In this document: in pieces, positions 1 through 34,836 of the stretch
Numbering within the stretch: the stretch's first letter is position 1
Layout of the letters: every line of letters starts with the position of its first letter
Source of the DNA: Chloroflexota bacterium
GTDB lineage: Bacteria; Chloroflexota; Limnocylindria; Limnocylindrales; Limnocylindraceae
Assembly: GCA_041180765.1 (NCBI GenBank)
Contig: JBEGQU010000055.1
Span: forward strand, 1-34,836
Length of the DNA stretch: 34,836 bases
Reading direction: 5' to 3'
Position numbers and translations under genes: made by a program
The notes under the pieces: generated by a model
What the model saw: only the letters and a program-made list of their open reading frames with translations
Told to the model about the DNA's origin: nothing
Databases searched by the model: none

Positions 1-62
1 CGATGGCGACCACGAGGACCACGAAGCCGGCGACGACGACTAACCGGTCGCACTGAGCGCGA

Positions 63-79
63 CCCGCGCGACGCGCGGG
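63..79. repeat. 17-nt perfect palindrome cccgcgcg-a-cgcgcggg
   Basis: Read directly from the sequence. It is centred about 25 nt upstream of the putative TAGCAT -10 of the first EamA gene. Confidence 0.6.
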
Positions 80-91
80 GGAGGGGCGGGG

Positions 92-97
92 TAGCAT
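92..97 (+). promoter_or_regulatory. putative -10 hexamer, TAGCAT-N6-ATG(104), leaderless EamA transcript
   Basis: TAnnnT hexamer sits 6 nt upstream of the start codon with no Shine-Dalgarno. The same geometry recurs at about 10 other starts in this window. Confidence 0.4.
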
Positions 98-103
98 CGC
101 GAG

Positions 104-1000
104 ATGCGCTCCGCCCCTCTCGCATTCGCCAAGCGCCACCCGCGCCTCGGCGCCGCGCTGGGCGCGGCGGCCATCTCGCAGTCGTCGCCGCTGGCGAAGC
201 TCTCCGGCGGCTCGCCCGCCGTGGTCACCCTCTTCCGCGGCGCGGTCTCGCTCCCGTTCCTCGTCCTGCTCGCGCGCCGCGAGGGGCATCGCGCCGCGCC
301 GCGCGACCGACTGCTCGCGGTCGTCGCCGGTGCGTTCCTCGCGCTCGACCTGCAGTGCTTCCACATCTCGATCCCGCTCCTCGGCGTGGGCCTGGCGACC
401 GTCGTGCCCAACGCGCAGGTCGTCGTCGTCGGGCTGTTCGCCGCGCTCGCCGGCGAGCGCACCACGGGGCGCGCGATCGTCGCCATCCCGCTCGCCTTCG
501 CCGGCCTGCTGATGCTCGCCCGCGTCGTCGAGCCCTTCGGTGCGACGCATGCGGCGAACGCGGGGAGCGACCCCGGCCTCGGGGTGCTCTGGGGGCTCGG
601 CGCCGCCGGCTTCTACGGGCTCTACCTGGTGATCACCCGTCGCATCTCGGCTGGCTCGAGCGCGGTGGGCCCCTTCGGCATGCTCGCCGACGCGGCGATC
701 GGCACCGTCGCCGTGTCGCTCGCCCTGGCGCTGCTCGACGGCACGATCCTCCCCCCGGGCGTCTGGCCCGGGGTCGGCTGGCTCATCCTCCTCGCCCTCC
801 TCTCGCAGGTGCTCGGCTACCCGTTGATCAACGCCTCGATCCCCCACCTGCCGAGCGTCGTCGGCTCGGTGCTGCTCTTCGTGCAGCCCCTGATGACCCT
901 CGTCTCGGGGGTCCTGATCTTCGGGGAGCTCCCCTCGCCGGGGCAGCTGCTGGGGGCGGTCACCCTCTTCGCCGGGGTGCTGCTCGCCGCGCGCCGCTAG
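104..1000 (+). CDS. EamA/DMT-family membrane transporter
   Basis: 298-aa ORF with about 10 hydrophobic helices in two halves, Gly/Ala/Leu-rich and with strong GC3 bias. The ATG is preceded by TAGCAT-N6, a leaderless-type -10. Confidence 0.8.
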   Translation: MRSAPLAFAKRHPRLGAALGAAAISQSSPLAKLSGGSPAVVTLFRGAVSLPFLVLLARREGHRAAPRDRLLAVVAGAFLALDLQCFHISIPLLGVGLATVVPNAQVVVVGLFAALAGERTTGRAIVAIPLAFAGLLMLARVVEPFGATHAANAGSDPGLGVLWGLGAAGFYGLYLVITRRISAGSSAVGPFGMLADAAIGTVAVSLALALLDGTILPPGVWPGVGWLILLALLSQVLGYPLINASIPHLPSVVGSVLLFVQPLMTLVSGVLIFGELPSPGQLLGAVTLFAGVLLAARR

Positions 1001-1101
1001 GCCCCGGGCGCGGAACCCCCCCGCGAGGGGCGCCCGCTGCGTGGGATGATGCGCCCAGGTGCAGAGGACGCCGCTCGGCGGGCCCGGCCACATAGTGAGG
1101 T

Positions 1102-2019
1102 GTGAAGAACATGCGCTATCGATCCGCACTCGTCGCCCTGCTCGCGGGGCTGGCGATCATCGCCGCCGCCTGCGGCTCCTCGGCCTCGCCGAGCCCGTCG
1201 TCCGCCGCCGGCACCGTCTGCGAGAAGGCGCTTGCCGCCAACGAGCCGGAGACGACTCTCCTCGGCTTCGTCTGCAAGCAGGGTGTCGTCCGCATCTCGA
1301 CCGACCCGAACTACCCGCCGTTCTCGTCGCTCAACGCCGACACGAACGAGTACGAGGGGTTCGACATCGACGTGGCGAAGCTCATCGCCGAGAAGCTCGG
1401 CGTGACGATCAAGTGGGAGACCCCGAGCTGGGACGCCCTGACCGCCGGCAACTGGGCCGATCGCTGGGACGTTTCGGTCGGCTCGATGGCCCAGACCGAG
1501 ACGCGCGCCGAGGTGATCGACTTCTCGGTGCCGTACTACTACGCCCTCGCCTATGTGGCGGTTCCCGCCACGTCGACGGCCACCTCGCTGGCCGACCTCG
1601 CGGGCAAGGAGTTCTGCATCGGCTCCGGCACGCTCTACGAGAGCTGGCTGAACGGCGAGTTCGCCAACCAGAACCTGGTCGAGGTCTCGGCCCAGCCCCC
1701 GACGGGCATCACCGTCACCTCCGAGGAGACGGACAACCTCTGCATCGAGAAGCTCGCCGCCGGTCGCACTTGGGACGGCTTCGTGCAGGGCAAGGAGTTC
1801 ATCGACAACGCCATCGCCTCGGGCGCGGCGATCAAGTACCTGGACAACAAGTGGCTGACCGCGGAGAAGATCTCCGTGGCGCTCGACAAGAACGGCAAGG
1901 ACACCGCCTCCATGCTCGCGGCGATCGACGAGATCATCACCGCGGCGCACGCCGACGGGACCCTCACCGCGCTGTCGAAGAAGGACCTCAACGGGGTGGA
2001 CGTCACCGTCAAGGAGTGA
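1102..2019 (+). CDS. polar amino-acid ABC transporter substrate-binding lipoprotein (SBP family 3)
   Basis: 305 aa. Lipoprotein signal LLAGLAIIAAAC. Family-3 SBP pattern: ISTDPNYPPFS...YEGFDIDVAKLIAEKLG...W..L..G..D. GAGGTG Shine-Dalgarno lies upstream. Confidence 0.9.
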   Translation: MKNMRYRSALVALLAGLAIIAAACGSSASPSPSSAAGTVCEKALAANEPETTLLGFVCKQGVVRISTDPNYPPFSSLNADTNEYEGFDIDVAKLIAEKLGVTIKWETPSWDALTAGNWADRWDVSVGSMAQTETRAEVIDFSVPYYYALAYVAVPATSTATSLADLAGKEFCIGSGTLYESWLNGEFANQNLVEVSAQPPTGITVTSEETDNLCIEKLAAGRTWDGFVQGKEFIDNAIASGAAIKYLDNKWLTAEKISVALDKNGKDTASMLAAIDEIITAAHADGTLTALSKKDLNGVDVTVKE

Positions 2020-2050
2020 CGCACCGCCGTTGGCGGCAAACGGTTTGATC

Positions 2051-2087
2051 CTTCGGGGGGTCGCGGGGAGACCGCGGCCCCCCGAAG
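2051..2087 (+). terminator. 16-bp GC-rich stem-loop between the SBP and permease genes, with no U tract (attenuator or 3' stabiliser rather than a full terminator)
   Basis: cttcggggggtcgcgg-ggaga-ccgcggccccccgaag. Positions 2051-2066 pair with 2072-2087, with one G-U pair. The permease SD GGGGAG follows directly. Confidence 0.5.
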
Positions 2088-2097
2088 ACATCGGGGA

Positions 2098-2928
2098 GTG
2101 GTGAGCGTGGCGAAGCCCTTGGGCCAGCAGAGCGAACTCGCGGCGGCCGTCGCGAAGAACGACCGGCGGCGCGAGCGCGCCTGGCGCCTGCACTTCCGCC
2201 TCGTCTCGGCGGGGATCCTCGCGCTGATCCTCCTCTTCATCATCACCTACCTCAACGTCGAGGCGACCTTCATCAGCCGCGCCGCCCCGTTCATCCTGGC
2301 CGGCGCCGGCCTGACGATCGGCGTGTCGCTGCTCTCGATCACCCTGGCGACGCTGCTCGCCACCTTCGGCGCCCTCGGGCGGCTCTCGCGCAGCGCCACG
2401 GCGAACGCCATCGCCTCGTTCTACGTCAGCTTCTTCCGCGGCACGCCGCTCCTGCTCCAGCTGCTCTTCTGGTACCTCGCACTGCCGCAGGTCGGCATCG
2501 TGCTCGACCCCTTCGTGTGCGCCGTCGGCGCGCTGGGCATGAACTACGGCGCCTACATGACCGAGCTCTTCCGCGCCGGCATCCAGGCGGTGCCGGGCGG
2601 CCAGCGCGAGGCGGCGGTGGCGCTCGGCATGTCGGAGTCGACCGCCTTCCGCCGCATCGTCGCGCCGCAGGCGTTCCGGATCATCGTGCCGGCGATCGGC
2701 AACGACTTCGTCGCCATGCTCAAGGACTCGGCGCTCGCGTCGGCGGTGACGCTCCAGGAGATCCTCTGGCGCGCCCAGAACATCGGGCGCAAGGAGTTCA
2801 AGTCGCTGCAGACGCTGCTCATCGCCGCCGCCGTCTACTGGGTGCTCACCATCGCCTTCACCGCCGTCCAGAACCGCGTCGAGGCGCGGCTGGCCGCCGG
2901 CGACAGGCACAAGGAGGTGAAGGGATGA
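2098..2928 (+). CDS. amino-acid ABC transporter permease (His/Glu/Gln/Arg/opine family)
   Basis: 276 aa with multiple TM helices. EAA-loop-like [25 protein letters not shown] motif typical of polar amino-acid permeases. GTG start. Confidence 0.9.
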
Positions 2929-3788
2929 GCCGCACGAGCGACCTCCGCGGCGCGACCGCGCCGCACGAGCTGCACCCCGCCGAGCGGCCGGGCGTGCTGG
3001 TGAAGCCGGGCGCCGACCCGGTGCTGCGCGCCACCGGGATCGAGAAGTGGTTCGGCGAGAACCACGTGCTGCGCGGCGCCTCGATCACCGTCTGGCCGGG
3101 CGAGACCGTCTGCATCCTGGGCCGCTCCGGCTCGGGGAAGAGCACCTTCCTTCGCAGCCTGAACTTCCTCGAGGACCCGACCGACGGGCGCGTCGAGATC
3201 GACGGCGTGAGCGTCGCCGCGGATCCGTTCCGCCGCGAGGGGAAGCAGCGGCTCGCCCGCATCCGCGAGTTGCGCATGCGTGCGGGGATGGTTTTCCAGG
3301 AGTTCAACCTCTTCCCGCACCTGAGCGTCATCGAGAACTGCATCGAGGCGCCGCTCCACGTGAAGGGGATGCCGCGCAAGGAGGCGGAGGAGATCGCCGA
3401 GCGCTACCTCGACAAGGTCGGGCTCCTCGACAAGCGCGACGAATACCCCTCGCGCCTCTCCGGCGGCCAGCGCCAGCGCGTCGCGATTGCGCGCGCGCTC
3501 AGCATGCAGCCGAAGGTGCTGCTCTTCGACGAGCCGACGAGTGCGCTCGACCCGACGCTCGTCGGCGAAGTGCTCAAGGTGATGGCCGACCTCGCCCACG
3601 AGGGGCGCACGATGATCGTCGTCACCCACGAGATGGACTTCGCGCACGAGGCGGCGGATCGCGTCTACTACATGGACCAGGGCGAGTTCGCCGAGGTCGG
3701 CCCGCCGGAGCAGGTCATCGATGCACCGCAGGATCCGCGCACGGCGAAGTTCCTCTCGCGCTTCCGCACCCTCGGCGGCAAGAAGTAG
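2925..3788 (+). CDS. amino-acid ABC transporter ATP-binding protein
   Basis: Internal ATG of the 2517..3788 ORF, overlapping the permease stop (ATGA). Walker [11 protein letters not shown]-loop MVFQEFNLF, signature [15 protein letters not shown], Walker [13 protein letters not shown]-loop VVTHEM. Confidence 0.92.
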
Positions 3789-3799
3789 CCGCAGCGCAG

Positions 3800-4957
3800 A
3801 TGGGCGGTCGACCGGACCTGCTCGTCGTCGGCGGCGGCGTGTGGGGCACCTGGACGGCGCTGCAGGCGCGGCGCCTCGGTGCCTCGGTCCGGCTCGTCGA
3901 GGAGCGGACGCCGGGCGACCCGAAGACCACCTCCGGCGACTACAGCCGGATCATCCGCCACGCGCACGGCGAGGACGGCCTGCTCGTCGGCTGGGCACAG
4001 CGCTCGCTCGCCGCATGGCGCGAGCTCGGCGAGCGCACGGGGCGGCAGGTCTTCGTCGAGAGCGGCGTCGCCTGGTTCGTGTCGGGCGACGGCGCGTGGG
4101 AGGCGGCCTCGGAGGTGCAGCTGCGCGCCGCCGGCGTCCCCTGCGAGCGCCTCGCGCCCGACGAGGCGCTCCGGCGCTGGCCGGCGCTCGGCACCGAGGG
4201 GCTCAAGAGCGTGCTCTACGAGCCGACCGCCGGGTTCCTGCGCGCCGGCGACGGCGTGCGCGCGGCAGCCGCCGTGCTGCGCGACGAGGGGGGCGAGATC
4301 GTGCGCGGCCGCGCCACGCCCGCGGCAGACGGCACGGCGCTCGACGAACACGGCGCGCCGATCGTCGCCGGGGCGACGGTCTGGGCGGCGGGCCCCTGGC
4401 TCCCCGCGCTCTTCCCGGCGCTCGTCGGCGCCGACTGCGAGGCGGCGATCGTGCCGGTGCGGCGAGACGCGATCTACTTCGACGCGCCGGGGATGGGCGT
4501 GGGCGAGGTACCGACCTGGATCGACGAGGGGCTCGAGGTGTGGGGGATCCCCGACGACGAGGGGCACGGTGCGAAGGTCGGCCCCGAGTTCGATGCCGGC
4601 AGCTTCGACCCAGGCGCATGGCCCGACGAGGCGCACCCGAGCTCGGTTGCCCGCGCCCGCGCCTGCGCCGTGCGCTTCCCGCGGCTGCAGCGCGCACCGA
4701 TCCGGGAGACGCGCGCCTGCCAGCACGAACGGACGAAGAGCGGGCACTACGTGCTCGACCGGCACCCCACCAACCCGCAGGTGTGGATCGCCGGCGGCGG
4801 CTCGGGGCACGGCTACAAGCAGGGACCGGCGGTCGGCGAGTTGATGGCGCGCGCCGCGCTCGACCGTACGCCGATCGTGTTGCCCGATCGACGCTTCGCG
4901 CTGGCGCGCCGCGACGGCGGGCCGTCGAGCCCGATGGGGGAGATGGGCGCCGCCTAG
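3800..4957 (+). CDS. FAD-dependent oxidoreductase (DAO / sarcosine-oxidase-like)
   Basis: Internal ATG of the 3047..4957 ORF, 11 nt after the ATPase stop. N-terminal Rossmann LLVVGGGVWGTWTA...VRLVEE. C-terminal GGGSGHGYKQGPAVGE motif typical of the DAO family. Confidence 0.8.
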   Translation: MGGRPDLLVVGGGVWGTWTALQARRLGASVRLVEERTPGDPKTTSGDYSRIIRHAHGEDGLLVGWAQRSLAAWRELGERTGRQVFVESGVAWFVSGDGAWEAASEVQLRAAGVPCERLAPDEALRRWPALGTEGLKSVLYEPTAGFLRAGDGVRAAAAVLRDEGGEIVRGRATPAADGTALDEHGAPIVAGATVWAAGPWLPALFPALVGADCEAAIVPVRRDAIYFDAPGMGVGEVPTWIDEGLEVWGIPDDEGHGAKVGPEFDAGSFDPGAWPDEAHPSSVARARACAVRFPRLQRAPIRETRACQHERTKSGHYVLDRHPTNPQVWIAGGGSGHGYKQGPAVGELMARAALDRTPIVLPDRRFALARRDGGPSSPMGEMGAA

Positions 4958-4973
4958 GCGCCGCGCACGCCCG

Positions 4974-6272
4974 CTACGGGGTCTCGGCCGCCGCGGCGAT
5001 CTTCGCCGCGATCGCCGCCCGGGCGGCGGTGCGATCGCTGAAGTCGATCCCCTCCATGTCGCCGGGGGCGAGGCCCGCCGCCCAGCCGCGCGGCGTGCGC
5101 GCGCCGTCGGCGGCGTAGCGGTCGGCGACCATCAGGTCGAACGCCTGGACGCTCGCCTCGAGCTCGCTGTAGCGGCCGGGGGGGAGCATCTGCGACGCGG
5201 TGCCGCGCTGCTGCAGCTCGCACACGTGCCAGTCCTGGCGGTTGGTCATGTCCCAGAAGCCGTGGGCGTCGGAGAAGTCGAAGCCGGGGGCGGCAGCGGT
5301 GTCGGGGTGCACGTACCAGTCGCAGGTGACCTTGGAGCGTCCCGGGCCGATCGGCTCGATCATGTGCACCATCAGGTAGTCGGGGTGCAGCGAGAGGAGC
5401 AGGTTCGGCCAGACGGCGAAGTACTGGATCCGCTTCGCGTCGGTCTCGGTCATCCCGGCCAGCCACGGGCGGCTGTGCGAGCCGCGGTCGAGCCCCATGG
5501 TGAGCGCCTCGCCGACGAGCGGCTGCCAACCGCCCTTCCACCAGCCCCGCGCGGGGATATCCTCGCCGAGGTCGTAGGGGGTCAGGGCGTTGAGCTGCGG
5601 GTGGACGCCCGGGCAGTGGTAGCACTCGGAGTAGTTCTCTACGAGGATCTTCCAGTTCGCCGCGACGTCGTACTCCTCTCGCCGGGTGCGGCGGAGCGGG
5701 GCGAAGTCGAAGCGCGCGAAGACGTCGACGAGGTCGTCGAGGTAGGAGAGCAGCGGCTCCGCCTGCGCATCGAGCGTGAGGAAGACGAAGCCCTGCCACG
5801 TCTCGCAGCGCACCGGCACCAGGTCGTAGTCGCGCGGGTCGAAGCGCTTGAGGTCCTCGGTGTGCTTCGCCCTGAGCAGGGTGCCGTCGGGGGCGTAGAC
5901 CCAGGCGTGATACGGGCAGACGATCTTCTCCGCCTCGCCGCAGTCGGGCTTGCCGTCGCGCGGCCCCTCGATGAGCGTCGCGCCGCGGTGGCGGCAGGCA
6001 TTGAGGAAGGCGCGGATCTTGCCGTCCTCGCCGCGCGCGACGATCACCTGCTCGCCGCCGAACTCGAGCAGGCGGTACGAGCCGGGGCCGGGGGTCTCCT
6101 CCTCGCGGCCGACGCAGCGCCACTCGCGGCGGAAGATCTCCTCGGACTCCCAGGCGAAGATCTCCGGGTCGTGGAAGACCCGCGGCGGGAACATGTCGGC
6201 CTCGTCGAACGGGCGGCGCACCGCGGCGATCGCCGCGGGGTCGAGCGGGGCGGAGCGCTTGGCGATGATCAT
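4974..6272 (-). CDS. Rieske [2Fe-2S] non-heme iron oxygenase alpha subunit (GbcA/CntA-like)
   Basis: Rieske motif CRHRG...CPYHAWVY and mononuclear iron motif NYSECYHCPGVHP. I take the start at MIIAKRS (6272), because the longer ORF would run through the divergent EamA gene. Confidence 0.85.
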   Translation of the reverse strand: MIIAKRSAPLDPAAIAAVRRPFDEADMFPPRVFHDPEIFAWESEEIFRREWRCVGREEETPGPGSYRLLEFGGEQVIVARGEDGKIRAFLNACRHRGATLIEGPRDGKPDCGEAEKIVCPYHAWVYAPDGTLLRAKHTEDLKRFDPRDYDLVPVRCETWQGFVFLTLDAQAEPLLSYLDDLVDVFARFDFAPLRRTRREEYDVAANWKILVENYSECYHCPGVHPQLNALTPYDLGEDIPARGWWKGGWQPLVGEALTMGLDRGSHSRPWLAGMTETDAKRIQYFAVWPNLLLSLHPDYLMVHMIEPIGPGRSKVTCDWYVHPDTAAAPGFDFSDAHGFWDMTNRQDWHVCELQQRGTASQMLPPGRYSELEASVQAFDLMVADRYAADGARTPRGWAAGLAPGDMEGIDFSDRTAARAAIAAKIAAAAETP

Positions 6273-6278
6273 GCGCGT

Positions 6279-6287
6279 ATGGTGCCA
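6279..6287 (-). promoter_or_regulatory. putative extended -10, TGG-CACCAT-N6-ATG(6272)
   Basis: Minus-strand reading gives TGGCACCAT acgcgc ATG with no SD. The hexamer is weaker than the others. Confidence 0.3.
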
Positions 6288-6337
6288 CGACCCCGCCGCG
6301 GCGGGCGCCCCGCGGGCGCGCGGCGCGGCACGGCGGC

Positions 6338-6343
6338 TAGACT
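6338..6343 (+). promoter_or_regulatory. putative -10, TAGACT-N7-ATG(6351)
   Basis: TAnnnT hexamer 7 nt upstream of the second EamA start, with no SD. Confidence 0.4.
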
Positions 6344-6350
6344 CCGCACG

Positions 6351-7277
6351 ATGCCGAGCCGTGCCGCAACCGCCCCCCGTCGCGTGGCCACGCGTGCCGC
6401 GATCGGGGACCTGACCCTCGCCGCGGCGCTCTGGGGCGGCCTCTACATCGTCTCGGCTGCCGCCTTCGCCGCCGTCCCCCCGGCCACCCTCACGCTGCTC
6501 CGCCTCGCGCTCGGCGCTGGCGCCCTGCTGCTGGTCGGTCGGCTGCGCGGCGAGGCGAGCGGCTGGGGCCTGGCGCCGCGGCGCGCGACCCTCGCCGCCG
6601 CGGCGGTCGCCGCGCTCTCGATGCTGCTGCAGTTCGGCGGGACGGCGCTCACCTCGGGGGTCGAGGGCTCGGTGGTGACGATGTCGACGCCGGTCTTCGT
6701 ACTCCTCTTCGGCCGCCTGCTCGAGGGGGAGCGCATCGCACTGCGCGCCTGGCTCGGCATCGGCCTGGCCGCCGCGGGGGTCCTGCTCCTCGCCGCGCGC
6801 GCGACCGAGGCGACCGGCGCGGGGGACGGCGCGGCGCACCTCGTCGGCGTCGTCGCGCTCGTGGGCGCGGGCGCGACCTGGGCGCTCTTCTCGAGCCTCG
6901 GCCGCCCGCTCGTCGCGCAGATCGGCGCGCGCCGGGCGATCGCCCTCAGCGGCGCGCTCGCCCTGCCGTTCATCGTCCCGTTCGCCGCGGCGGAGCTGCT
7001 GCTCGTCGGCATCGACCTCGCGGCCGCCACCACCCCGGCGAGCATCGGCGCGATCCTCTACCTCGGACTCGGCGCGACCGCGCTCGGCTGGAGCGCCTGG
7101 TACCGCGGCTACGCCGCCGCGCCGCCGAGGGTCTCCGCCGGCGTGCTCTTCCTCCAGCCGCTCGTCTCGGCGCTGCTCGGCATCGGCGTGCTCGGCGCGC
7201 CGGTCGATGCCGCGTTTGCCGTAGGCTCGCTGCTGCTGCTGGGCGGCGTCGCCGCGATCGCGCGGGTCGCGCCATGA
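6351..7277 (+). CDS. EamA/DMT-family membrane transporter
   Basis: Internal ATG of the 5226..7277 ORF. 308 aa with about 10 TM helices in two EamA-like halves. Confidence 0.8.
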   Translation: MPSRAATAPRRVATRAAIGDLTLAAALWGGLYIVSAAAFAAVPPATLTLLRLALGAGALLLVGRLRGEASGWGLAPRRATLAAAAVAALSMLLQFGGTALTSGVEGSVVTMSTPVFVLLFGRLLEGERIALRAWLGIGLAAAGVLLLAARATEATGAGDGAAHLVGVVALVGAGATWALFSSLGRPLVAQIGARRAIALSGALALPFIVPFAAAELLLVGIDLAAATTPASIGAILYLGLGATALGWSAWYRGYAAAPPRVSAGVLFLQPLVSALLGIGVLGAPVDAAFAVGSLLLLGGVAAIARVAP

Positions 7278-9250
7278 CCGACGTGCGCGAGTACCTCGCC
7301 GGCAGGATCCCCGTCGCCGGCCGTGCGGCGCTGACGACGAACGATCGCGGCGAGCGGGTCGATCCCCCCGCCGACGACCGCGCCGCCTGGGGTGAGTGGG
7401 TCTCGGCGTCGAAGACGCGCAACTGGCTGCTGCGCGACCCGCTCCTCGACTGGCTGCAGCTGCACGGGGAGGGGCAGGGCTTCGCGCGCGATGCCGCCTA
7501 CGGCCAGGAGCCGCCGAGCCCCTACGACATCACGTCGCTGCTCTTCCAGAAGGGGGCCGAGTTCGAGGCGGGGATCTTCCGGCTCCTCGAGGCGCGCGTC
7601 GAGAGCTTCGTCCAGGCGGGGGGCGGCTGGGAGGCGGCGCGCAGCCTTGAGGTGGCGCAGCAGACCTTCGAGGCGATGCGCTCCGGCGTGGAGCTGATCG
7701 AGCAGGGGGTGGTGCGCAACCCGGAGGCGCGCACCTACGGCTCGATCGACCTGCTCGTGCGCAGCGACGTGCTCGAACGCCTCTTCCCCGGAACGCTCGG
7801 TGCCGAGGAGGCCGCCGCACCCGCCCCCGGGCTCGCCGCCGACGACGGGACCATCCCCCCGTGGCACTACCGCGTGATCGACGTGAAGTTCTCGACCCTG
7901 ACGATCACCGCCAACGGCTACGCCTCGAGCGCGCACCGCCACTATGCCGGCCAGGTGCTCGTGTACACCGCGGCGCTGGCGCGCATCCAGGGCCACTGCC
8001 CGGCGGAGGCGTACCTGCTCGGTCGCACCTGGGTCAACCAGAAGCAGCGCGGCGGCGGCGCGCTCGAGCGGCTCGGCCGCGTCCCCGTTGCGCGCGACGA
8101 CCAGCGTGGCGACGCCCTGCCGCTCGTCGACGACGTGGCCCGCGCCATCGAGTGGATGCGCCTCGTGCGCCACGAGGGTGCCGCCTGGCACGCGTTGCCG
8201 CGCCCGAGCCGCCCCGAGCTCTATCCGAACCTCGGCAACCCCGAAGACGACCCCTGGAGCGACGCGAAGCGGCAGATCGCGCGGGAGATCGGCGAGCTCA
8301 CATCGCTCCCCGGGGTCGGCTGCGACCTGCGCGATGCGGCGCTCGCGCGCGGCGTGCTGCGCCGCGACCAGTCGGGACTCACCCCGGAGCTCCTCGGCGT
8401 GGGCGGCGATGTGCGTCCACGCCGGCTCGCGGCGGTGCTCGAGGCGAACGACCCCGCCCGCGTGGCCGCGATCGCCGCGGACCCGTCGGCTGCGGTCGTC
8501 CCCGCGCGCATCGACCTGCCCCCCGACCAGGAGCGTGTGTGGCGCCCCGCCTGGCGCCTCGAATTCTGCGTCGACTTCGAGAACACGCAGAACCTCGACG
8601 ACGATTTCTCGGCGCTCCCGGCCGTGGGCGGCAGCGTCTGCATCTTCCAGGTTGGCTGCCTGGTGCAGGTCGACGGGCGCGCTCCGACCGCCGACGAGAT
8701 CGCCGCGGCGGGCGTCGGCCCGAGTGCGTTCGGCCAGTGGACCGCGGCGCGCCTCTCGCTCGCCGGCGAGCGCGGGGTGCTCGACGCCTGGCGCGACTTC
8801 ATGGACGCCTGGCGCCGGTCGCTCGGCCTGCGCTGGGAAGAGGTGCGGATCGTCCACTGGTCGCCGGCCGAGCCGAACCTGCTGGCCAACTCCTACAACT
8901 GCGCCGCCGACCGCCACCCCGACTGGCGCCTGCCGGAGGGGCTCGGCTGGCTCGACCCGCTCGAGGCGGTCGTGCACCGGGTACCCGTCGGGGTCGCCGG
9001 GGCCTGGGGCTTCGGGCTCAAGAGCATCGCCAAGGGGATGCACGCCGCGGGGCTGATCCCGACGGTGTGGGGCGACGGTCCCGCCGACGGACTCGGGGCG
9101 ATGGCCGCCGCGTTCGCCGCCGACCGCGCGGCGGCCGCCGGCGGGCGGACGCTCATCGACGCCCCCTACATGCGCGACGTGGCCGCCTACAACGAGGTGG
9201 ACTGCCGGGCGATGGCCGAGGTGCTCGCCTGGCTGCGGGAGAACCGCTAG
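7274..9250 (+). CDS. RecB-like PD-(D/E)xK nuclease fused to an RNase H-fold (DEDDy-like) exonuclease domain, TM0106-family-like
   Basis: 658 aa. The ATG overlaps the EamA stop (ATGA). N-terminal motifs: KGAEFE, GSIDLLV, IDVKFS (D..D/ExK), QVLVYTAAL (QxxxY). Middle helix-hairpin-helix LTSLPGVGCDL. C-terminal motifs: CVDFENT (DxE), HWSPAE, YNEVDCRAM (Yx3D). Confidence 0.7.
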   Translation: MTDVREYLAGRIPVAGRAALTTNDRGERVDPPADDRAAWGEWVSASKTRNWLLRDPLLDWLQLHGEGQGFARDAAYGQEPPSPYDITSLLFQKGAEFEAGIFRLLEARVESFVQAGGGWEAARSLEVAQQTFEAMRSGVELIEQGVVRNPEARTYGSIDLLVRSDVLERLFPGTLGAEEAAAPAPGLAADDGTIPPWHYRVIDVKFSTLTITANGYASSAHRHYAGQVLVYTAALARIQGHCPAEAYLLGRTWVNQKQRGGGALERLGRVPVARDDQRGDALPLVDDVARAIEWMRLVRHEGAAWHALPRPSRPELYPNLGNPEDDPWSDAKRQIAREIGELTSLPGVGCDLRDAALARGVLRRDQSGLTPELLGVGGDVRPRRLAAVLEANDPARVAAIAADPSAAVVPARIDLPPDQERVWRPAWRLEFCVDFENTQNLDDDFSALPAVGGSVCIFQVGCLVQVDGRAPTADEIAAAGVGPSAFGQWTAARLSLAGERGVLDAWRDFMDAWRRSLGLRWEEVRIVHWSPAEPNLLANSYNCAADRHPDWRLPEGLGWLDPLEAVVHRVPVGVAGAWGFGLKSIAKGMHAAGLIPTVWGDGPADGLGAMAAAFAADRAAAAGGRTLIDAPYMRDVAAYNEVDCRAMAEVLAWLRENR

Positions 9251-9254
9251 GCGA

Positions 9255-10655
9255 TCAGCGGCGCCGGTACCGCCGCGCGACCACCGAGAGCAGCGGTAGC
9301 TTGGTGAGCAGCTCCGAGATCGGTCGCCCCTCGCGACCGTCTCGCCCCTCGACGGCGAGCAGGCGGTCGGCGGCGTCGCCCTCCACGTGGCGCGGGTCGC
9401 AGGTGCCGAGGTCGATCTCGACCTCGCCGGGGATCGCCTCGCCGAGCGGCGCGAGCAGGTGCGGCGCGATCTCGTCGGTCTCGAGGTCGAGGCGCAGCTC
9501 CTCCTCGAGCTGCCAGCGCGGGTTGCGGAAGAGGATCGCCCGCCAGGCTTCCGCGACCGCCGGCGTGACCGTCCCGTCGCGTGGGTGCGGCTCGAGGGAG
9601 ATGTCCTGGCCGCGCGCCCAGCGCGCCGCGCGATGCAGCAGCGCGTACTCGTCGAGCTCGAGGTAGGCGGCGAGGTCGTCGGCGGGAGAGAGGTCGCCGA
9701 AGATCGCCCGGATCCCTGGCGCGAACGCCTCCTTCATGTCGAGGTCGATGCCGCGCACCGTGCGGTGCAGGTAGACCTGCTGGTAGAGGAACCAGCGCGC
9801 GTCGAGGAACGCCTCGAGGGCGCCGACCGCCGGTTCGTACAGGGTGAGGCCCCGCGGCCCGATGAACGCGTAGCGGCGCAGCCGCTCGACGTCGACGGCG
9901 GCGATGCGCACGCCGGTCATGTAGGCGTCGCGGCGCACGTAGTCCAGGTTGTCGACGGTGAAGACGCCGGAGAGGAGCGGCTGCAGGATACGCAGCCAGC
10001 GCGGCGCCGAGGGGTCGACGAGCGGTGGCTTCGAGACGAGGAAGCTCACCCAGGCGGGGTCGATCCGCTCGTCGGGGGCGAAGGCGTCGTTCGCCGGCTT
10101 CTCGCCGGGCGCCCGCTGCAGCCCGCCGATGATCCCGCCAAGCTCGCGCTCGATGATCAGCGCCGAGAGATCCTCGTGGGCGAGCCGCTTCCCGGGCGCC
10201 CGCCGCGCGTCGGCGGGGGCGGCATGCTCGTGGAGCACGGCGTGGTCGAAGAAGTGGGCGAACGGCCCGTGGCCCACGTCGTGCAGCAGGCCCGCGACGC
10301 GCAGCGTCTCCACGACGAGCCCCTCGCTCGGCACGTGGTCGCCGTCGGCGGCGAGCTGCTGGGCGAGCGACGGGTAGAGGTGGCGCGCCCAGAGGCCCGC
10401 CTCGTGCATCACGCCGAGCCCGTGGGCGAAGCGGCTGTGCTCGGCGGTGGGGAAGACCCAGCGGGCGCTCTGCAGTTGGCTGATCCGCCGCAGGCGCTGG
10501 ACCCAGGGCGTGTCGAGCAGGTCCTCCTCGGCGGCGCGTTCGGGGGCGTGGCCGACCGCCGCCGCCCCCTCGTCGGTGAGGCGCTTCGTCAGCTCGATGT
10601 AGCCGTGGATCGGGTCGGAGATGAGGTTGACCGCGCGGAAGTGGCCGGCATCCAT
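9255..10655 (-). CDS. HD-domain dNTP triphosphohydrolase, SAMHD1-like
   Basis: 466 aa. Motifs SDPIHGYIELT, VQRLRRISQL, HSRFAHGLGV, LLHDVGHGPFAH and DNLDYVRRDAYMTG match the SAMHD1/EF1143-type HD signature. The start lies 3 nt after the WYL gene stop. Confidence 0.85.
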   Translation of the reverse strand: MDAGHFRAVNLISDPIHGYIELTKRLTDEGAAAVGHAPERAAEEDLLDTPWVQRLRRISQLQSARWVFPTAEHSRFAHGLGVMHEAGLWARHLYPSLAQQLAADGDHVPSEGLVVETLRVAGLLHDVGHGPFAHFFDHAVLHEHAAPADARRAPGKRLAHEDLSALIIERELGGIIGGLQRAPGEKPANDAFAPDERIDPAWVSFLVSKPPLVDPSAPRWLRILQPLLSGVFTVDNLDYVRRDAYMTGVRIAAVDVERLRRYAFIGPRGLTLYEPAVGALEAFLDARWFLYQQVYLHRTVRGIDLDMKEAFAPGIRAIFGDLSPADDLAAYLELDEYALLHRAARWARGQDISLEPHPRDGTVTPAVAEAWRAILFRNPRWQLEEELRLDLETDEIAPHLLAPLGEAIPGEVEIDLGTCDPRHVEGDAADRLLAVEGRDGREGRPISELLTKLPLLSVVARRYRRR

Positions 10656-10658
10656 CGG

Positions 10659-11669
10659 CTAGCCCCGCTCGGCGTAGCGCGCGGCGGCGGCCGCGTGCGT
10701 GCGCGCGATGTCGTCGCGGAGCGACTGCGGTCGGATCACCTCGGCGCCGTCGCCCCAGCCGAGCACCCAGCCGCGGATCTCCGACGTCCCCGAGACGCGC
10801 CCCCGCCAGAGCAGCCCGCCGCCGGGCTCGTCGCTGATCGACTGCGACGGGTGCCAGCGCGTCTCGCGCACGCGCGCCGCGGCTGCCGGGCTGAAGCGCA
10901 CGACCACCTCCTCGAGCGGCTGGTCGGCGACGATGTCCCAGGCCGCGGAGAGCGTGCGCTCCAGGTCGACGTCGCTCGGCGGCGCGAACGTCTCGGACGA
11001 GACGCGGATGCCCGAGATGCGGTCGACGCGGAAGGTGCGCAGTGCGTTGCGTGTCTCGTCGTACCCGATCAGGTACGTGGCGAGCGTCGCCGCCGATGGC
11101 TCGACGAGGTAGGGGCGCACGCGTGCGATGCGCGTGGTCCCCGGGTTGCTCCACGCGGCGGCGTACTCGAACTCGACGATCCGGCTGCCGACCCAGGCGG
11201 TGGTGATCTGGCGCAGGCGCGCCTGGGCGGCGGCGTCGGCGTTGAGCTCGGCGATCTGCGCCACGGTGCGCTCGACCGTCGAGCGGAGCGGCTCCTCGAG
11301 CATGCTGCCGAGCTTCGTCAGCGCGCCGCCGAACTCGGGGTCGTAGCCCGTCGAGAACTTCGCGAGGAGGCGCGCCGCGAGGACGAGGGAGAGCGCCTCG
11401 TCGCGGCTGAAGCGCAGCGAGGGGAGCAGCCCCGTGTTGCTGACCCCCCAACGGCCATGTTCGTTCCAGATCGGCACGTCGACCTCGAGCTCGAGCGCCT
11501 TCAGGTCGCGGTAGGCGGTGCGGCGGCTGACGCCGAGGAGCCTCGCCAGGTCTTCCGGCCGGATCCCGCCCTCGCCGGCCCCCTCGACGTACTTGAGCGT
11601 GCGCAGCAGCCGGGCGGAGCGATCGTTCTTGCTGAAGGGCTCGCCCGCGGCGTCGCGTGGGGGTGTCAT
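10659..11669 (-). CDS. HTH-WYL-WCX transcriptional regulator (PafBC/BrxR/CapW-like)
   Basis: 336 aa. N-terminal HTH LARLLGVSRRTAYRDLKALE. Central WYL-type strand YLIGYDETRNALRTFRVDRI. C-terminal extension domain present. Confidence 0.85.
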   Translation of the reverse strand: MTPPRDAAGEPFSKNDRSARLLRTLKYVEGAGEGGIRPEDLARLLGVSRRTAYRDLKALELEVDVPIWNEHGRWGVSNTGLLPSLRFSRDEALSLVLAARLLAKFSTGYDPEFGGALTKLGSMLEEPLRSTVERTVAQIAELNADAAAQARLRQITTAWVGSRIVEFEYAAAWSNPGTTRIARVRPYLVEPSAATLATYLIGYDETRNALRTFRVDRISGIRVSSETFAPPSDVDLERTLSAAWDIVADQPLEEVVVRFSPAAAARVRETRWHPSQSISDEPGGGLLWRGRVSGTSEIRGWVLGWGDGAEVIRPQSLRDDIARTHAAAAARYAERG

Positions 11670-11674
11670 GTCCC

Positions 11675-11680
11675 AGACTG
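11675..11680 (-). promoter_or_regulatory. weak -10-like hexamer, CAGTCT-N5-ATG(11669)
   Basis: nAnnnT hexamer 5 nt upstream of the WYL start, with no SD. Suggests a leaderless regulator mRNA. Confidence 0.25.
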
Positions 11681-11724
11681 TGCCACAACCGCCGTATCGG
11701 GAGCAGCCCCCGTGCGAGGCTCCC

Positions 11725-12456
11725 TCAGGTCGTGCGGCGCGCCGCGTCGACGAAGGCGCGCCAGACGCGCTCGAGGTCGGGCGGGCTGCTCTCGGTCCGC
11801 TCGGGGTGGCACTGCACGCCGAGGACGAAGCGCTCCCCCGGTTCCTCGAGTCCCTCGACGAGCGGGCCGCGCGGCGAGTCGGCGAAGGCGGCGGCGCGCA
11901 GCGTCGGGGCGAGGCGCTCCGGCGTCACCGCCTGGTGGTGGTAGCTGTTCACCGCGAGCGGCGCGGTCACCGCGCCGAGGATCGTCGCGAGGCGCGTGCC
12001 AGGGGCGACATCGAGCGGGTGGACGAGCGCCGGCACCTGCGGGTACGAGGCGCCGACCTGGCCCTCGACGTGCTGCAGCAGCGAGCCGCCGCGGTGGACG
12101 TTGAGGAACTGCAGGCCGCGGCAGATCCCGAAGACGGGTAGCGCGCGGCGATCGGCCGCGTCGAGCGCCACCCACTCGAGCGCATCGCGCGCGGCATCGA
12201 TCTCCACCGCGCCGTCGACCGGCTCGCCGTAGCGCGCCGGGTCGATGTCGGCGCCGCCGCTGAGCAGGAGGCCGTCCATCCGCTCGAACGCGCTCGCGCG
12301 CTGCCGTTCGTCGGCGAGCGACGAGAGGAGCAGCGGCAGGCCTCCGGCGCGGCGGACGCCGTCGGCATAGCGGGCGTTGATCAGCGCGACGCTGGCCGGA
12401 TCGAGCGAGCCGTCGACGTCGGCGACGGTGATGACGATGAGCGGTGCGCCGCTCAT
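11725..12456 (-). CDS. class I glutamine amidotransferase / gamma-glutamyl-GABA hydrolase-like (peptidase C26)
   Basis: 243 aa. Nucleophile elbow GICRGLQFLNV and catalytic GVQCHPE. The start overlaps the stop of the upstream PLP enzyme (ATGA). Confidence 0.85.
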   Translation of the reverse strand: MSGAPLIVITVADVDGSLDPASVALINARYADGVRRAGGLPLLLSSLADERQRASAFERMDGLLLSGGADIDPARYGEPVDGAVEIDAARDALEWVALDAADRRALPVFGICRGLQFLNVHRGGSLLQHVEGQVGASYPQVPALVHPLDVAPGTRLATILGAVTAPLAVNSYHHQAVTPERLAPTLRAAAFADSPRGPLVEGLEEPGERFVLGVQCHPERTESSPPDLERVWRAFVDAARRTT

Positions 12457-13715
12457 GCTCCCGCGAGCTGTCGGACCGCTGCGATCAGGCGATCGACCTC
12501 TGCCGCGGTGTTGTACGACATGATGCCGACGCGCAGCACGCCGCCGCTCTCGGTCAGCCCGACCCCTTCGATGGCGTTCGGGGCGTAGAAGTCGCCGCTC
12601 CAGGTCTGGATCCCCTGCGCACCGAGGTGCGCCTCGATCTGCTCCGGCCGGGCGAAGGTGGCGTCGAACGAGACGATCGAGGTGCGCTCCGCGGTCCGAG
12701 CCGGGTCGGTGATGCCGCGCACCGTCACGCCCGGGATCGCCGAGAGCCCGTCGATGAGGCGGCGTGCGAGGCCGGCCTCGTAGGCGTTGATCGCCCGGAG
12801 CCCGGCGCGGATCTCCGCGCGGCGGCCGGCCAGGGGGGCGCCGTCGGCAGGGTCGCCGAACTCCCGCCCGACCCAGGCGAGGTAGTCGATCGCGGCGGTC
12901 ACCGCTCCCATCCCCTCGAAGCTCGGGGTGCCCGTCTCCCAGCGGTCGTGGGCCGGGCGCACCTTGTAGCGCCCGTAGCGGTCGAGGAGCTCGCGCTTGC
13001 CGTAGAGCAGCCCCGCATGCGGCCCGTAGAACTTGTACGGCGAGCAGAGGAGGAAGTCGGTGTCGTAGGCCTGCACGTCGATCGGATAGTGCGGCGCGCT
13101 GCAGACGGCGTCGAGGATCGTCAGCGCGCCGGCCGCATGGGCCATGCGCACGATCTCCTTGCTGGGATTGATCGTGCCGAGCGCGTTCGACGACATGCCG
13201 ACGGCGACGAGTTTCGTCTTCGGCGAGAGCAGCGCCGCATAGGCCTCCATGTCGAGCGTCGGGTCGTCGGCGCGCACCGGGATCTCACGCAAGACGAAGC
13301 CCTGGTCCTCGGCGAGCAGCCGCCACGGGTTGTAATTGGCGTCGTGGTCGAGGCGCGAGACGACGATCTCGTCGCCGGGCCGCATCCCCTTGGCGAGCGA
13401 TCGCGAGAGCGTGAGCACGAGCGTCGTCATGTTGGCGCCGAACTTCACCGTCTGCGGCGGTGCGTTGAGCAGGTCCTCCGCGGCGGCATGCGCCTCGTCG
13501 GCGATGCGCGCGCGCCGCTGCGACGTGACCCACTGCCCGCCGGAGTTCGCGTTGGCGGTGAGGAAGAAGTCGCGATAGGCGTCGATGACCGACTGCGGCA
13601 CCTGGGTGCCGGCGGGGCCGTCGAGGAAGGCGATCGGCGTGCCGTCGTCGAGCGTGTTGCCGAGCGACGGGAAGCGCGCGCGGATCTCGGCGACGTCGTA
13701 CGGGCGGTGTTTCAT
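12453..13715 (-). CDS. class V aminotransferase-fold PLP enzyme (cysteine desulfurase-like)
   Basis: 420 aa. Has the overall class V pattern, including HDANY, the SPYKFYGPHAG lysine region and a C-terminal YNTAAEVDRL. Confidence 0.85.
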   Translation of the reverse strand: MKHRPYDVAEIRARFPSLGNTLDDGTPIAFLDGPAGTQVPQSVIDAYRDFFLTANANSGGQWVTSQRRARIADEAHAAAEDLLNAPPQTVKFGANMTTLVLTLSRSLAKGMRPGDEIVVSRLDHDANYNPWRLLAEDQGFVLREIPVRADDPTLDMEAYAALLSPKTKLVAVGMSSNALGTINPSKEIVRMAHAAGALTILDAVCSAPHYPIDVQAYDTDFLLCSPYKFYGPHAGLLYGKRELLDRYGRYKVRPAHDRWETGTPSFEGMGAVTAAIDYLAWVGREFGDPADGAPLAGRRAEIRAGLRAINAYEAGLARRLIDGLSAIPGVTVRGITDPARTAERTSIVSFDATFARPEQIEAHLGAQGIQTWSGDFYAPNAIEGVGLTESGGVLRVGIMSYNTAAEVDRLIAAVRQLAGA

Positions 13716-13724
13716 GCCGTGATG

Positions 13725-14684
13725 CTAGCGCCGCGCGGTACGGCTGCGCGCGACGGCGCGCACCGCGACCGCGATCGCCCCGCCGAGGGCGAACGGGGCG
13801 AGGAGCGCGAGCAGGAGCCCGACGAGGCCGCCCGGGCCGGCTCCCGCGCCGCCCGTCCGCGCATCGCCCGCCTCTCCCCCGGCGCTCGCGGCGGGGCTCG
13901 GCGGAAGGCTCCCGGCCGCCGTGCCGGCCTCCAGGGCGCCGGCCAGGAGGGCCGCCGCGCCGGCGACGGCGAGCAGCACGCCGAGGGCGCTGAGCAGCGC
14001 GGGGGCGATCCCGAGGAGGAGGGTGCGGCGCCGATCGCCACCGACGACCCGCAGCGCCTCGCCGGGCTCGAGCGTGGTGAGGAGGAGCGGGCGGCCGCCG
14101 GCTCCGGCGAGGAGCCGCCCGTCGCGCAACGCGCCGCCGCCGACGGCGCGATCGAGGGTGCTCACCTGCTCGAGGGTCACCAGCGCCGGTCGCGACGGAT
14201 CGGCCGCCGCGAGGTCGGCAACGAGCTGCGCGGAGGCACCGCTGCCGTACTCGCGCGCCGCGGCGTGCAGCTCCGCGGCCGTCCCCTCCCAGCGCCGCTC
14301 CATGACGATCAGGCCGTCGTCGAGCGCCGCGGCGTCGACGACCACCGCCGCCTCGCGGTCGCTGATGGCGAACTCGACGCTGCGGACCGCGCGATCGATC
14401 TCGCGCCAGGAGCTGCCATCGGCGATCAGTACGCGCTCGCGCCGGTAGACGAGCGGCCGGTGGTTCTCGTCCTCGAAGATCTCCGCCGCGTCGATGCTGC
14501 CGCGGATGGCGACGTAGGGGAGGTCGCCTCCCCGCAGCGCGGCGAGGCGCAGTGCCTCGCCCGGCTCGAGCGGCGAGAGCCCGGCGAGGAGGCGCCCGGC
14601 GCGCAGGCGCGCGGAGAGGCGCGCCGAGAGCAGTGCGCCGAGCGCGACGCAGGCGATCCCGGCGACGAGCAGTTGCGCGCCCAT
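13725..14684 (-). CDS. membrane protein, possibly GIDE-domain-like
   Basis: I take the start at MGAQLL (14684), which gives a TGATG overlap with the upstream stop. N-terminal TM, soluble middle, then two C-terminal TM helices separated by a Gly/Ala/Pro-rich linker. The 8-aa LEPGEALR motif occurs twice. Confidence 0.6.
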   Translation of the reverse strand: MGAQLLVAGIACVALGALLSARLSARLRAGRLLAGLSPLEPGEALRLAALRGGDLPYVAIRGSIDAAEIFEDENHRPLVYRRERVLIADGSSWREIDRAVRSVEFAISDREAAVVVDAAALDDGLIVMERRWEGTAAELHAAAREYGSGASAQLVADLAAADPSRPALVTLEQVSTLDRAVGGGALRDGRLLAGAGGRPLLLTTLEPGEALRVVGGDRRRTLLLGIAPALLSALGVLLAVAGAAALLAGALEAGTAAGSLPPSPAASAGGEAGDARTGGAGAGPGGLVGLLLALLAPFALGGAIAVAVRAVARSRTARR

Positions 14685-15295
14685 CAGGCGCGACCCCCGG
14701 TCGCGGGGTCGATCGCCTGGCTCTCGCCGCCGACGCTCGTCAGCACCAGCCGACCGCCGATCAACGCGGCCGCGGCGACGACGTCGCTGTGCGCCAGGCG
14801 CCACTTCACCTCGCCGTCGGGGCGGATCGCCCAGGTCTCGATCTCGCTCTGCACGATGACGTGGCCGAAGCGCGGCGAGGCGAGCAACTCGACGATCGGC
14901 GTCCCGGCCTGGTGACTCCAGGCGAGGGCGCCGCTCCGCGATGCGAAGGCGTAGGCGGCGAATCCGTAGCCGACGACGAACAGCCCGCCCTCATCCCAGT
15001 GGACGGCACGCGGTTCGTCGTAGATGGCCGAGGCGAGGCGCACCGCCCAGGCGCCGGCCGGCGTCTCGACGCGCAGCTCCATGCGGCAGAGGCGGTCGGG
15101 ATCGTTCGCCGCCCCGGCACCGAGCGCACCGTGGTCGACGAGCGTCGCCCCCGCCTCGGAGAGGGCGAAGACGGCCGCCGCCTGGCCGCTGCTCCCCCAG
15201 GTCGCGCGGGCGCGGAGGCCGCCGGGGAAGTCGCTGCTGCGGCTCTGCGGCTCGCCGGCGTTGCGCGGGATCGGGGCGGGGTCCGTGCTGCTCAT
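14684..15295 (-). CDS. hypothetical cytoplasmic protein
   Basis: 203 aa with strong GC3 bias and no TM or signal peptide. Short W-containing beta-strand-like repeats (ALAWSH, VKWRL). ATG preceded by TACAAT-N6. Confidence 0.6.
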   Translation of the reverse strand: MSSTDPAPIPRNAGEPQSRSSDFPGGLRARATWGSSGQAAAVFALSEAGATLVDHGALGAGAANDPDRLCRMELRVETPAGAWAVRLASAIYDEPRAVHWDEGGLFVVGYGFAAYAFASRSGALAWSHQAGTPIVELLASPRFGHVIVQSEIETWAIRPDGEVKWRLAHSDVVAAAALIGGRLVLTSVGGESQAIDPATGGRA

Positions 15296-15301
15296 CGGCC
15301 G

Positions 15302-15307
15302 ATTGTA
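15302..15307 (-). promoter_or_regulatory. putative -10, TACAAT-N6-ATG(15295)
   Basis: Near-consensus hexamer on the minus strand, 6 nt from the start, with no SD. Confidence 0.45.
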
Positions 15308-15327
15308 GGGGCGGTGCCGCGCGCCGC

Positions 15328-15333
15328 TACGAT
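15328..15333 (+). promoter_or_regulatory. putative -10, TACGAT-N6-ATG(15340)
   Basis: TAnnnT hexamer 6 nt from the HAD start. It lies back-to-back with the minus-strand TACAAT element. Confidence 0.45.
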
Positions 15334-15339
15334 CGACCC

Positions 15340-15999
15340 ATGAAGGCGATCCTCTTCGACTGGGACGGCACGCTGATCGACACGACGGAACACGTCTACC
15401 TCGCGAACGTGGAGGTGATGCGCGCCTTCGGCCTGCGCGAGCTGACCCGCGAGGAGTACGGCGCCCACTTCTCGCCGAACTGGCGCCTGATGTACGCCGC
15501 CCTCGGGGTCCCGCAGGAGCGGGTGGAGGAGGCGGCCGGGGTCTGGCATGCCGCGTACCGCGGCCACGAGGCCGACCTGCTCCCCGGCGCCCTCGCGGCG
15601 CTCGAGCGGCTCGTCGCCGCGGGGATCCCCATCGGCGTGGTCACCGCCGGAGACCGCAAGGTGGTCGGCAGGCAGCTGGTGCGCACCGGCGTCGATGCGC
15701 TGATCGGCGCGGCGGTGTTCGGCGACGACGGCGTGGAGCAGAAGCCGCACCCGGCGCCGCTGTTGCGCGGCCTCGCCGCCCTCGGCCATGCGAGCACCCC
15801 GGGCGAGACCGCCTATCTCGGCGACACGCTCGACGACGTGCGGATGGCGATCGCCGCCGGCGCGCGCGGCGTCGGGATCCACTCGCCGTTCTTCCATCCC
15901 GACCGCTTCTACGAGGCAGAGGCCCATGAACACGCACCCTCGGTCGCCCACTGGGTCGACGCGCTGCTCGCCTCGCGCGAGGTCGGTGGGGGGCGCTAG
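15340..15999 (+). CDS. HAD-superfamily hydrolase (phosphoglycolate phosphatase-like)
   Basis: Internal ATG of the 14941..15999 ORF. Motif I ILFDWDGTLIDT, motif II VVTAG, motif III/IV KPHP...YLGDTLDDV. Confidence 0.85.
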   Translation: MKAILFDWDGTLIDTTEHVYLANVEVMRAFGLRELTREEYGAHFSPNWRLMYAALGVPQERVEEAAGVWHAAYRGHEADLLPGALAALERLVAAGIPIGVVTAGDRKVVGRQLVRTGVDALIGAAVFGDDGVEQKPHPAPLLRGLAALGHASTPGETAYLGDTLDDVRMAIAAGARGVGIHSPFFHPDRFYEAEAHEHAPSVAHWVDALLASREVGGGR

Positions 16000-16001
16000 A
16001 C

Positions 16002-16100
16002 TCTCCCCATCGCGACAGGGGAGCGCCTCGGGCGCTGAGATGCGGAACGTCCGCGAACCCTCGGAACCTGATCCGGGTCATGCCGGCGAAGGGAGACGCA
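16002..16100 (+). promoter_or_regulatory. TPP (THI-box) riboswitch
   Basis: CAGGGGAGCGCC-UCG-GGCGCUGAGA ... ACCC-UCG-GAACCUGAUCCGGGUCAUGCCGGCGAAGGGA matches the conserved THI-box core (CUGAGA, ACCC, GAACCUGAUC, GCCnGCGnAGGGA). It sits directly upstream of thiamine genes. The outer P1 boundaries are uncertain. Confidence 0.85.
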
Positions 16101-16125
16101 GCCCCCGCGACAGGAAGGTGGGCCC

Positions 16126-16782
16126 GTGCGCGCATTGATCCTCTCCGGCGGCGATCGACCCGATCGGGCGGCGCTCGACGCCGCGCATCCGGGCTGGGAC
16201 GACGCTGCGCTGGTGATCGCCGCCGACTCCGGCGCCCGCCATGCCGCCCCCCTCGGACTGCGGATCGACCTGGCGATCGGGGACTTCGACTCGCTCGACG
16301 CCGGAGAGCTGGCGGGCCTCGCCGCCGCCGGCGCCCGCGTCGAACGGCACCCTCCCGAGAAGGATGCGACCGACACCGAGCTGGCGCTGCTCGCCGCGAT
16401 CGCGGCGGGCGCGACGGAGATCGCGATCCTCGCCGCCTGGGGCGGGCGCGCGGACCAGGCGCTGGGGACGGCCCTGCTGCTCGCGCACCCGCGGGTCGCG
16501 GCGGCAGGCGTGCGGCTCGAGATCCTCGACGCGACCAGTCGCATCCGCCTCCTGCGCGCCACCGAGCGACTCGAGCTCCGCGGCGCGCCCGGGAGCGTCG
16601 TCTCGCTGTTGCCGCTGGGCGGCGACGCGACGGTGAGTGCCGAAGGGTTGCGCTGGCCGCTCGATCGCGCAACCTTGCGCGCCGGCGAGTCCCGCGGCCT
16701 GTCGAACCTCGTCGTCGGTGCGCTCGCAACGGTACGCGTCCACCAGGGCGCGCTGTTGGTCAGCGAAGGGGGTGCGGAGTGA
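16126..16782 (+). CDS. thiN: thiamine pyrophosphokinase (TPK/ThiN type)
   Basis: 218 aa with a GTG start after the AGGAAGG SD. Motifs IAADSGA, GDFDS and KDATDTELAL are typical of thiamine diphosphokinase. Confidence 0.85.
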   Translation: MRALILSGGDRPDRAALDAAHPGWDDAALVIAADSGARHAAPLGLRIDLAIGDFDSLDAGELAGLAAAGARVERHPPEKDATDTELALLAAIAAGATEIAILAAWGGRADQALGTALLLAHPRVAAAGVRLEILDATSRIRLLRATERLELRGAPGSVVSLLPLGGDATVSAEGLRWPLDRATLRAGESRGLSNLVVGALATVRVHQGALLVSEGGAE

Positions 16783-17372
16783 ACGGCACGGCGAATAACG
16801 ATCGGCGAACCGCGGCGCGGCGTACCTGGAGCCTCCTCGACACGGTCACCGTGGCGACCGTCGGCGTCGCCTGCGGCGTCCTCTTCGCCGGGTGGAACCT
16901 GCTCTGGGGCGCTGTATCGCCGCTCTTCGCGGCGCTGCTCCCGCTGCAGTACCTCCTCTTCGCCGGCACATGGGTCATCGCCGGGCCGCTGGCGGGGCTG
17001 GTCGTCCGTCGACCGGGCGCGGCGCTCGCCGGCGAGGTGGTTGCCGCGTCGGTCTCGTTCCTGTTGGCGAGCCAGTGGTCGGTCGACGCGCTCTTCTCGG
17101 GCGCGGCCCAGGGCCTCGGGGCCGAGCTGGCGCTGCTCGCCTTCGGCTATCGCCGCTTCGGTGTCGGCGTCGCGCTGCTCGCCGGCGCGCTCTCCGGCGT
17201 CGGCATGGCGCTGCACGACCTGCCGCTCTACTTCGCCGGCGTCGATGCGGCGTTCGCCCAGGCACTCGCCGCGGCGATGATCGCCAGTTCGGCGCTCGTC
17301 GGCGGGCTCGGCGCGCACCTCATCGAGCGCGGGCTGCGCCGCAGCGGAGCCCTCCCGCCCGTCGCCGCGTGA
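16779..17372 (+). CDS. ykoE: YkoE-like substrate-capture (S) component of an ECF-type thiamine/HMP transporter
   Basis: The GTG overlaps the TPK stop (GTGA). 197 aa with about 6 TM helices. RRPGAALAGEVVAASVSFLL and AAQGLGAELALLAFGYRR resemble B. subtilis YkoE (RKPGAALVSEIIAALVE, IVQGLGAEAVFLATRWK). Confidence 0.8.
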   Translation: MNGTANNDRRTAARRTWSLLDTVTVATVGVACGVLFAGWNLLWGAVSPLFAALLPLQYLLFAGTWVIAGPLAGLVVRRPGAALAGEVVAASVSFLLASQWSVDALFSGAAQGLGAELALLAFGYRRFGVGVALLAGALSGVGMALHDLPLYFAGVDAAFAQALAAAMIASSALVGGLGAHLIERGLRRSGALPPVAA

Positions 17373-17382
17373 TCCCGCGCCG

Positions 17383-19485
17383 ATGACGCCCGAGGTCCGG
17401 CTCGCCGACCTCGTCTGGCAGCCGGCGGGCGCCGATGCGCCGACCCTCGACCTGCGCGGGGTGCGGTTGCACGTACCGGCGGGCGGACTGCTCGTCGTGG
17501 AGGGGCGCTCCGGCGCGGGGAAGACCACCCTCCTCCGTGCGCTGGCCGGGCTCCTCGGCACGCTGCTCCCCGGCGACCTCCGGGGCGAACTCACCGTGGG
17601 TGGGGTCGACCTCGTCGCCGCCGCAGGACGCCTTCCCGGGCCGCCGGTCGACCACCTCGCCGGGCTCGGCCTCCTCCCCGCCGGCCCCGCCCCGGCCAAC
17701 GCGCTGCCACGCCTCCTCGACGACGCCGCCCTTCCGCTCGAGGCGCGCAGGTTCCGACGCGCGGCGATGGCCCCGGCGATCCTCGCCGCCGCGGGGCGGG
17801 CGGGCCTCGCGACGCCGCTCCTCGAGCGCGGCGTCGGCGACCTCAGCGGCGGCGAGCGCATCCAGGCGGCGGCCCTCGTCGCCCTCGTCGCGGGCCCCTC
17901 GCTGCTGCTCGCCGACGAGCCGTTCGCCGGGCTGGATGCCGGCGCGGCGGCGCACCTCCGCGCGACGCTGCTCGCCGAGCGGGCGACGCGCATCATCGCC
18001 GTCCACGACGCCGGGGAGGTCGGGGATCCATCGGCGCAGGTACTGCGGATCGGTGCGCCCGCGACGCGCGTTCGCGTCGCGGTGCGCGACCGGCGACCGC
18101 GCGAGCTGCCGGCGCACGGGCACGGCGACGCCCGACCCGTGCTGCAGGCGATCCGCATCGCCTCGCGCGCGCGGCCCGTTTCCGCCGCGAGCTTCGCGCT
18201 CTTCCCCGGCGAGCCGACGCTGCTCGAGGGGGCAACGGGGAGCGGCAAGTCGACGCTGCTCGCGCTCGCCGCGGGGGTGCTTCCCGCCGACGAGGGCGAG
18301 CGGCTCGTCGACCCACATCAGCGCATTCGCCTCGCGCCGCAGGACCCGGGGCTGCTGCTCGGCGCACGCCCGGCCGCGGAGCGCCTCGCGCGCGGCGAGC
18401 GCCCGGCCGCCGAGCGCCTCGCGCGCGCCCTCGACGTCGCCCACCTGCTCGACGTTCCGCCGGGCCGCTGTTCCGACGGCGAGCGCCGTCGCCTCGCGCT
18501 CGTGGTCGCCCTCGCCGCATCGCCGACGATCCTCGTCGCCGACGAACCGACCGCCGGGCTCGACGACGAGCGGGCCGCGACCGTGGCGCGCCTGCTCGAC
18601 GAGTGCGCCGCCGCGGGCGCGGCGCTGCTCGTGGCGACGCACGATCCGCGGCTGTACCTGCAGCGGGAGCGGCGGCTGCTCCACCCCGCCGAGACCGCCG
18701 CACCCGCCGCGGCGCCGGGTTCGACGGTGCGCCTTCCCGCCCCCGCGGCCGTGGCGGTCGATGCGGCGCAGCAGCTGCTCAGCCCCGCGCTGCCGCGCCG
18801 CCTCCTCGGCACGGCGAACCCGCTCACGCGCGCCGGGCTCGCCCTCTTCTGGTTCGCCCTCTCGCTCCTCAGCCCGACGACCCTCGTCGCCCAGGGGGCG
18901 ATCGCCCTCCCGGTGCTCCTCGTCGCCTGGCTCTCCGGGGTCGAGCTCCTCGCCACGCTCCGCCTGGCCGCAGCCCTCGCGCCGGCGATCGCGGGGCTGG
19001 TGCTGGCGAACCTGCTCGGTGGCGCGAGCGGCGAGGAGGCGGTCGGCGCCGGGGCGCGCCTGGTCGCCTTCGCCGCGGGGAGCCTCGTCCTGCTCCGCCC
19101 GTTCGAACCGCTTCGCCTCGCCGACGCGGCGATCGAGTGGCTCCGGGCCCCCTTCGCCGCGACGATGGCGCTGCTCGCGACCGCCGCGACGATCCCCGCG
19201 ATGCGCGCCGAGGCGCGCGAGCGCCGGGCGATCCGACGCCTCAGCCGCAGCGCTGCGGACCCGCTCCTCTTCGTCGATACCTTCGACGCGCTGGTGCGCG
19301 CGGTGCCGGCACTCGCCATCGCCCTCGAGATCCGCGGCGTGAGGATCCCCACGCGCACCGCCCCGCCGACGCGCCTCCGCCCATCGGGCTTCGGCCGCGC
19401 CGACGCACTGCTCGTCGCCGCGAGCGCGGGAGGCCTGCTGGTCAGCGTCGTCCGCGCGATCGCCGATGCTATCCTCGCGCCATGA
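17383..19485 (+). CDS. fused duplicated ABC ATPase (YkoD-like) plus EcfT/CbiQ-type transmembrane component (YkoC-like)
   Basis: 700 aa. NBD1: GRSGAGKTT, LSGGERIQ, LLLADEPFAGLD, AVHD. NBD2: GATGSGKST, degenerate signature CSDGERRR, ILVADEPTAGLD, VATHD. The C-terminal ~250 aa are polytopic and carry ARERRAIRRL, an EcfT-like Ala-Arg region. Confidence 0.8.
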   Translation: MTPEVRLADLVWQPAGADAPTLDLRGVRLHVPAGGLLVVEGRSGAGKTTLLRALAGLLGTLLPGDLRGELTVGGVDLVAAAGRLPGPPVDHLAGLGLLPAGPAPANALPRLLDDAALPLEARRFRRAAMAPAILAAAGRAGLATPLLERGVGDLSGGERIQAAALVALVAGPSLLLADEPFAGLDAGAAAHLRATLLAERATRIIAVHDAGEVGDPSAQVLRIGAPATRVRVAVRDRRPRELPAHGHGDARPVLQAIRIASRARPVSAASFALFPGEPTLLEGATGSGKSTLLALAAGVLPADEGERLVDPHQRIRLAPQDPGLLLGARPAAERLARGERPAAERLARALDVAHLLDVPPGRCSDGERRRLALVVALAASPTILVADEPTAGLDDERAATVARLLDECAAAGAALLVATHDPRLYLQRERRLLHPAETAAPAAAPGSTVRLPAPAAVAVDAAQQLLSPALPRRLLGTANPLTRAGLALFWFALSLLSPTTLVAQGAIALPVLLVAWLSGVELLATLRLAAALAPAIAGLVLANLLGGASGEEAVGAGARLVAFAAGSLVLLRPFEPLRLADAAIEWLRAPFAATMALLATAATIPAMRAEARERRAIRRLSRSAADPLLFVDTFDALVRAVPALAIALEIRGVRIPTRTAPPTRLRPSGFGRADALLVAASAGGLLVSVVRAIADAILAP
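18367..18432 (+). repeat. in-frame 33-nt tandem duplication inside NBD2
   Basis: The first 28 nt of the two 33-nt copies match at 27/28 positions. They encode RPAAERLARGE / RPAAERLARAL. Confidence 0.9.
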
Positions 19486-19967
19486 GCCCGCTCGGCGTCC
19501 ACCCGCAACCCGGCAGCGCCGCGCCGTCCTTCTCCCTGCGCGACGCCGACGGCGTCGTGCGTTCGCTCGCCGACGCGGCGGGCCGCTGGCTCGTCCTCTA
19601 CTTCTACCCGAAGGACGACACGCCCGGCTGCACCGTCGAGGCCTGCGAGTTCCGCGACGCGGAGGGGTCGCTACAGGGCGCCGGGGCGATCGTCTGGGGG
19701 GTGAGCCCCGACGACCAGTCGAGCAAGGCCGCCTTCCGCGACAAGTTCGCCCTCAACTTCCCGATCCTCTCCGATGTCGACCACGCCGTGGCGGAGGCGT
19801 ACGGCACCTGGGGCGAGAAGCAGATGATGGGGAAGTCCTACATGGGCACCCACCGCGTCACCTTCCTCGTCGATCCCGAGGGGCGGATCGCCCGTGTCTG
19901 GGAGCGCGTCACCCCCGCCGGGCACGCCGCCGAGGTCCTCGCCGAGATCGCCGCCCGCCGCGCCTAG
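19482..19967 (+). CDS. bcp: thiol peroxidase / peroxiredoxin Bcp
   Basis: The ATG overlaps the stop of the fused transporter gene (ATGA). 161 aa with YFYPKDDTPGCTVEAC (peroxidatic Cys motif) and FPILSD. Confidence 0.9.
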   Translation: MSPLGVHPQPGSAAPSFSLRDADGVVRSLADAAGRWLVLYFYPKDDTPGCTVEACEFRDAEGSLQGAGAIVWGVSPDDQSSKAAFRDKFALNFPILSDVDHAVAEAYGTWGEKQMMGKSYMGTHRVTFLVDPEGRIARVWERVTPAGHAAEVLAEIAARRA

Positions 19968-20025
19968 CCCTCGCGCGGCGCCCCGTCGCCCTTCGCGGCC
20001 GGGCACGGGATCCCGGGTCCCCTGA

Positions 20026-20031
20026 TACGAT
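20026..20031 (+). promoter_or_regulatory. possible -10 (TACGAT) for the respiratory operon, inside the ctgat-acg-atcag palindrome
   Basis: This is the only TAnnnT hexamer in the 110-nt gap. It would give a ~40-nt leader carrying GGAAAGG before GTG 20078. A 10-nt palindrome, cgggatcccg, lies just upstream. Confidence 0.25.
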
Positions 20032-20077
20032 CAGCACGGCGGCGCAAGCCCCTCGAACACCCACGGAAAGGCTGACC

Positions 20078-21907
20078 GTGACCCTCGAGACACAGGAGTT
20101 CCTCGTCCAGCCCGTCGACGCGAGCTGGCTGCAGTGCAACATCGAGTGCCAAGAGGCCTGCCCCGTCGGCACCAACTGCCGCGGCTACCTGAACCTCGCC
20201 GCCGAGGGGCGCTTCGAGGAGGGGTACCTCCTCTCCCGCGAGCCCAACCCGATCGCCGCGATGTGCTCCTACGTCTGCTCGGCTCCGTGCGAGCGCGCCT
20301 GCCGCCGCGGCGACATCGACCGTCCGCTGGCGATCCGCGCGATGAAGCGCTTCCTCGTCGAGTGGCACGCCGCCTCGGGGATCCCCCACATCGCCCCCGA
20401 GATCACCCCCCGCAGCGAGCGGGTGGCGGTGATCGGCGCCGGCCCCGCCGGCCTCTCGGTCGCCCGCGAGCTGGCGGTGAAGGGCTACCAGGTCACCGTC
20501 TACGACAGCTTGCCGTACGGCGGCGGCACGATGCTCATCGGCGTCCCTGCCTTCCGCCTGCCGCGCGAGGCGATCGAGACCGACGTGCGCCTGATCGAGC
20601 GGCTCGGCGTGCGGTTCGTCTACAACACCGAGGTCGGCCGCGACATCACCTTCGAACAGCTGCAGGCGGACTACGACGCGATCGCGATCTGCGCCGGCGC
20701 GATGGACGCCGTGGCGCTCGACATCCCGGGGGCCGACCTCGAGGGGCTCGTCTACGGCGTCGACTTCATGAAAGACGCCAACCTCGGCAAGCCGCTGCAG
20801 GTCGGCAAGGACGTCGTGGTCATCGGCGGCGGCTACACCGCGATGGACTGCTCGCGCACCTCGCTCCGCCACGGCGCCGAGCGCGTCACGATCGCCTACC
20901 GCCGCACGCGCTCCGAGCTCGTCGTCGACGAGGAGGAGCTGGGCGAGACGGAGCGCGAGGGGGTGCGCATGGACTTCCTCGTCTCGCCGCTCGAGATCAT
21001 CGGCGAGAACGGGCGCATCACCGGCGTGCGCATGATCAAGAATCGCCTCGGCGAGCCCGACGCGTCGGGCCGCCGCAGCCCCGTGCCGATCGAGGGCTCG
21101 GAGTTCATCCTGCCGGCCGACACGGTCATCCCCGCCGTCTCGCAGGCCGCCGACCTCGGGTTCCTCCCGGTCTCGAGCTCCTTCGAGGTCGCGCGCGGCC
21201 GCGTCAAGGTCGACCCCGCCACCTACGCCACGAACATCCGCGGCGTGTGGGCCTGCGGCGACTTCGTCACCGGCCCGGCGACGATGATCGAGGCGGCGGG
21301 CCACGCGAAGAAGTGCGCCTATGCGATCGATCGCTACCTGGCCGGTGCGGCGGTGCAGGTCGACGCCAACGTGCGCATCACCAGCTCCTGGCGCCACGAG
21401 ATGCCGGAGTTCTACGACCGGATCCCGCGCCAGCACATCCCGGTCCTCCCCCTCGAGGCGCGCCTCCCGTCCGCCGACCCGACGGTCAACTTCACCACCC
21501 AGGTCGAGCTCGGCTACGGCGCCCAGCAGGCGATCGCCGAGAGTACCCGCTGCCTGATGTGCAACTACAACATCTGGTTCGACCCGATGCGCTGCGTCCT
21601 CTGCGGCGCCTGCGCCGACGTCTGCCCCGAGGGGGTCATCCACATGGTCGACATCAACCAGCTCAAGGCGGAGGGGCAGCTCCCCGTGCTCAGCGAGGCC
21701 TACGGCTGGGAGAACGGGGCCGCCATGCTCCTCGACGAGGAGCGCTGCATCCGCTGCGCCCTGTGCGTCAAGCGCTGTCCCTTCGACGCCATTACGATGG
21801 AGCGGTTCGAGCTGCAGGAGATCAGCTCGGACGGGCGGCTCTACAAGGAGTCGTACCGCGACGGGCAACTGGCCGGCGTCGCCGGCATCGGAGGGGGTGC
21901 ACAGTGA
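20078..21907 (+). CDS. GltD-like NAD(P)H:FAD oxidoreductase with N-terminal Fe-S domain and C-terminal 2x[4Fe-4S] ferredoxin domain
   Basis: GTG start after GGAAAGG. N-terminal CNIECQEACP...CSYVCSAPCERAC. Two dinucleotide folds, VAVIGAGPAGL and VVVIGGGYTAMDC, plus VWACGDF. C-terminal CLMC..., CVLCGACADVCP and CIRCALCVKRCP. Confidence 0.8.
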   Translation: MTLETQEFLVQPVDASWLQCNIECQEACPVGTNCRGYLNLAAEGRFEEGYLLSREPNPIAAMCSYVCSAPCERACRRGDIDRPLAIRAMKRFLVEWHAASGIPHIAPEITPRSERVAVIGAGPAGLSVARELAVKGYQVTVYDSLPYGGGTMLIGVPAFRLPREAIETDVRLIERLGVRFVYNTEVGRDITFEQLQADYDAIAICAGAMDAVALDIPGADLEGLVYGVDFMKDANLGKPLQVGKDVVVIGGGYTAMDCSRTSLRHGAERVTIAYRRTRSELVVDEEELGETEREGVRMDFLVSPLEIIGENGRITGVRMIKNRLGEPDASGRRSPVPIEGSEFILPADTVIPAVSQAADLGFLPVSSSFEVARGRVKVDPATYATNIRGVWACGDFVTGPATMIEAAGHAKKCAYAIDRYLAGAAVQVDANVRITSSWRHEMPEFYDRIPRQHIPVLPLEARLPSADPTVNFTTQVELGYGAQQAIAESTRCLMCNYNIWFDPMRCVLCGACADVCPEGVIHMVDINQLKAEGQLPVLSEAYGWENGAAMLLDEERCIRCALCVKRCPFDAITMERFELQEISSDGRLYKESYRDGQLAGVAGIGGGAQ

Positions 21908-22632
21908 GCCTTCTGGCGAGGGTCGATCAGGCGGTCCGACGATCGTCGGCCTGGCGCTCCATCTTCCGCAACTCCTATCCCAACGACGAGCGGAGCCGCG
22001 CCTATGCGGTGATGAACAACGTCTTCCTCCACCTCCACCCCGTGCGGGTTCGCCAGCACGCGGTGAAGTTCGCCTACACCTTCTGCCTCGGGGGCCTCTC
22101 GTTCTTCCTCTTCCTGGTGCTCACCGTGACCGGGGTCTACCTGATGTTCTTCTACGCGCCGTCGGCGACCCAGGCCTACAGCGACATCCTCAAGATCCAG
22201 ACGCTCGTGCCGTTCGGCCAGATCACCCGCAACGTGCACCGATGGGGCGCGCACCTGATGGTCTTCTTCGTCTTCCTGCACATGATGCGCGTCTTCTACC
22301 ACGGTGCCTACAAGCCGCCGCGCGAGTTCAACTGGGTCGTCGGCGTGATCCTGCTCTTCCTCACGCTGATGCTCAGCTTCACCGGCTACCTGCTGCCGTG
22401 GGACCAGATCGCCTACTGGGCGATCACGATCGGTTCGAACATGGCCGGCTACGCACCGCTCTTCAACACGCCGTCCAAGCTCCTGCTCCTCGGCGGCCTC
22501 GAGGTGGGGCAGAACACCCTGCTGCGCTTCTACGTGCTCCACGTGATGGTCTTCCCGCTCCTCGCGGCGGTCTTCCTGGCGGTCCACTTCTGGCGGATCC
22601 GCAAGGACGGCGGCATCAGCGGGCCCCTGTGA
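21904..22632 (+). CDS. cytochrome b6-type (N-terminal, four-helix) cytochrome b
   Basis: The GTG overlaps the flavoprotein stop (GTGA). Two His pairs 14 residues apart (HRWGAHLMVFFVFLH and LHVMVFPLLAAVFLAVH). FCLGG cysteine present. C-terminus HFWRIRKDGGISGPL resembles b6. Confidence 0.9.
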   Translation: MSLLARVDQAVRRSSAWRSIFRNSYPNDERSRAYAVMNNVFLHLHPVRVRQHAVKFAYTFCLGGLSFFLFLVLTVTGVYLMFFYAPSATQAYSDILKIQTLVPFGQITRNVHRWGAHLMVFFVFLHMMRVFYHGAYKPPREFNWVVGVILLFLTLMLSFTGYLLPWDQIAYWAITIGSNMAGYAPLFNTPSKLLLLGGLEVGQNTLLRFYVLHVMVFPLLAAVFLAVHFWRIRKDGGISGPL

Positions 22633-22642
22633 GCGCACGACG

Positions 22643-23242
22643 ATGAGCGAGAAGCCGGTAGAGCAGCGGGCCCAGGGGAGCAGCCTCCCGGTCGACCCGT
22701 CGCGCCGCACCGAGATCGACAAGCAGCGCGTGCCGATGGCGGCGCGCCCCTACCGCCTCCTGGCGCTGGTCAAGCAGGACGCCGTGGTGCGGGTGCAGAA
22801 GGAGCCGGACGACACGGTGATGACCTGGCCGCACCTGCTGACGATCGAGTTCCTCGCCGCGGTCGCGATGAGCATCTTCCTGCTCCTCCTCGGCCTCTTC
22901 ATCAACGCGCCGCTCGAGGAGCTGGCGAACCCGAACGTCACCCCCGCCGTCGCCAAGGCCCCCTGGTACTTCCTCGGCCTGCAGGAGCTGCTCGCCTACT
23001 TCCACCCGACGGTCGCGGGAGCGCTGACGCCGATCGCGGTGCTCGTCGGCTCGGCGCTGATCCCGTACCTCGACCGCCGCAACATCCACAGCACCCGCCC
23101 GAGCGACCGCAAGCTCGAGGTCTCGCTCTTCTCGCTCCTCTGGGCGCTCGGCCTGACGGTGACCTTCATCGGCATCTTCTTCCGCGGCCCCGGGTACTCC
23201 TTCATCCTGCCGTGGTCCACCGGCTTCTTCTTCAGCCTGTGA
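22643..23242 (+). CDS. cytochrome b C-terminal part (subunit IV-like)
   Basis: 199 aa with 3 TM helices. Qo-loop region NPNVTPAVAKAPWYFLGLQELL corresponds to the PEWY segment. Confidence 0.85.
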   Translation: MSEKPVEQRAQGSSLPVDPSRRTEIDKQRVPMAARPYRLLALVKQDAVVRVQKEPDDTVMTWPHLLTIEFLAAVAMSIFLLLLGLFINAPLEELANPNVTPAVAKAPWYFLGLQELLAYFHPTVAGALTPIAVLVGSALIPYLDRRNIHSTRPSDRKLEVSLFSLLWALGLTVTFIGIFFRGPGYSFILPWSTGFFFSL

Positions 23243-23255
23243 TCGGGGGAGCACG

Positions 23256-23924
23256 ATGAGCCACTACTCCGTGGAACCCGCCGACAAGCCCAAGGCGCTG
23301 ACCGCCCAGACGATCAAGGCGCTGCGCCACGAAGAGGTGCAGGGGATCTCGCGTCGCAGGCTGCTGCGCACGACGATCGGCGCCGGCTTCGCACTCTGGC
23401 TGCTCGAGGTGACGACCGGCACCCTCGGCTTCCTCTGGCCCAACCTCGAGGGCGGCTTCGGCGGCAAGGTGCGCATCGGCACCCTCGACGACCTGAAGAA
23501 GGGGAACGTGGGCCTTCCGATCGCCGAGGGCTACCCCGCCTACGTGCAGGAGGCGCGCGCCTTCATCATGCTCGTCGATCCGAGCCGCCAGGAGTTCGTG
23601 CCGGGCGAGGATCCGACCGGCGAGGGGAGCGCGCTGAACGTGCGCGCCCTCTACCAGCGCTGCCCGCACCTCGGTTGCAAGCCGAACCCGTGTATCAAGA
23701 CCTACTGGCTCGAGTGCGCCTGCCACGGCAGCCGCTACGACCGCCTCGGCACCAAGGCCGACGGCCTCGGCCCGGCGCCGCGCGGCATGGACCGCTTCGC
23801 CCTCTCCGTCGACGACAGCGGCGTGTTGACGCTCGACACCGGCAAGATCAGCCTCGGCTCCGCGCCCGTCGCGCTCGGCCAGCCGGGGATCGAGGCGCCG
23901 CGCGCCGCCACGGGGTGCATCTGA
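23256..23924 (+). CDS. Rieske [2Fe-2S] subunit with Tat signal
   Basis: SRRRLLRTTIGAGFALW twin-arginine signal-anchor. Cluster boxes CPHLGC and CACHGSRYD. GGGGGAG SD upstream. Confidence 0.9.
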   Translation: MSHYSVEPADKPKALTAQTIKALRHEEVQGISRRRLLRTTIGAGFALWLLEVTTGTLGFLWPNLEGGFGGKVRIGTLDDLKKGNVGLPIAEGYPAYVQEARAFIMLVDPSRQEFVPGEDPTGEGSALNVRALYQRCPHLGCKPNPCIKTYWLECACHGSRYDRLGTKADGLGPAPRGMDRFALSVDDSGVLTLDTGKISLGSAPVALGQPGIEAPRAATGCI

Positions 23925-24937
23925 TGGCCGACGAGCAGCGCGACCTCCCCGTGCCGGCGGAGCGGGAGAGCGCCCCCGTGCCGCGCCTCTCGAGCCCGGC
24001 GGCGATCCACACCCACGGGCTCGATGCCGAGCGCGCCGCGAAGATCGTGAAGCAGAGCGGCTCCTCGCGCGCCGCCGCGCTCCTCGGCGTGATGATCGTG
24101 ACGATCTTCGTGCTGCTCTACGCCTTCTACGACCAGGGGCTTCCCGGCACGACCGGCTCGTCGCGACTCGCCGCGGCGCGCGAGGAGCAGTACCTCGAGA
24201 CGGTGAAGCGCGGCTACAACCTGTTCCAGGCGAACTGTGCCCGCTGCCACGGCGACCAGGGGCAGGGCGGCATCGGCCCGGTCCTCAACGACCAGGGGAA
24301 GCTCCTCTCCCACCTCACGCCGGCGTACCTGAAGAACGTGCTCACCGTCGGCGGCCGCTACGTGTGCGGCAACGCCAACTCGCTCATGGGCGTCTGGGCC
24401 GACGTCAACGGCGGCCCGCTGAACTACCGCGAGATCGAGGAGCTCATCGCCTGGATCCGCGCCACGAAGGACGACACGATCACCGTCACCGATCCGGCGA
24501 CCGGCGAGAAGGTCGAGGTGACCGGCTGGCGCGATGCCGCCTACGAGCCGGCCCCCGATGCGACCCCCGTCCCCGCCTGCTGGAGCGACGCCTTTGCCGC
24601 GTCGCCGACGCCGACCCCCTCGGGCGGCACGCCGAGCGCTCCCGCGGGCGAGACCTACACGATCGTCGCCATGGGGGTGAAGTTCACCACCTCGACGCTC
24701 GAGGTCGCGGCAGGAACGGCGTTCCGCATCGCCTTCGACAACCAGGATGCCGGCATCCCGCACAACGTTGCGATCCACGAGGGGACCGTCGACGCGGTCG
24801 GCAAGGAGCTCTACCAGGGGGCGATCTTCCCGGGCGTGGCGCAGAAGACCTACGACATCCAGGCGCTCGCCGCGGGCAGCTACGTGTATGTGTGCACGGT
24901 GCACCCGAACATGGTCGGCACCCTGGTGGTGAAGTGA
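23924..24937 (+). CDS. membrane-anchored monoheme cytochrome c fused to a type-1 copper (cupredoxin) domain
   Basis: The ATG shares one nt with the Rieske stop (TGATG). Contains a TM helix, a CARCH heme motif, a Pro/Thr/Ser linker, then cupredoxin ligands HNVAIH...CTVHPNM. Confidence 0.85.
   Translation: MADEQRDLPVPAERESAPVPRLSSPAAIHTHGLDAERAAKIVKQSGSSRAAALLGVMIVTIFVLLYAFYDQGLPGTTGSSRLAAAREEQYLETVKRGYNLFQANCARCHGDQGQGGIGPVLNDQGKLLSHLTPAYLKNVLTVGGRYVCGNANSLMGVWADVNGGPLNYREIEELIAWIRATKDDTITVTDPATGEKVEVTGWRDAAYEPAPDATPVPACWSDAFAASPTPTPSGGTPSAPAGETYTIVAMGVKFTTSTLEVAAGTAFRIAFDNQDAGIPHNVAIHEGTVDAVGKELYQGAIFPGVAQKTYDIQALAAGSYVYVCTVHPNMVGTLVVK
24752..24819 (+). repeat. arm A of an inverted repeat between the two cupredoxin genes
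   Basis: 63/68 nt identical to the reverse complement of 27958..28025. A second 26-nt block, 24893..24918, is identical to the reverse complement of 27859..27884. Confidence 0.9.
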
Positions 24938-26460
24938 TGGCCGGCAGCGACGCCCCCCGCGCGCTCGGAGCCGGCAGCGTGCCGCCGAAGCGCGCGCTCT
25001 TCGGCCTGCTCGACGCGGCCGGCTGGGGCTGGGCGTTCTTCCGCGCGGTGCTCTGGACCCTCGTGATCATCCTGCTCCTCGGCTACGTGCCGGACCGCGC
25101 CTATTACCTGACCGTCTCGCCGACCGTCGAGCTCGGGCTCAACATCGTCTCGCCGGTGAACATCTGCCCGGCGGAGAACGAGGGGCTGCCGTGCCCCGCC
25201 CCCGTCGGCGCGCTCGTTCCCTGGAAGGACGGCGCGACGACGTCGCTCCCCGGCGGCGGCGAGGGCGGCGCGCTGTTGCAGGCGGGCTCGCACGTCTACT
25301 ACCTCGGCGGCTTCGCGGCGGGCGCGCTCGACGAGTTCGCCACGACCGCCGCGGTCACCACCGCCGAGATCACCGCCGAAGGCCTCGGCGACTGGTCTGC
25401 CGCCGCGCCGCTCCCCGAGCCGCGAGCGCACGCCGCCGTCGCCTACCTCGCCGGCAAGGCCTACGTGATCGGCGGCACCTCTGCCACCGAGGTCGCCACC
25501 TCGACCGTGTACGTCGGCACGCCCGACGCGGCGAGCGGCCTGATCGCATCGTGGTCGTCGGTTGACGCGATCAAGCTCCCCGAGGCACGAACCGGTGCGG
25601 CGGTCGTGGCCGTCTCCGACGGCCTGCTCCTCGTCGGCGGCGAAGACGCCGCGCACGTCCCGCAGGCCACGGTCTGGAAGGCGACCCTCGGCGAGAGCGG
25701 CGAGCTCGGCGCATGGACGGAGTTCATGGCCCTGCCGTCCCCCCGCGCCGCCGCCGCCGCCGCGCTCGTCGGCGACGCCCTCTACGTCTGGGGCGGCCGC
25801 GATGCGTCCGGTCCGACCGGCGTCGCCCTGCGCGGCGACATCGCCGTGGCGAAGAGCCCGGCGACCGGGCACAGCACCACGCCCGCCGTCGACAACGGCC
25901 AGGGCGATGCCGAGATCGGCACGATCTTCCGCTGGACCGCGACGGAGGCTGCCGCCAGCCTGCCGCAGCCGCGCGACGGCGCCGCGCTCTGGTCGGCGAA
26001 CGGCACGCTCTACGTTGCCGGCGGCACCGTCGACGGCGCCGTGACGACCGACGTTTCCTGGGCCGCGCCGACCGCTATCGGCGGGATCGCCGGGTGGACG
26101 AGCGTCGACCAGAGCGACCTGCCCGGCGACGCCGCGCGGGTGGGCGCGGTCGGGACGGTCGTCGGCGGCCAGGCGCTGCTCATCGGCGGTCGCGACGCCG
26201 CCGGCGATCCGACGGCCACCGCGCTGGTGGCCGGCACCTCGCCGAAGGCACCGGTGTTCCGCCTCGGGCTCTTCGGGCTGACCGTGCCCGGCCTGGCGAT
26301 CCCCGGCGAGGTCGGGCAGCAGCTCGGCTACCTCGCCGCCGCAGGCGTCTGGACCCTGCACTTCGTCCTGCTGCTCGCCGCCGCCGTGGCGTACGCGCAG
26401 CGGGAGCGCTTCGGCGCCTGGGTGCGCCGACTCGCCGGGCGGAAGGGTCCTCGCAGCTAG
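24937..26460 (+). CDS. Kelch-repeat beta-propeller protein with N- and C-terminal TM anchors
   Basis: The ATG shares one nt with the preceding stop (TGATG). Six blades are marked by YYLGG, YVIGG, LLVGG, YVWGG, YVAGG and LLIGG. One hydrophobic helix at each end. Confidence 0.8.
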   Translation: MAGSDAPRALGAGSVPPKRALFGLLDAAGWGWAFFRAVLWTLVIILLLGYVPDRAYYLTVSPTVELGLNIVSPVNICPAENEGLPCPAPVGALVPWKDGATTSLPGGGEGGALLQAGSHVYYLGGFAAGALDEFATTAAVTTAEITAEGLGDWSAAAPLPEPRAHAAVAYLAGKAYVIGGTSATEVATSTVYVGTPDAASGLIASWSSVDAIKLPEARTGAAVVAVSDGLLLVGGEDAAHVPQATVWKATLGESGELGAWTEFMALPSPRAAAAAALVGDALYVWGGRDASGPTGVALRGDIAVAKSPATGHSTTPAVDNGQGDAEIGTIFRWTATEAAASLPQPRDGAALWSANGTLYVAGGTVDGAVTTDVSWAAPTAIGGIAGWTSVDQSDLPGDAARVGAVGTVVGGQALLIGGRDAAGDPTATALVAGTSPKAPVFRLGLFGLTVPGLAIPGEVGQQLGYLAAAGVWTLHFVLLLAAAVAYAQRERFGAWVRRLAGRKGPRS

Positions 26461-26499
26461 CCCGCTCGCGCGCCCCGTCGCCCGGAGGGCGGACCCGGA

Positions 26500-26574
26500 T
26501 GGTGAGCCGGGCGGGGTTCGAACCCGCGACCAAGGGTTTAAAAGACCCCTGCTCTACCGCTGAGCTACCGGCCC
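26500..26574 (-). tRNA. tRNA-Lys (anticodon UUU), CCA encoded
   Basis: Reverse complement folds as GGGCCGG-UA-GCUC-AGCGGUA-GAGC-A-GGGGU-CUUUUAA-ACCCU-UGGUC-GCGGG-UUCGAAC-CCCGC-CCGGCUC-A-CCA. Confidence 0.93.
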
Positions 26575-26580
26575 GCGCCG

Positions 26581-26589
26581 ATTCTCCCA
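26581..26589 (-). promoter_or_regulatory. putative extended -10, TGGGAGAAT-N6-G1 of tRNA-Lys
   Basis: The minus-strand hexamer ends 6 nt before the mature tRNA 5' end. It is a perfect inverted copy of 26647..26655. Confidence 0.35.
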
Positions 26590-26646
26590 TGCCGCCATGC
26601 GCCACGGGGTGTCCGCCCGTGCCGCATGCGGGAGGTCCGCGCCGCG

Positions 26647-26655
26647 TGGGAGAAT
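26647..26655 (+). promoter_or_regulatory. putative extended -10, TGGGAGAAT-N6-ATG(26662)
   Basis: Same 9-mer and same spacing as the tRNA-Lys element, pointing the other way. Confidence 0.35.
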
Positions 26656-26661
26656 GGGGGC

Positions 26662-27147
26662 ATGCAGCGCATCTGGTCGGTCGAATCCGCGACGCAGGCA
26701 CTGGGCGAGCTCCGCCCGATCATCGCCCTGCTCCGGGCGCAGCGCCGCGACCTCGACGCCATGAAGGAGCACCTGCTCCGCCTGCGGCGGCTGGAGCGGA
26801 CCGGGGCCATGCCCGGCGGCACCGACCAGAACCAGCTGCAGTTGACGGACGCCGCCCCGGCCTTCCGCGACGCGCTCATCACCGGTTCGATGCTCGAGAT
26901 GCGGATCAAGGGGCTCGTCGACCAGATGCAGGGGAGCGTCGAGCGGGTTGCGCGTCTCGGCGTGGAGCTGCGCGACATCGAGCGCGGGCTCGTCGACTTC
27001 CCGAGCCAGGCGTTCGGTCGCCCGTTCCTCCTCTGCTGGGAGGAGGGCGACGGGGAGAGCGTGCTCTTCGCCCACGCGCTCGGCGAGGGGTTCGCCGCGC
27101 GCCTCCCCATCGGCGCCTTCCTGCTGCAGCACGCCGAGCGCGCCTAG
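26662..27147 (+). CDS. DUF2203-like protein
   Basis: 161 aa from the second in-frame ATG. C-terminal LGVELRDIERGLVDFPSQAFGRPFLLCWEEGDGESVLFAH..GEGFAAR.PI fits my recollection of DUF2203. An ATG at 26626 is an alternative start. Confidence 0.65.
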   Translation: MQRIWSVESATQALGELRPIIALLRAQRRDLDAMKEHLLRLRRLERTGAMPGGTDQNQLQLTDAAPAFRDALITGSMLEMRIKGLVDQMQGSVERVARLGVELRDIERGLVDFPSQAFGRPFLLCWEEGDGESVLFAHALGEGFAARLPIGAFLLQHAERA

Positions 27148-27157
27148 CGACCCGCGC

Positions 27158-27180
27158 GGCGCCCATCCGGCGCCCCGTTT
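27158..27180 (+). terminator. weak terminator-like hairpin after the DUF2203 gene
   Basis: ggcgcc-catcc-ggcgcc (6-bp stem) followed by ccgTTTg. The U tract is short. Confidence 0.3.
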
Positions 27181-27201
27181 GACGCCCCGCGCTCCGGCGC
27201 C

Positions 27202-27207
27202 GATACT
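27202..27207 (+). promoter_or_regulatory. possible -10, GATACT-N5-position 1 of tRNA-fMet
   Basis: nAnnnT hexamer ending 5 nt before the mature 5' end of the tRNA. Confidence 0.3.
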
Positions 27208-27212
27208 CTCGG

Positions 27213-27287
27213 AGCGGGGTGGAGCAGTGGCAGCTCGTCGGGCTCATAACCCGAAGGTCGGTGGTTCGAATCCATCCCCCGCAACCA
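27213..27287 (+). tRNA. initiator tRNA-fMet (anticodon CAU), CCA encoded
   Basis: Closely parallels E. coli tRNA-fMet: AGCGGGG-UG-GAGC-AGUGGCA-GCUC-G-UCGGG-CUCAUAA-CCCGA-AGGUC-GGUGG-UUCGAAU-CCAUC-CCCCGCA-A-CCA. Has three G:C pairs in the anticodon stem, A11:U24, and an unpaired 1:72. Confidence 0.93.
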
Positions 27288-27327
27288 GCCCCCCTCGGTC
27301 GACCCCCGGTCGCGCCCGCCGACGCCC

Positions 27328-27843
27328 CTAGGGACCCGAGACGAACGCCGCGATCTCCTCGATGCTGCCGAACGGCCCCACCTGGTAGTCGAGCACGCGC
27401 CCCTGCGCATCGAGCAGGAGCGTCAGCGGCGCGGCGTTCACCGGCACCTGGGCGGCGATCGCGCCGCCGGGATCGAGCAGCGTCGGCCAGGTCGCGCCGA
27501 GGTCGAGCGCCGCCTCGAGCGCGGGCCCCGACTCGTCCCGGTAGAGCACGCCGACGAGGCTGGCGGCGTCCCCATCGGTCGCCAGGTACTCGGCGAACAG
27601 CGGGATCTCGTCGCGGCAGGGAGCGCACCAGCTCGCCCAGAAGTTCATCAGGAGCCGCGTGCCCCCCTCGTCGAGCAGTTCGCCGTAGCCGGGGCGGGCG
27701 GCGGCGTCGCCGAGCAGTTGTGCGCCGGCGATGTCGATCGTCCGCCCCACGAGCGGCGTGGGGGAGGCGGCGATCCCCCCGCAGCCGGTGACGATGAGCA
27801 GCGCTGCGAGCAGGGCGGCGACCGGCCCGCCCCGGCGGATCAC
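27328..27843 (-). CDS. TlpA/ResA-family thiol:disulfide oxidoreductase lipoprotein
   Basis: The GTG overlaps the upstream stop (GTGA). Lipobox LLIVTGC and thioredoxin motif FWASWCAPC. An ATG at 27867 is an alternative start. Confidence 0.85.
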   Translation of the reverse strand: MIRRGGPVAALLAALLIVTGCGGIAASPTPLVGRTIDIAGAQLLGDAAARPGYGELLDEGGTRLLMNFWASWCAPCRDEIPLFAEYLATDGDAASLVGVLYRDESGPALEAALDLGATWPTLLDPGGAIAAQVPVNAAPLTLLLDAQGRVLDYQVGPFGSIEEIAAFVSGP

Positions 27844-28931
27844 TTGGCGCTCAGGCTCCCGACCATGTTCGGGTGCACCGTGCAGACGAAGACGTATTCG
27901 CCGGCCGGCAGCCCGACGATGGTGTACGTGCGCTCGTCGGCGCCGTTGAAGATCTCGCCCTGGAAGAGCTCCTTGCCGACTGCGTCGACGGTCCCCTCGT
28001 GGATCGCCACGTTGTGCGGAATCCCAACGTCGTAGTTGACGAACCGCAGCTTGCGCGGCTCCCCGGCCGGGAGCTCGATGGAGGGGAGCAGGAAGGCGAC
28101 CTTCTCGGCGCAGATCGTCACGACGCCGGTCTCGTCGGGGGCGCAGGCGGGGCCGCTCGGGCTCGGGCTCGGACTCGCCGCGCCGCCGCCGAAGATTCCG
28201 GCCTGCGTCCCGCCGACGAAGACGAAGAGCAGGGAGAAGGCGACGATGGCGCCGAGCGGGGCGCGGCGCGGCGCCGGCGACACCAGGTGGCCCGAGGCAT
28301 CGGCCGCTTCGACCGCGCGGTACTCGCGTCCGGCATCGACGAGCCAGCCGACGAGGGCGAGCGCCGTCATCGCGGCGCCGAGGAGCAGCCACGACGCACC
28401 GATCGCGGCACCGAAGAGGAGGACGGCGGCCCCGAGGCTCACCAGGAAGGGGAGCAGCGAGGGGGGCGGAAGGTGGACGCCCTCGGGCGGACCCGCCGGC
28501 TCGACCGGCTGCGCCACATCCGCGGCGGCGACCAGCGCGTTGCCGTGCCCGTCGCCGAGCAACTCGTATTCGCGGAACGCTTCGCGCCCCCAGGCGAGCA
28601 GCGCGGCCACGAAGAGGGCGGCGGCGACCCAGAGCGCGATCCCGCCGAGTGCGACGGAGAAGAAGAGCGCGGCGGCCGCGGCCGAGATCAGGAACGGGGC
28701 GAGGCTGGGCCCGGGGAGGTGGATCCCGGCCGGGGGCACCTCGGCGCGGGGCGGCAGGCCGACCCGGCGGCGCCCGGCGCGGGCGTAGCGCCAGAGGACC
28801 CAGGCGTAGTAGCCGGCCACGAGGAGCAGCGCGCCGATCGGGAGGAGGCGGATGAGCGCCCCCCAGTCGGGGGCGACGAGTGGCCCGAGGAGCGAGACGA
28901 GCCACTCGAGCAGGGAGCGGAGGAACTCCAT
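27840..28931 (-). CDS. polytopic membrane protein: two tandem CtaF-like (oxidase subunit IV-like) modules fused to a cupredoxin domain
   Basis: 363 aa. The internal repeat is GIHLPGPSLAPFL..(2 TM)..WGREAFREYE and GVHLPPPSLLPFL..(2 TM)..WLVDAGREYR. A Ser/Pro linker follows, then HNVAIH...CTVHPNM. Confidence 0.8.
   Translation of the reverse strand: MEFLRSLLEWLVSLLGPLVAPDWGALIRLLPIGALLLVAGYYAWVLWRYARAGRRRVGLPPRAEVPPAGIHLPGPSLAPFLISAAAAALFFSVALGGIALWVAAALFVAALLAWGREAFREYELLGDGHGNALVAAADVAQPVEPAGPPEGVHLPPPSLLPFLVSLGAAVLLFGAAIGASWLLLGAAMTALALVGWLVDAGREYRAVEAADASGHLVSPAPRRAPLGAIVAFSLLFVFVGGTQAGIFGGGAASPSPSPSGPACAPDETGVVTICAEKVAFLLPSIELPAGEPRKLRFVNYDVGIPHNVAIHEGTVDAVGKELFQGEIFNGADERTYTIVGLPAGEYVFVCTVHPNMVGSLSAK
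27958..28025 (-). repeat. arm B of the inverted repeat between the two cupredoxin genes
   Basis: See arm A. It encodes the identical peptide GIPHNVAIHEGTVDAVGKEL. Confidence 0.9.
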
Positions 28932-28943
28932 CGCGCGCCTGGC

Positions 28944-29108
28944 CTAGGCGGCCGTGTCCATCGCGTGGATGATGATCAGCGTCATCGTCGTCATCGCGAC
29001 GCCGAGGGCGTAGAGCATGGCCACGCCGCCGATGTCGCCGGAGAGCACGTAGTAGACGGTGCCGATGGCGACGAAGAGGGCTCCGAAGGCGACGGCGAAG
29101 CGTTTCAC
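28944..29108 (-). CDS. 54-aa two-helix membrane protein (below the ORF-track cutoff), possibly the N-terminal half of a CtaF-like subunit
   Basis: GTG start 5 nt after a strong GAGGAGGG SD, with high GC3. Translation: VKRFAVAFGALFVAIGTVYYVLSGDIGGVAMLYALGVAMTTMTLIIIHAMDTAA. The stop lies 12 nt before the next gene. Confidence 0.6.
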   Translation of the reverse strand: MKRFAVAFGALFVAIGTVYYVLSGDIGGVAMLYALGVAMTTMTLIIIHAMDTAA

Positions 29109-29149
29109 GGGACCCTCCTCTGCGGCGCTCTGCTTTGGCGCGGCACGGC

Positions 29150-29155
29150 TACATT
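29150..29155 (+). promoter_or_regulatory. putative -10, TACATT-N6-GTG(29162)
   Basis: Hexamer 6 nt before an in-frame GTG of the CtaG ORF. It overlaps a minus-strand TAGAAT at 29153..29158. Confidence 0.35.
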
Positions 29156-29158
29156 CTA
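29153..29158 (-). promoter_or_regulatory. putative -10 (TAGAAT) for the small-membrane-protein/cupredoxin/TlpA operon
   Basis: Near-consensus hexamer on the minus strand. It predicts a ~38-nt leader carrying the GAGGAGGG SD. Confidence 0.35.
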
Positions 29159-29161
29159 CCC

Positions 29162-30103
29162 GTGAGCAGAATTCCCGCCCACGGACCGCTCCCCCCCGAG
29201 CCGGGCCTCGACGCGCTCCTCTACTGGGCCTCGCCGCCGCTGGTGACGCTCGCGGCGCTCGCCGTCCTCGCGCTCTGGCTGCTCGCCGTCCGCCGCGTCG
29301 GCTCCGAGCATCCCGCCAACCCGGTGCCCCGTCGCCGCACGGCGTACCTCGCCGCCGGCCTCGGGTTCCTCCTGCTCGCCCTCCAGTCGCCGATCGAGCG
29401 CTACGACACGACCCTCTTCAGCGTCCACATGGTGCAGCATCTGATCCTCCTCTTCCCCGTGCCGGTGCTGCTGCTGCGCGCCGGACCCGTGACGCTGCTG
29501 CTGCGCGTCGCCTCCCCCCGCTGGCGCGCACGCCTCCTCGCCGTGCTCCACGGACGGGTCGTCGGCGCGCTCGGGCACCCGCTCGTCGGCTGGCTGCTCC
29601 TCCCCGCGGTGATGTGGGCCACGCACCTCTCGCCGCTCTTCGACGCTGCGCTCGAGGACCCGCTGCTCCACGATCTCGAGCACCTGCTCTATCTCGGCAG
29701 CGCCCTCCTCTTCTGGGCCCCCGTCGCCTCCGTCGATCCGCTCCGCCACCGCCTGTCGCGCCCCGCCGCCCTCGGCTACCTGATCTCGCAGATGCCGCAG
29801 AACAGCTTCTTGGGCGTGGCGATCATGTGGTCGGGCGCGGTGCTCTATCCGCACTACGCCACCCTCGGGCGCACCTGGGGTCCCGATCCGCTCGTCGACC
29901 AGCAGCTGGCGGGAGCGCTGATGTGGGCACTCGGCGACGCGCTCTTCCTCGTGGCGATCTTCGCCGTGCTCGCCGCCTGGATGCGCGATGATGAGCGCGG
30001 CACCGGGCGCACCGATACCGCGAGCGCGGCGGCGCTCGCCGAGATCAACCGCCGTGCCGACCTGCTGGCGGCACGGACTGCAGGAGAGGAGCGCACCCCA
30101 TGA
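29162..30103 (+). CDS. cytochrome c oxidase assembly protein, CtaG (caa3/Bacillus) type
   Basis: Polytopic membrane protein with FSVHMVQHLILL and HDLEHLLYL His motifs. I prefer GTG 29162 (leaderless geometry) over the track start TTG 29135. Confidence 0.8.
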   Translation: MSRIPAHGPLPPEPGLDALLYWASPPLVTLAALAVLALWLLAVRRVGSEHPANPVPRRRTAYLAAGLGFLLLALQSPIERYDTTLFSVHMVQHLILLFPVPVLLLRAGPVTLLLRVASPRWRARLLAVLHGRVVGALGHPLVGWLLLPAVMWATHLSPLFDAALEDPLLHDLEHLLYLGSALLFWAPVASVDPLRHRLSRPAALGYLISQMPQNSFLGVAIMWSGAVLYPHYATLGRTWGPDPLVDQQLAGALMWALGDALFLVAIFAVLAAWMRDDERGTGRTDTASAAALAEINRRADLLAARTAGEERTP

Positions 30104-30348
30104 GCGTGGCGATCGATCCGGTCTGCGGCATGGAGGTGCCGATCGGGCCGGATGCCCTCACCTCCACCGTCGATCCGCGGCGGCTCGCGAATGCCGGGCA
30201 GCCGGGGCGGCACCGCGGCGTCGCCGAGACGGGGGCGGACGGGGCCCCCGCCGAGCGCTTCTGGTTCTGCGGGCGGGGCTGCCTGCTCGACTTCGGCGAC
30301 GAGCCCGAGCGCTATCTCGATGCCGCCTTCGCGCCCTCGGGGATGTAG
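30100..30348 (+). CDS. YHS/TRASH-domain metal-binding protein
   Basis: The ATG overlaps the CtaG stop (ATGA). DPVCGM...FWFCGRGCLLDF..EPERY matches the YHS pattern, with a ~30-aa insertion. Confidence 0.75.
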   Translation: MSVAIDPVCGMEVPIGPDALTSTVDPRRLANAGQPGRHRGVAETGADGAPAERFWFCGRGCLLDFGDEPERYLDAAFAPSGM

Positions 30349-30425
30349 CCGACCCCCGCGGGGAGTGGTACCTTCGTGCGCATAGGTCGGCCCGTGGGGG
30401 CCGCGAGGGAGAGGAGCGTCGTCGG

Positions 30426-30713
<288 letters not shown>

Positions 30714-30723
30714 TCGGGGCGCC

Positions 30724-31587
30724 TTGAGCGCCGTCGTCCCCTTCTATTGCTCCTGGTGCGGCGCGGCCGTCGCGCCCGCCGACGACGCCCTCGAGCGCTG
30801 GACCCTGCTCTGTTCCGCCTGCCTCGCCCGGGCGCCGGAGCAGCCGTACCTGCGGGCGAAGCTCCGCGAGGGGTTGCGTCGCCGCGGGGCGGGCGACGAG
30901 CCGCCGGTCGGCATCCCGCTCTCCACGCGTCCGCCGGCCGTCCGCGGCGGGCTGCCCGATGCGGCGGTCGAACCCGCAGCACCCGGTGCGGTGCCGGCGC
31001 GGCTCGGCCTGCTGCCGCCGCCGCAGGAGCCCGACGCCCTCGAAGCGTGGTACCTGAACCGTGCACCCTACGACCGCGGGCCGCTCGCGGGCGCGACCTG
31101 GCAGGGAGAGCTCGATCGCGCGGTGCTCTGGCTCGATGCCCTGCCGTTCAGCGGGCGCATCGTCGAGCTCGGTGCGGCGATCGGCTTCTGGACGGTGCTG
31201 CTTGCCTCGCGCGGCGAGGTGTCGGCCTACGATGCGCGCGAAGATCGCCTCGAGCGCGCCCGGCGCCGCCTCGTCGCGCACGGGTTGACCGCGCACCTGC
31301 ACCCGCGGGCGATCGATGCCGCGCCGGAGGGGGCGCCCGCCGGGTTCGTGGTGCTGCCGTTCGTGTTGAGCCAGCTCGCCCCGGATCCCCGGCGACGGCA
31401 GGTCGCCGCGGCCCGCGACTGGCTGGCGCCCGGCGGGCGTCTTGCGGTGATCGACCTCGCGCCGCCGGCGCTCGACCCCTCGACCCTGGACCAGGCGCTC
31501 GGCGAGATGCTCGGCGGCGAGTTCGTGGAGCGGCGGGTGGAGCCGCTCGGGCGGCACCTGGTCGTGATCGACGCCCTCGCGCGCTAG
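30724..31587 (+). CDS. class I SAM-dependent methyltransferase with N-terminal CxxC...CxxC zinc-ribbon
   Basis: 287 aa. CSWC...CSAC at the N-terminus, motif I IVELGAAIGFWT, and LAPGGRLAVID. A TTG start 10 nt after the ferredoxin stop is the only available start. Confidence 0.6.
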   Translation: MSAVVPFYCSWCGAAVAPADDALERWTLLCSACLARAPEQPYLRAKLREGLRRRGAGDEPPVGIPLSTRPPAVRGGLPDAAVEPAAPGAVPARLGLLPPPQEPDALEAWYLNRAPYDRGPLAGATWQGELDRAVLWLDALPFSGRIVELGAAIGFWTVLLASRGEVSAYDAREDRLERARRRLVAHGLTAHLHPRAIDAAPEGAPAGFVVLPFVLSQLAPDPRRRQVAAARDWLAPGGRLAVIDLAPPALDPSTLDQALGEMLGGEFVERRVEPLGRHLVVIDALAR

Positions 31588-31614
31588 GTCCCGGCGCCCT
31601 GCGGCGCGCGAGCC

Positions 31615-32037
31615 TCAGGGGTGCAGGGTGTGCGAGTCGAGGAGCAGGTTGAGGAGGGCGGCGAGCGAGCCCCCGTCGAGCGCCGCAGGACGCACCGTCG
31701 CCCCGTCGCCGATCGTGACGCCGACGATCGGGTCATCGGCGTTCGAGCCCGGGGTGACGCCGCGGGCGGCGGCCGCGGCGAGCTCGGCCATCTGGTCCAC
31801 CGGGACGACGAGCCGCTCCTCGTGCGAGCCGTGCTGCATGGTCGTCCGCCCGTCGGGGTAGATCTTGCCGATCTCTTCGTAGCCGTTCGACCAGCTGCGG
31901 GTGATGGTGTAGGCCGGGGTGCCGGTCGGCGCGTTGGTGCCGGCACAGGCGCCGAGCAGCGTGCCGAGCAGCGCGCCGACCAGCAGGGCAGCGGCCACGG
32001 TCCGTGCGACGATGCGGGGGCGGTGCGATCGGTCCAT
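31615..32037 (-). CDS. hypothetical lipoprotein
   Basis: 140 aa. Signal peptide with lipobox LLGAC. ATG preceded by TAGAAT-N6. Confidence 0.65.
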   Translation of the reverse strand: MDRSHRPRIVARTVAAALLVGALLGTLLGACAGTNAPTGTPAYTITRSWSNGYEEIGKIYPDGRTTMQHGSHEERLVVPVDQMAELAAAAARGVTPGSNADDPIVGVTIGDGATVRPAALDGGSLAALLNLLLDSHTLHP

Positions 32038-32043
32038 GGGGCC

Positions 32044-32049
32044 ATTCTA
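32044..32049 (-). promoter_or_regulatory. putative -10, TAGAAT-N6-ATG(32037)
   Basis: Near-consensus hexamer with no SD. Part of the inverted pair ccattct / agaatgg. Confidence 0.45.
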
Positions 32050-32077
32050 CCGCGCTGCGCACTTCGGCTCACTGCGA

Positions 32078-32083
32078 GAGAAT
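32078..32083 (+). promoter_or_regulatory. putative -10, GAGAAT-N6-ATG(32090)
   Basis: Same hexamer and spacing as at 26650..26655 (GAGAAT gggtgc ATG versus GAGAAT gggggc ATG). Confidence 0.4.
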
Positions 32084-32089
32084 GGGTGC

Positions 32090-32767
32090 ATGCACGAGAC
32101 GGACCGGGCACACCTGCGCATCCTGGAGGCGCAGCTGGGACGCATGCGCGGCATGCTCTACGGCTACTCGGCGCTCTTCTTCCGCCAGATCACGATCTGG
32201 ACGCTCCTCTGCATCGGGCTACTCGCCCTCTCGGCGGTCGACGGCCTCGCCGCGCTCGCGGCGATCGTCCCGTTCGTCGTGCCGTTCGCCTTCCTCGAGG
32301 CGGGCTACTCCTTCTACTACACGCTCTTCGCCCGGCGACACGCCGAGTTCCTCGAGCGCGCGATCAACGCACGGCTGGGCCGCGAGGCGCTCGTCGCCCA
32401 TCGCCTGGAGGCCGCCTACTTCTATCCGCCGGAGGCGCCGAAGCTCGCGTTCCTCAGCTTCGGCAGGCCCGCGGCGTTCACCGGCGCGATGACCCTCGCC
32501 TACACCGTCGGCTCGCTCCTCCTCTGGGGGGCCGGGATGCAGCTCGCCCTCGAGCGCGTGGCGGCGGGGGAGCTGCCGCCGATCGTGCCCGCCCTCGCGG
32601 TCGCCTGGACCCTCGCGCTCGACGCCTACCTCGCCTGGCACTTCCTCTCCCGCCGCGACGAGGAGCGCCTCCTCGCCGAGCTGCGGGCCTCCTACGGGGA
32701 TGCGGTAGGCTCAGCCCGACGCGCCGGGCGCCCCCGCTCGGCGCCCCCGCGAGGCAAGGAGCGATAG
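32090..32767 (+). CDS. hypothetical membrane protein (about 4 TM) leading the kor operon
   Basis: Internal ATG of the 31919..32767 ORF. 225 aa with hydrophobic helices. The stop lies 2 nt before the korA GTG. Confidence 0.65.
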   Translation: MHETDRAHLRILEAQLGRMRGMLYGYSALFFRQITIWTLLCIGLLALSAVDGLAALAAIVPFVVPFAFLEAGYSFYYTLFARRHAEFLERAINARLGREALVAHRLEAAYFYPPEAPKLAFLSFGRPAAFTGAMTLAYTVGSLLLWGAGMQLALERVAAGELPPIVPALAVAWTLALDAYLAWHFLSRRDEERLLAELRASYGDAVGSARRAGRPRSAPPRGKER

Positions 32768-32769
32768 GC

Positions 32770-34650
32770 GTGACGACCCCCACGACCGGCGACCAGCGCG
32801 CATCGGTCACCGAGCTCGACCGCGTCACGATCCGCTTCGCCGGCGACTCCGGCGACGGGATGCAGCTGACCGGCTCGCAGTTCACCGCCACCACCGCCCT
32901 CTTCGGCAACGACGTCTCGACCCTCCCCGATTACCCCGCGGAGATCCGCGCCCCGGCCGGCTCGCTCCCGGGCGTCTCGGGCTTCCAGATCAGCTTCTCG
33001 AGCGGCGACATCCACACCCCCGGCGACCGACCCGACGTCCTGGTGGCGATGAATCCCGCCGCGCTCAAGGTGAACCTGCGCGACCTCGTCCCGGGCGGCG
33101 GGATCATCGTCAACACCGACGCCTTCAACGACATCAACCTGCGCAAGGCCGGCTACGAGGCCGACCCGCTCAAGGACGGCTCGCTGAAGGGCTACAACCT
33201 CTATGAGATCCCGATGTCGACGCTCGTCGCCGGCGCCTGCGAGGGGCTGGGCCTCACGAGCAAGCAGGTCGAGCTGACGAAGAACTTCTTCGCGCTCGGC
33301 GTGATGTTCTGGCTCTACGAGCGCTCGATGGAGGCCACCGAGAAGTGGATTGCCGCGAAGTTCGCCGGCAAGGAGGCGATCGCCGAGGCGAACCGCCGCG
33401 CCCTCCACGCCGGCTATGCCTTCGGCGAGACGACCGAGCTCTTCCACACCCACTATCGCGTCGCCGCGGCGCACCTGCCGCCGGGCACCTACCGCAACAT
33501 CACGGGCAACGAGGCGACGGCGCTCGGCTTCGTCACGGCGTCGAGGCTGGCCGAGCGGGACCTCTTCCTCGCGAGCTACCCGATCACCCCGGCGTCGGAC
33601 ATCCTCCACCAGCTCTCGGGCTACAAGCACCTCGGCATCAAGACCGTGCAGTCGGAAGACGAGATCGCGGCGATCGGCGCGGCGGTCGGCGCCTCGTACG
33701 GCGGGGCGCTCGGCATGACCACCACCTCGGGCCCCGGCATGGCGCTCAAGGCCGAGATGCTCGGTCTCGCGGTGATGGTCGAGCTGCCGCTGGTCGTCGT
33801 CGACGTGCAGCGCGCCGGCCCGTCGACCGGGATGCCGACGAAGACCGAGCAGGGCGACCTGCTGATGAGCATGTTCGGGCGCAACTCCGACTCGCCGATC
33901 CCCGTCGTGGCCCCCGCGACCCCCGCCGAGTGCTTCACGATGGCGATCGAGGCCTGGCGCATCGCGCTCAAGCACATGACGCCGGTCGTCTACCTGTCGG
34001 ACGCCTTCCTCGCCACCGGCGCCGAGCCGTGGCTCATCCCGCAGGTCGACCAGCTCCCCTCGATCGCCGTGCCGAACGCACCGGCGCAGCCCGAGGGCGG
34101 CTTCCGGCCGTACCGGCGCGATCCGGAGACGCTCGCCCGCCCGTGGGCGGTCCCCGGCACCGTCGGCCTCGAGCACCGGGTCGGCGGCCTGGAGAAGCTC
34201 GATGAGCTGGGTACCGTCTCCTACGATCCCGACAACCACCACCGCATGAACCTGCTCCGTGCCGAGAAGGTCGCCCGCATCGCGCGCGACATCCCCGCCA
34301 CCGAGGTGTTCGGCGAGCGCGACGGCGAGCTGCTGATCCTCGGCTGGGGCTCCACGTACGGCTCGATCCGCTCGGCGGTCGAGCGGCTCCGCGAGCGCGG
34401 CCGCAGGGTGAGCCACGCCCACATCCGGCACGTCAACCCGCTGCCGAACGACCTCGCCGAGATCCTCGCCGGATTCGACAAGGTACTGATCCCCGAGCTC
34501 AACGCCGGGCAGCTGCGGATGCTCGTCCGCGCGAGATTCCTCGTCGATGCGATCGGCTTCAACCTCGTGCGCGGCAAGCCGTTCCAGATCGGCGAGCTCG
34601 AGGCGAAGGCCGAGTCGATCCTCGGCGAGAGCGTGGAGGGTGCGAAGTGA
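32770..34650 (+). CDS. korA: 2-oxoglutarate/2-oxoacid:ferredoxin oxidoreductase alpha subunit
   Basis: GTG start. [27 protein letters not shown] and YPITPASDI match the actinobacterial-type KorA pattern. The upstream 383 codons of the 31621 ORF overlap real genes. Confidence 0.9.
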
Positions 34651-34836
34651 CGCAGGGCGAGCTCCCGGTGCTGACGAAGAAGGATTTCGAGTCCGACCAG
34701 GACCCGCGCTGGTGCCCGGGCTGCGGCGACTACTCGATCCTCGCCCAGACGCAGAAGACCATGCCCGACTTCGGGGTGCCGAAGGAGCGCTTCGTCTTCA
34801 TCTCGGGGATCGGCTGCTCCGGGCGGCTGCCGTACT
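34647..34836 (+). CDS. korB: 2-oxoacid:ferredoxin oxidoreductase beta subunit (5' part, runs off the window)
   Basis: The GTG overlaps the korA stop (GTGA). [12 protein letters not shown] and [12 protein letters not shown] match the TPP-binding beta subunit N-terminus. Confidence 0.85.

Follow-up and report, generated by a model that had tools for sequence, protein, structure and literature searches.

A WYL-domain regulator and a predicted SAMHD1-like dNTPase form a conserved gene pair in Limnocylindria

DriD and PafBC are WYL transcription activators that respond to ssDNA and switch on SOS-independent DNA-damage responses, and WYL regulators are emerging as ssDNA sensors of both non-SOS damage responses and defence systems. 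SAMHD1-family dNTPases, for their part, connect replication, repair and antiviral restriction, and dNTP depletion, as brought about by SAMHD1, bacterial dGTPase or dCTP deaminase, is an established form of defence. In Moraxellaceae, a dGTPase-ruvAB operon within a DNA-damage regulon is under the direct control of the WYL activator DdaA (PMC12392091), and CapW senses ssDNA (PMC11662680).

Gene arrangement and relatives of the two proteins

The window analyzed here is a stretch of 34,836 nt from a Chloroflexota bacterium (GCA_041180765.1, JBEGQU010000055.1:1-34836), in which the genes for a WYL regulator (P0003) and a putative HD-family dNTPase (P0002) follow one another on the minus strand (Table 1). 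The ORFs and spacings given in the initial annotation were reproduced: 3 nt (CCG) separate the WYL stop codon TAG from the HD ATG at 10655, and the HD stop codon lies 4 nt (9251-9254) from that of a convergent gene encoding a 658-aa nuclease. GC3 frame analysis favored the WYL, HD and nuclease frames over overlapping shadow ORFs. The same-strand upstream neighbor of the WYL gene is a C26 peptidase gene, with a 55-nt promoter-bearing spacer between the two. The flanks of the locus consist of metabolic and transport genes, no mobile-element genes were found in them, and base composition and GC content are uniform.

Table 1. Features of the WYL-HD locus; positions are counted from the first nucleotide of the window
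Feature	Position	Strand	Description
WYL regulator gene	10659-11669	−	HTH-WYL-WCX transcription factor, 336 aa (P0003), DriD/PafBC-like
Putative HD dNTPase gene	9255-10655	−	Predicted SAMHD1/EF1143-family HD dNTP triphosphohydrolase, 466 aa (P0002)
Nuclease gene	7274-9250	+	PD-(D/E)XK (Cas4/RecB-like) + DEDDy exonuclease protein, 658 aa (P0001), convergent neighbor
EamA-family transporter gene	6384-7277	+	Pfam EamA 4.6e-22
C26 gamma-glutamyl peptidase / class-I glutamine amidotransferase gene	11725-12456	−	Pfam Peptidase_C26 1.7e-46
Conserved promoter block GTGGCACAGTCTG	11674-11686	−	TGG + CACAGT, read as extended −10

The regulator carries the Pfam domains HTH_11 (8.4e-7), WYL (6e-12) and WCX (5.4e-19), that is, an N-terminal winged HTH, a central Sm-like WYL domain and a C-terminal WCX dimerization domain, an architecture that it has in common with DriD of Caulobacter crescentus and PafBC of Actinobacteria. 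When a profile of 23 P0003 orthologues was compared with the PDB, the only WYL regulators matched were DriD (E-value 3e-18) and PafBC/PafB/PafC (1e-12 to 2e-14), and no BrxR or CapW chain was matched at E <= 0.1. Of the six key ssDNA residues of DriD (Y168, R176, R178, Y192, R204 and R207), five align to Y169, R180, Y199, R211 and R214 of P0003, and an aromatic residue is kept at the position of W206. These equivalents of the DriD ssDNA contacts (Y169, R180, Y199, R211, F213 and R/K214, with K or R at position 214) are invariant in 58 orthologues, while the equivalent of DriD R176 is variable. Judged by these comparisons, P0003 is similar to the DNA-damage activators DriD and PafBC but not to BrxR or CapW. 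It differs from PafBC in being encoded by a single gene instead of a PafB/PafC pair, so it presumably forms a homodimer like DriD. It differs from both in its host phylum, Chloroflexota, and in its likely co-transcription with a dNTPase gene, which neither of the two shares. Neither a CGAC-N7-GTCG-like operator nor a PafBC-type upstream element was found near the P0003 gene.

The HD protein matched Pfam HD and, in the PDB, 2hek, EF1143 of Enterococcus faecalis (2o6i) and vertebrate SAMHD1 at about 1e-17 to 1e-22. In the alignment, the metal ligands H78, H125, D126 and D235 (the H..HD..D site) correspond to SAMHD1 H167, H206, D207 and D311, and the substrate and catalytic residues R75, H129, H134, H160, Y239, D243, R287, Y295 and H297 correspond to R164, H210, H215, H233, Y315, D319, R366, Y374 and H376. 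D48, Q53 and R56 fall on D137, Q142 and R145 of allosteric site 1, a guanine-nucleotide site assigned here from sequence only. All of these residues are invariant in 60 orthologues. Aligned in this way, P0002 has the complete SAMHD1-type dNTPase signature that had been recognized earlier, and it is probably a (d)GTP-activated oligomer. The invariance of the HD catalytic and allosteric residues, together with that of the WYL ssDNA pocket, points to selection on function. The differences from these enzymes are that identity to SAMHD1 and EF1143 is only about 25-30% over residues 44-312, that the SAM domain of SAMHD1 is missing, and that no solved structure was matched in sequence by the last 150 residues.

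It was also considered that P0002 might be another HD phosphohydrolase, acting for example on a modified or signaling nucleotide that the WYL domain senses, instead of a dNTPase. Among family models the protein matches only Pfam HD and, weakly, HD_assoc_2, no NCBIfam equivalog was found for it, several of its top PDB relatives (2hek, 2q14 and 9mr6) are uncharacterized, and one WYL factor has c-di-GMP as its sensed ligand (PMC11880434). Nevertheless, the full set of SAMHD1 substrate and allosteric residues is aligned and invariant, and we consider a different substrate class very improbable.

Conservation and transcription of the pair

The initial annotation had named neighborhood conservation as a check on the bicistron, and the bicistron proved to be kept: among 80 species-level genome loci of the class Limnocylindria, 79 have the WYL gene upstream of the HD gene and on its strand, the single exception having only 108 nt of upstream sequence, and all nine Limnocylindria-type metagenome loci show the same order. 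The pairing was found in none of 71 sister-clade HD loci (36-51% identity), where the HD genes adjoin Lon, AIR-synthase-like and sugar-nucleotide genes, nor in nine more distant HD loci (0/5 and 0/4). The distance matrices of the WYL and HD proteins gave r = 0.84, a value reached in none of 999 permutations; the two proteins co-diverge. Rearrangement breakpoints lie on both sides of the pair. Upstream, a C26/aminotransferase arrangement or a membrane-protein gene is present depending on the locus, the latter replacing the C26 gene in 53 more distant loci, and downstream a nuclease, subtilase or M23 peptidase gene is found. Every other neighbor changes, yet the pair is kept over a range of roughly 55% sequence divergence in WYL, and the 3-nt spacing seen here becomes an overlap in many relatives. 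Altogether, these observations mark the WYL-HD pair as a genuine conserved unit, probably transcribed as one, that is kept throughout Limnocylindria, a class of freshwater and soil Chloroflexota. Additionally, a secreted CAP/fn3 gene sits between WYL and HD in 30 loci, and for most of the class an unrelated membrane-protein gene stands first in the transcription unit; given such heterogeneous operons, membership may be a matter of compaction and not of function.

The promoter block GTGGCAC(A/G)(A/G)TCTG in front of the WYL gene is the same or nearly so in all 18 close relatives compared. Here it takes the form GTGGCACAGTCTG and stops 5 nt short of the WYL start codon, which makes a leaderless mRNA probable. 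This is the only exact copy within the window; TGG-CACnnT-N6-ATG is also found before a Rieske gene at 6272, and at least seven other genes have TAnnnT-N6-ATG in front of them. The lack of an SD and the −10-like hexamer 5 nt before the ATG had been pointed out in the initial annotation, and while the element is real, the arrangement is not special to this gene, as leaderless promoters of this type are usual for the organism. A single metatranscriptome contig, 151 nt long, ends at 11665, a weak indication; the metatranscriptome contigs are fragmentary. The 3-nt gap between the genes holds no promoter-like element, from which we infer that WYL and HD share one mRNA. Only the −10 elements are kept upstream; a conserved palindrome was found neither before the WYL gene in the 18 close relatives nor before the operon in 47 distant ones. 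As the promoter is the only conserved upstream element and no operator was found with it, it is no more than a possibility that the WYL protein controls the operon that encodes it.

These data also bear on a reading in which synteny exists without regulation, with the WYL protein as a damage or stress regulator of distant promoters or of the membrane and secreted genes, the HD protein as a constitutive housekeeping dNTPase that only happens to share a compact transcription unit with it, and the two functions unlinked. The heterogeneous operons (membrane protein in 53 loci, CAP/fn3 in 30), the failure to find an operator upstream, the sister HD clades that have no WYL neighbor, and the precedent of PafBC and DriD, whose targets are mainly distant genes (PMC9186387), are consistent with it. 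It accounts less readily for a pair that outlives breakpoints on both sides, WYL divergence and the exchange of every other neighbor, or for genes spaced so tightly or overlapping, and co-transcription would link the doses of WYL and HD whatever controls the promoter. We regard the synteny-only reading as possible, although doubtful.

The neighboring nuclease and the anti-phage reading

The convergent nuclease (P0001) matched nothing in Pfam, NCBIfam or the PDB by sequence. Its AF2 model (pLDDT 91.5) gave Foldseek matches of the N-terminal part to Cas4 (8d3l_I, E 0.019, probability 1.0) and MGME1 (E 0.04), and weak matches of the C-terminal part to TREX1, herpesvirus polymerase exonuclease and RNase HI (E 0.1-1). 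In a 33-sequence alignment, the RecB motifs D159, D203-x-K205 and Q227-x3-Y231 and the DEDDy motifs D434-x-E436, D561 and Y639-x3-D643 are invariant. The predicted folds and the D, DxK, QxxxY and DxE...D...YxxxD motifs thus agree with the RecB-like/DEDDy dual nuclease described earlier, akin to Cas4/MGME1/RecB PD-(D/E)XK and DnaQ/TREX-like enzymes, from which P0001 differs in its lack of a Pfam or NCBIfam model and in the translational coupling of its gene here to an EamA transporter gene, whose stop codon overlaps the nuclease start (ATGA). The EamA-nuclease order recurs in loci L001, L003, L005, L007, L008, L010, L011, L014, L017 and L019-L021, and EamA is the actual operon partner of the nuclease. 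Contexts of P0001 homologues vary among Ku/LigD, IS/methylase and metabolic surroundings or a JetD_C fusion. In nine close relatives the HD and nuclease genes are separated by an S8 subtilase gene (1128 aa), and another 58 loci, more distant ones, have no nuclease within 6 kb; the adjacency is therefore incidental, and the nuclease, once proposed as a member of the module, lies outside the WYL-HD unit.

The proposal that the locus is an anti-phage module was weighed in the form of a BrxR/CapW-like WYL repressor that, released by phage or damage cues, would de-repress the dNTPase and so starve phage DNA synthesis, with or without the nuclease. As in CapW-CBASS and BrxR-BREX, the WYL gene lies on the same strand directly upstream of its would-be effector, and dNTP depletion would suit such a role. 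The sensing of ssDNA by CapW (PMC11662680), the co-regulation of damage-response and defence genes by DdaA (PMC12392091), and the location of some P0001 homologues near IS elements, methylase/Vsr genes or JetD-like fusions also point this way. However, PADLOC returned no family for the HD protein or the nuclease and only generic WYL/Cas-associated models for P0003, so that no PADLOC defence gene accompanies the pair as in those systems; no defence island was found at the locus, the flanks are metabolic, and no viral contig was found to encode the HD protein. The P0003 profile, as noted, does not reach the BrxR or CapW structures at E <= 0.1, and the nuclease adjacency is not conserved. Whereas CapW-CBASS and BrxR-BREX are patchily distributed, the WYL-HD pair is a vertically inherited, fixed-position core feature of the whole class, not island-borne, and sister HD genes stand among housekeeping genes. 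An anti-phage module is thus not supported, and we consider it quite unlikely. The evidence instead favors the caution voiced in the initial annotation, that the pair, free of mobile hallmarks, may be part of a DNA-damage regulon.

Proposed role of the transcription unit

The WYL-HD unit has the look of an inherited system that controls DNA building blocks in housekeeping or under stress, rather than that of a mobile module directed against phage. The explanation we prefer, and to which we give about an even chance, is a vertically inherited, Limnocylindria-specific operon in which a DriD/PafBC-type WYL factor and a SAMHD1/EF1143-type dNTPase are expressed from one probably leaderless mRNA, coupling ssDNA sensing to dNTP-pool control. 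The extended −10 promoter (TGG-CACAGT) would start the bicistronic transcript at or beside the WYL ATG, and the WYL protein would dimerize through its WCX domain. Going by the conserved DriD contact residues, ssDNA from damage or stalled replication may then be bound in the WYL/WCX cleft, and by analogy with DriD, PafBC and DdaA the ligand-bound regulator may alter damage-response promoters, possibly including its own. The co-expressed HD enzyme, if its residue set is a guide to activity, would hydrolyze dNTPs to deoxynucleosides and triphosphate and so trim or rebalance the dNTP pool during DNA repair. The convergent nuclease would be a mere neighbor with no part in this mechanism. The DdaA regulon offers a parallel, as a DriD-related WYL regulator is tied there to a dNTP triphosphohydrolase; the difference is that DdaA acts from a distal operator, CGWCA-N5-TGWCG, before a Dgt-type dGTPase (PMC12392091), whereas in the WYL-HD unit the regulator and the SAMHD1-type enzyme would share one mRNA and no operator was found.

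A bolder extension is a SAMHD1-like checkpoint in Limnocylindria, in which the ssDNA-sensing WYL factor would autoregulate its leaderless operon, and damage or phage intermediates would raise a (d)GTP-gated dNTPase, so that dNTP pools collapse transiently, replication pauses and phage are restricted. We hold this scenario to be unlikely; if true, the whole class would carry on its chromosomes an equivalent of vertebrate SAMHD1 with its double role, in repair and against viruses. The analysis removes a false lead, since neither the juxtaposition of the nuclease nor the reading as a "defence module" is supported. The literature searched yielded no paper in which a WYL domain and a dNTPase or triphosphohydrolase are both mentioned, and a WYL-dNTPase unit across an abundant, uncultured class of Chloroflexota offers a connection between ssDNA sensing and the dNTP pool that is concrete and can be tested.

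Gene content of the window

The base composition across the window is about 74% GC, and real genes were told from the many shadow ORFs by third-position GC analysis. When the ORFs were rechecked, the coordinates and spacings of the initial annotation all proved correct. Among the species-representative matches listed, the nearest relatives were Candidatus Limnocylindrus and Aquidulcis MAGs (Chloroflexota, class Limnocylindria), whose HD proteins share 80-84% identity with that of the window.

Features of the WYL-HD locus and of related sequences
Feature	Location	Strand	Basis or position
EamA transporter	6384-7277	+	third-position GC
P0001 (nuclease)	7274-9250	+	third-position GC
P0002 (HD protein)	9255-10655	−	third-position GC
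P0003 (WYL regulator)	10659-11669	−	third-position GC
C26 peptidase / glutamine amidotransferase	11725-12456	−	third-position GC
Class-V aminotransferase	12453-13715	−	third-position GC
TAnnnT hexamers	genes starting at 104, 13715 (−), 15295 (−), 15340, 19482, 29162, 32090		exactly 6 nt before start
S8 subtilase	locus L003, 7449-10835; also L008, L011-L014, L016, L017, L019		between HD and nuclease genes

Farther out lie genes for an amino-acid ABC transporter, a DAO oxidoreductase, a Rieske oxygenase, a HAD hydrolase, a thiamine pyrophosphokinase and cytochrome b/Rieske proteins. The flanks of the WYL-HD-nuclease locus contain neither integrase nor transposase nor phage genes, in agreement with the earlier remark that mobile-element hallmarks are absent. 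Elsewhere in the window, two genes (23924-24937, +, and 27840-28931, −) share, at their 3' ends, an exact 25-nt inverted duplicate (24894-24918, +, and 27859-27883, −). Since their last 92 residues are 61% identical and both carry a cupredoxin-like C-x2-H-x2-M motif (CTVHPNMVG), these are paralogous blue-copper-type domains.

Conservation and surroundings of the WYL-HD pair

The WYL-HD pairing, whose conservation had been proposed as a check in the initial annotation, is conserved and sharply confined to one clade. Comparison of the window proteins by tblastn with the 80 best genome loci (of at least 563 relatives) placed a WYL gene upstream of the HD gene, on the same strand, at 79 loci; at the remaining one, the upstream sequence is only 108 nt long. 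Another 80 loci came from scanning metagenomes with sister-clade HD proteins as seeds; their flanks (up to 4 kb) were searched using an HMM built from 58 WYL orthologues (E ≤ 1e-3). A WYL gene was present in all nine loci whose HD protein is at least 65% identical to P0002, and in 0 of the 71 with 36-51% identity. Additionally, no WYL gene was found in five representative HD contexts at approximately 40% identity, nor beside four plasmid-borne HD homologues at approximately 29% (Thermomicrobium, Mycobacterium, Klebsiella and Sinorhizobium). Within the clade, WYL evolves about 1.9 times faster than HD, and the pairwise distances of the two proteins are correlated (r = 0.84, with none of 999 permutations as high), which argues for joint vertical inheritance. 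An 848-aa protein, P0250, encoded on a long-read contig from a relative in Limnocylindria, was considered as a WYL-HD fusion; its N-terminal part is frameshift-like and of low complexity, and it is not a true fusion.

The genes around the pair vary. Upstream, the window's own family (L001-L022) has the C26 gene as neighbour, and 53 more distant loci have a multi-pass membrane protein without a Pfam match; 30 of those 53 have a gene for a secreted CAP (cysteine-rich secretory protein family) and fibronectin-III protein between WYL and HD. This insertion, which occurs within L023-L080 and leaves gaps of only some 10 nt, is a puzzling passenger in a nucleic-acid-related operon. On the other side, the nuclease lies tail-to-tail with HD in ten close relatives, as it does in the window. 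In nine relatives, a gene for a 1128-aa S8 subtilase with a PA domain, which the window lacks, intervenes; this is a presence/absence polymorphism placed precisely at the HD-nuclease junction. In the 58 distant loci, none of which has a P0001 homologue within 6 kb, HD is followed by a convergent gene for an M23 peptidase or by other genes. The nuclease is outside the WYL-HD unit, and its inclusion in a module by the initial annotation was not sustained, given the intervening subtilase and the 58 loci lacking a homologue within 6 kb.

P0001 had no sequence match in Pfam, NCBIfam, PADLOC or PDB, and its family lacks a Pfam model. Its confident AF2 model (pLDDT 91.5) matched the structures of Cas4 and MGME1 and, more weakly, TREX1, the herpesvirus polymerase exonuclease and RNase H. 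In a 33-sequence alignment, RecB motifs (D159, D203-x-K205, Q227-x3-Y231) and DEDDy motifs (D434-x-E436, D561, Y639-x3-D643) are invariant, so that the earlier label of RecB-like/DEDDy nuclease is a fair description. P0001 is constantly partnered by the EamA gene; the stop codon of that gene overlaps the nuclease start (ATGA), and the two remain joined in close relatives, an odd transporter-nuclease coupling. Elsewhere, P0001 homologues occur in unrelated contexts. Those at 41-45% identity (L091 3298-10301, L092 5001-7988, L093 and L094) have varied surroundings, and the contexts recorded for homologues include a position between Ku and DUF72-LigD in an NHEJ cluster, IS elements with GIY-YIG and NYN genes, a Dcm/Vsr pair with a resolvase, metabolic genes, and a fusion to a JetD_C-like domain with type-IV-secretion genes alongside.

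Regulator, putative dNTPase and promoter

P0003 has a complete HTH_11-WYL-WCX architecture. The only WYL regulators in the PDB matched by a profile of 23 orthologues were DriD (3e-18) and PafBC, PafB and PafC (2e-14 to 8e-12); no BrxR or CapW chain was matched at E ≤ 0.1. Gozzi et al. described six residues key to ssDNA binding by DriD. Five of these are kept in P0003 and invariant in 58 orthologues, in which the aromatic at the DriD W206 position is likewise kept. From the profile matches and the retained ssDNA residues, we infer that P0003 is probably a damage-response type of factor that responds to ssDNA. There is a direct precedent: DdaA of Moraxellaceae, a DriD-related WYL activator, governs a dGTPase-ruvAB operon inside its damage regulon (PMC12392091).

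P0002 carries a Pfam HD domain and is related in sequence to Aquifex 2hek, Enterococcus EF1143 (2o6i), Bacteroides 2q14 and SAMHD1. Alignment with SAMHD1 identified the metal ligands (H78, H125, D126, D235), the substrate and catalytic residues (R75, H129, H134, H160, Y239, D243, R287, Y295, H297) and the guanine-specific allosteric-site residues (D48, Q53, R56). None of these varies across 60 orthologues that are 65-84% identical overall, and the complete SAMHD1-type catalytic signature reported earlier was thereby confirmed; that P0002 is an HD enzyme other than a dNTPase is very improbable. A distant HD homologue (30%) on Sinorhizobium plasmid NZ_CP144207.1 (L084, 199-8304) lies in a defence-island-like run of Shedu SduA, radical SAM, 3'-5' exonuclease, AAA ATPase, HD, PIN and XRE genes. 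This run has no relation to the Limnocylindria pair, though it may represent a system not yet characterised.

The 55-nt spacer 5' of the WYL gene contains GTGGCACAGTCTG, which ends 5 nt from the ATG. This block, unlike the sequence preceding it, is kept in all 18 close relatives compared; it is read as an extended −10 element (TGG plus CACAGT/CACAAT) that would drive a leaderless mRNA. The initial annotation had singled out the lack of a Shine-Dalgarno sequence and the −10 by the ATG; the feature is real but not special, because the same architecture is ordinary in this organism. TAnnnT-N6-ATG, with no Shine-Dalgarno sequence, precedes at least seven other window genes, TGG-CACCAT-N6-ATG precedes the Rieske gene, and 47 distant loci have a conserved TAGACT that lies a short, constant distance ahead of the membrane-protein gene heading the operon, measured to its start codon. 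Judged by these motifs, this organism appears to make leaderless mRNAs as a rule. Between two divergent genes, a 44-nt intergenic region (15296-15339) has two −10 boxes placed back to back (TACAAT and TACGAT), each at 6 nt from its ATG; it would be a minimal bidirectional leaderless promoter.

σ54 needs a −12 element, in TGGCAC-N5-TTGC; it was not found after the TGGCAC, the Rieske gene has the same TGG-CACnnT-N6-ATG form, and a σ54 reading was rejected. An operator common to the WYL and nuclease/EamA promoters was also rejected, the motif occurring in exact form at 11674-11686 and nowhere else in the window; matches with three mismatches were fewer than expected by chance. No conserved palindrome that could be an operator was found upstream in the 18 close relatives or the 47 distant loci, and a scan of 9100-12000 revealed no canonical σ70 promoter or intrinsic terminator. 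The 3-nt WYL-HD spacer contains no promoter-like element, so that co-transcription is the natural inference. Riverine metatranscriptomes contained a few sparse 150-250-nt contigs on both genes, which reveal no transcription start site and do not demonstrate co-transcription. Synteny with no regulatory link between WYL and HD is a possible explanation, but a rather doubtful one.

Defence or nucleotide-pool control

The initial annotation had proposed an anti-phage or stress module. Two points alone favour a defence module: a gene layout like that of CapW and BrxR, and the antiviral potential that dNTP depletion has in general. Against these, PADLOC, which had been suggested as a check, returned no match for the HD protein or the nuclease, and no viral contig encoding a relative was found. 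Additionally, base composition is uniform, the flanking genes are metabolic, the pair keeps the same position across hundreds of species-level genomes (at least 563 relatives in the scan), and sister HD clades adjoin Lon, AIR-synthase-like and sugar-nucleotide genes. A defence module is improbable.

We favour, with about even confidence, a lineage-specific and vertically inherited operon, in which an ssDNA-sensing WYL regulator would be coupled to a SAMHD1-type dNTPase, providing control of the dNTP pool during DNA damage or replication stress. This combination was not described in the literature searched, where co-mentions of WYL and SAMHD1 were author initials only. The WYL-dNTPase operon is a variant of known themes and, by analogy with SAMHD1, the pair may have a dual role.

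Follow-up and report, generated by a model that had tools for sequence, protein, structure and literature searches.

Organization of the six-gene operon

The window, the whole stretch of 34,836 nt that was analysed, originates from an uncultured Chloroflexota bacterium (Limnocylindria). At positions 20078-26460 it harbors a genuine six-gene operon, in which the genes for a flavoprotein, a cytochrome b, a subunit IV-like protein, a Rieske protein and a cytochrome c-cupredoxin are followed by a Kelch gene (Table 1). The first-pass annotation had described the five genes up to 24937, and all frames and junctions were confirmed. That the frames are genes is borne out by third-position GC (0.95-0.99 in the frames of the five genes), Pfam and homologue lengths, which agree for the flavoprotein (609 versus 610-611 aa) and for cytochrome b (242 versus 242 aa). 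The end of the chain at 24937 was wrong, as the sixth gene had been overlooked. The cytochrome b start, with GGAGGGGG just ahead of it, overlaps the flavoprotein stop; this translational coupling is genuine, and the overlaps are also kept in relatives. A tRNA-Lys gene closes the operon downstream of the Kelch gene. CtaG and copper-handling genes adjoin the operon and point to an aerobic context. A ferredoxin gene and the gene of a 2-oxoacid:ferredoxin oxidoreductase (OFOR) alpha subunit are located 4-6 kb downstream of the operon end.

Table 1. Genes of the operon and the tRNA gene that closes it.
Feature	Position	Strand	Length	Start codon; junction with next gene	Evidence
NfnB/GltD-type NADP(H)-FAD flavoprotein	20078..21907	+	609 aa	GTG; TGA stop, GTGA overlap	Pfam, Cys motifs, Foldseek
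Short b6-type cytochrome b	21904..22632	+	242 aa	GTG; 10-nt gap	Pfam Cytochrome_B 1.1e-44
Subunit IV-like protein	22643..23242	+	199 aa	ATG; 13-nt gap	Pfam Cytochrom_B_C 6.2e-07
Rieske [2Fe-2S] protein	23256..23924	+	222 aa	ATG; TGATG overlap	Pfam Rieske, motifs
Membrane-anchored monohaem cytochrome c-cupredoxin	23924..24937	+	337 aa	ATG; TGATG overlap	Pfam, CARCH, copper ligands
Kelch-repeat beta-propeller protein	24937..26460	+	507 aa	ATG	Pfam Kelch families
tRNA-Lys	26500..26574	opposite

The earlier domain reading of the five proteins was right, with Pfam recovering every predicted domain. For the flavoprotein, a GltD-like reading with FAD and NAD(P)H folds and a C-terminal 2x[4Fe-4S] domain was upheld by profile and structure searches. 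Pfam assigned Fer4_20 (18-100), Pyr_redox_2 (115-409) and Fer4/Fer4_7 (505-573; Fer4 twice), and the protein possesses two N-terminal (Cys 20/24/28/34 and 63/67/71/75) and two C-terminal [4Fe-4S] motifs (506/509/512/516 and 557/560/563/567) plus an extra invariant CxxC (492/495). The nucleotide motifs are GxGxxG at 120-125 and GGGYTAMD...AYRRTRSE, the YRR of which we take, from what is known of GltD, NfnB and DPD, to fit NADP(H). Against NCBIfam PRK12771 the protein scored 439.6, under the cut-off of 516, and every score against the GltD models was under cut-off as well. The top Foldseek matches of its AF2 model (pLDDT 89, pTM 0.89) were NfnABC 9bov_A, StnABC 8oh5_C, NfnABC 9n5u_A, NfnI-L, Xfn and GltD. 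Neither a hydrophobic or transmembrane (TM) segment nor a signal peptide was found across its sequence, and the flavoprotein is therefore probably cytoplasmic.

The cytochrome b carries four haem-ligand His and the haem-cn Cys (C61, in CLGG), and its N-terminal extension bears an extra invariant His, His43. Among solved structures, cytochromes b6 come closest to it (E 6e-52), but the alignment begins only at residue 59; the His43 segment has no counterpart in b6. Subunit IV has three TM helices (three hydrophobic segments), an N-terminal extension of ~60 aa and the Qo motif KAPWYFLGLQE at residues 105-115 (APWY at 106-109). In the Rieske protein, the cluster motifs (CPHLGC...CACHGSRY) are accompanied by a twin-arginine signal (SRRRLL) and by the Ser-x-Tyr pair associated with high potential, the same as in Kuste4569 of Kuenenia. 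The exit protein is anchored by an N-terminal TM helix (50-68), and a Pro/Thr/Ser linker joins its haem c domain (Cytochrom_C/Cytochrome_CBB3, 93-181; a single CARCH at 105) to a type-1 copper domain (Cupredoxin_1 and Copper-bind, 239-337; ligands H...CTVHPNM). By its motifs it is the predicted high-potential, oxygen-type exit of the complex. Its homologues form more than 100 clusters, down to ~51% identity, and the named ones are nearly all Limnocylindrales/Chloroflexota. The Kelch protein has a TM helix at each end (33-51 and 466-484), and its gene is found at the equivalent position in the relatives L001 and L002 (39-41% identity).

Conservation of the flavoprotein-cytochrome b linkage

The adjacency of the flavoprotein and cytochrome b genes is far beyond chance, as had been argued from the overlap of the two genes. 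It recurs in 12 independent loci of six phylum-level lineages, comprising Limnocylindria and MAGs labelled Abyssobacteria, Acidobacteriota, Eisenbacteria, Nitrospirae and Verrucomicrobia. Cytochrome b, or Rieske-cytochrome b, comes directly after the flavoprotein gene in L001-L006, L008, L011, L019, L020, L024, L053 and L082, and a 4-nt overlap with the next gene is retained in L001-L004, L082, L019 and L053. All five sampled Limnocylindria relatives show the adjacency, usually with the 4-nt overlap. The first-pass annotation had allowed that the adjacency might be confined to this genome; since it was found in relatives and in other phyla, it is conserved well outside it. The linkage persists despite rearranged gene order and differing cytochrome c partners, and the deeper Limnocylindria L003 and L004 have a dihaem c in place of the c-cupredoxin.

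The linked flavoproteins form one clade in a neighbour-joining tree, and their divergence follows that of the cytochromes b (Mantel r 0.88, 0/5000 permutations; subset r 0.73, 1/5000). Common to all linked loci are the APWY Qo motif, the invariant His43 and the Ser of the Rieske CPCHGS motif. H43, H112, H126, H213, H228, R231 and K234 are invariant in 12 flavoprotein-linked cytochromes b, and KAPWYFLGLQE is identical or nearly so in all 13 linked loci, with single substitutions flanking APWY in four. The haem-cn Cys, kept in the window, is lost in most linked complexes of other phyla. In the sample, nine of the 20 assessable full-length flavoprotein homologues do not adjoin cytochrome b, and the nearest unlinked one, L014, adjoins 2-oxoacid:ferredoxin oxidoreductase genes. 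A natural flavoprotein-cytochrome b fusion was found in none of 150 representatives.

Relation to known complexes

The flavoprotein shares its fold with NfnB (NfnI-L, 4ylf_B) and the A subunits of NfnABC and StnABC (9bov, 9n5u, 8oh5), at sequence E-values of 1e-81 to 1e-109 and query-normalised Foldseek TM-scores of 0.6-0.72. The cofactors are alike, with two N-terminal [4Fe-4S] clusters, FAD and an NADP(H) site. In contrast to the NfnB-type bifurcating enzymes, the operon lacks genes for NfnA/Bfu partners, the predicted partner is a membrane cytochrome b complex, and the C-terminal 2x[4Fe-4S] domain, which resembles FwdF, is an addition.

A parallel with the complexes of anammox planctomycetes had been drawn, and it holds. 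The solved structures nearest to the Rieske protein are 9rk4 (Kuste4569, E 1.1e-9) and 9rk3 (Kustd1480, E 5.6e-9), with the next at 1e-5. The flavoprotein matches NfnABC 9bov/9bp5 and FwdF 5t5i, and the same structures were the templates for Kuste4570 (Hauser et al.). Sequence comparison thus shows the predicted complex to be kin to the anammox complexes that bear an NAD(P) oxidoreductase. R/b-2 (Kustd1480-1485) and R/b-3 (Kuste4569-4574) of Kuenenia stuttgartiensis resemble the window operon in their parts: cytochrome b is short, b6-like and bears the haem-cn motif, a subunit IV-like protein accompanies it, the Rieske protein is of the high-potential type, and the FAD protein, which is cytoplasmic and binds NAD(P), has four Fe-S sites. 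A conserved His in the N-terminal part of cytochrome b is a candidate extra-haem ligand in both (His43 in the window, His43 and His62 in anammox), and the window residue may correspond to His43 of Kuste4571. However, the exit is one haem c and a cupredoxin in the window but hexa-/octa-haem cytochromes or an HAO-like protein in anammox, subunit IV has three instead of five TM helices, the gene order differs from the anammox R/b operons, and the Kelch membrane protein is extra. The window flavoprotein has the full set of eight Cys for its N-terminal clusters, one ligand of which is missing from the anammox proteins, and the host is an aerobe-type Chloroflexota instead of an anammox planctomycete.

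Cytochrome b6f likewise combines a short, haem-cn-containing cytochrome b with a 3-TM subunit IV, and for b6f with bound FNR (cyclic electron flow) a flavoprotein has been proposed as n-side feed. Unlike b6f, the window has no cytochrome f, APWY instead of PEWY at Qo and a dedicated operon-encoded GltD-type flavoprotein instead of a plant-type FNR. Actinobacterial bcc shares the membrane-anchored two-domain exit subunit (dihaem QcrC), which in bcc can reduce the oxidase directly; the second domain holds haem in QcrC and copper in the window.

The APWY clade, Chloroflexi included, was defined in 2014 (Kao & Hunte, 2014). Together with subfamily G (Dibrova et al., 2013, 2017) it shares with the window a split b6-type cytochrome b and APWY at the Qo site. 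It has a patchy multi-phylum spread, and co-occurrence with NAD(P)-binding Fe-S oxidoreductases has been reported. Assigned by motif and not by tree placement, the window core resembles the APWY kind and subfamily G. Some clade members, e.g., Geobacter ExtOPQ, are without a flavoprotein (PMC5877670).

Proposed electron flow and its alternatives

Gene content, translational coupling, cofactor motifs, topology signals, conservation of the module and kinship with the anammox complexes are established. We infer the physical association of the subunits, an Fe-S wire to the haems, the type of quinone and the direction of flow. It is tempting to speculate, at somewhat less than an even chance, that the operon encodes one membrane complex, an APWY quinol oxidase with a docked flavoprotein that bifurcates quinol electrons to NADP+. 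The NfnB/GltD-type flavoprotein would sit on the cytoplasmic face of the Rieske/cytochrome b6-type core, with its four [4Fe-4S] clusters as a wire to the n-side haems. The predicted topology fits: the flavoprotein is without TM segment or signal, a Tat motif is present in the Rieske protein, and an N-terminal anchor holds the cytochrome c. Following the model put forward for the anammox complexes, menaquinol would be oxidised at Qo, the downhill electron passing via Rieske, haem c and type-1 copper to a terminal oxidase. The second electron would be pushed across the membrane by way of haem bL and haem bH, together with cn and perhaps an extra haem ligated by His43, and on through the Fe-S wire. 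At the FAD, NADP+ would be reduced by two electrons of this kind, and the oxygen-linked branch would supply the energy for the uphill step. Thus, the complex would make NADPH from quinol. The flavoprotein branch may be reversible. Since the window keeps the haem-cn/Qi motif, a normal Q cycle probably operates alongside. Menaquinone at ~-70 mV and a Rieske protein above +300 mV give drive enough to reach NAD(P)+ at -320 mV (Hauser et al., PMC12954380). The uphill branch is impossible with a high-potential quinone. Were this the sole complex III and bifurcation obligatory at 1:1, it would be incompatible with bulk respiration, which would argue against bifurcation; retained haem cn, suggesting a functional Qi site and a normal Q cycle, points the same way. 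The exit module and subunit IV (monohaem c, 3 TM), being unlike those of anammox, count against a mechanism drawn by analogy.

GltD-type modules are mostly NADPH-oxidising input modules, which counts against the NADP+-reducing direction. Electrons might instead flow from NADPH at FAD via the Fe-S wire to haem bH/cn or an extra haem and on to quinone at Qi, a reversal that we consider rather unlikely. The four-helix cytochrome b would then anchor an NADPH dehydrogenase in the membrane, and the resulting quinol would pass its electrons at Qo to cytochrome c/copper. In function this would resemble an NDH-2 attached to complex III, or the proposed FNR-b6f cyclic route. In general, GltD/DPD/SudA-type modules draw electrons from NADPH, and matches to this fold were seen here; the window also retains the haem-cn Cys and the conserved R231/K234 region on the Qi side. 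Aerobes commonly use NAD(P)H:quinone routes that do not pump. Therefore, the objection of energy waste raised for Kuenenia (PMC12954380) is weaker here. Dibrova et al. explicitly picture cytochrome b as anchoring a protruding oxidoreductase. However, reverse flow leaves unexplained the APWY Qo motif and high-potential-type Rieske protein in every linked complex as well as the loss of the haem-cn Cys in most complexes of other phyla, and it was deemed unlikely for the homologous anammox complexes (Hauser et al., PMC12954380).

That the flavoprotein is co-transcribed but remains an undocked, soluble NADPH:ferredoxin-type (NfnB/SudA-like) oxidoreductase, serving e.g., an OFOR, appears improbable. 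Its missing TM segment, the nine unlinked homologues and the lack of fusions agree with such an enzyme, as do the OFOR genes beside L014 and the ferredoxin and OFOR genes of the window, which also count against a single complex. The linkage to cytochrome b across six phylum-level lineages, mostly with overlapping stop and start codons, and the co-divergence of a single flavoprotein clade with cytochrome b argue against it; moreover, the Kuenenia complexes are reported to contain the oxidoreductase subunit (de Almeida 2016, as cited by Dibrova et al., 2017). It is very unlikely that the operon is a module of the ExtOPQ type that reduces selenite/tellurite or metals. Cytochrome b does exceed the cut-off of NCBIfam cytb_ExtP (296.7 versus 290), and PGAP calls Limnocylindria homologues ExtP, but ExtQ scores only 49.5 against a cut-off of 150, the window is without the defining rhodanese ExtH, porin ExtI and multihaem ExtKL/M/N/S (PMC5877670), and the host, a Chloroflexota of the monoderm type, has genes for oxidase assembly close by.

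The first-pass annotation had proposed a new type of enzyme, but this kind is already published and best known from anammox bacteria. Large Fe-S oxidoreductases that bind NAD(P) occur together with short b6-like cytochromes b "in many other cases" (Dibrova et al., 2017), an observation credited in that paper to Kartal (2011/2013) and Dibrova (2013). As the co-occurrence was noted by Kartal and Dibrova and the anammox Rieske/cytochrome b complexes were modelled by Hauser (2025), the type is not new. Experimental evidence for the association of the flavoprotein is known from Kuenenia only (proteomics cited by Dibrova et al., 2017), and NAD(P)+ reduction has been demonstrated experimentally for no member of this complex type. 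The papers of Kao & Hunte and Dibrova classify sequences and do not contain this operon, the c-cupredoxin exit or the Kelch gene. In summary, the novelty lies in a variant of a known complex, with a monohaem c-cupredoxin exit, a Kelch partner and a different gene order in an aerobic setting.

Organization of the operon and its surroundings

The window has a G+C content of about 74%, and the forward-strand frames named in the first-pass annotation show a third-position GC of 0.94-0.99, a signature that in such a genome identifies them as real genes. Translation and junction reading confirmed the proposed chain of five genes, and each of the domains inferred for their products was found by Pfam. 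The chain had been proposed to end at 24937; however, a sixth gene, encoding a Kelch-repeat protein, is coupled in turn. A Bcp-type peroxiredoxin gene lies 110 nt upstream, and this neighbour is not conserved in relatives. Since the peroxiredoxin adjacency is not conserved, the Kelch gene is coupled and a tRNA-Lys gene lies on the opposite strand, we delimit the operon to six genes at 20078-26460. GGAGGGGG is located just 5' of the cytochrome b GTG at 21904. A scan for promoter and terminator consensus sequences gave nothing usable within or in front of the operon; the single sigma-70-like consensus match of the scanned region lies at 27179-27207, just before tRNA-Met. The operon region (window 20000-25000) has 68-71% G+C compared with 74-79% in the upstream flank, a drop that could reflect a foreign origin but is equally expected from the composition of membrane proteins.

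Coordinates of the operon genes and of other features discussed in the text
Feature	Coordinates	Strand	Remarks
Rieske-type ring-hydroxylating oxygenase, alpha subunit	4974-6329	-	unrelated to the operon
TPP riboswitch	16007-16111	+	74 bits
Flavoprotein	20078-21907	+	GTG to TGA; 609 aa; from translation and junction reading
Cytochrome b	21904-22632	+	GTG start; GTGA overlap with flavoprotein; 242 aa
Subunit IV	22643-23242	+	ATG start; 10-nt gap after cytochrome b
Rieske protein	23256-23924	+	ATG start; 13-nt gap after subunit IV; GGGGGAG upstream
Cytochrome c-cupredoxin	23924-24937	+	ATG start; TGATG overlap with Rieske
Kelch-repeat protein	24937-26460	+	ATG start; second TGATG overlap; 507 aa
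tRNA-Lys(UUU)	26500-26574	-	closes the operon
tRNA-Met(CAU)	27213-27287	+	
Thiol-redoxin	27328-27843	-	
Membrane protein	27840-28943	-	C-terminal cupredoxin domain; weak Cyt_c_ox_IV match
caa3 assembly factor CtaG	29186-30103	+	
YHS-domain protein	30091-30348	+	
Small ferredoxin	30462-30713		2x[4Fe-4S]-type
2-oxoacid:ferredoxin oxidoreductase (OFOR), alpha subunit	32707-34650		

Copper/oxidase-maturation genes adjoin the operon (27328-30348), and genes for a ferredoxin and an OFOR alpha subunit are found 4-6 kb downstream of it. Elsewhere in the window, the TPP riboswitch precedes a thiamine pyrophosphokinase gene and an ECF-type transporter (16165-19485), and the ring-hydroxylating oxygenase gene adjoins amino-acid ABC transporter genes and a DAO-family FAD oxidoreductase (1129-4957).

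Conservation and co-inheritance of the flavoprotein

The flavoprotein has no hydrophobic segment. Two N-terminal cysteine groups of the form C-x3-C-x3-C-xn-C lie at residues 20-34 and 63-75. The protein also has a GxGxxG FAD site, a second dinucleotide site with AYRRTR behind it, a motif that marks NADP(H) binding in GltD/NfnB/DPD-type proteins, and a C-terminal ferredoxin domain with two CxxCxxCxxxCP motifs. On top of the 16 cysteines of its four [4Fe-4S] motifs, an extra CxxC after an Arg residue (R491-C492-x2-C495) is invariant in 50 family members. The protein scores below the cut-off of every curated NCBIfam model, the nearest being PRK12771, 'NAD(P)-binding protein'. Assignment as the glutamate synthase small subunit GltD was rejected (TIGR01317, 204.9 against a cut-off of 447.7; TIGR01318, 273 against 483; TIGR01316, 335 against 472), and no GltB gene was found in the window. 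The JGI label 'formate dehydrogenase beta', given to relatives, was rejected as well, as it fails the curated cut-offs and the partner genes are missing. By sequence, the solved proteins to which it is most similar are the A subunits, which bind NADP(H), of the bifurcating enzymes NfnABC and StnABC; NfnB and GltD come next, and the C-terminal domain matches FwdF. Foldseek gave the same ranking with the confident AlphaFold2 model (pLDDT 89, pTM 0.89).

The closest homologues are 82-94% identical and are labelled as Chloroflexi, Candidatus Limnocylindrus or Limnocylindrales MAGs; several of their clusters hold hundreds of metagenomic members each. Among 50%-identity representatives, identity falls from 79% directly to at most 49%, thus the Limnocylindria flavoproteins form a tight, separate group. 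The full-length architecture is present in 64 of the 150 best representatives, and in none of these 150 was the flavoprotein naturally fused to cytochrome b, Rieske or subunit IV. In one homologue, P0170, a His-rich N-terminal domain of about 215 aa with multiple transmembrane helices is fused to the flavoprotein. This domain gave no Pfam match and no similarity to cytochrome b by hhalign, and may represent a different membrane anchor for the same flavoprotein module. Another homologue, P0286 (Fer4 plus Cytochrome_B, 454 aa), looks as if two genes had been merged across the 4-nt overlap by gene calling or a frameshift.

A locus scan with a pattern from the 11-sequence alignment A2, with one genome per species, gave a sample of at least 80 loci, and the sampled loci were analysed by tblastn and ORF mapping. 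Within this sample, the flavoprotein gene was linked to cytochrome b or Rieske-cytochrome b genes in 11 of the 20 assessable loci whose matches cover the full-length flavoprotein. Linkage was observed in 12 loci besides the window, so that the adjacency is not confined to this genome but is conserved in Limnocylindria and in MAGs labelled as other phyla, over six phylum-level lineages. One relative, L001 (a 1.2-Mb contig; flavoprotein 84% identical to that of the window), has the same six genes in succession and keeps the 4-nt flavoprotein/cytochrome b overlap, while its flanking genes differ. The overlap is kept as well in L082, from a deep Limnocylindria genome (2.2-Mb contig), and in three further Limnocylindria loci (L002-L004) cytochrome b directly follows the flavoprotein gene. 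In eight loci the flavoprotein gene is followed by Rieske-cytochrome b-subunit IV; these come from MAGs labelled Abyssobacteria (L005), Chloracidobacterium (L006), Eisenbacteria (L008), Acidobacteriota (L011, L020), Nitrospirae (L019), Verrucomicrobia (L024) and Candidatus Acidiferrum (L053).

A neighbour-joining tree built from the common core places all linked flavoproteins in one clade, together with two unlinked intruders (L014 and L037). L037 is a NuoF fusion. L014, from an Alphaproteobacteria MAG, is the closest flavoprotein homologue without cytochrome b linkage, and its flavoprotein gene is directly followed by genes for a second pyridine-nucleotide oxidoreductase and OFOR alpha/beta (8515-12509). 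Across the 13 linked loci, the pairwise divergences of flavoprotein and cytochrome b are strongly correlated (Mantel r 0.88, reached in 0 of 5000 permutations), also with Limnocylindria thinned to two sequences (r 0.73, 1 of 5000 permutations). These divergences indicate that the two genes travelled together, with shared organismal history contributing to the correlation.

The Rieske/cytochrome b core and its relatives

The window complex is of the Rieske/cytochrome b type, as judged from its bis-His sites, its Tat-motif Rieske protein with cluster boxes and its PxWY-type Qo motif. In cytochrome b (Pfam Cytochrome_B, 1.1e-44), H112/H126 and H213/H228 form the bis-His haem sites in helices B and D and do not vary among the 12 sequences aligned. 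The protein is b6-like as far as its C-terminal GISGPL and harbors the haem cn attachment Cys, C61 in FCLGG (CxGG motif), a likeness to cytochrome b6f, while its N-terminal 58 residues do not align with b6. Within this N-terminal extension, His43 of a Leu-His pair sits 18 residues ahead of the haem cn position and is conserved like the four canonical haem ligands, being invariant in 12 of 12 flavoprotein-linked sequences (alignment A3). Subunit IV has three hydrophobic helices and carries APWY in its Qo motif (KAPWYFLGLQE) in place of PEWY; this sequence, or a variant differing by one residue, is present at the Qo site in all linked complexes. The Rieske protein has the Tat motif SRRRLL, the cluster boxes CPHLGC...CACHGS with disulfide cysteines (Pfam Rieske) and a Ser-x-Tyr pair, which has been linked to high potential (PMC12954380). 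In the Rieske proteins of all linked complexes, the second box is of the CPCHGS type (CACHGS in the window) and is followed by Tyr or Phe.

As a Qo pattern, APWY is already known: an 'APWY clade' of cytochromes b has been defined, with members from Chloroflexi, Planctomycetes, Nitrospirales, deep Actinobacteria and delta-proteobacteria (Kao & Hunte, 2014). According to the same authors, no member of this clade had been characterised, and APWY was associated with reversed operation. Dibrova et al., in passages on planctomycetes, describe oxidoreductase genes inside bc operons (citing Kartal 2011, 2013; Dibrova 2013) and the expression of such complexes in Kuenenia (citing de Almeida 2016); oxidoreductase-bc proximity was seen 'in many other cases' (Dibrova et al.). 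Recently, the Rieske subunits of both anammox complexes of Kuenenia stuttgartiensis, R/b-2 and R/b-3, were solved (9rk3, 9rk4), with potentials of +303 and +335 mV (Hauser et al., 2025, PMC12954380). These authors modelled a wire of four Fe-S clusters that leads from FAD towards the n-side haems. Their models also contain an additional, unexpected haem b, for which both cytochrome b monomers provide the ligand, His43 in Kuste4571 or His62 in Kustd1481, and they argued for NAD(P)+ reduction driven by quinol. The parallel with anammox bacteria drawn in the first-pass annotation is well founded: the best solved relatives of the window Rieske are the Kuste4569 and Kustd1480 structures (9rk4 and 9rk3), at E-values of only 1e-9 and 6e-9 (next, 1e-5), and the flavoprotein matches the templates used by Hauser et al. 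As in R/b-2 and R/b-3, and in the 'subfamily G with oxidoreductase' of Dibrova, a large NAD(P)-binding, Cys-rich Fe-S flavoprotein is encoded within the Rieske/cytochrome b operon. In contrast, the anammox complexes have a hexa/octa-haem cytochrome c and a 5-TM subunit IV, whereas the window has one CxxCH plus a cupredoxin domain and three hydrophobic helices, respectively; multihaem partners do occur in the relatives L005 and L011. When 12 linked cytochromes b were used as a profile to look for anammox sequences, only Chloroflexota were recovered. Judging from its position and invariance, His43 of the window may correspond to His43 of Kuste4571, and thus to the His proposed for the extra inter-monomer haem in the anammox models.

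The complex is not the new type of enzyme that had been suggested, since earlier papers have described complexes of this kind. What is new is the variant, with its c-cupredoxin exit, Kelch partner, different gene order and aerobic Limnocylindria host; also new is a family-wide signature of APWY plus invariant His43 over six phylum-level lineages. Cytochrome b6f proper (PetABCD) was rejected, as cytochrome f is missing, APWY stands in place of PEWY at the Qo site, and the b6f NCBIfam scores lie below cut-off (b6, 218.7 against 325; subunit IV, 16.6 against 127; PetC, 31.9 against 250). Geobacter ExtOPQ was rejected as well: the ExtP cut-off is just reached (296.7 against 290), ExtQ fails (49.5 against 150), and none of the other ext gene types (ExtH/I/KL/M/N/S; PMC5877670) was found in the window. 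NCBI PGAP names four Limnocylindria/Chloroflexota homologues (P0297, P0311, P0312, P0317) 'selenite/tellurite reduction operon b-type cytochrome ExtP', which is probably a systematic misnaming.

Among the linked loci, the haem cn Cys is kept only in Limnocylindria and in the Nitrospirae locus L019. In seven of the eight linked non-Limnocylindria loci (L005, L006, L008, L011, L020, L024, L053) it is replaced by G, Y or W, which suggests that these complexes have no classical Qi site. Cytochrome b is fused to subunit IV in five of these seven loci (L005, L006, L011, L020, L024), and 7-9-haem cytochromes c come after the cytochrome b gene in at least L005 and L011.

The exit subunit of the window combines class I c with a cupredoxin: it is anchored at its N-terminus, and a Pro/Thr/Ser linker connects its haem domain, which has one CxxCH, to a type-1 copper domain, whose ligands are H...C-x2-H-x2-M. 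The same fusion is found in L001 and L002, a dihaem c in L003 and L004, and a 150-aa monohaem c in L082. Homologues of the fusion make up more than 100 clusters, with identities down to about 51%; the named ones are nearly all Limnocylindrales. The Kelch-repeat beta-propeller protein has a transmembrane helix at each end. Both helices are flanked by basic residues, so that the propeller probably faces outward. In L001 and L002 the Kelch gene is conserved in its place behind the operon. We know of no bc-type complex with a Kelch-propeller subunit.

Possible directions of electron flow and their meaning

The operon encodes a conserved, co-inherited and translationally coupled module, which pairs an NADP(H)/FAD/4x[4Fe-4S] protein of the cytoplasm with a Rieske/cytochrome b core of the b6 type. 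In this core the Qo site is unusual, the n-side has an additional conserved histidine, and the high-potential exit faces outward. The flavoprotein would dock on the n-side and exchange electrons with haem bH/cn or with a haem bound by His43. Menaquinol would be oxidised at Qo; the first electron would pass via Rieske, haem c and copper to an oxidase, and the second would travel from the b haems along the Fe-S wire to reduce NADP+. By analogy with the anammox complexes, we tentatively favour this bifurcation of menaquinol with reduction of NADP+, because the whole family keeps the APWY site and a high-potential-type Rieske centre and because the Qi-side haem cn is dropped in many members. Quinol-driven NADP+ reduction is thermodynamically feasible only if the quinone has a low potential. 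For Chloroflexota, menaquinone is the expected quinone; a search for literature on Limnocylindria respiration and quinones returned nothing. As haem cn is kept in the window, its complex probably also runs a normal Q cycle, beside which the flavoprotein would be a branch and not the sole outlet.

The main rival is that the same wire runs in reverse, with NADPH feeding the Qi side, a direction that is possible but rather unlikely in our view. That the flavoprotein is co-transcribed but acts as a soluble NADPH:ferredoxin-type enzyme would fit the OFOR neighbourhood of its unlinked homologue in L014 and the ferredoxin and OFOR genes downstream of the window operon, and we regard it as quite improbable. 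It is tempting to speculate that complex III of Limnocylindria doubles as an oxygen-driven, quinol-bifurcating NADP+ reductase, which sends one electron to the oxidase and one uphill to NADPH, a proposal that we consider possible, if doubtful. If true, reverse electron transport would here proceed at no cost in proton-motive force, an aerobe would for the first time provide a case of quinone-based bifurcation that ends at a pyridine nucleotide, and the anammox proposal would become a general mechanism over at least six phyla.

So far, bifurcation at the Qo site to NAD(P)+, as proposed for anammox bacteria, has been supported only by Rieske redox potentials and models. The operon and its relatives show that the flavoprotein module is conserved and co-inherited over many phyla, that all its members carry APWY at the Qo site together with an additional, invariant His in cytochrome b as a diagnostic signature, and that an aerobe version exists with a simple haem c/copper exit instead of multihaem enzymes tied to nitrogen chemistry. 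The Limnocylindria operon therefore offers a simpler, more tractable system in which to study the mechanism, and quinol-to-NADP+ bifurcation in an aerobe, if demonstrated, would be a high-value case. Limnocylindria are abundant uncultured Chloroflexota of soil and freshwater. If the mechanism holds, it would change models of NADPH supply and 'reverse electron flow' in these very abundant soil and lake bacteria; if electrons flow in the opposite direction, the complex would give NADPH a new, direct entry into complex III.

Follow-up and report, generated by a model that had tools for sequence, protein, structure and literature searches.

A duplicated subunit III/CtaF-like hairpin with a tethered cupredoxin: candidate accessory oxidase subunits in Limnocylindria

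Oxidase subunit III, whether whole or split, influences how protons are taken up, how long the enzyme lasts and how complexes III and IV make contact. The window analysed here, a 34.8-kb stretch of DNA from a freshwater member of the Limnocylindria (Chloroflexota), encodes a 363-aa membrane protein (F2cup) that ends in a cupredoxin and, directly upstream, a 54-aa membrane protein (Table 1). A first-pass annotation had likened parts of both proteins to the actinobacterial cytochrome oxidase subunit IV (CtaF) and had suggested that they are associated with an oxidase. Do the two proteins serve an oxidase and, if so, what would a membrane hairpin that is present twice and joined to a copper domain contribute to it?

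Anatomy and homology of the two proteins

The six helices of the 363-aa protein and the positive-inside charge distribution read in its sequence suggest a topology in which the cupredoxin would lie outside the cytoplasm; in a structure model, the membrane part was of low confidence (pTM 0.38). The two tandem modules described in the first-pass annotation proved to be real, each being an H-x-P-x-P-S-x-x-P motif followed by two helices and (R)EY: residues ~66–124 and ~147–206 gave a gapless alignment of 58 aa with 50% identity (E = 4e-8), and both modules were retained in 22 of 22 aligned family members. Residues invariant among these members were H71, P73, G74, P75, S76, P79, W114, E117 and Y122 in module 1 and H153, P155, P157, S158, P161, W196, D199, E203 and Y204 in module 2. 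The Ser/Pro linker (residues ~244–265) and the cupredoxin were likewise where they had been proposed, the latter being recognized by Pfam and by its invariant ligands. Two parts of the protein had been overlooked, namely the N-terminal helix with its PDW motif and membrane segment (residues 1–51) and the sixth membrane helix (residues 224–243); residues 1–51 are followed by an Arg-rich loop that is predicted to be on the cytoplasmic side.

Table 1. Positions of the two genes, their parts and neighbouring features in the window
Feature	Position	Strand	Remarks
Monohaem cytochrome c with paralogous cupredoxin	23924–24937	+	Cupredoxin at 24659–24934; final redox subunit encoded in the Rieske/cytochrome b6 operon
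Thioredoxin-like (TlpA/ResA-type) lipoprotein	27328–27843	-	WCAPC; translationally coupled to the 363-aa gene
363-aa ORF (F2cup)	27840–28931	-	Six predicted helices and C-terminal cupredoxin; stop overlaps start of next gene (GTGA)
Residues 1–51	28779–28931	-	Amphipathic helix, invariant P21-D22-W23, first TM
Module 1, residues 66–124	28560–28736	-	HLPGPSLAP, two TM, WGREAFREY
Module 2, residues 147–206	28314–28493	-	HLPPPSLLP, two TM, GWLVDAGREY
Sixth TM helix, residues 224–243	28203–28262	-	Predicted to lead the chain to the outer membrane face
Gly/Ser/Pro linker, residues 244–265	28137–28202	-	pLDDT < 50
Predicted type-1 (amicyanin/auracyanin-like) cupredoxin, residues 266–363	27843–28136	-	Ligands H306, C350, H353, M356
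54-aa two-helix membrane protein gene	28944–29108	-	GTG start; 12 nt upstream of the 363-aa gene
Strong Shine-Dalgarno sequence of the 54-aa gene	29113–29120	-	GAGGAGGG, before GTG
-10-like box TAGAAT	29153–29158	-	~45 nt upstream of the small gene
Caa3_CtaG oxidase assembly factor	29162–30103	+	Divergent from the small gene

Comparison with the Pfam model of CtaF (Cyt_c_ox_IV, PF12270), which had been suggested as a check, gave a divided result. The window protein scored 20.4 bits and stayed below the Pfam cut-off of 26.9, whereas an orthologue (L150) exceeded it with 46.2 bits over two stretches. Within the family, PF12270 matched 22 of 22 members at E ≤ 0.1, with a best value of 3.4e-10. 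A protein-database search for CtaF returned matches from Mycobacterium exclusively; a diverse set of 33 CtaF sequences was taken instead from a representative library. Profile–profile alignment (hhalign) of the module with this set yielded a probability of 96.7% (E = 3.5e-10) over residues 84–137 of M. tuberculosis CtaF and a score of 55.8, compared to 12.2 ± 2.9 for shuffles, which bears out the likeness to the C-terminal half of CtaF noted at first pass. Taken singly, module 1 reached 93.5% and module 2 reached 97%, the latter copy being nearer to both CtaF and COX3. We do not claim that a complete CtaF is contained in the 363-aa protein: its N-terminal 62 residues alone gave no significant CtaF match, and residues 1–51 were collinear with CtaF helix 2 only if joined to module 1.

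In PDB profile searches, the module matched the first two helices of subunit III, namely residues 10–63 of the R. sphaeroides protein (1m56_C, E = 1e-4), residues 543–599 of the Thermus caa3 I+III fusion (2yev_A, E = 5e-4) and residues 9–64 of mammalian COX3, and also the C-terminal extension of subunit I of the B. subtilis aa3-600 oxidase; no actinobacterial CtaF chain was among the matches of these searches. The profile matches at COX3 positions ~9–64, which include 7o37_c at E = 3e-3, indicate that the signature of the COX3 N-terminal hairpin (H-x3-P-S-x-W-P, two helices, W-x-x-(D/E)) is present. CtaE and CtaF together make up subunit III, its helices 1–2 being provided by CtaF, and it is through CtaE/CtaF that complex III touches complex IV (PMC8361435). 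Since the module is the helix 1–2 hairpin of subunit III, 'CtaF-like' and 'subunit III-like' are one and the same statement (PMC8361435). Judged by these alignments, both modules correspond to CtaF helices 3–4, which are helices 1–2 of canonical oxidase subunit III.

Gene calling on a near-identical JGI contig had recognized the 54-aa gene, and an ORF of 53–67 aa occurs directly upstream of the large gene in most of ~80 related loci. Boxes similar to the TAGAAT of the window (TACAAT/TATAAT) were found in relatives of the same clade. Metatranscriptome RNA contigs, which are of low depth and may contain DNA, extend over the small gene into the beginning of the large one, and one of them reaches position 29134. 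The proposed correspondence of the 54-aa protein to the N-terminal half of CtaF was borne out in part. By hhalign it aligned in register with CtaF residues 9–60 (probability 65%, P = 6e-5) at a score of 29.5 compared to 11.3 ± 2.1 for 100 column shuffles, but PF12270 matched just 3 of 22 orthologues, all sub-threshold and at profile positions 9–55. A profile of the small protein gave nothing meaningful against the PDB. Its predicted resemblance to CtaF helices 1–2 is moderately supported and weaker than that of the modules to CtaF helices 3–4.

Gene neighbourhood in the window and in relatives

As stated in the first-pass annotation, the core oxidase genes lie outside the window: no COX1, COX3 or COX2 core was detected within its 34.8 kb, and the further 10 kb of the contig (~45 kb in all) contained no cta genes. 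In distant relatives from soil and sediment, ctaC-ctaD-ctaE is located between the CtaG gene and the small gene. The gene order, with CtaG pointing away from COX2-COX1-COX3-small-big-Trx, was found in ~50 of 50 Limnocylindria loci examined, which supports the suspected association with an oxidase. The COX3 of these relatives matched the Pfam COX3 model at positions 78–255 only and is of the 5-helix type that is devoid of helices 1–2. In the freshwater clade to which the window belongs (~30 loci), ctaCDE is cleanly missing from the position between CtaG and the pair, and the Rieske/b6 operon is found 2–6 kb from the pair on the opposite strand. The gene for the thioredoxin-like lipoprotein follows the 363-aa gene in both clades. 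Two loci, L150 and L142, show a Rieske-cytochrome c-cupredoxin-COX1 join, which may be genuine or may stem from a chimeric assembly. The pair is under strong purifying selection in the freshwater clade, with a dN/dS of 0.05–0.14 in the loci that have no adjacent ctaCDE.

With the loss of ctaCDE from the locus, the freshwater clade might have re-deployed the pair, which would no longer have a role in an aa3 oxidase. It might instead provide the nearby Rieske/cytochrome b6/cytochrome c-cupredoxin/Kelch complex, or some other acceptor, with a blue-copper subunit or partner that is anchored in the membrane. The ~30 loci without ctaCDE, the nearby Rieske/b6 operon and the lack of COX genes within about 45 kb of contig would be in line with this. 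So would a metagenome scan with the window's cupredoxin, in which no COX2-cupredoxin locus of the window's clade was found and all loci of this clade were of the F2cup type or the cytochrome c type, and also the 76% identity of the window's two cupredoxins over a block of 205 nt, along with longer stretches of identical peptide. However, CtaG, which is specific for the assembly of haem-copper oxidases, still adjoins the pair, all subunit III/CtaF-like motifs are invariant under a dN/dS of ~0.1, and CoxA/B/C have been reported for the family (2026 paper). We therefore regard re-deployment as unlikely and favour a pair that still serves an oxidase, the ctaCDE genes of which would be kept elsewhere in the genome. 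The presence of an oxidase in this genome is taken from the family-level statement on CoxA/B/C in the supplement of the 2026 paper. Mapping of four DNA metagenomes onto the relatives' COX genes yielded fragments from many organisms, which could not be linked to the window's genome, and a protein-database search with COX1 returned soil relatives at an identity of at least 85% among the matches listed.

The cupredoxin domains

Residues 266–360 of the 363-aa protein matched the Pfam families Cupredoxin_1 (27.3 bits) and Copper-bind (22.4 bits), both slightly above the cut-off, and the assignment made at first pass thus held in the Pfam search proposed for it. Matches to NCBIfam models were limited to weak ones to amicyanin/plastocyanin; a profile search matched amicyanin at E = 5e-13. 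The four predicted copper ligands, three of them in a C-x2-H-x2-M loop, were invariant in the 22 aligned members. The domain was modelled with a pLDDT > 90. As the membrane part of the model was of low confidence, the Foldseek matches were confined to the cupredoxin, with auracyanin and amicyanin as top matches and auracyanin as the nearest fold. The domain is predicted to be a type-1 blue-copper domain with a complete H/C/H/M ligand set. As had been proposed, it is paralogous to the cupredoxin that is fused to cytochrome c in the Rieske/cytochrome b6 operon, and the two are 61% identical at the amino acid level. A further domain of this kind occurs in the distant relatives, where COX2 combines CuA ligands with a type-1 cupredoxin at its C-terminus and lacks CxxCH; this cupredoxin is 41–100% identical to that of the large protein from the same genome.

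Within 10 kb, the pair is accompanied by many maturation genes (Caa3_CtaG, YHS, Redoxin, HMA/E1-E2 ATPase), and these genes stayed together in the window's clade after the departure of ctaCDE. This would be expected if the protein were an assembly factor, the cupredoxin of which passes copper to CuA/CuB or holds copper during maturation, together with CtaG, the YHS protein, the thioredoxin-like lipoprotein and the copper P-type ATPase. Such a role is quite improbable, as the complete and invariant type-1 set (H...C-x2-H-x2-M) is typical of electron carriers, the nearest matches in sequence and fold are amicyanin and auracyanin, and the relatives' COX2 bears a like domain where caa3 oxidases bear cytochrome c. 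In addition, the Pfam scan revealed no match to the PCuAC or Sco (Sco1/SenC) families at E ≤ 1, the sequence having a type-1 site instead; on these grounds a copper chaperone was likewise judged unlikely. That the hairpins are generic hydrophobic repeats, and the protein a plastocyanin-like carrier with a membrane anchor and no relation to oxidase subunits, would agree with its automatic JGI name ('plastocyanin'), the sub-threshold single-sequence Pfam match and the proneness of TM profiles to spurious matches, but is strongly contradicted, and highly improbable, given the PDB profile and hhalign matches in register with the COX3/CtaF motifs H-x3-P-S-x-W-P ... W-x-x-E, scores far above column-shuffled and reversed controls, and strict ctaCDE synteny in ~50 loci.

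Proposed function and comparison with known systems

The best explanation, which we consider probable, is that the pair represents accessory membrane subunits of an A-family (aa3-type) haem-copper oxidase, with a duplicated hairpin and a tethered copper carrier. The 363-aa protein would provide the oxidase with two tandem copies of the subunit III helix 1–2 hairpin, its partner COX3 in Limnocylindria being of the 5-helix type without this hairpin, and the 54-aa protein would be the separately encoded counterpart of CtaF helices 1–2. The sixth helix would cross to the outer face, where the flexible Ser/Pro linker would hold the type-1 blue-copper domain. This domain would most likely act as a one-electron carrier feeding CuA of subunit II, a copper-based equivalent of the cytochrome c domain that caa3 oxidases have fused to that subunit. 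Its probable electron donor is the paralogous cupredoxin that the neighbouring Rieske/cytochrome b6 complex carries on its cytochrome c, and a copper-to-copper relay from this complex to the oxidase is plausible. The canonical subunit III site has room for a single hairpin, and this explanation does not account for the second copy.

A more far-reaching proposal is possible but rather doubtful: Limnocylindria may have a fully 'copper-wired' respiratory chain, with up to three covalently tethered type-1 copper domains that evolve in concert and act as a fixed relay within an obligate III–IV supercomplex. One of them would be borne by the Rieske/b6 cytochrome c, another by COX2 and the third by the duplicated subunit III/IV-like protein. 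The second hairpin would then be an inter-complex docking surface, and the module would have become genetically uncoupled from ctaCDE in the abundant freshwater clade. For a doubled helix 1–2 hairpin bearing a redox domain, no description was found in the searchable literature. In combination with the fusions of cupredoxin to COX2 and to cytochrome c, this protein suggests that tethered copper centres replaced mobile cytochrome c in a widespread class that is abundant in soil and freshwater. It offers a directly testable case of inter-complex electron wiring built from fusions and bears on the copper demand of Limnocylindria in lakes and soils.

The closest known counterpart is CtaF (cytochrome c oxidase polypeptide 4; PF12270) of the actinobacterial CIII2CIV2 supercomplex (M. 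smegmatis 6adq/6hwh, M. tuberculosis 8hcr, C. glutamicum 7q21). Both have a homologous hairpin of P-x-S-x-W-P, two helices and E-Y that would substitute for helices 1–2 of subunit III, and both are encoded with a 5-helix CtaE-type COX3, here in the loci of the distant relatives; the small upstream protein resembles CtaF helices 1–2. CtaF, however, is a single four-helix chain of ~140 aa without an extramembrane domain, while in the window the N-terminal half is a separate gene, the C-terminal hairpin is doubled, two further helices are present and the chain ends in a type-1 cupredoxin. The actinobacterial electron link is the dihaem QcrC and not copper. The caa3 oxidases (Thermus 2yev, Bacillus), with cytochrome c on subunit II, likewise tether the carrier to the oxidase, which makes a soluble carrier unneeded, and the Limnocylindria relatives have the carrier domain at the equivalent C-terminal position of COX2; they differ in having type-1 copper in place of haem c and a second copy on the subunit IV-like protein.

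Membrane-anchored blue-copper proteins replace cytochrome c between a quinol-oxidising complex and the terminal oxidase in several systems, among them the SoxM supercomplex of Sulfolobus acidocaldarius with sulfocyanin (SoxE), the auracyanins of Chloroflexus and Roseiflexus, and halocyanin. In ammonia-oxidising archaea, plastocyanin-like subunits have been proposed to take the place of cytochrome c in the same way. In contrast to these carriers, which are separate lipid- or helix-anchored proteins, the copper domains of Limnocylindria are covalently fused to the complex III cytochrome c, to COX2 in the relatives and to the subunit III/IV-like module. Canonical 7-helix COX3 and the bo3 and aa3-600 quinol oxidases, in which subunit I bears helices 1–2 as a C-terminal fusion, share the hairpin with H-x3-P-S-x-W-P ... 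W-x-R-D/E, and the window adds a further case of this hairpin shifting between polypeptides. Unlike these enzymes, the window has two copies of it, which lie on a separate polypeptide together with a redox domain. The COX1 proteins of the distant relatives have 545–559 aa and are therefore too short for a C-terminal extension of the bo3 type.

Hairpin modules of the 363-aa protein

Two copies of a module are present in the 363-aa protein, at residues ~66-124 and ~147-206, each running from H-L-P-x-P-S-x-x-P through two hydrophobic helices to W-x-x-(E/D)-A-x-R-E-Y. The copies are 50% identical over 58 ungapped residues (E 4e-8). Both copies were retained with invariant motif residues in 22 of 22 aligned family members, indicating that the module was duplicated before the family diverged. 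In the AlphaFold model (mean pLDDT 71, pTM 0.38), helices lie at 2-19, 23-51, 78-95/98-138, 160-177/179-213, and 224-243, followed by a disordered Gly/Ser/Pro linker and a confident beta-sandwich at 271-362 (pLDDT > 90). Arg/Lys residues cluster behind helix 23-51 and behind each module, as well as ahead of helix 224-243; because of these positions, the HxPxPS and REY motifs are predicted to face the cytoplasm and the cupredoxin to lie on the outer side.

The first-pass annotation had likened the modules to the C-terminal half of CtaF, the actinobacterial cytochrome oxidase subunit IV. The match of PF12270 (Cyt_c_ox_IV) to the window protein alone was sub-threshold, with module 2 on profile positions 79-125 of 132. 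PF12270 matched 22/22 family members (best E 3.4e-10), one orthologue exceeding the cut-off with 46 bits in two stretches. For profile-profile comparison we used 33 diverse CtaF proteins, and the M. tuberculosis sequence was checked against PDB chain 8hcr_H. The module profile aligned to CtaF 84-137, comprising helices 3-4 and the FEYY motif, with a probability of 96.7% (E 3.5e-10). The score of 55.8 far exceeded those of 100 column shuffles (12.2 +/- 2.9, max 22.9) and of the reversed alignment (23.1), supporting the proposed resemblance. Among PDB sequences, the same profile matched helices 1 and 2 of subunit III. The matches were to residues 10-63 of R. sphaeroides COX3 (E 1e-4), to residues 543-599 of the Thermus caa3 I+III fusion, where its subunit III portion begins (E 5e-4), to residues 9-64 of mammalian COX3 (E 3e-3), and to the extension at the C-terminus of subunit I in B. 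subtilis aa3-600 (E 7e-3). These matches are consistent with published structures: in actinobacteria, CtaE and CtaF jointly constitute the subunit III equivalent, helices 1-2 being provided by CtaF (PMC8361435). Since the modules match both CtaF helices 3-4 and COX3 helices 1-2, the assignment to the CtaF C-terminal half is right and, as judged from the profiles, their deeper identity is the helix 1-2 hairpin of subunit III.

The 54-aa protein and the gene neighborhood

Most related loci, both in the window's own freshwater clade and among the Limnocylindria from soil and sediment, which are more distant, have a two-helix ORF of 53-67 aa immediately 5' of the big gene. PF12270 gave sub-threshold matches to 3 of 22 small-protein orthologues (profile positions 9-55, E 4e-4 to 0.05) and none to the window's own copy. 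In hhalign, the small-protein alignment matched CtaF 9-60 (helices 1-2) with 65% probability (P 6e-5) and a score of 29.5, compared to 11.3 +/- 2.1 for shuffles (max 17.2) and 14.5 for the reversed alignment. The suggestion that the 54-aa protein corresponds to the N-terminal half of CtaF is moderately supported. The N-terminal pieces may, however, correspond in another way: helix 23-51 of the big protein joined to module 1 is also collinear with CtaF helix 2, loop, and helices 3-4 (D22-W23 on E35-W36); the N-terminal helix region alone gave no significant match to CtaF.

Genes surrounding the 363-aa protein gene in the window
Feature	Coordinates	Strand	Remark
Thioredoxin-like lipoprotein gene	27328..27843	-	Start overlaps 363-aa gene stop (GTGA coupling)
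363-aa protein gene	27840..28931	-	ORF
54-aa protein gene	28944..29108	-	GTG start
Caa3_CtaG assembly-factor gene	29162..30103	+	Divergent from small gene

The small and big genes are separated by 12 nt, and the Shine-Dalgarno sequence GAGGAGGG precedes the GTG start. The G+C content of the window is 70-77%, and its nearest relatives are freshwater Chloroflexota of the Limnocylindrus/Aquidulcis clade (class Limnocylindria). A TAGAAT box followed by a strong Shine-Dalgarno sequence is located ~45 nt upstream of the small gene. In the freshwater clade, a TACAAT/TATAAT/TAGAAT box occurs 5' of this gene (window 29109-29161; L009, L020, L021, L027, L028); its distance to the ATG is as little as 7-10 nt in some relatives, which suggests leaderless transcripts there. 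The thioredoxin-like gene comes after the big gene in both clades. Its product combines a WCAPC motif with a lipobox-like N-terminus (LIVTGC) and, as a TlpA/ResA-type candidate, may maintain the copper-site cysteines in reduced form.

Riverine metatranscriptome contigs at least 95% identical cover parts of the big gene, at low depth and with some possibly being DNA carry-over. Two of these contigs (28847-29106 and 28877-29134), also of low depth and possibly carry-over, each run in one piece from the small gene into the beginning of the big gene. At tRNA-Met (27213-27287), contigs accumulate over 27214-27273, where the depth is very high and a variant with 1-2 inserted nt occurs behind 27227; they most likely represent conserved tRNA from many organisms.

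Oxidase genes in related loci

The suspected association with an oxidase holds in the soil and sediment relatives. In all of ~50 loci (36-42% identity), ctaCDE directly adjoin the pair in the order CtaG (divergent), COX2, COX1, COX3, small, big, thioredoxin-like. COX3 has 210-223 aa and covers the Pfam COX3 model at positions 78-255 only, as in the 5-helix type, and COX1, with 545-559 aa, is too short for a bo3-type C-terminal extension, indicating that the missing hairpin is supplied by the big protein only. COX2 retains the CuA motif, lacks CxxCH, and carries its own C-terminal type-1 cupredoxin. This domain is 41-100% identical to the big-protein cupredoxin of the same genome, with complete amino acid identity in L002, L006, L038, L045, and L055 and 41-81% elsewhere; this range points to concerted evolution of the tethered domains by episodic gene conversion.

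Both in the window and in all ~30 freshwater loci (59-69% identity), ctaC-ctaD-ctaE are cleanly missing between CtaG and the small gene. The big gene is under strong purifying selection within this clade (dN/dS 0.05-0.14, 45 pairs). As had been stated, no COX genes occur in the window, nor were any found in a further 10 kb of the contig. Since Limnocylindraceae (n = 60) are reported to encode CoxA/B/C/D (2026 paper, PMC13212565 supplement), the core genes are probably located elsewhere in this genome.

Blue-copper domains and the proposed electron relay

As a single sequence, the cupredoxin of the 363-aa protein clears the Pfam cut-offs only narrowly. The family profile matches amicyanin (E 5e-13) and auracyanin A (E 1e-8), and Roseiflexus auracyanin and amicyanin are the best Foldseek matches of the model. 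The type-1 ligands H306, C350, H353, and M356 are invariant in the family alignment (loop C-T-V-H-P-N-M), confirming, together with the module repeat, the predicted architecture of duplicated module, Ser/Pro linker, and cupredoxin. Only in the freshwater clade, the linker is short with two cysteines (GPAC and VVTIC; window 28137-28190, residues ~248-265 and the first cupredoxin strand), which could form a disulfide or a second metal contact; linkers of soil relatives comprise 40-60 Gly/Ala/Pro/Ser residues without these cysteines.

Sulfocyanin (SoxM complex) and the auracyanins are known examples of the general principle that blue-copper proteins can connect quinol oxidation to terminal oxidases. 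Some homologues are automatically labeled 'aa3-type cytochrome oxidase subunit IV', 'cupredoxin domain-containing protein', or 'plastocyanin'; our literature search found no paper mentioning CtaF and cupredoxin together and none describing a Limnocylindria oxidase. We propose that the 363-aa protein serves as a membrane subunit of the CtaF/subunit III type. In addition, it would hold a tethered blue-copper carrier on the outer side of the membrane for electron delivery to CuA, the role played in caa3 oxidases by the fused cytochrome c. As the first-pass annotation had proposed, the cytochrome c of the window's Rieske/b6 complex bears a paralogous cupredoxin (61% identity over 92 aa), and its gene shares a 205-nt inverted block of 76% identity with the big gene. 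A proposed path for electrons, haem c -> Cu -> Cu -> CuA, is thus plausible on both chemical and genetic grounds. In actinobacteria, the complex III contact is made by CtaE/CtaF (PMC8361435); by analogy with the mycobacterial subunits, the second hairpin copy may dock towards complex III.

Freshwater loci of sufficient reach carry the Rieske/cytochrome b6/cytochrome c-cupredoxin/Kelch operon 2-6 kb past the thioredoxin-like gene. Two independent metagenome contigs (L150/L169, FWPU01001723.1, 1205-10635; L142) carry a GltD-like flavoprotein gene, cyt b6, petD, Rieske, and cytochrome c-cupredoxin; COX1 begins 19 nt further on and leads into COX3, small, big, Trx, and ABC, while a COX2 core and CtaG are both absent. 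This arrangement represents either a real complex III/IV operon fusion or an assembly chimera via the repeated cupredoxin-coding block. Rieske, cytochrome c-cupredoxin, and Kelch-propeller genes also occur together in sediment and soil Limnocylindria (L123, L127, L128, L130, L143, L157, L163), indicating that the Kelch membrane protein is a conserved companion of the Rieske complex beyond the window's clade.
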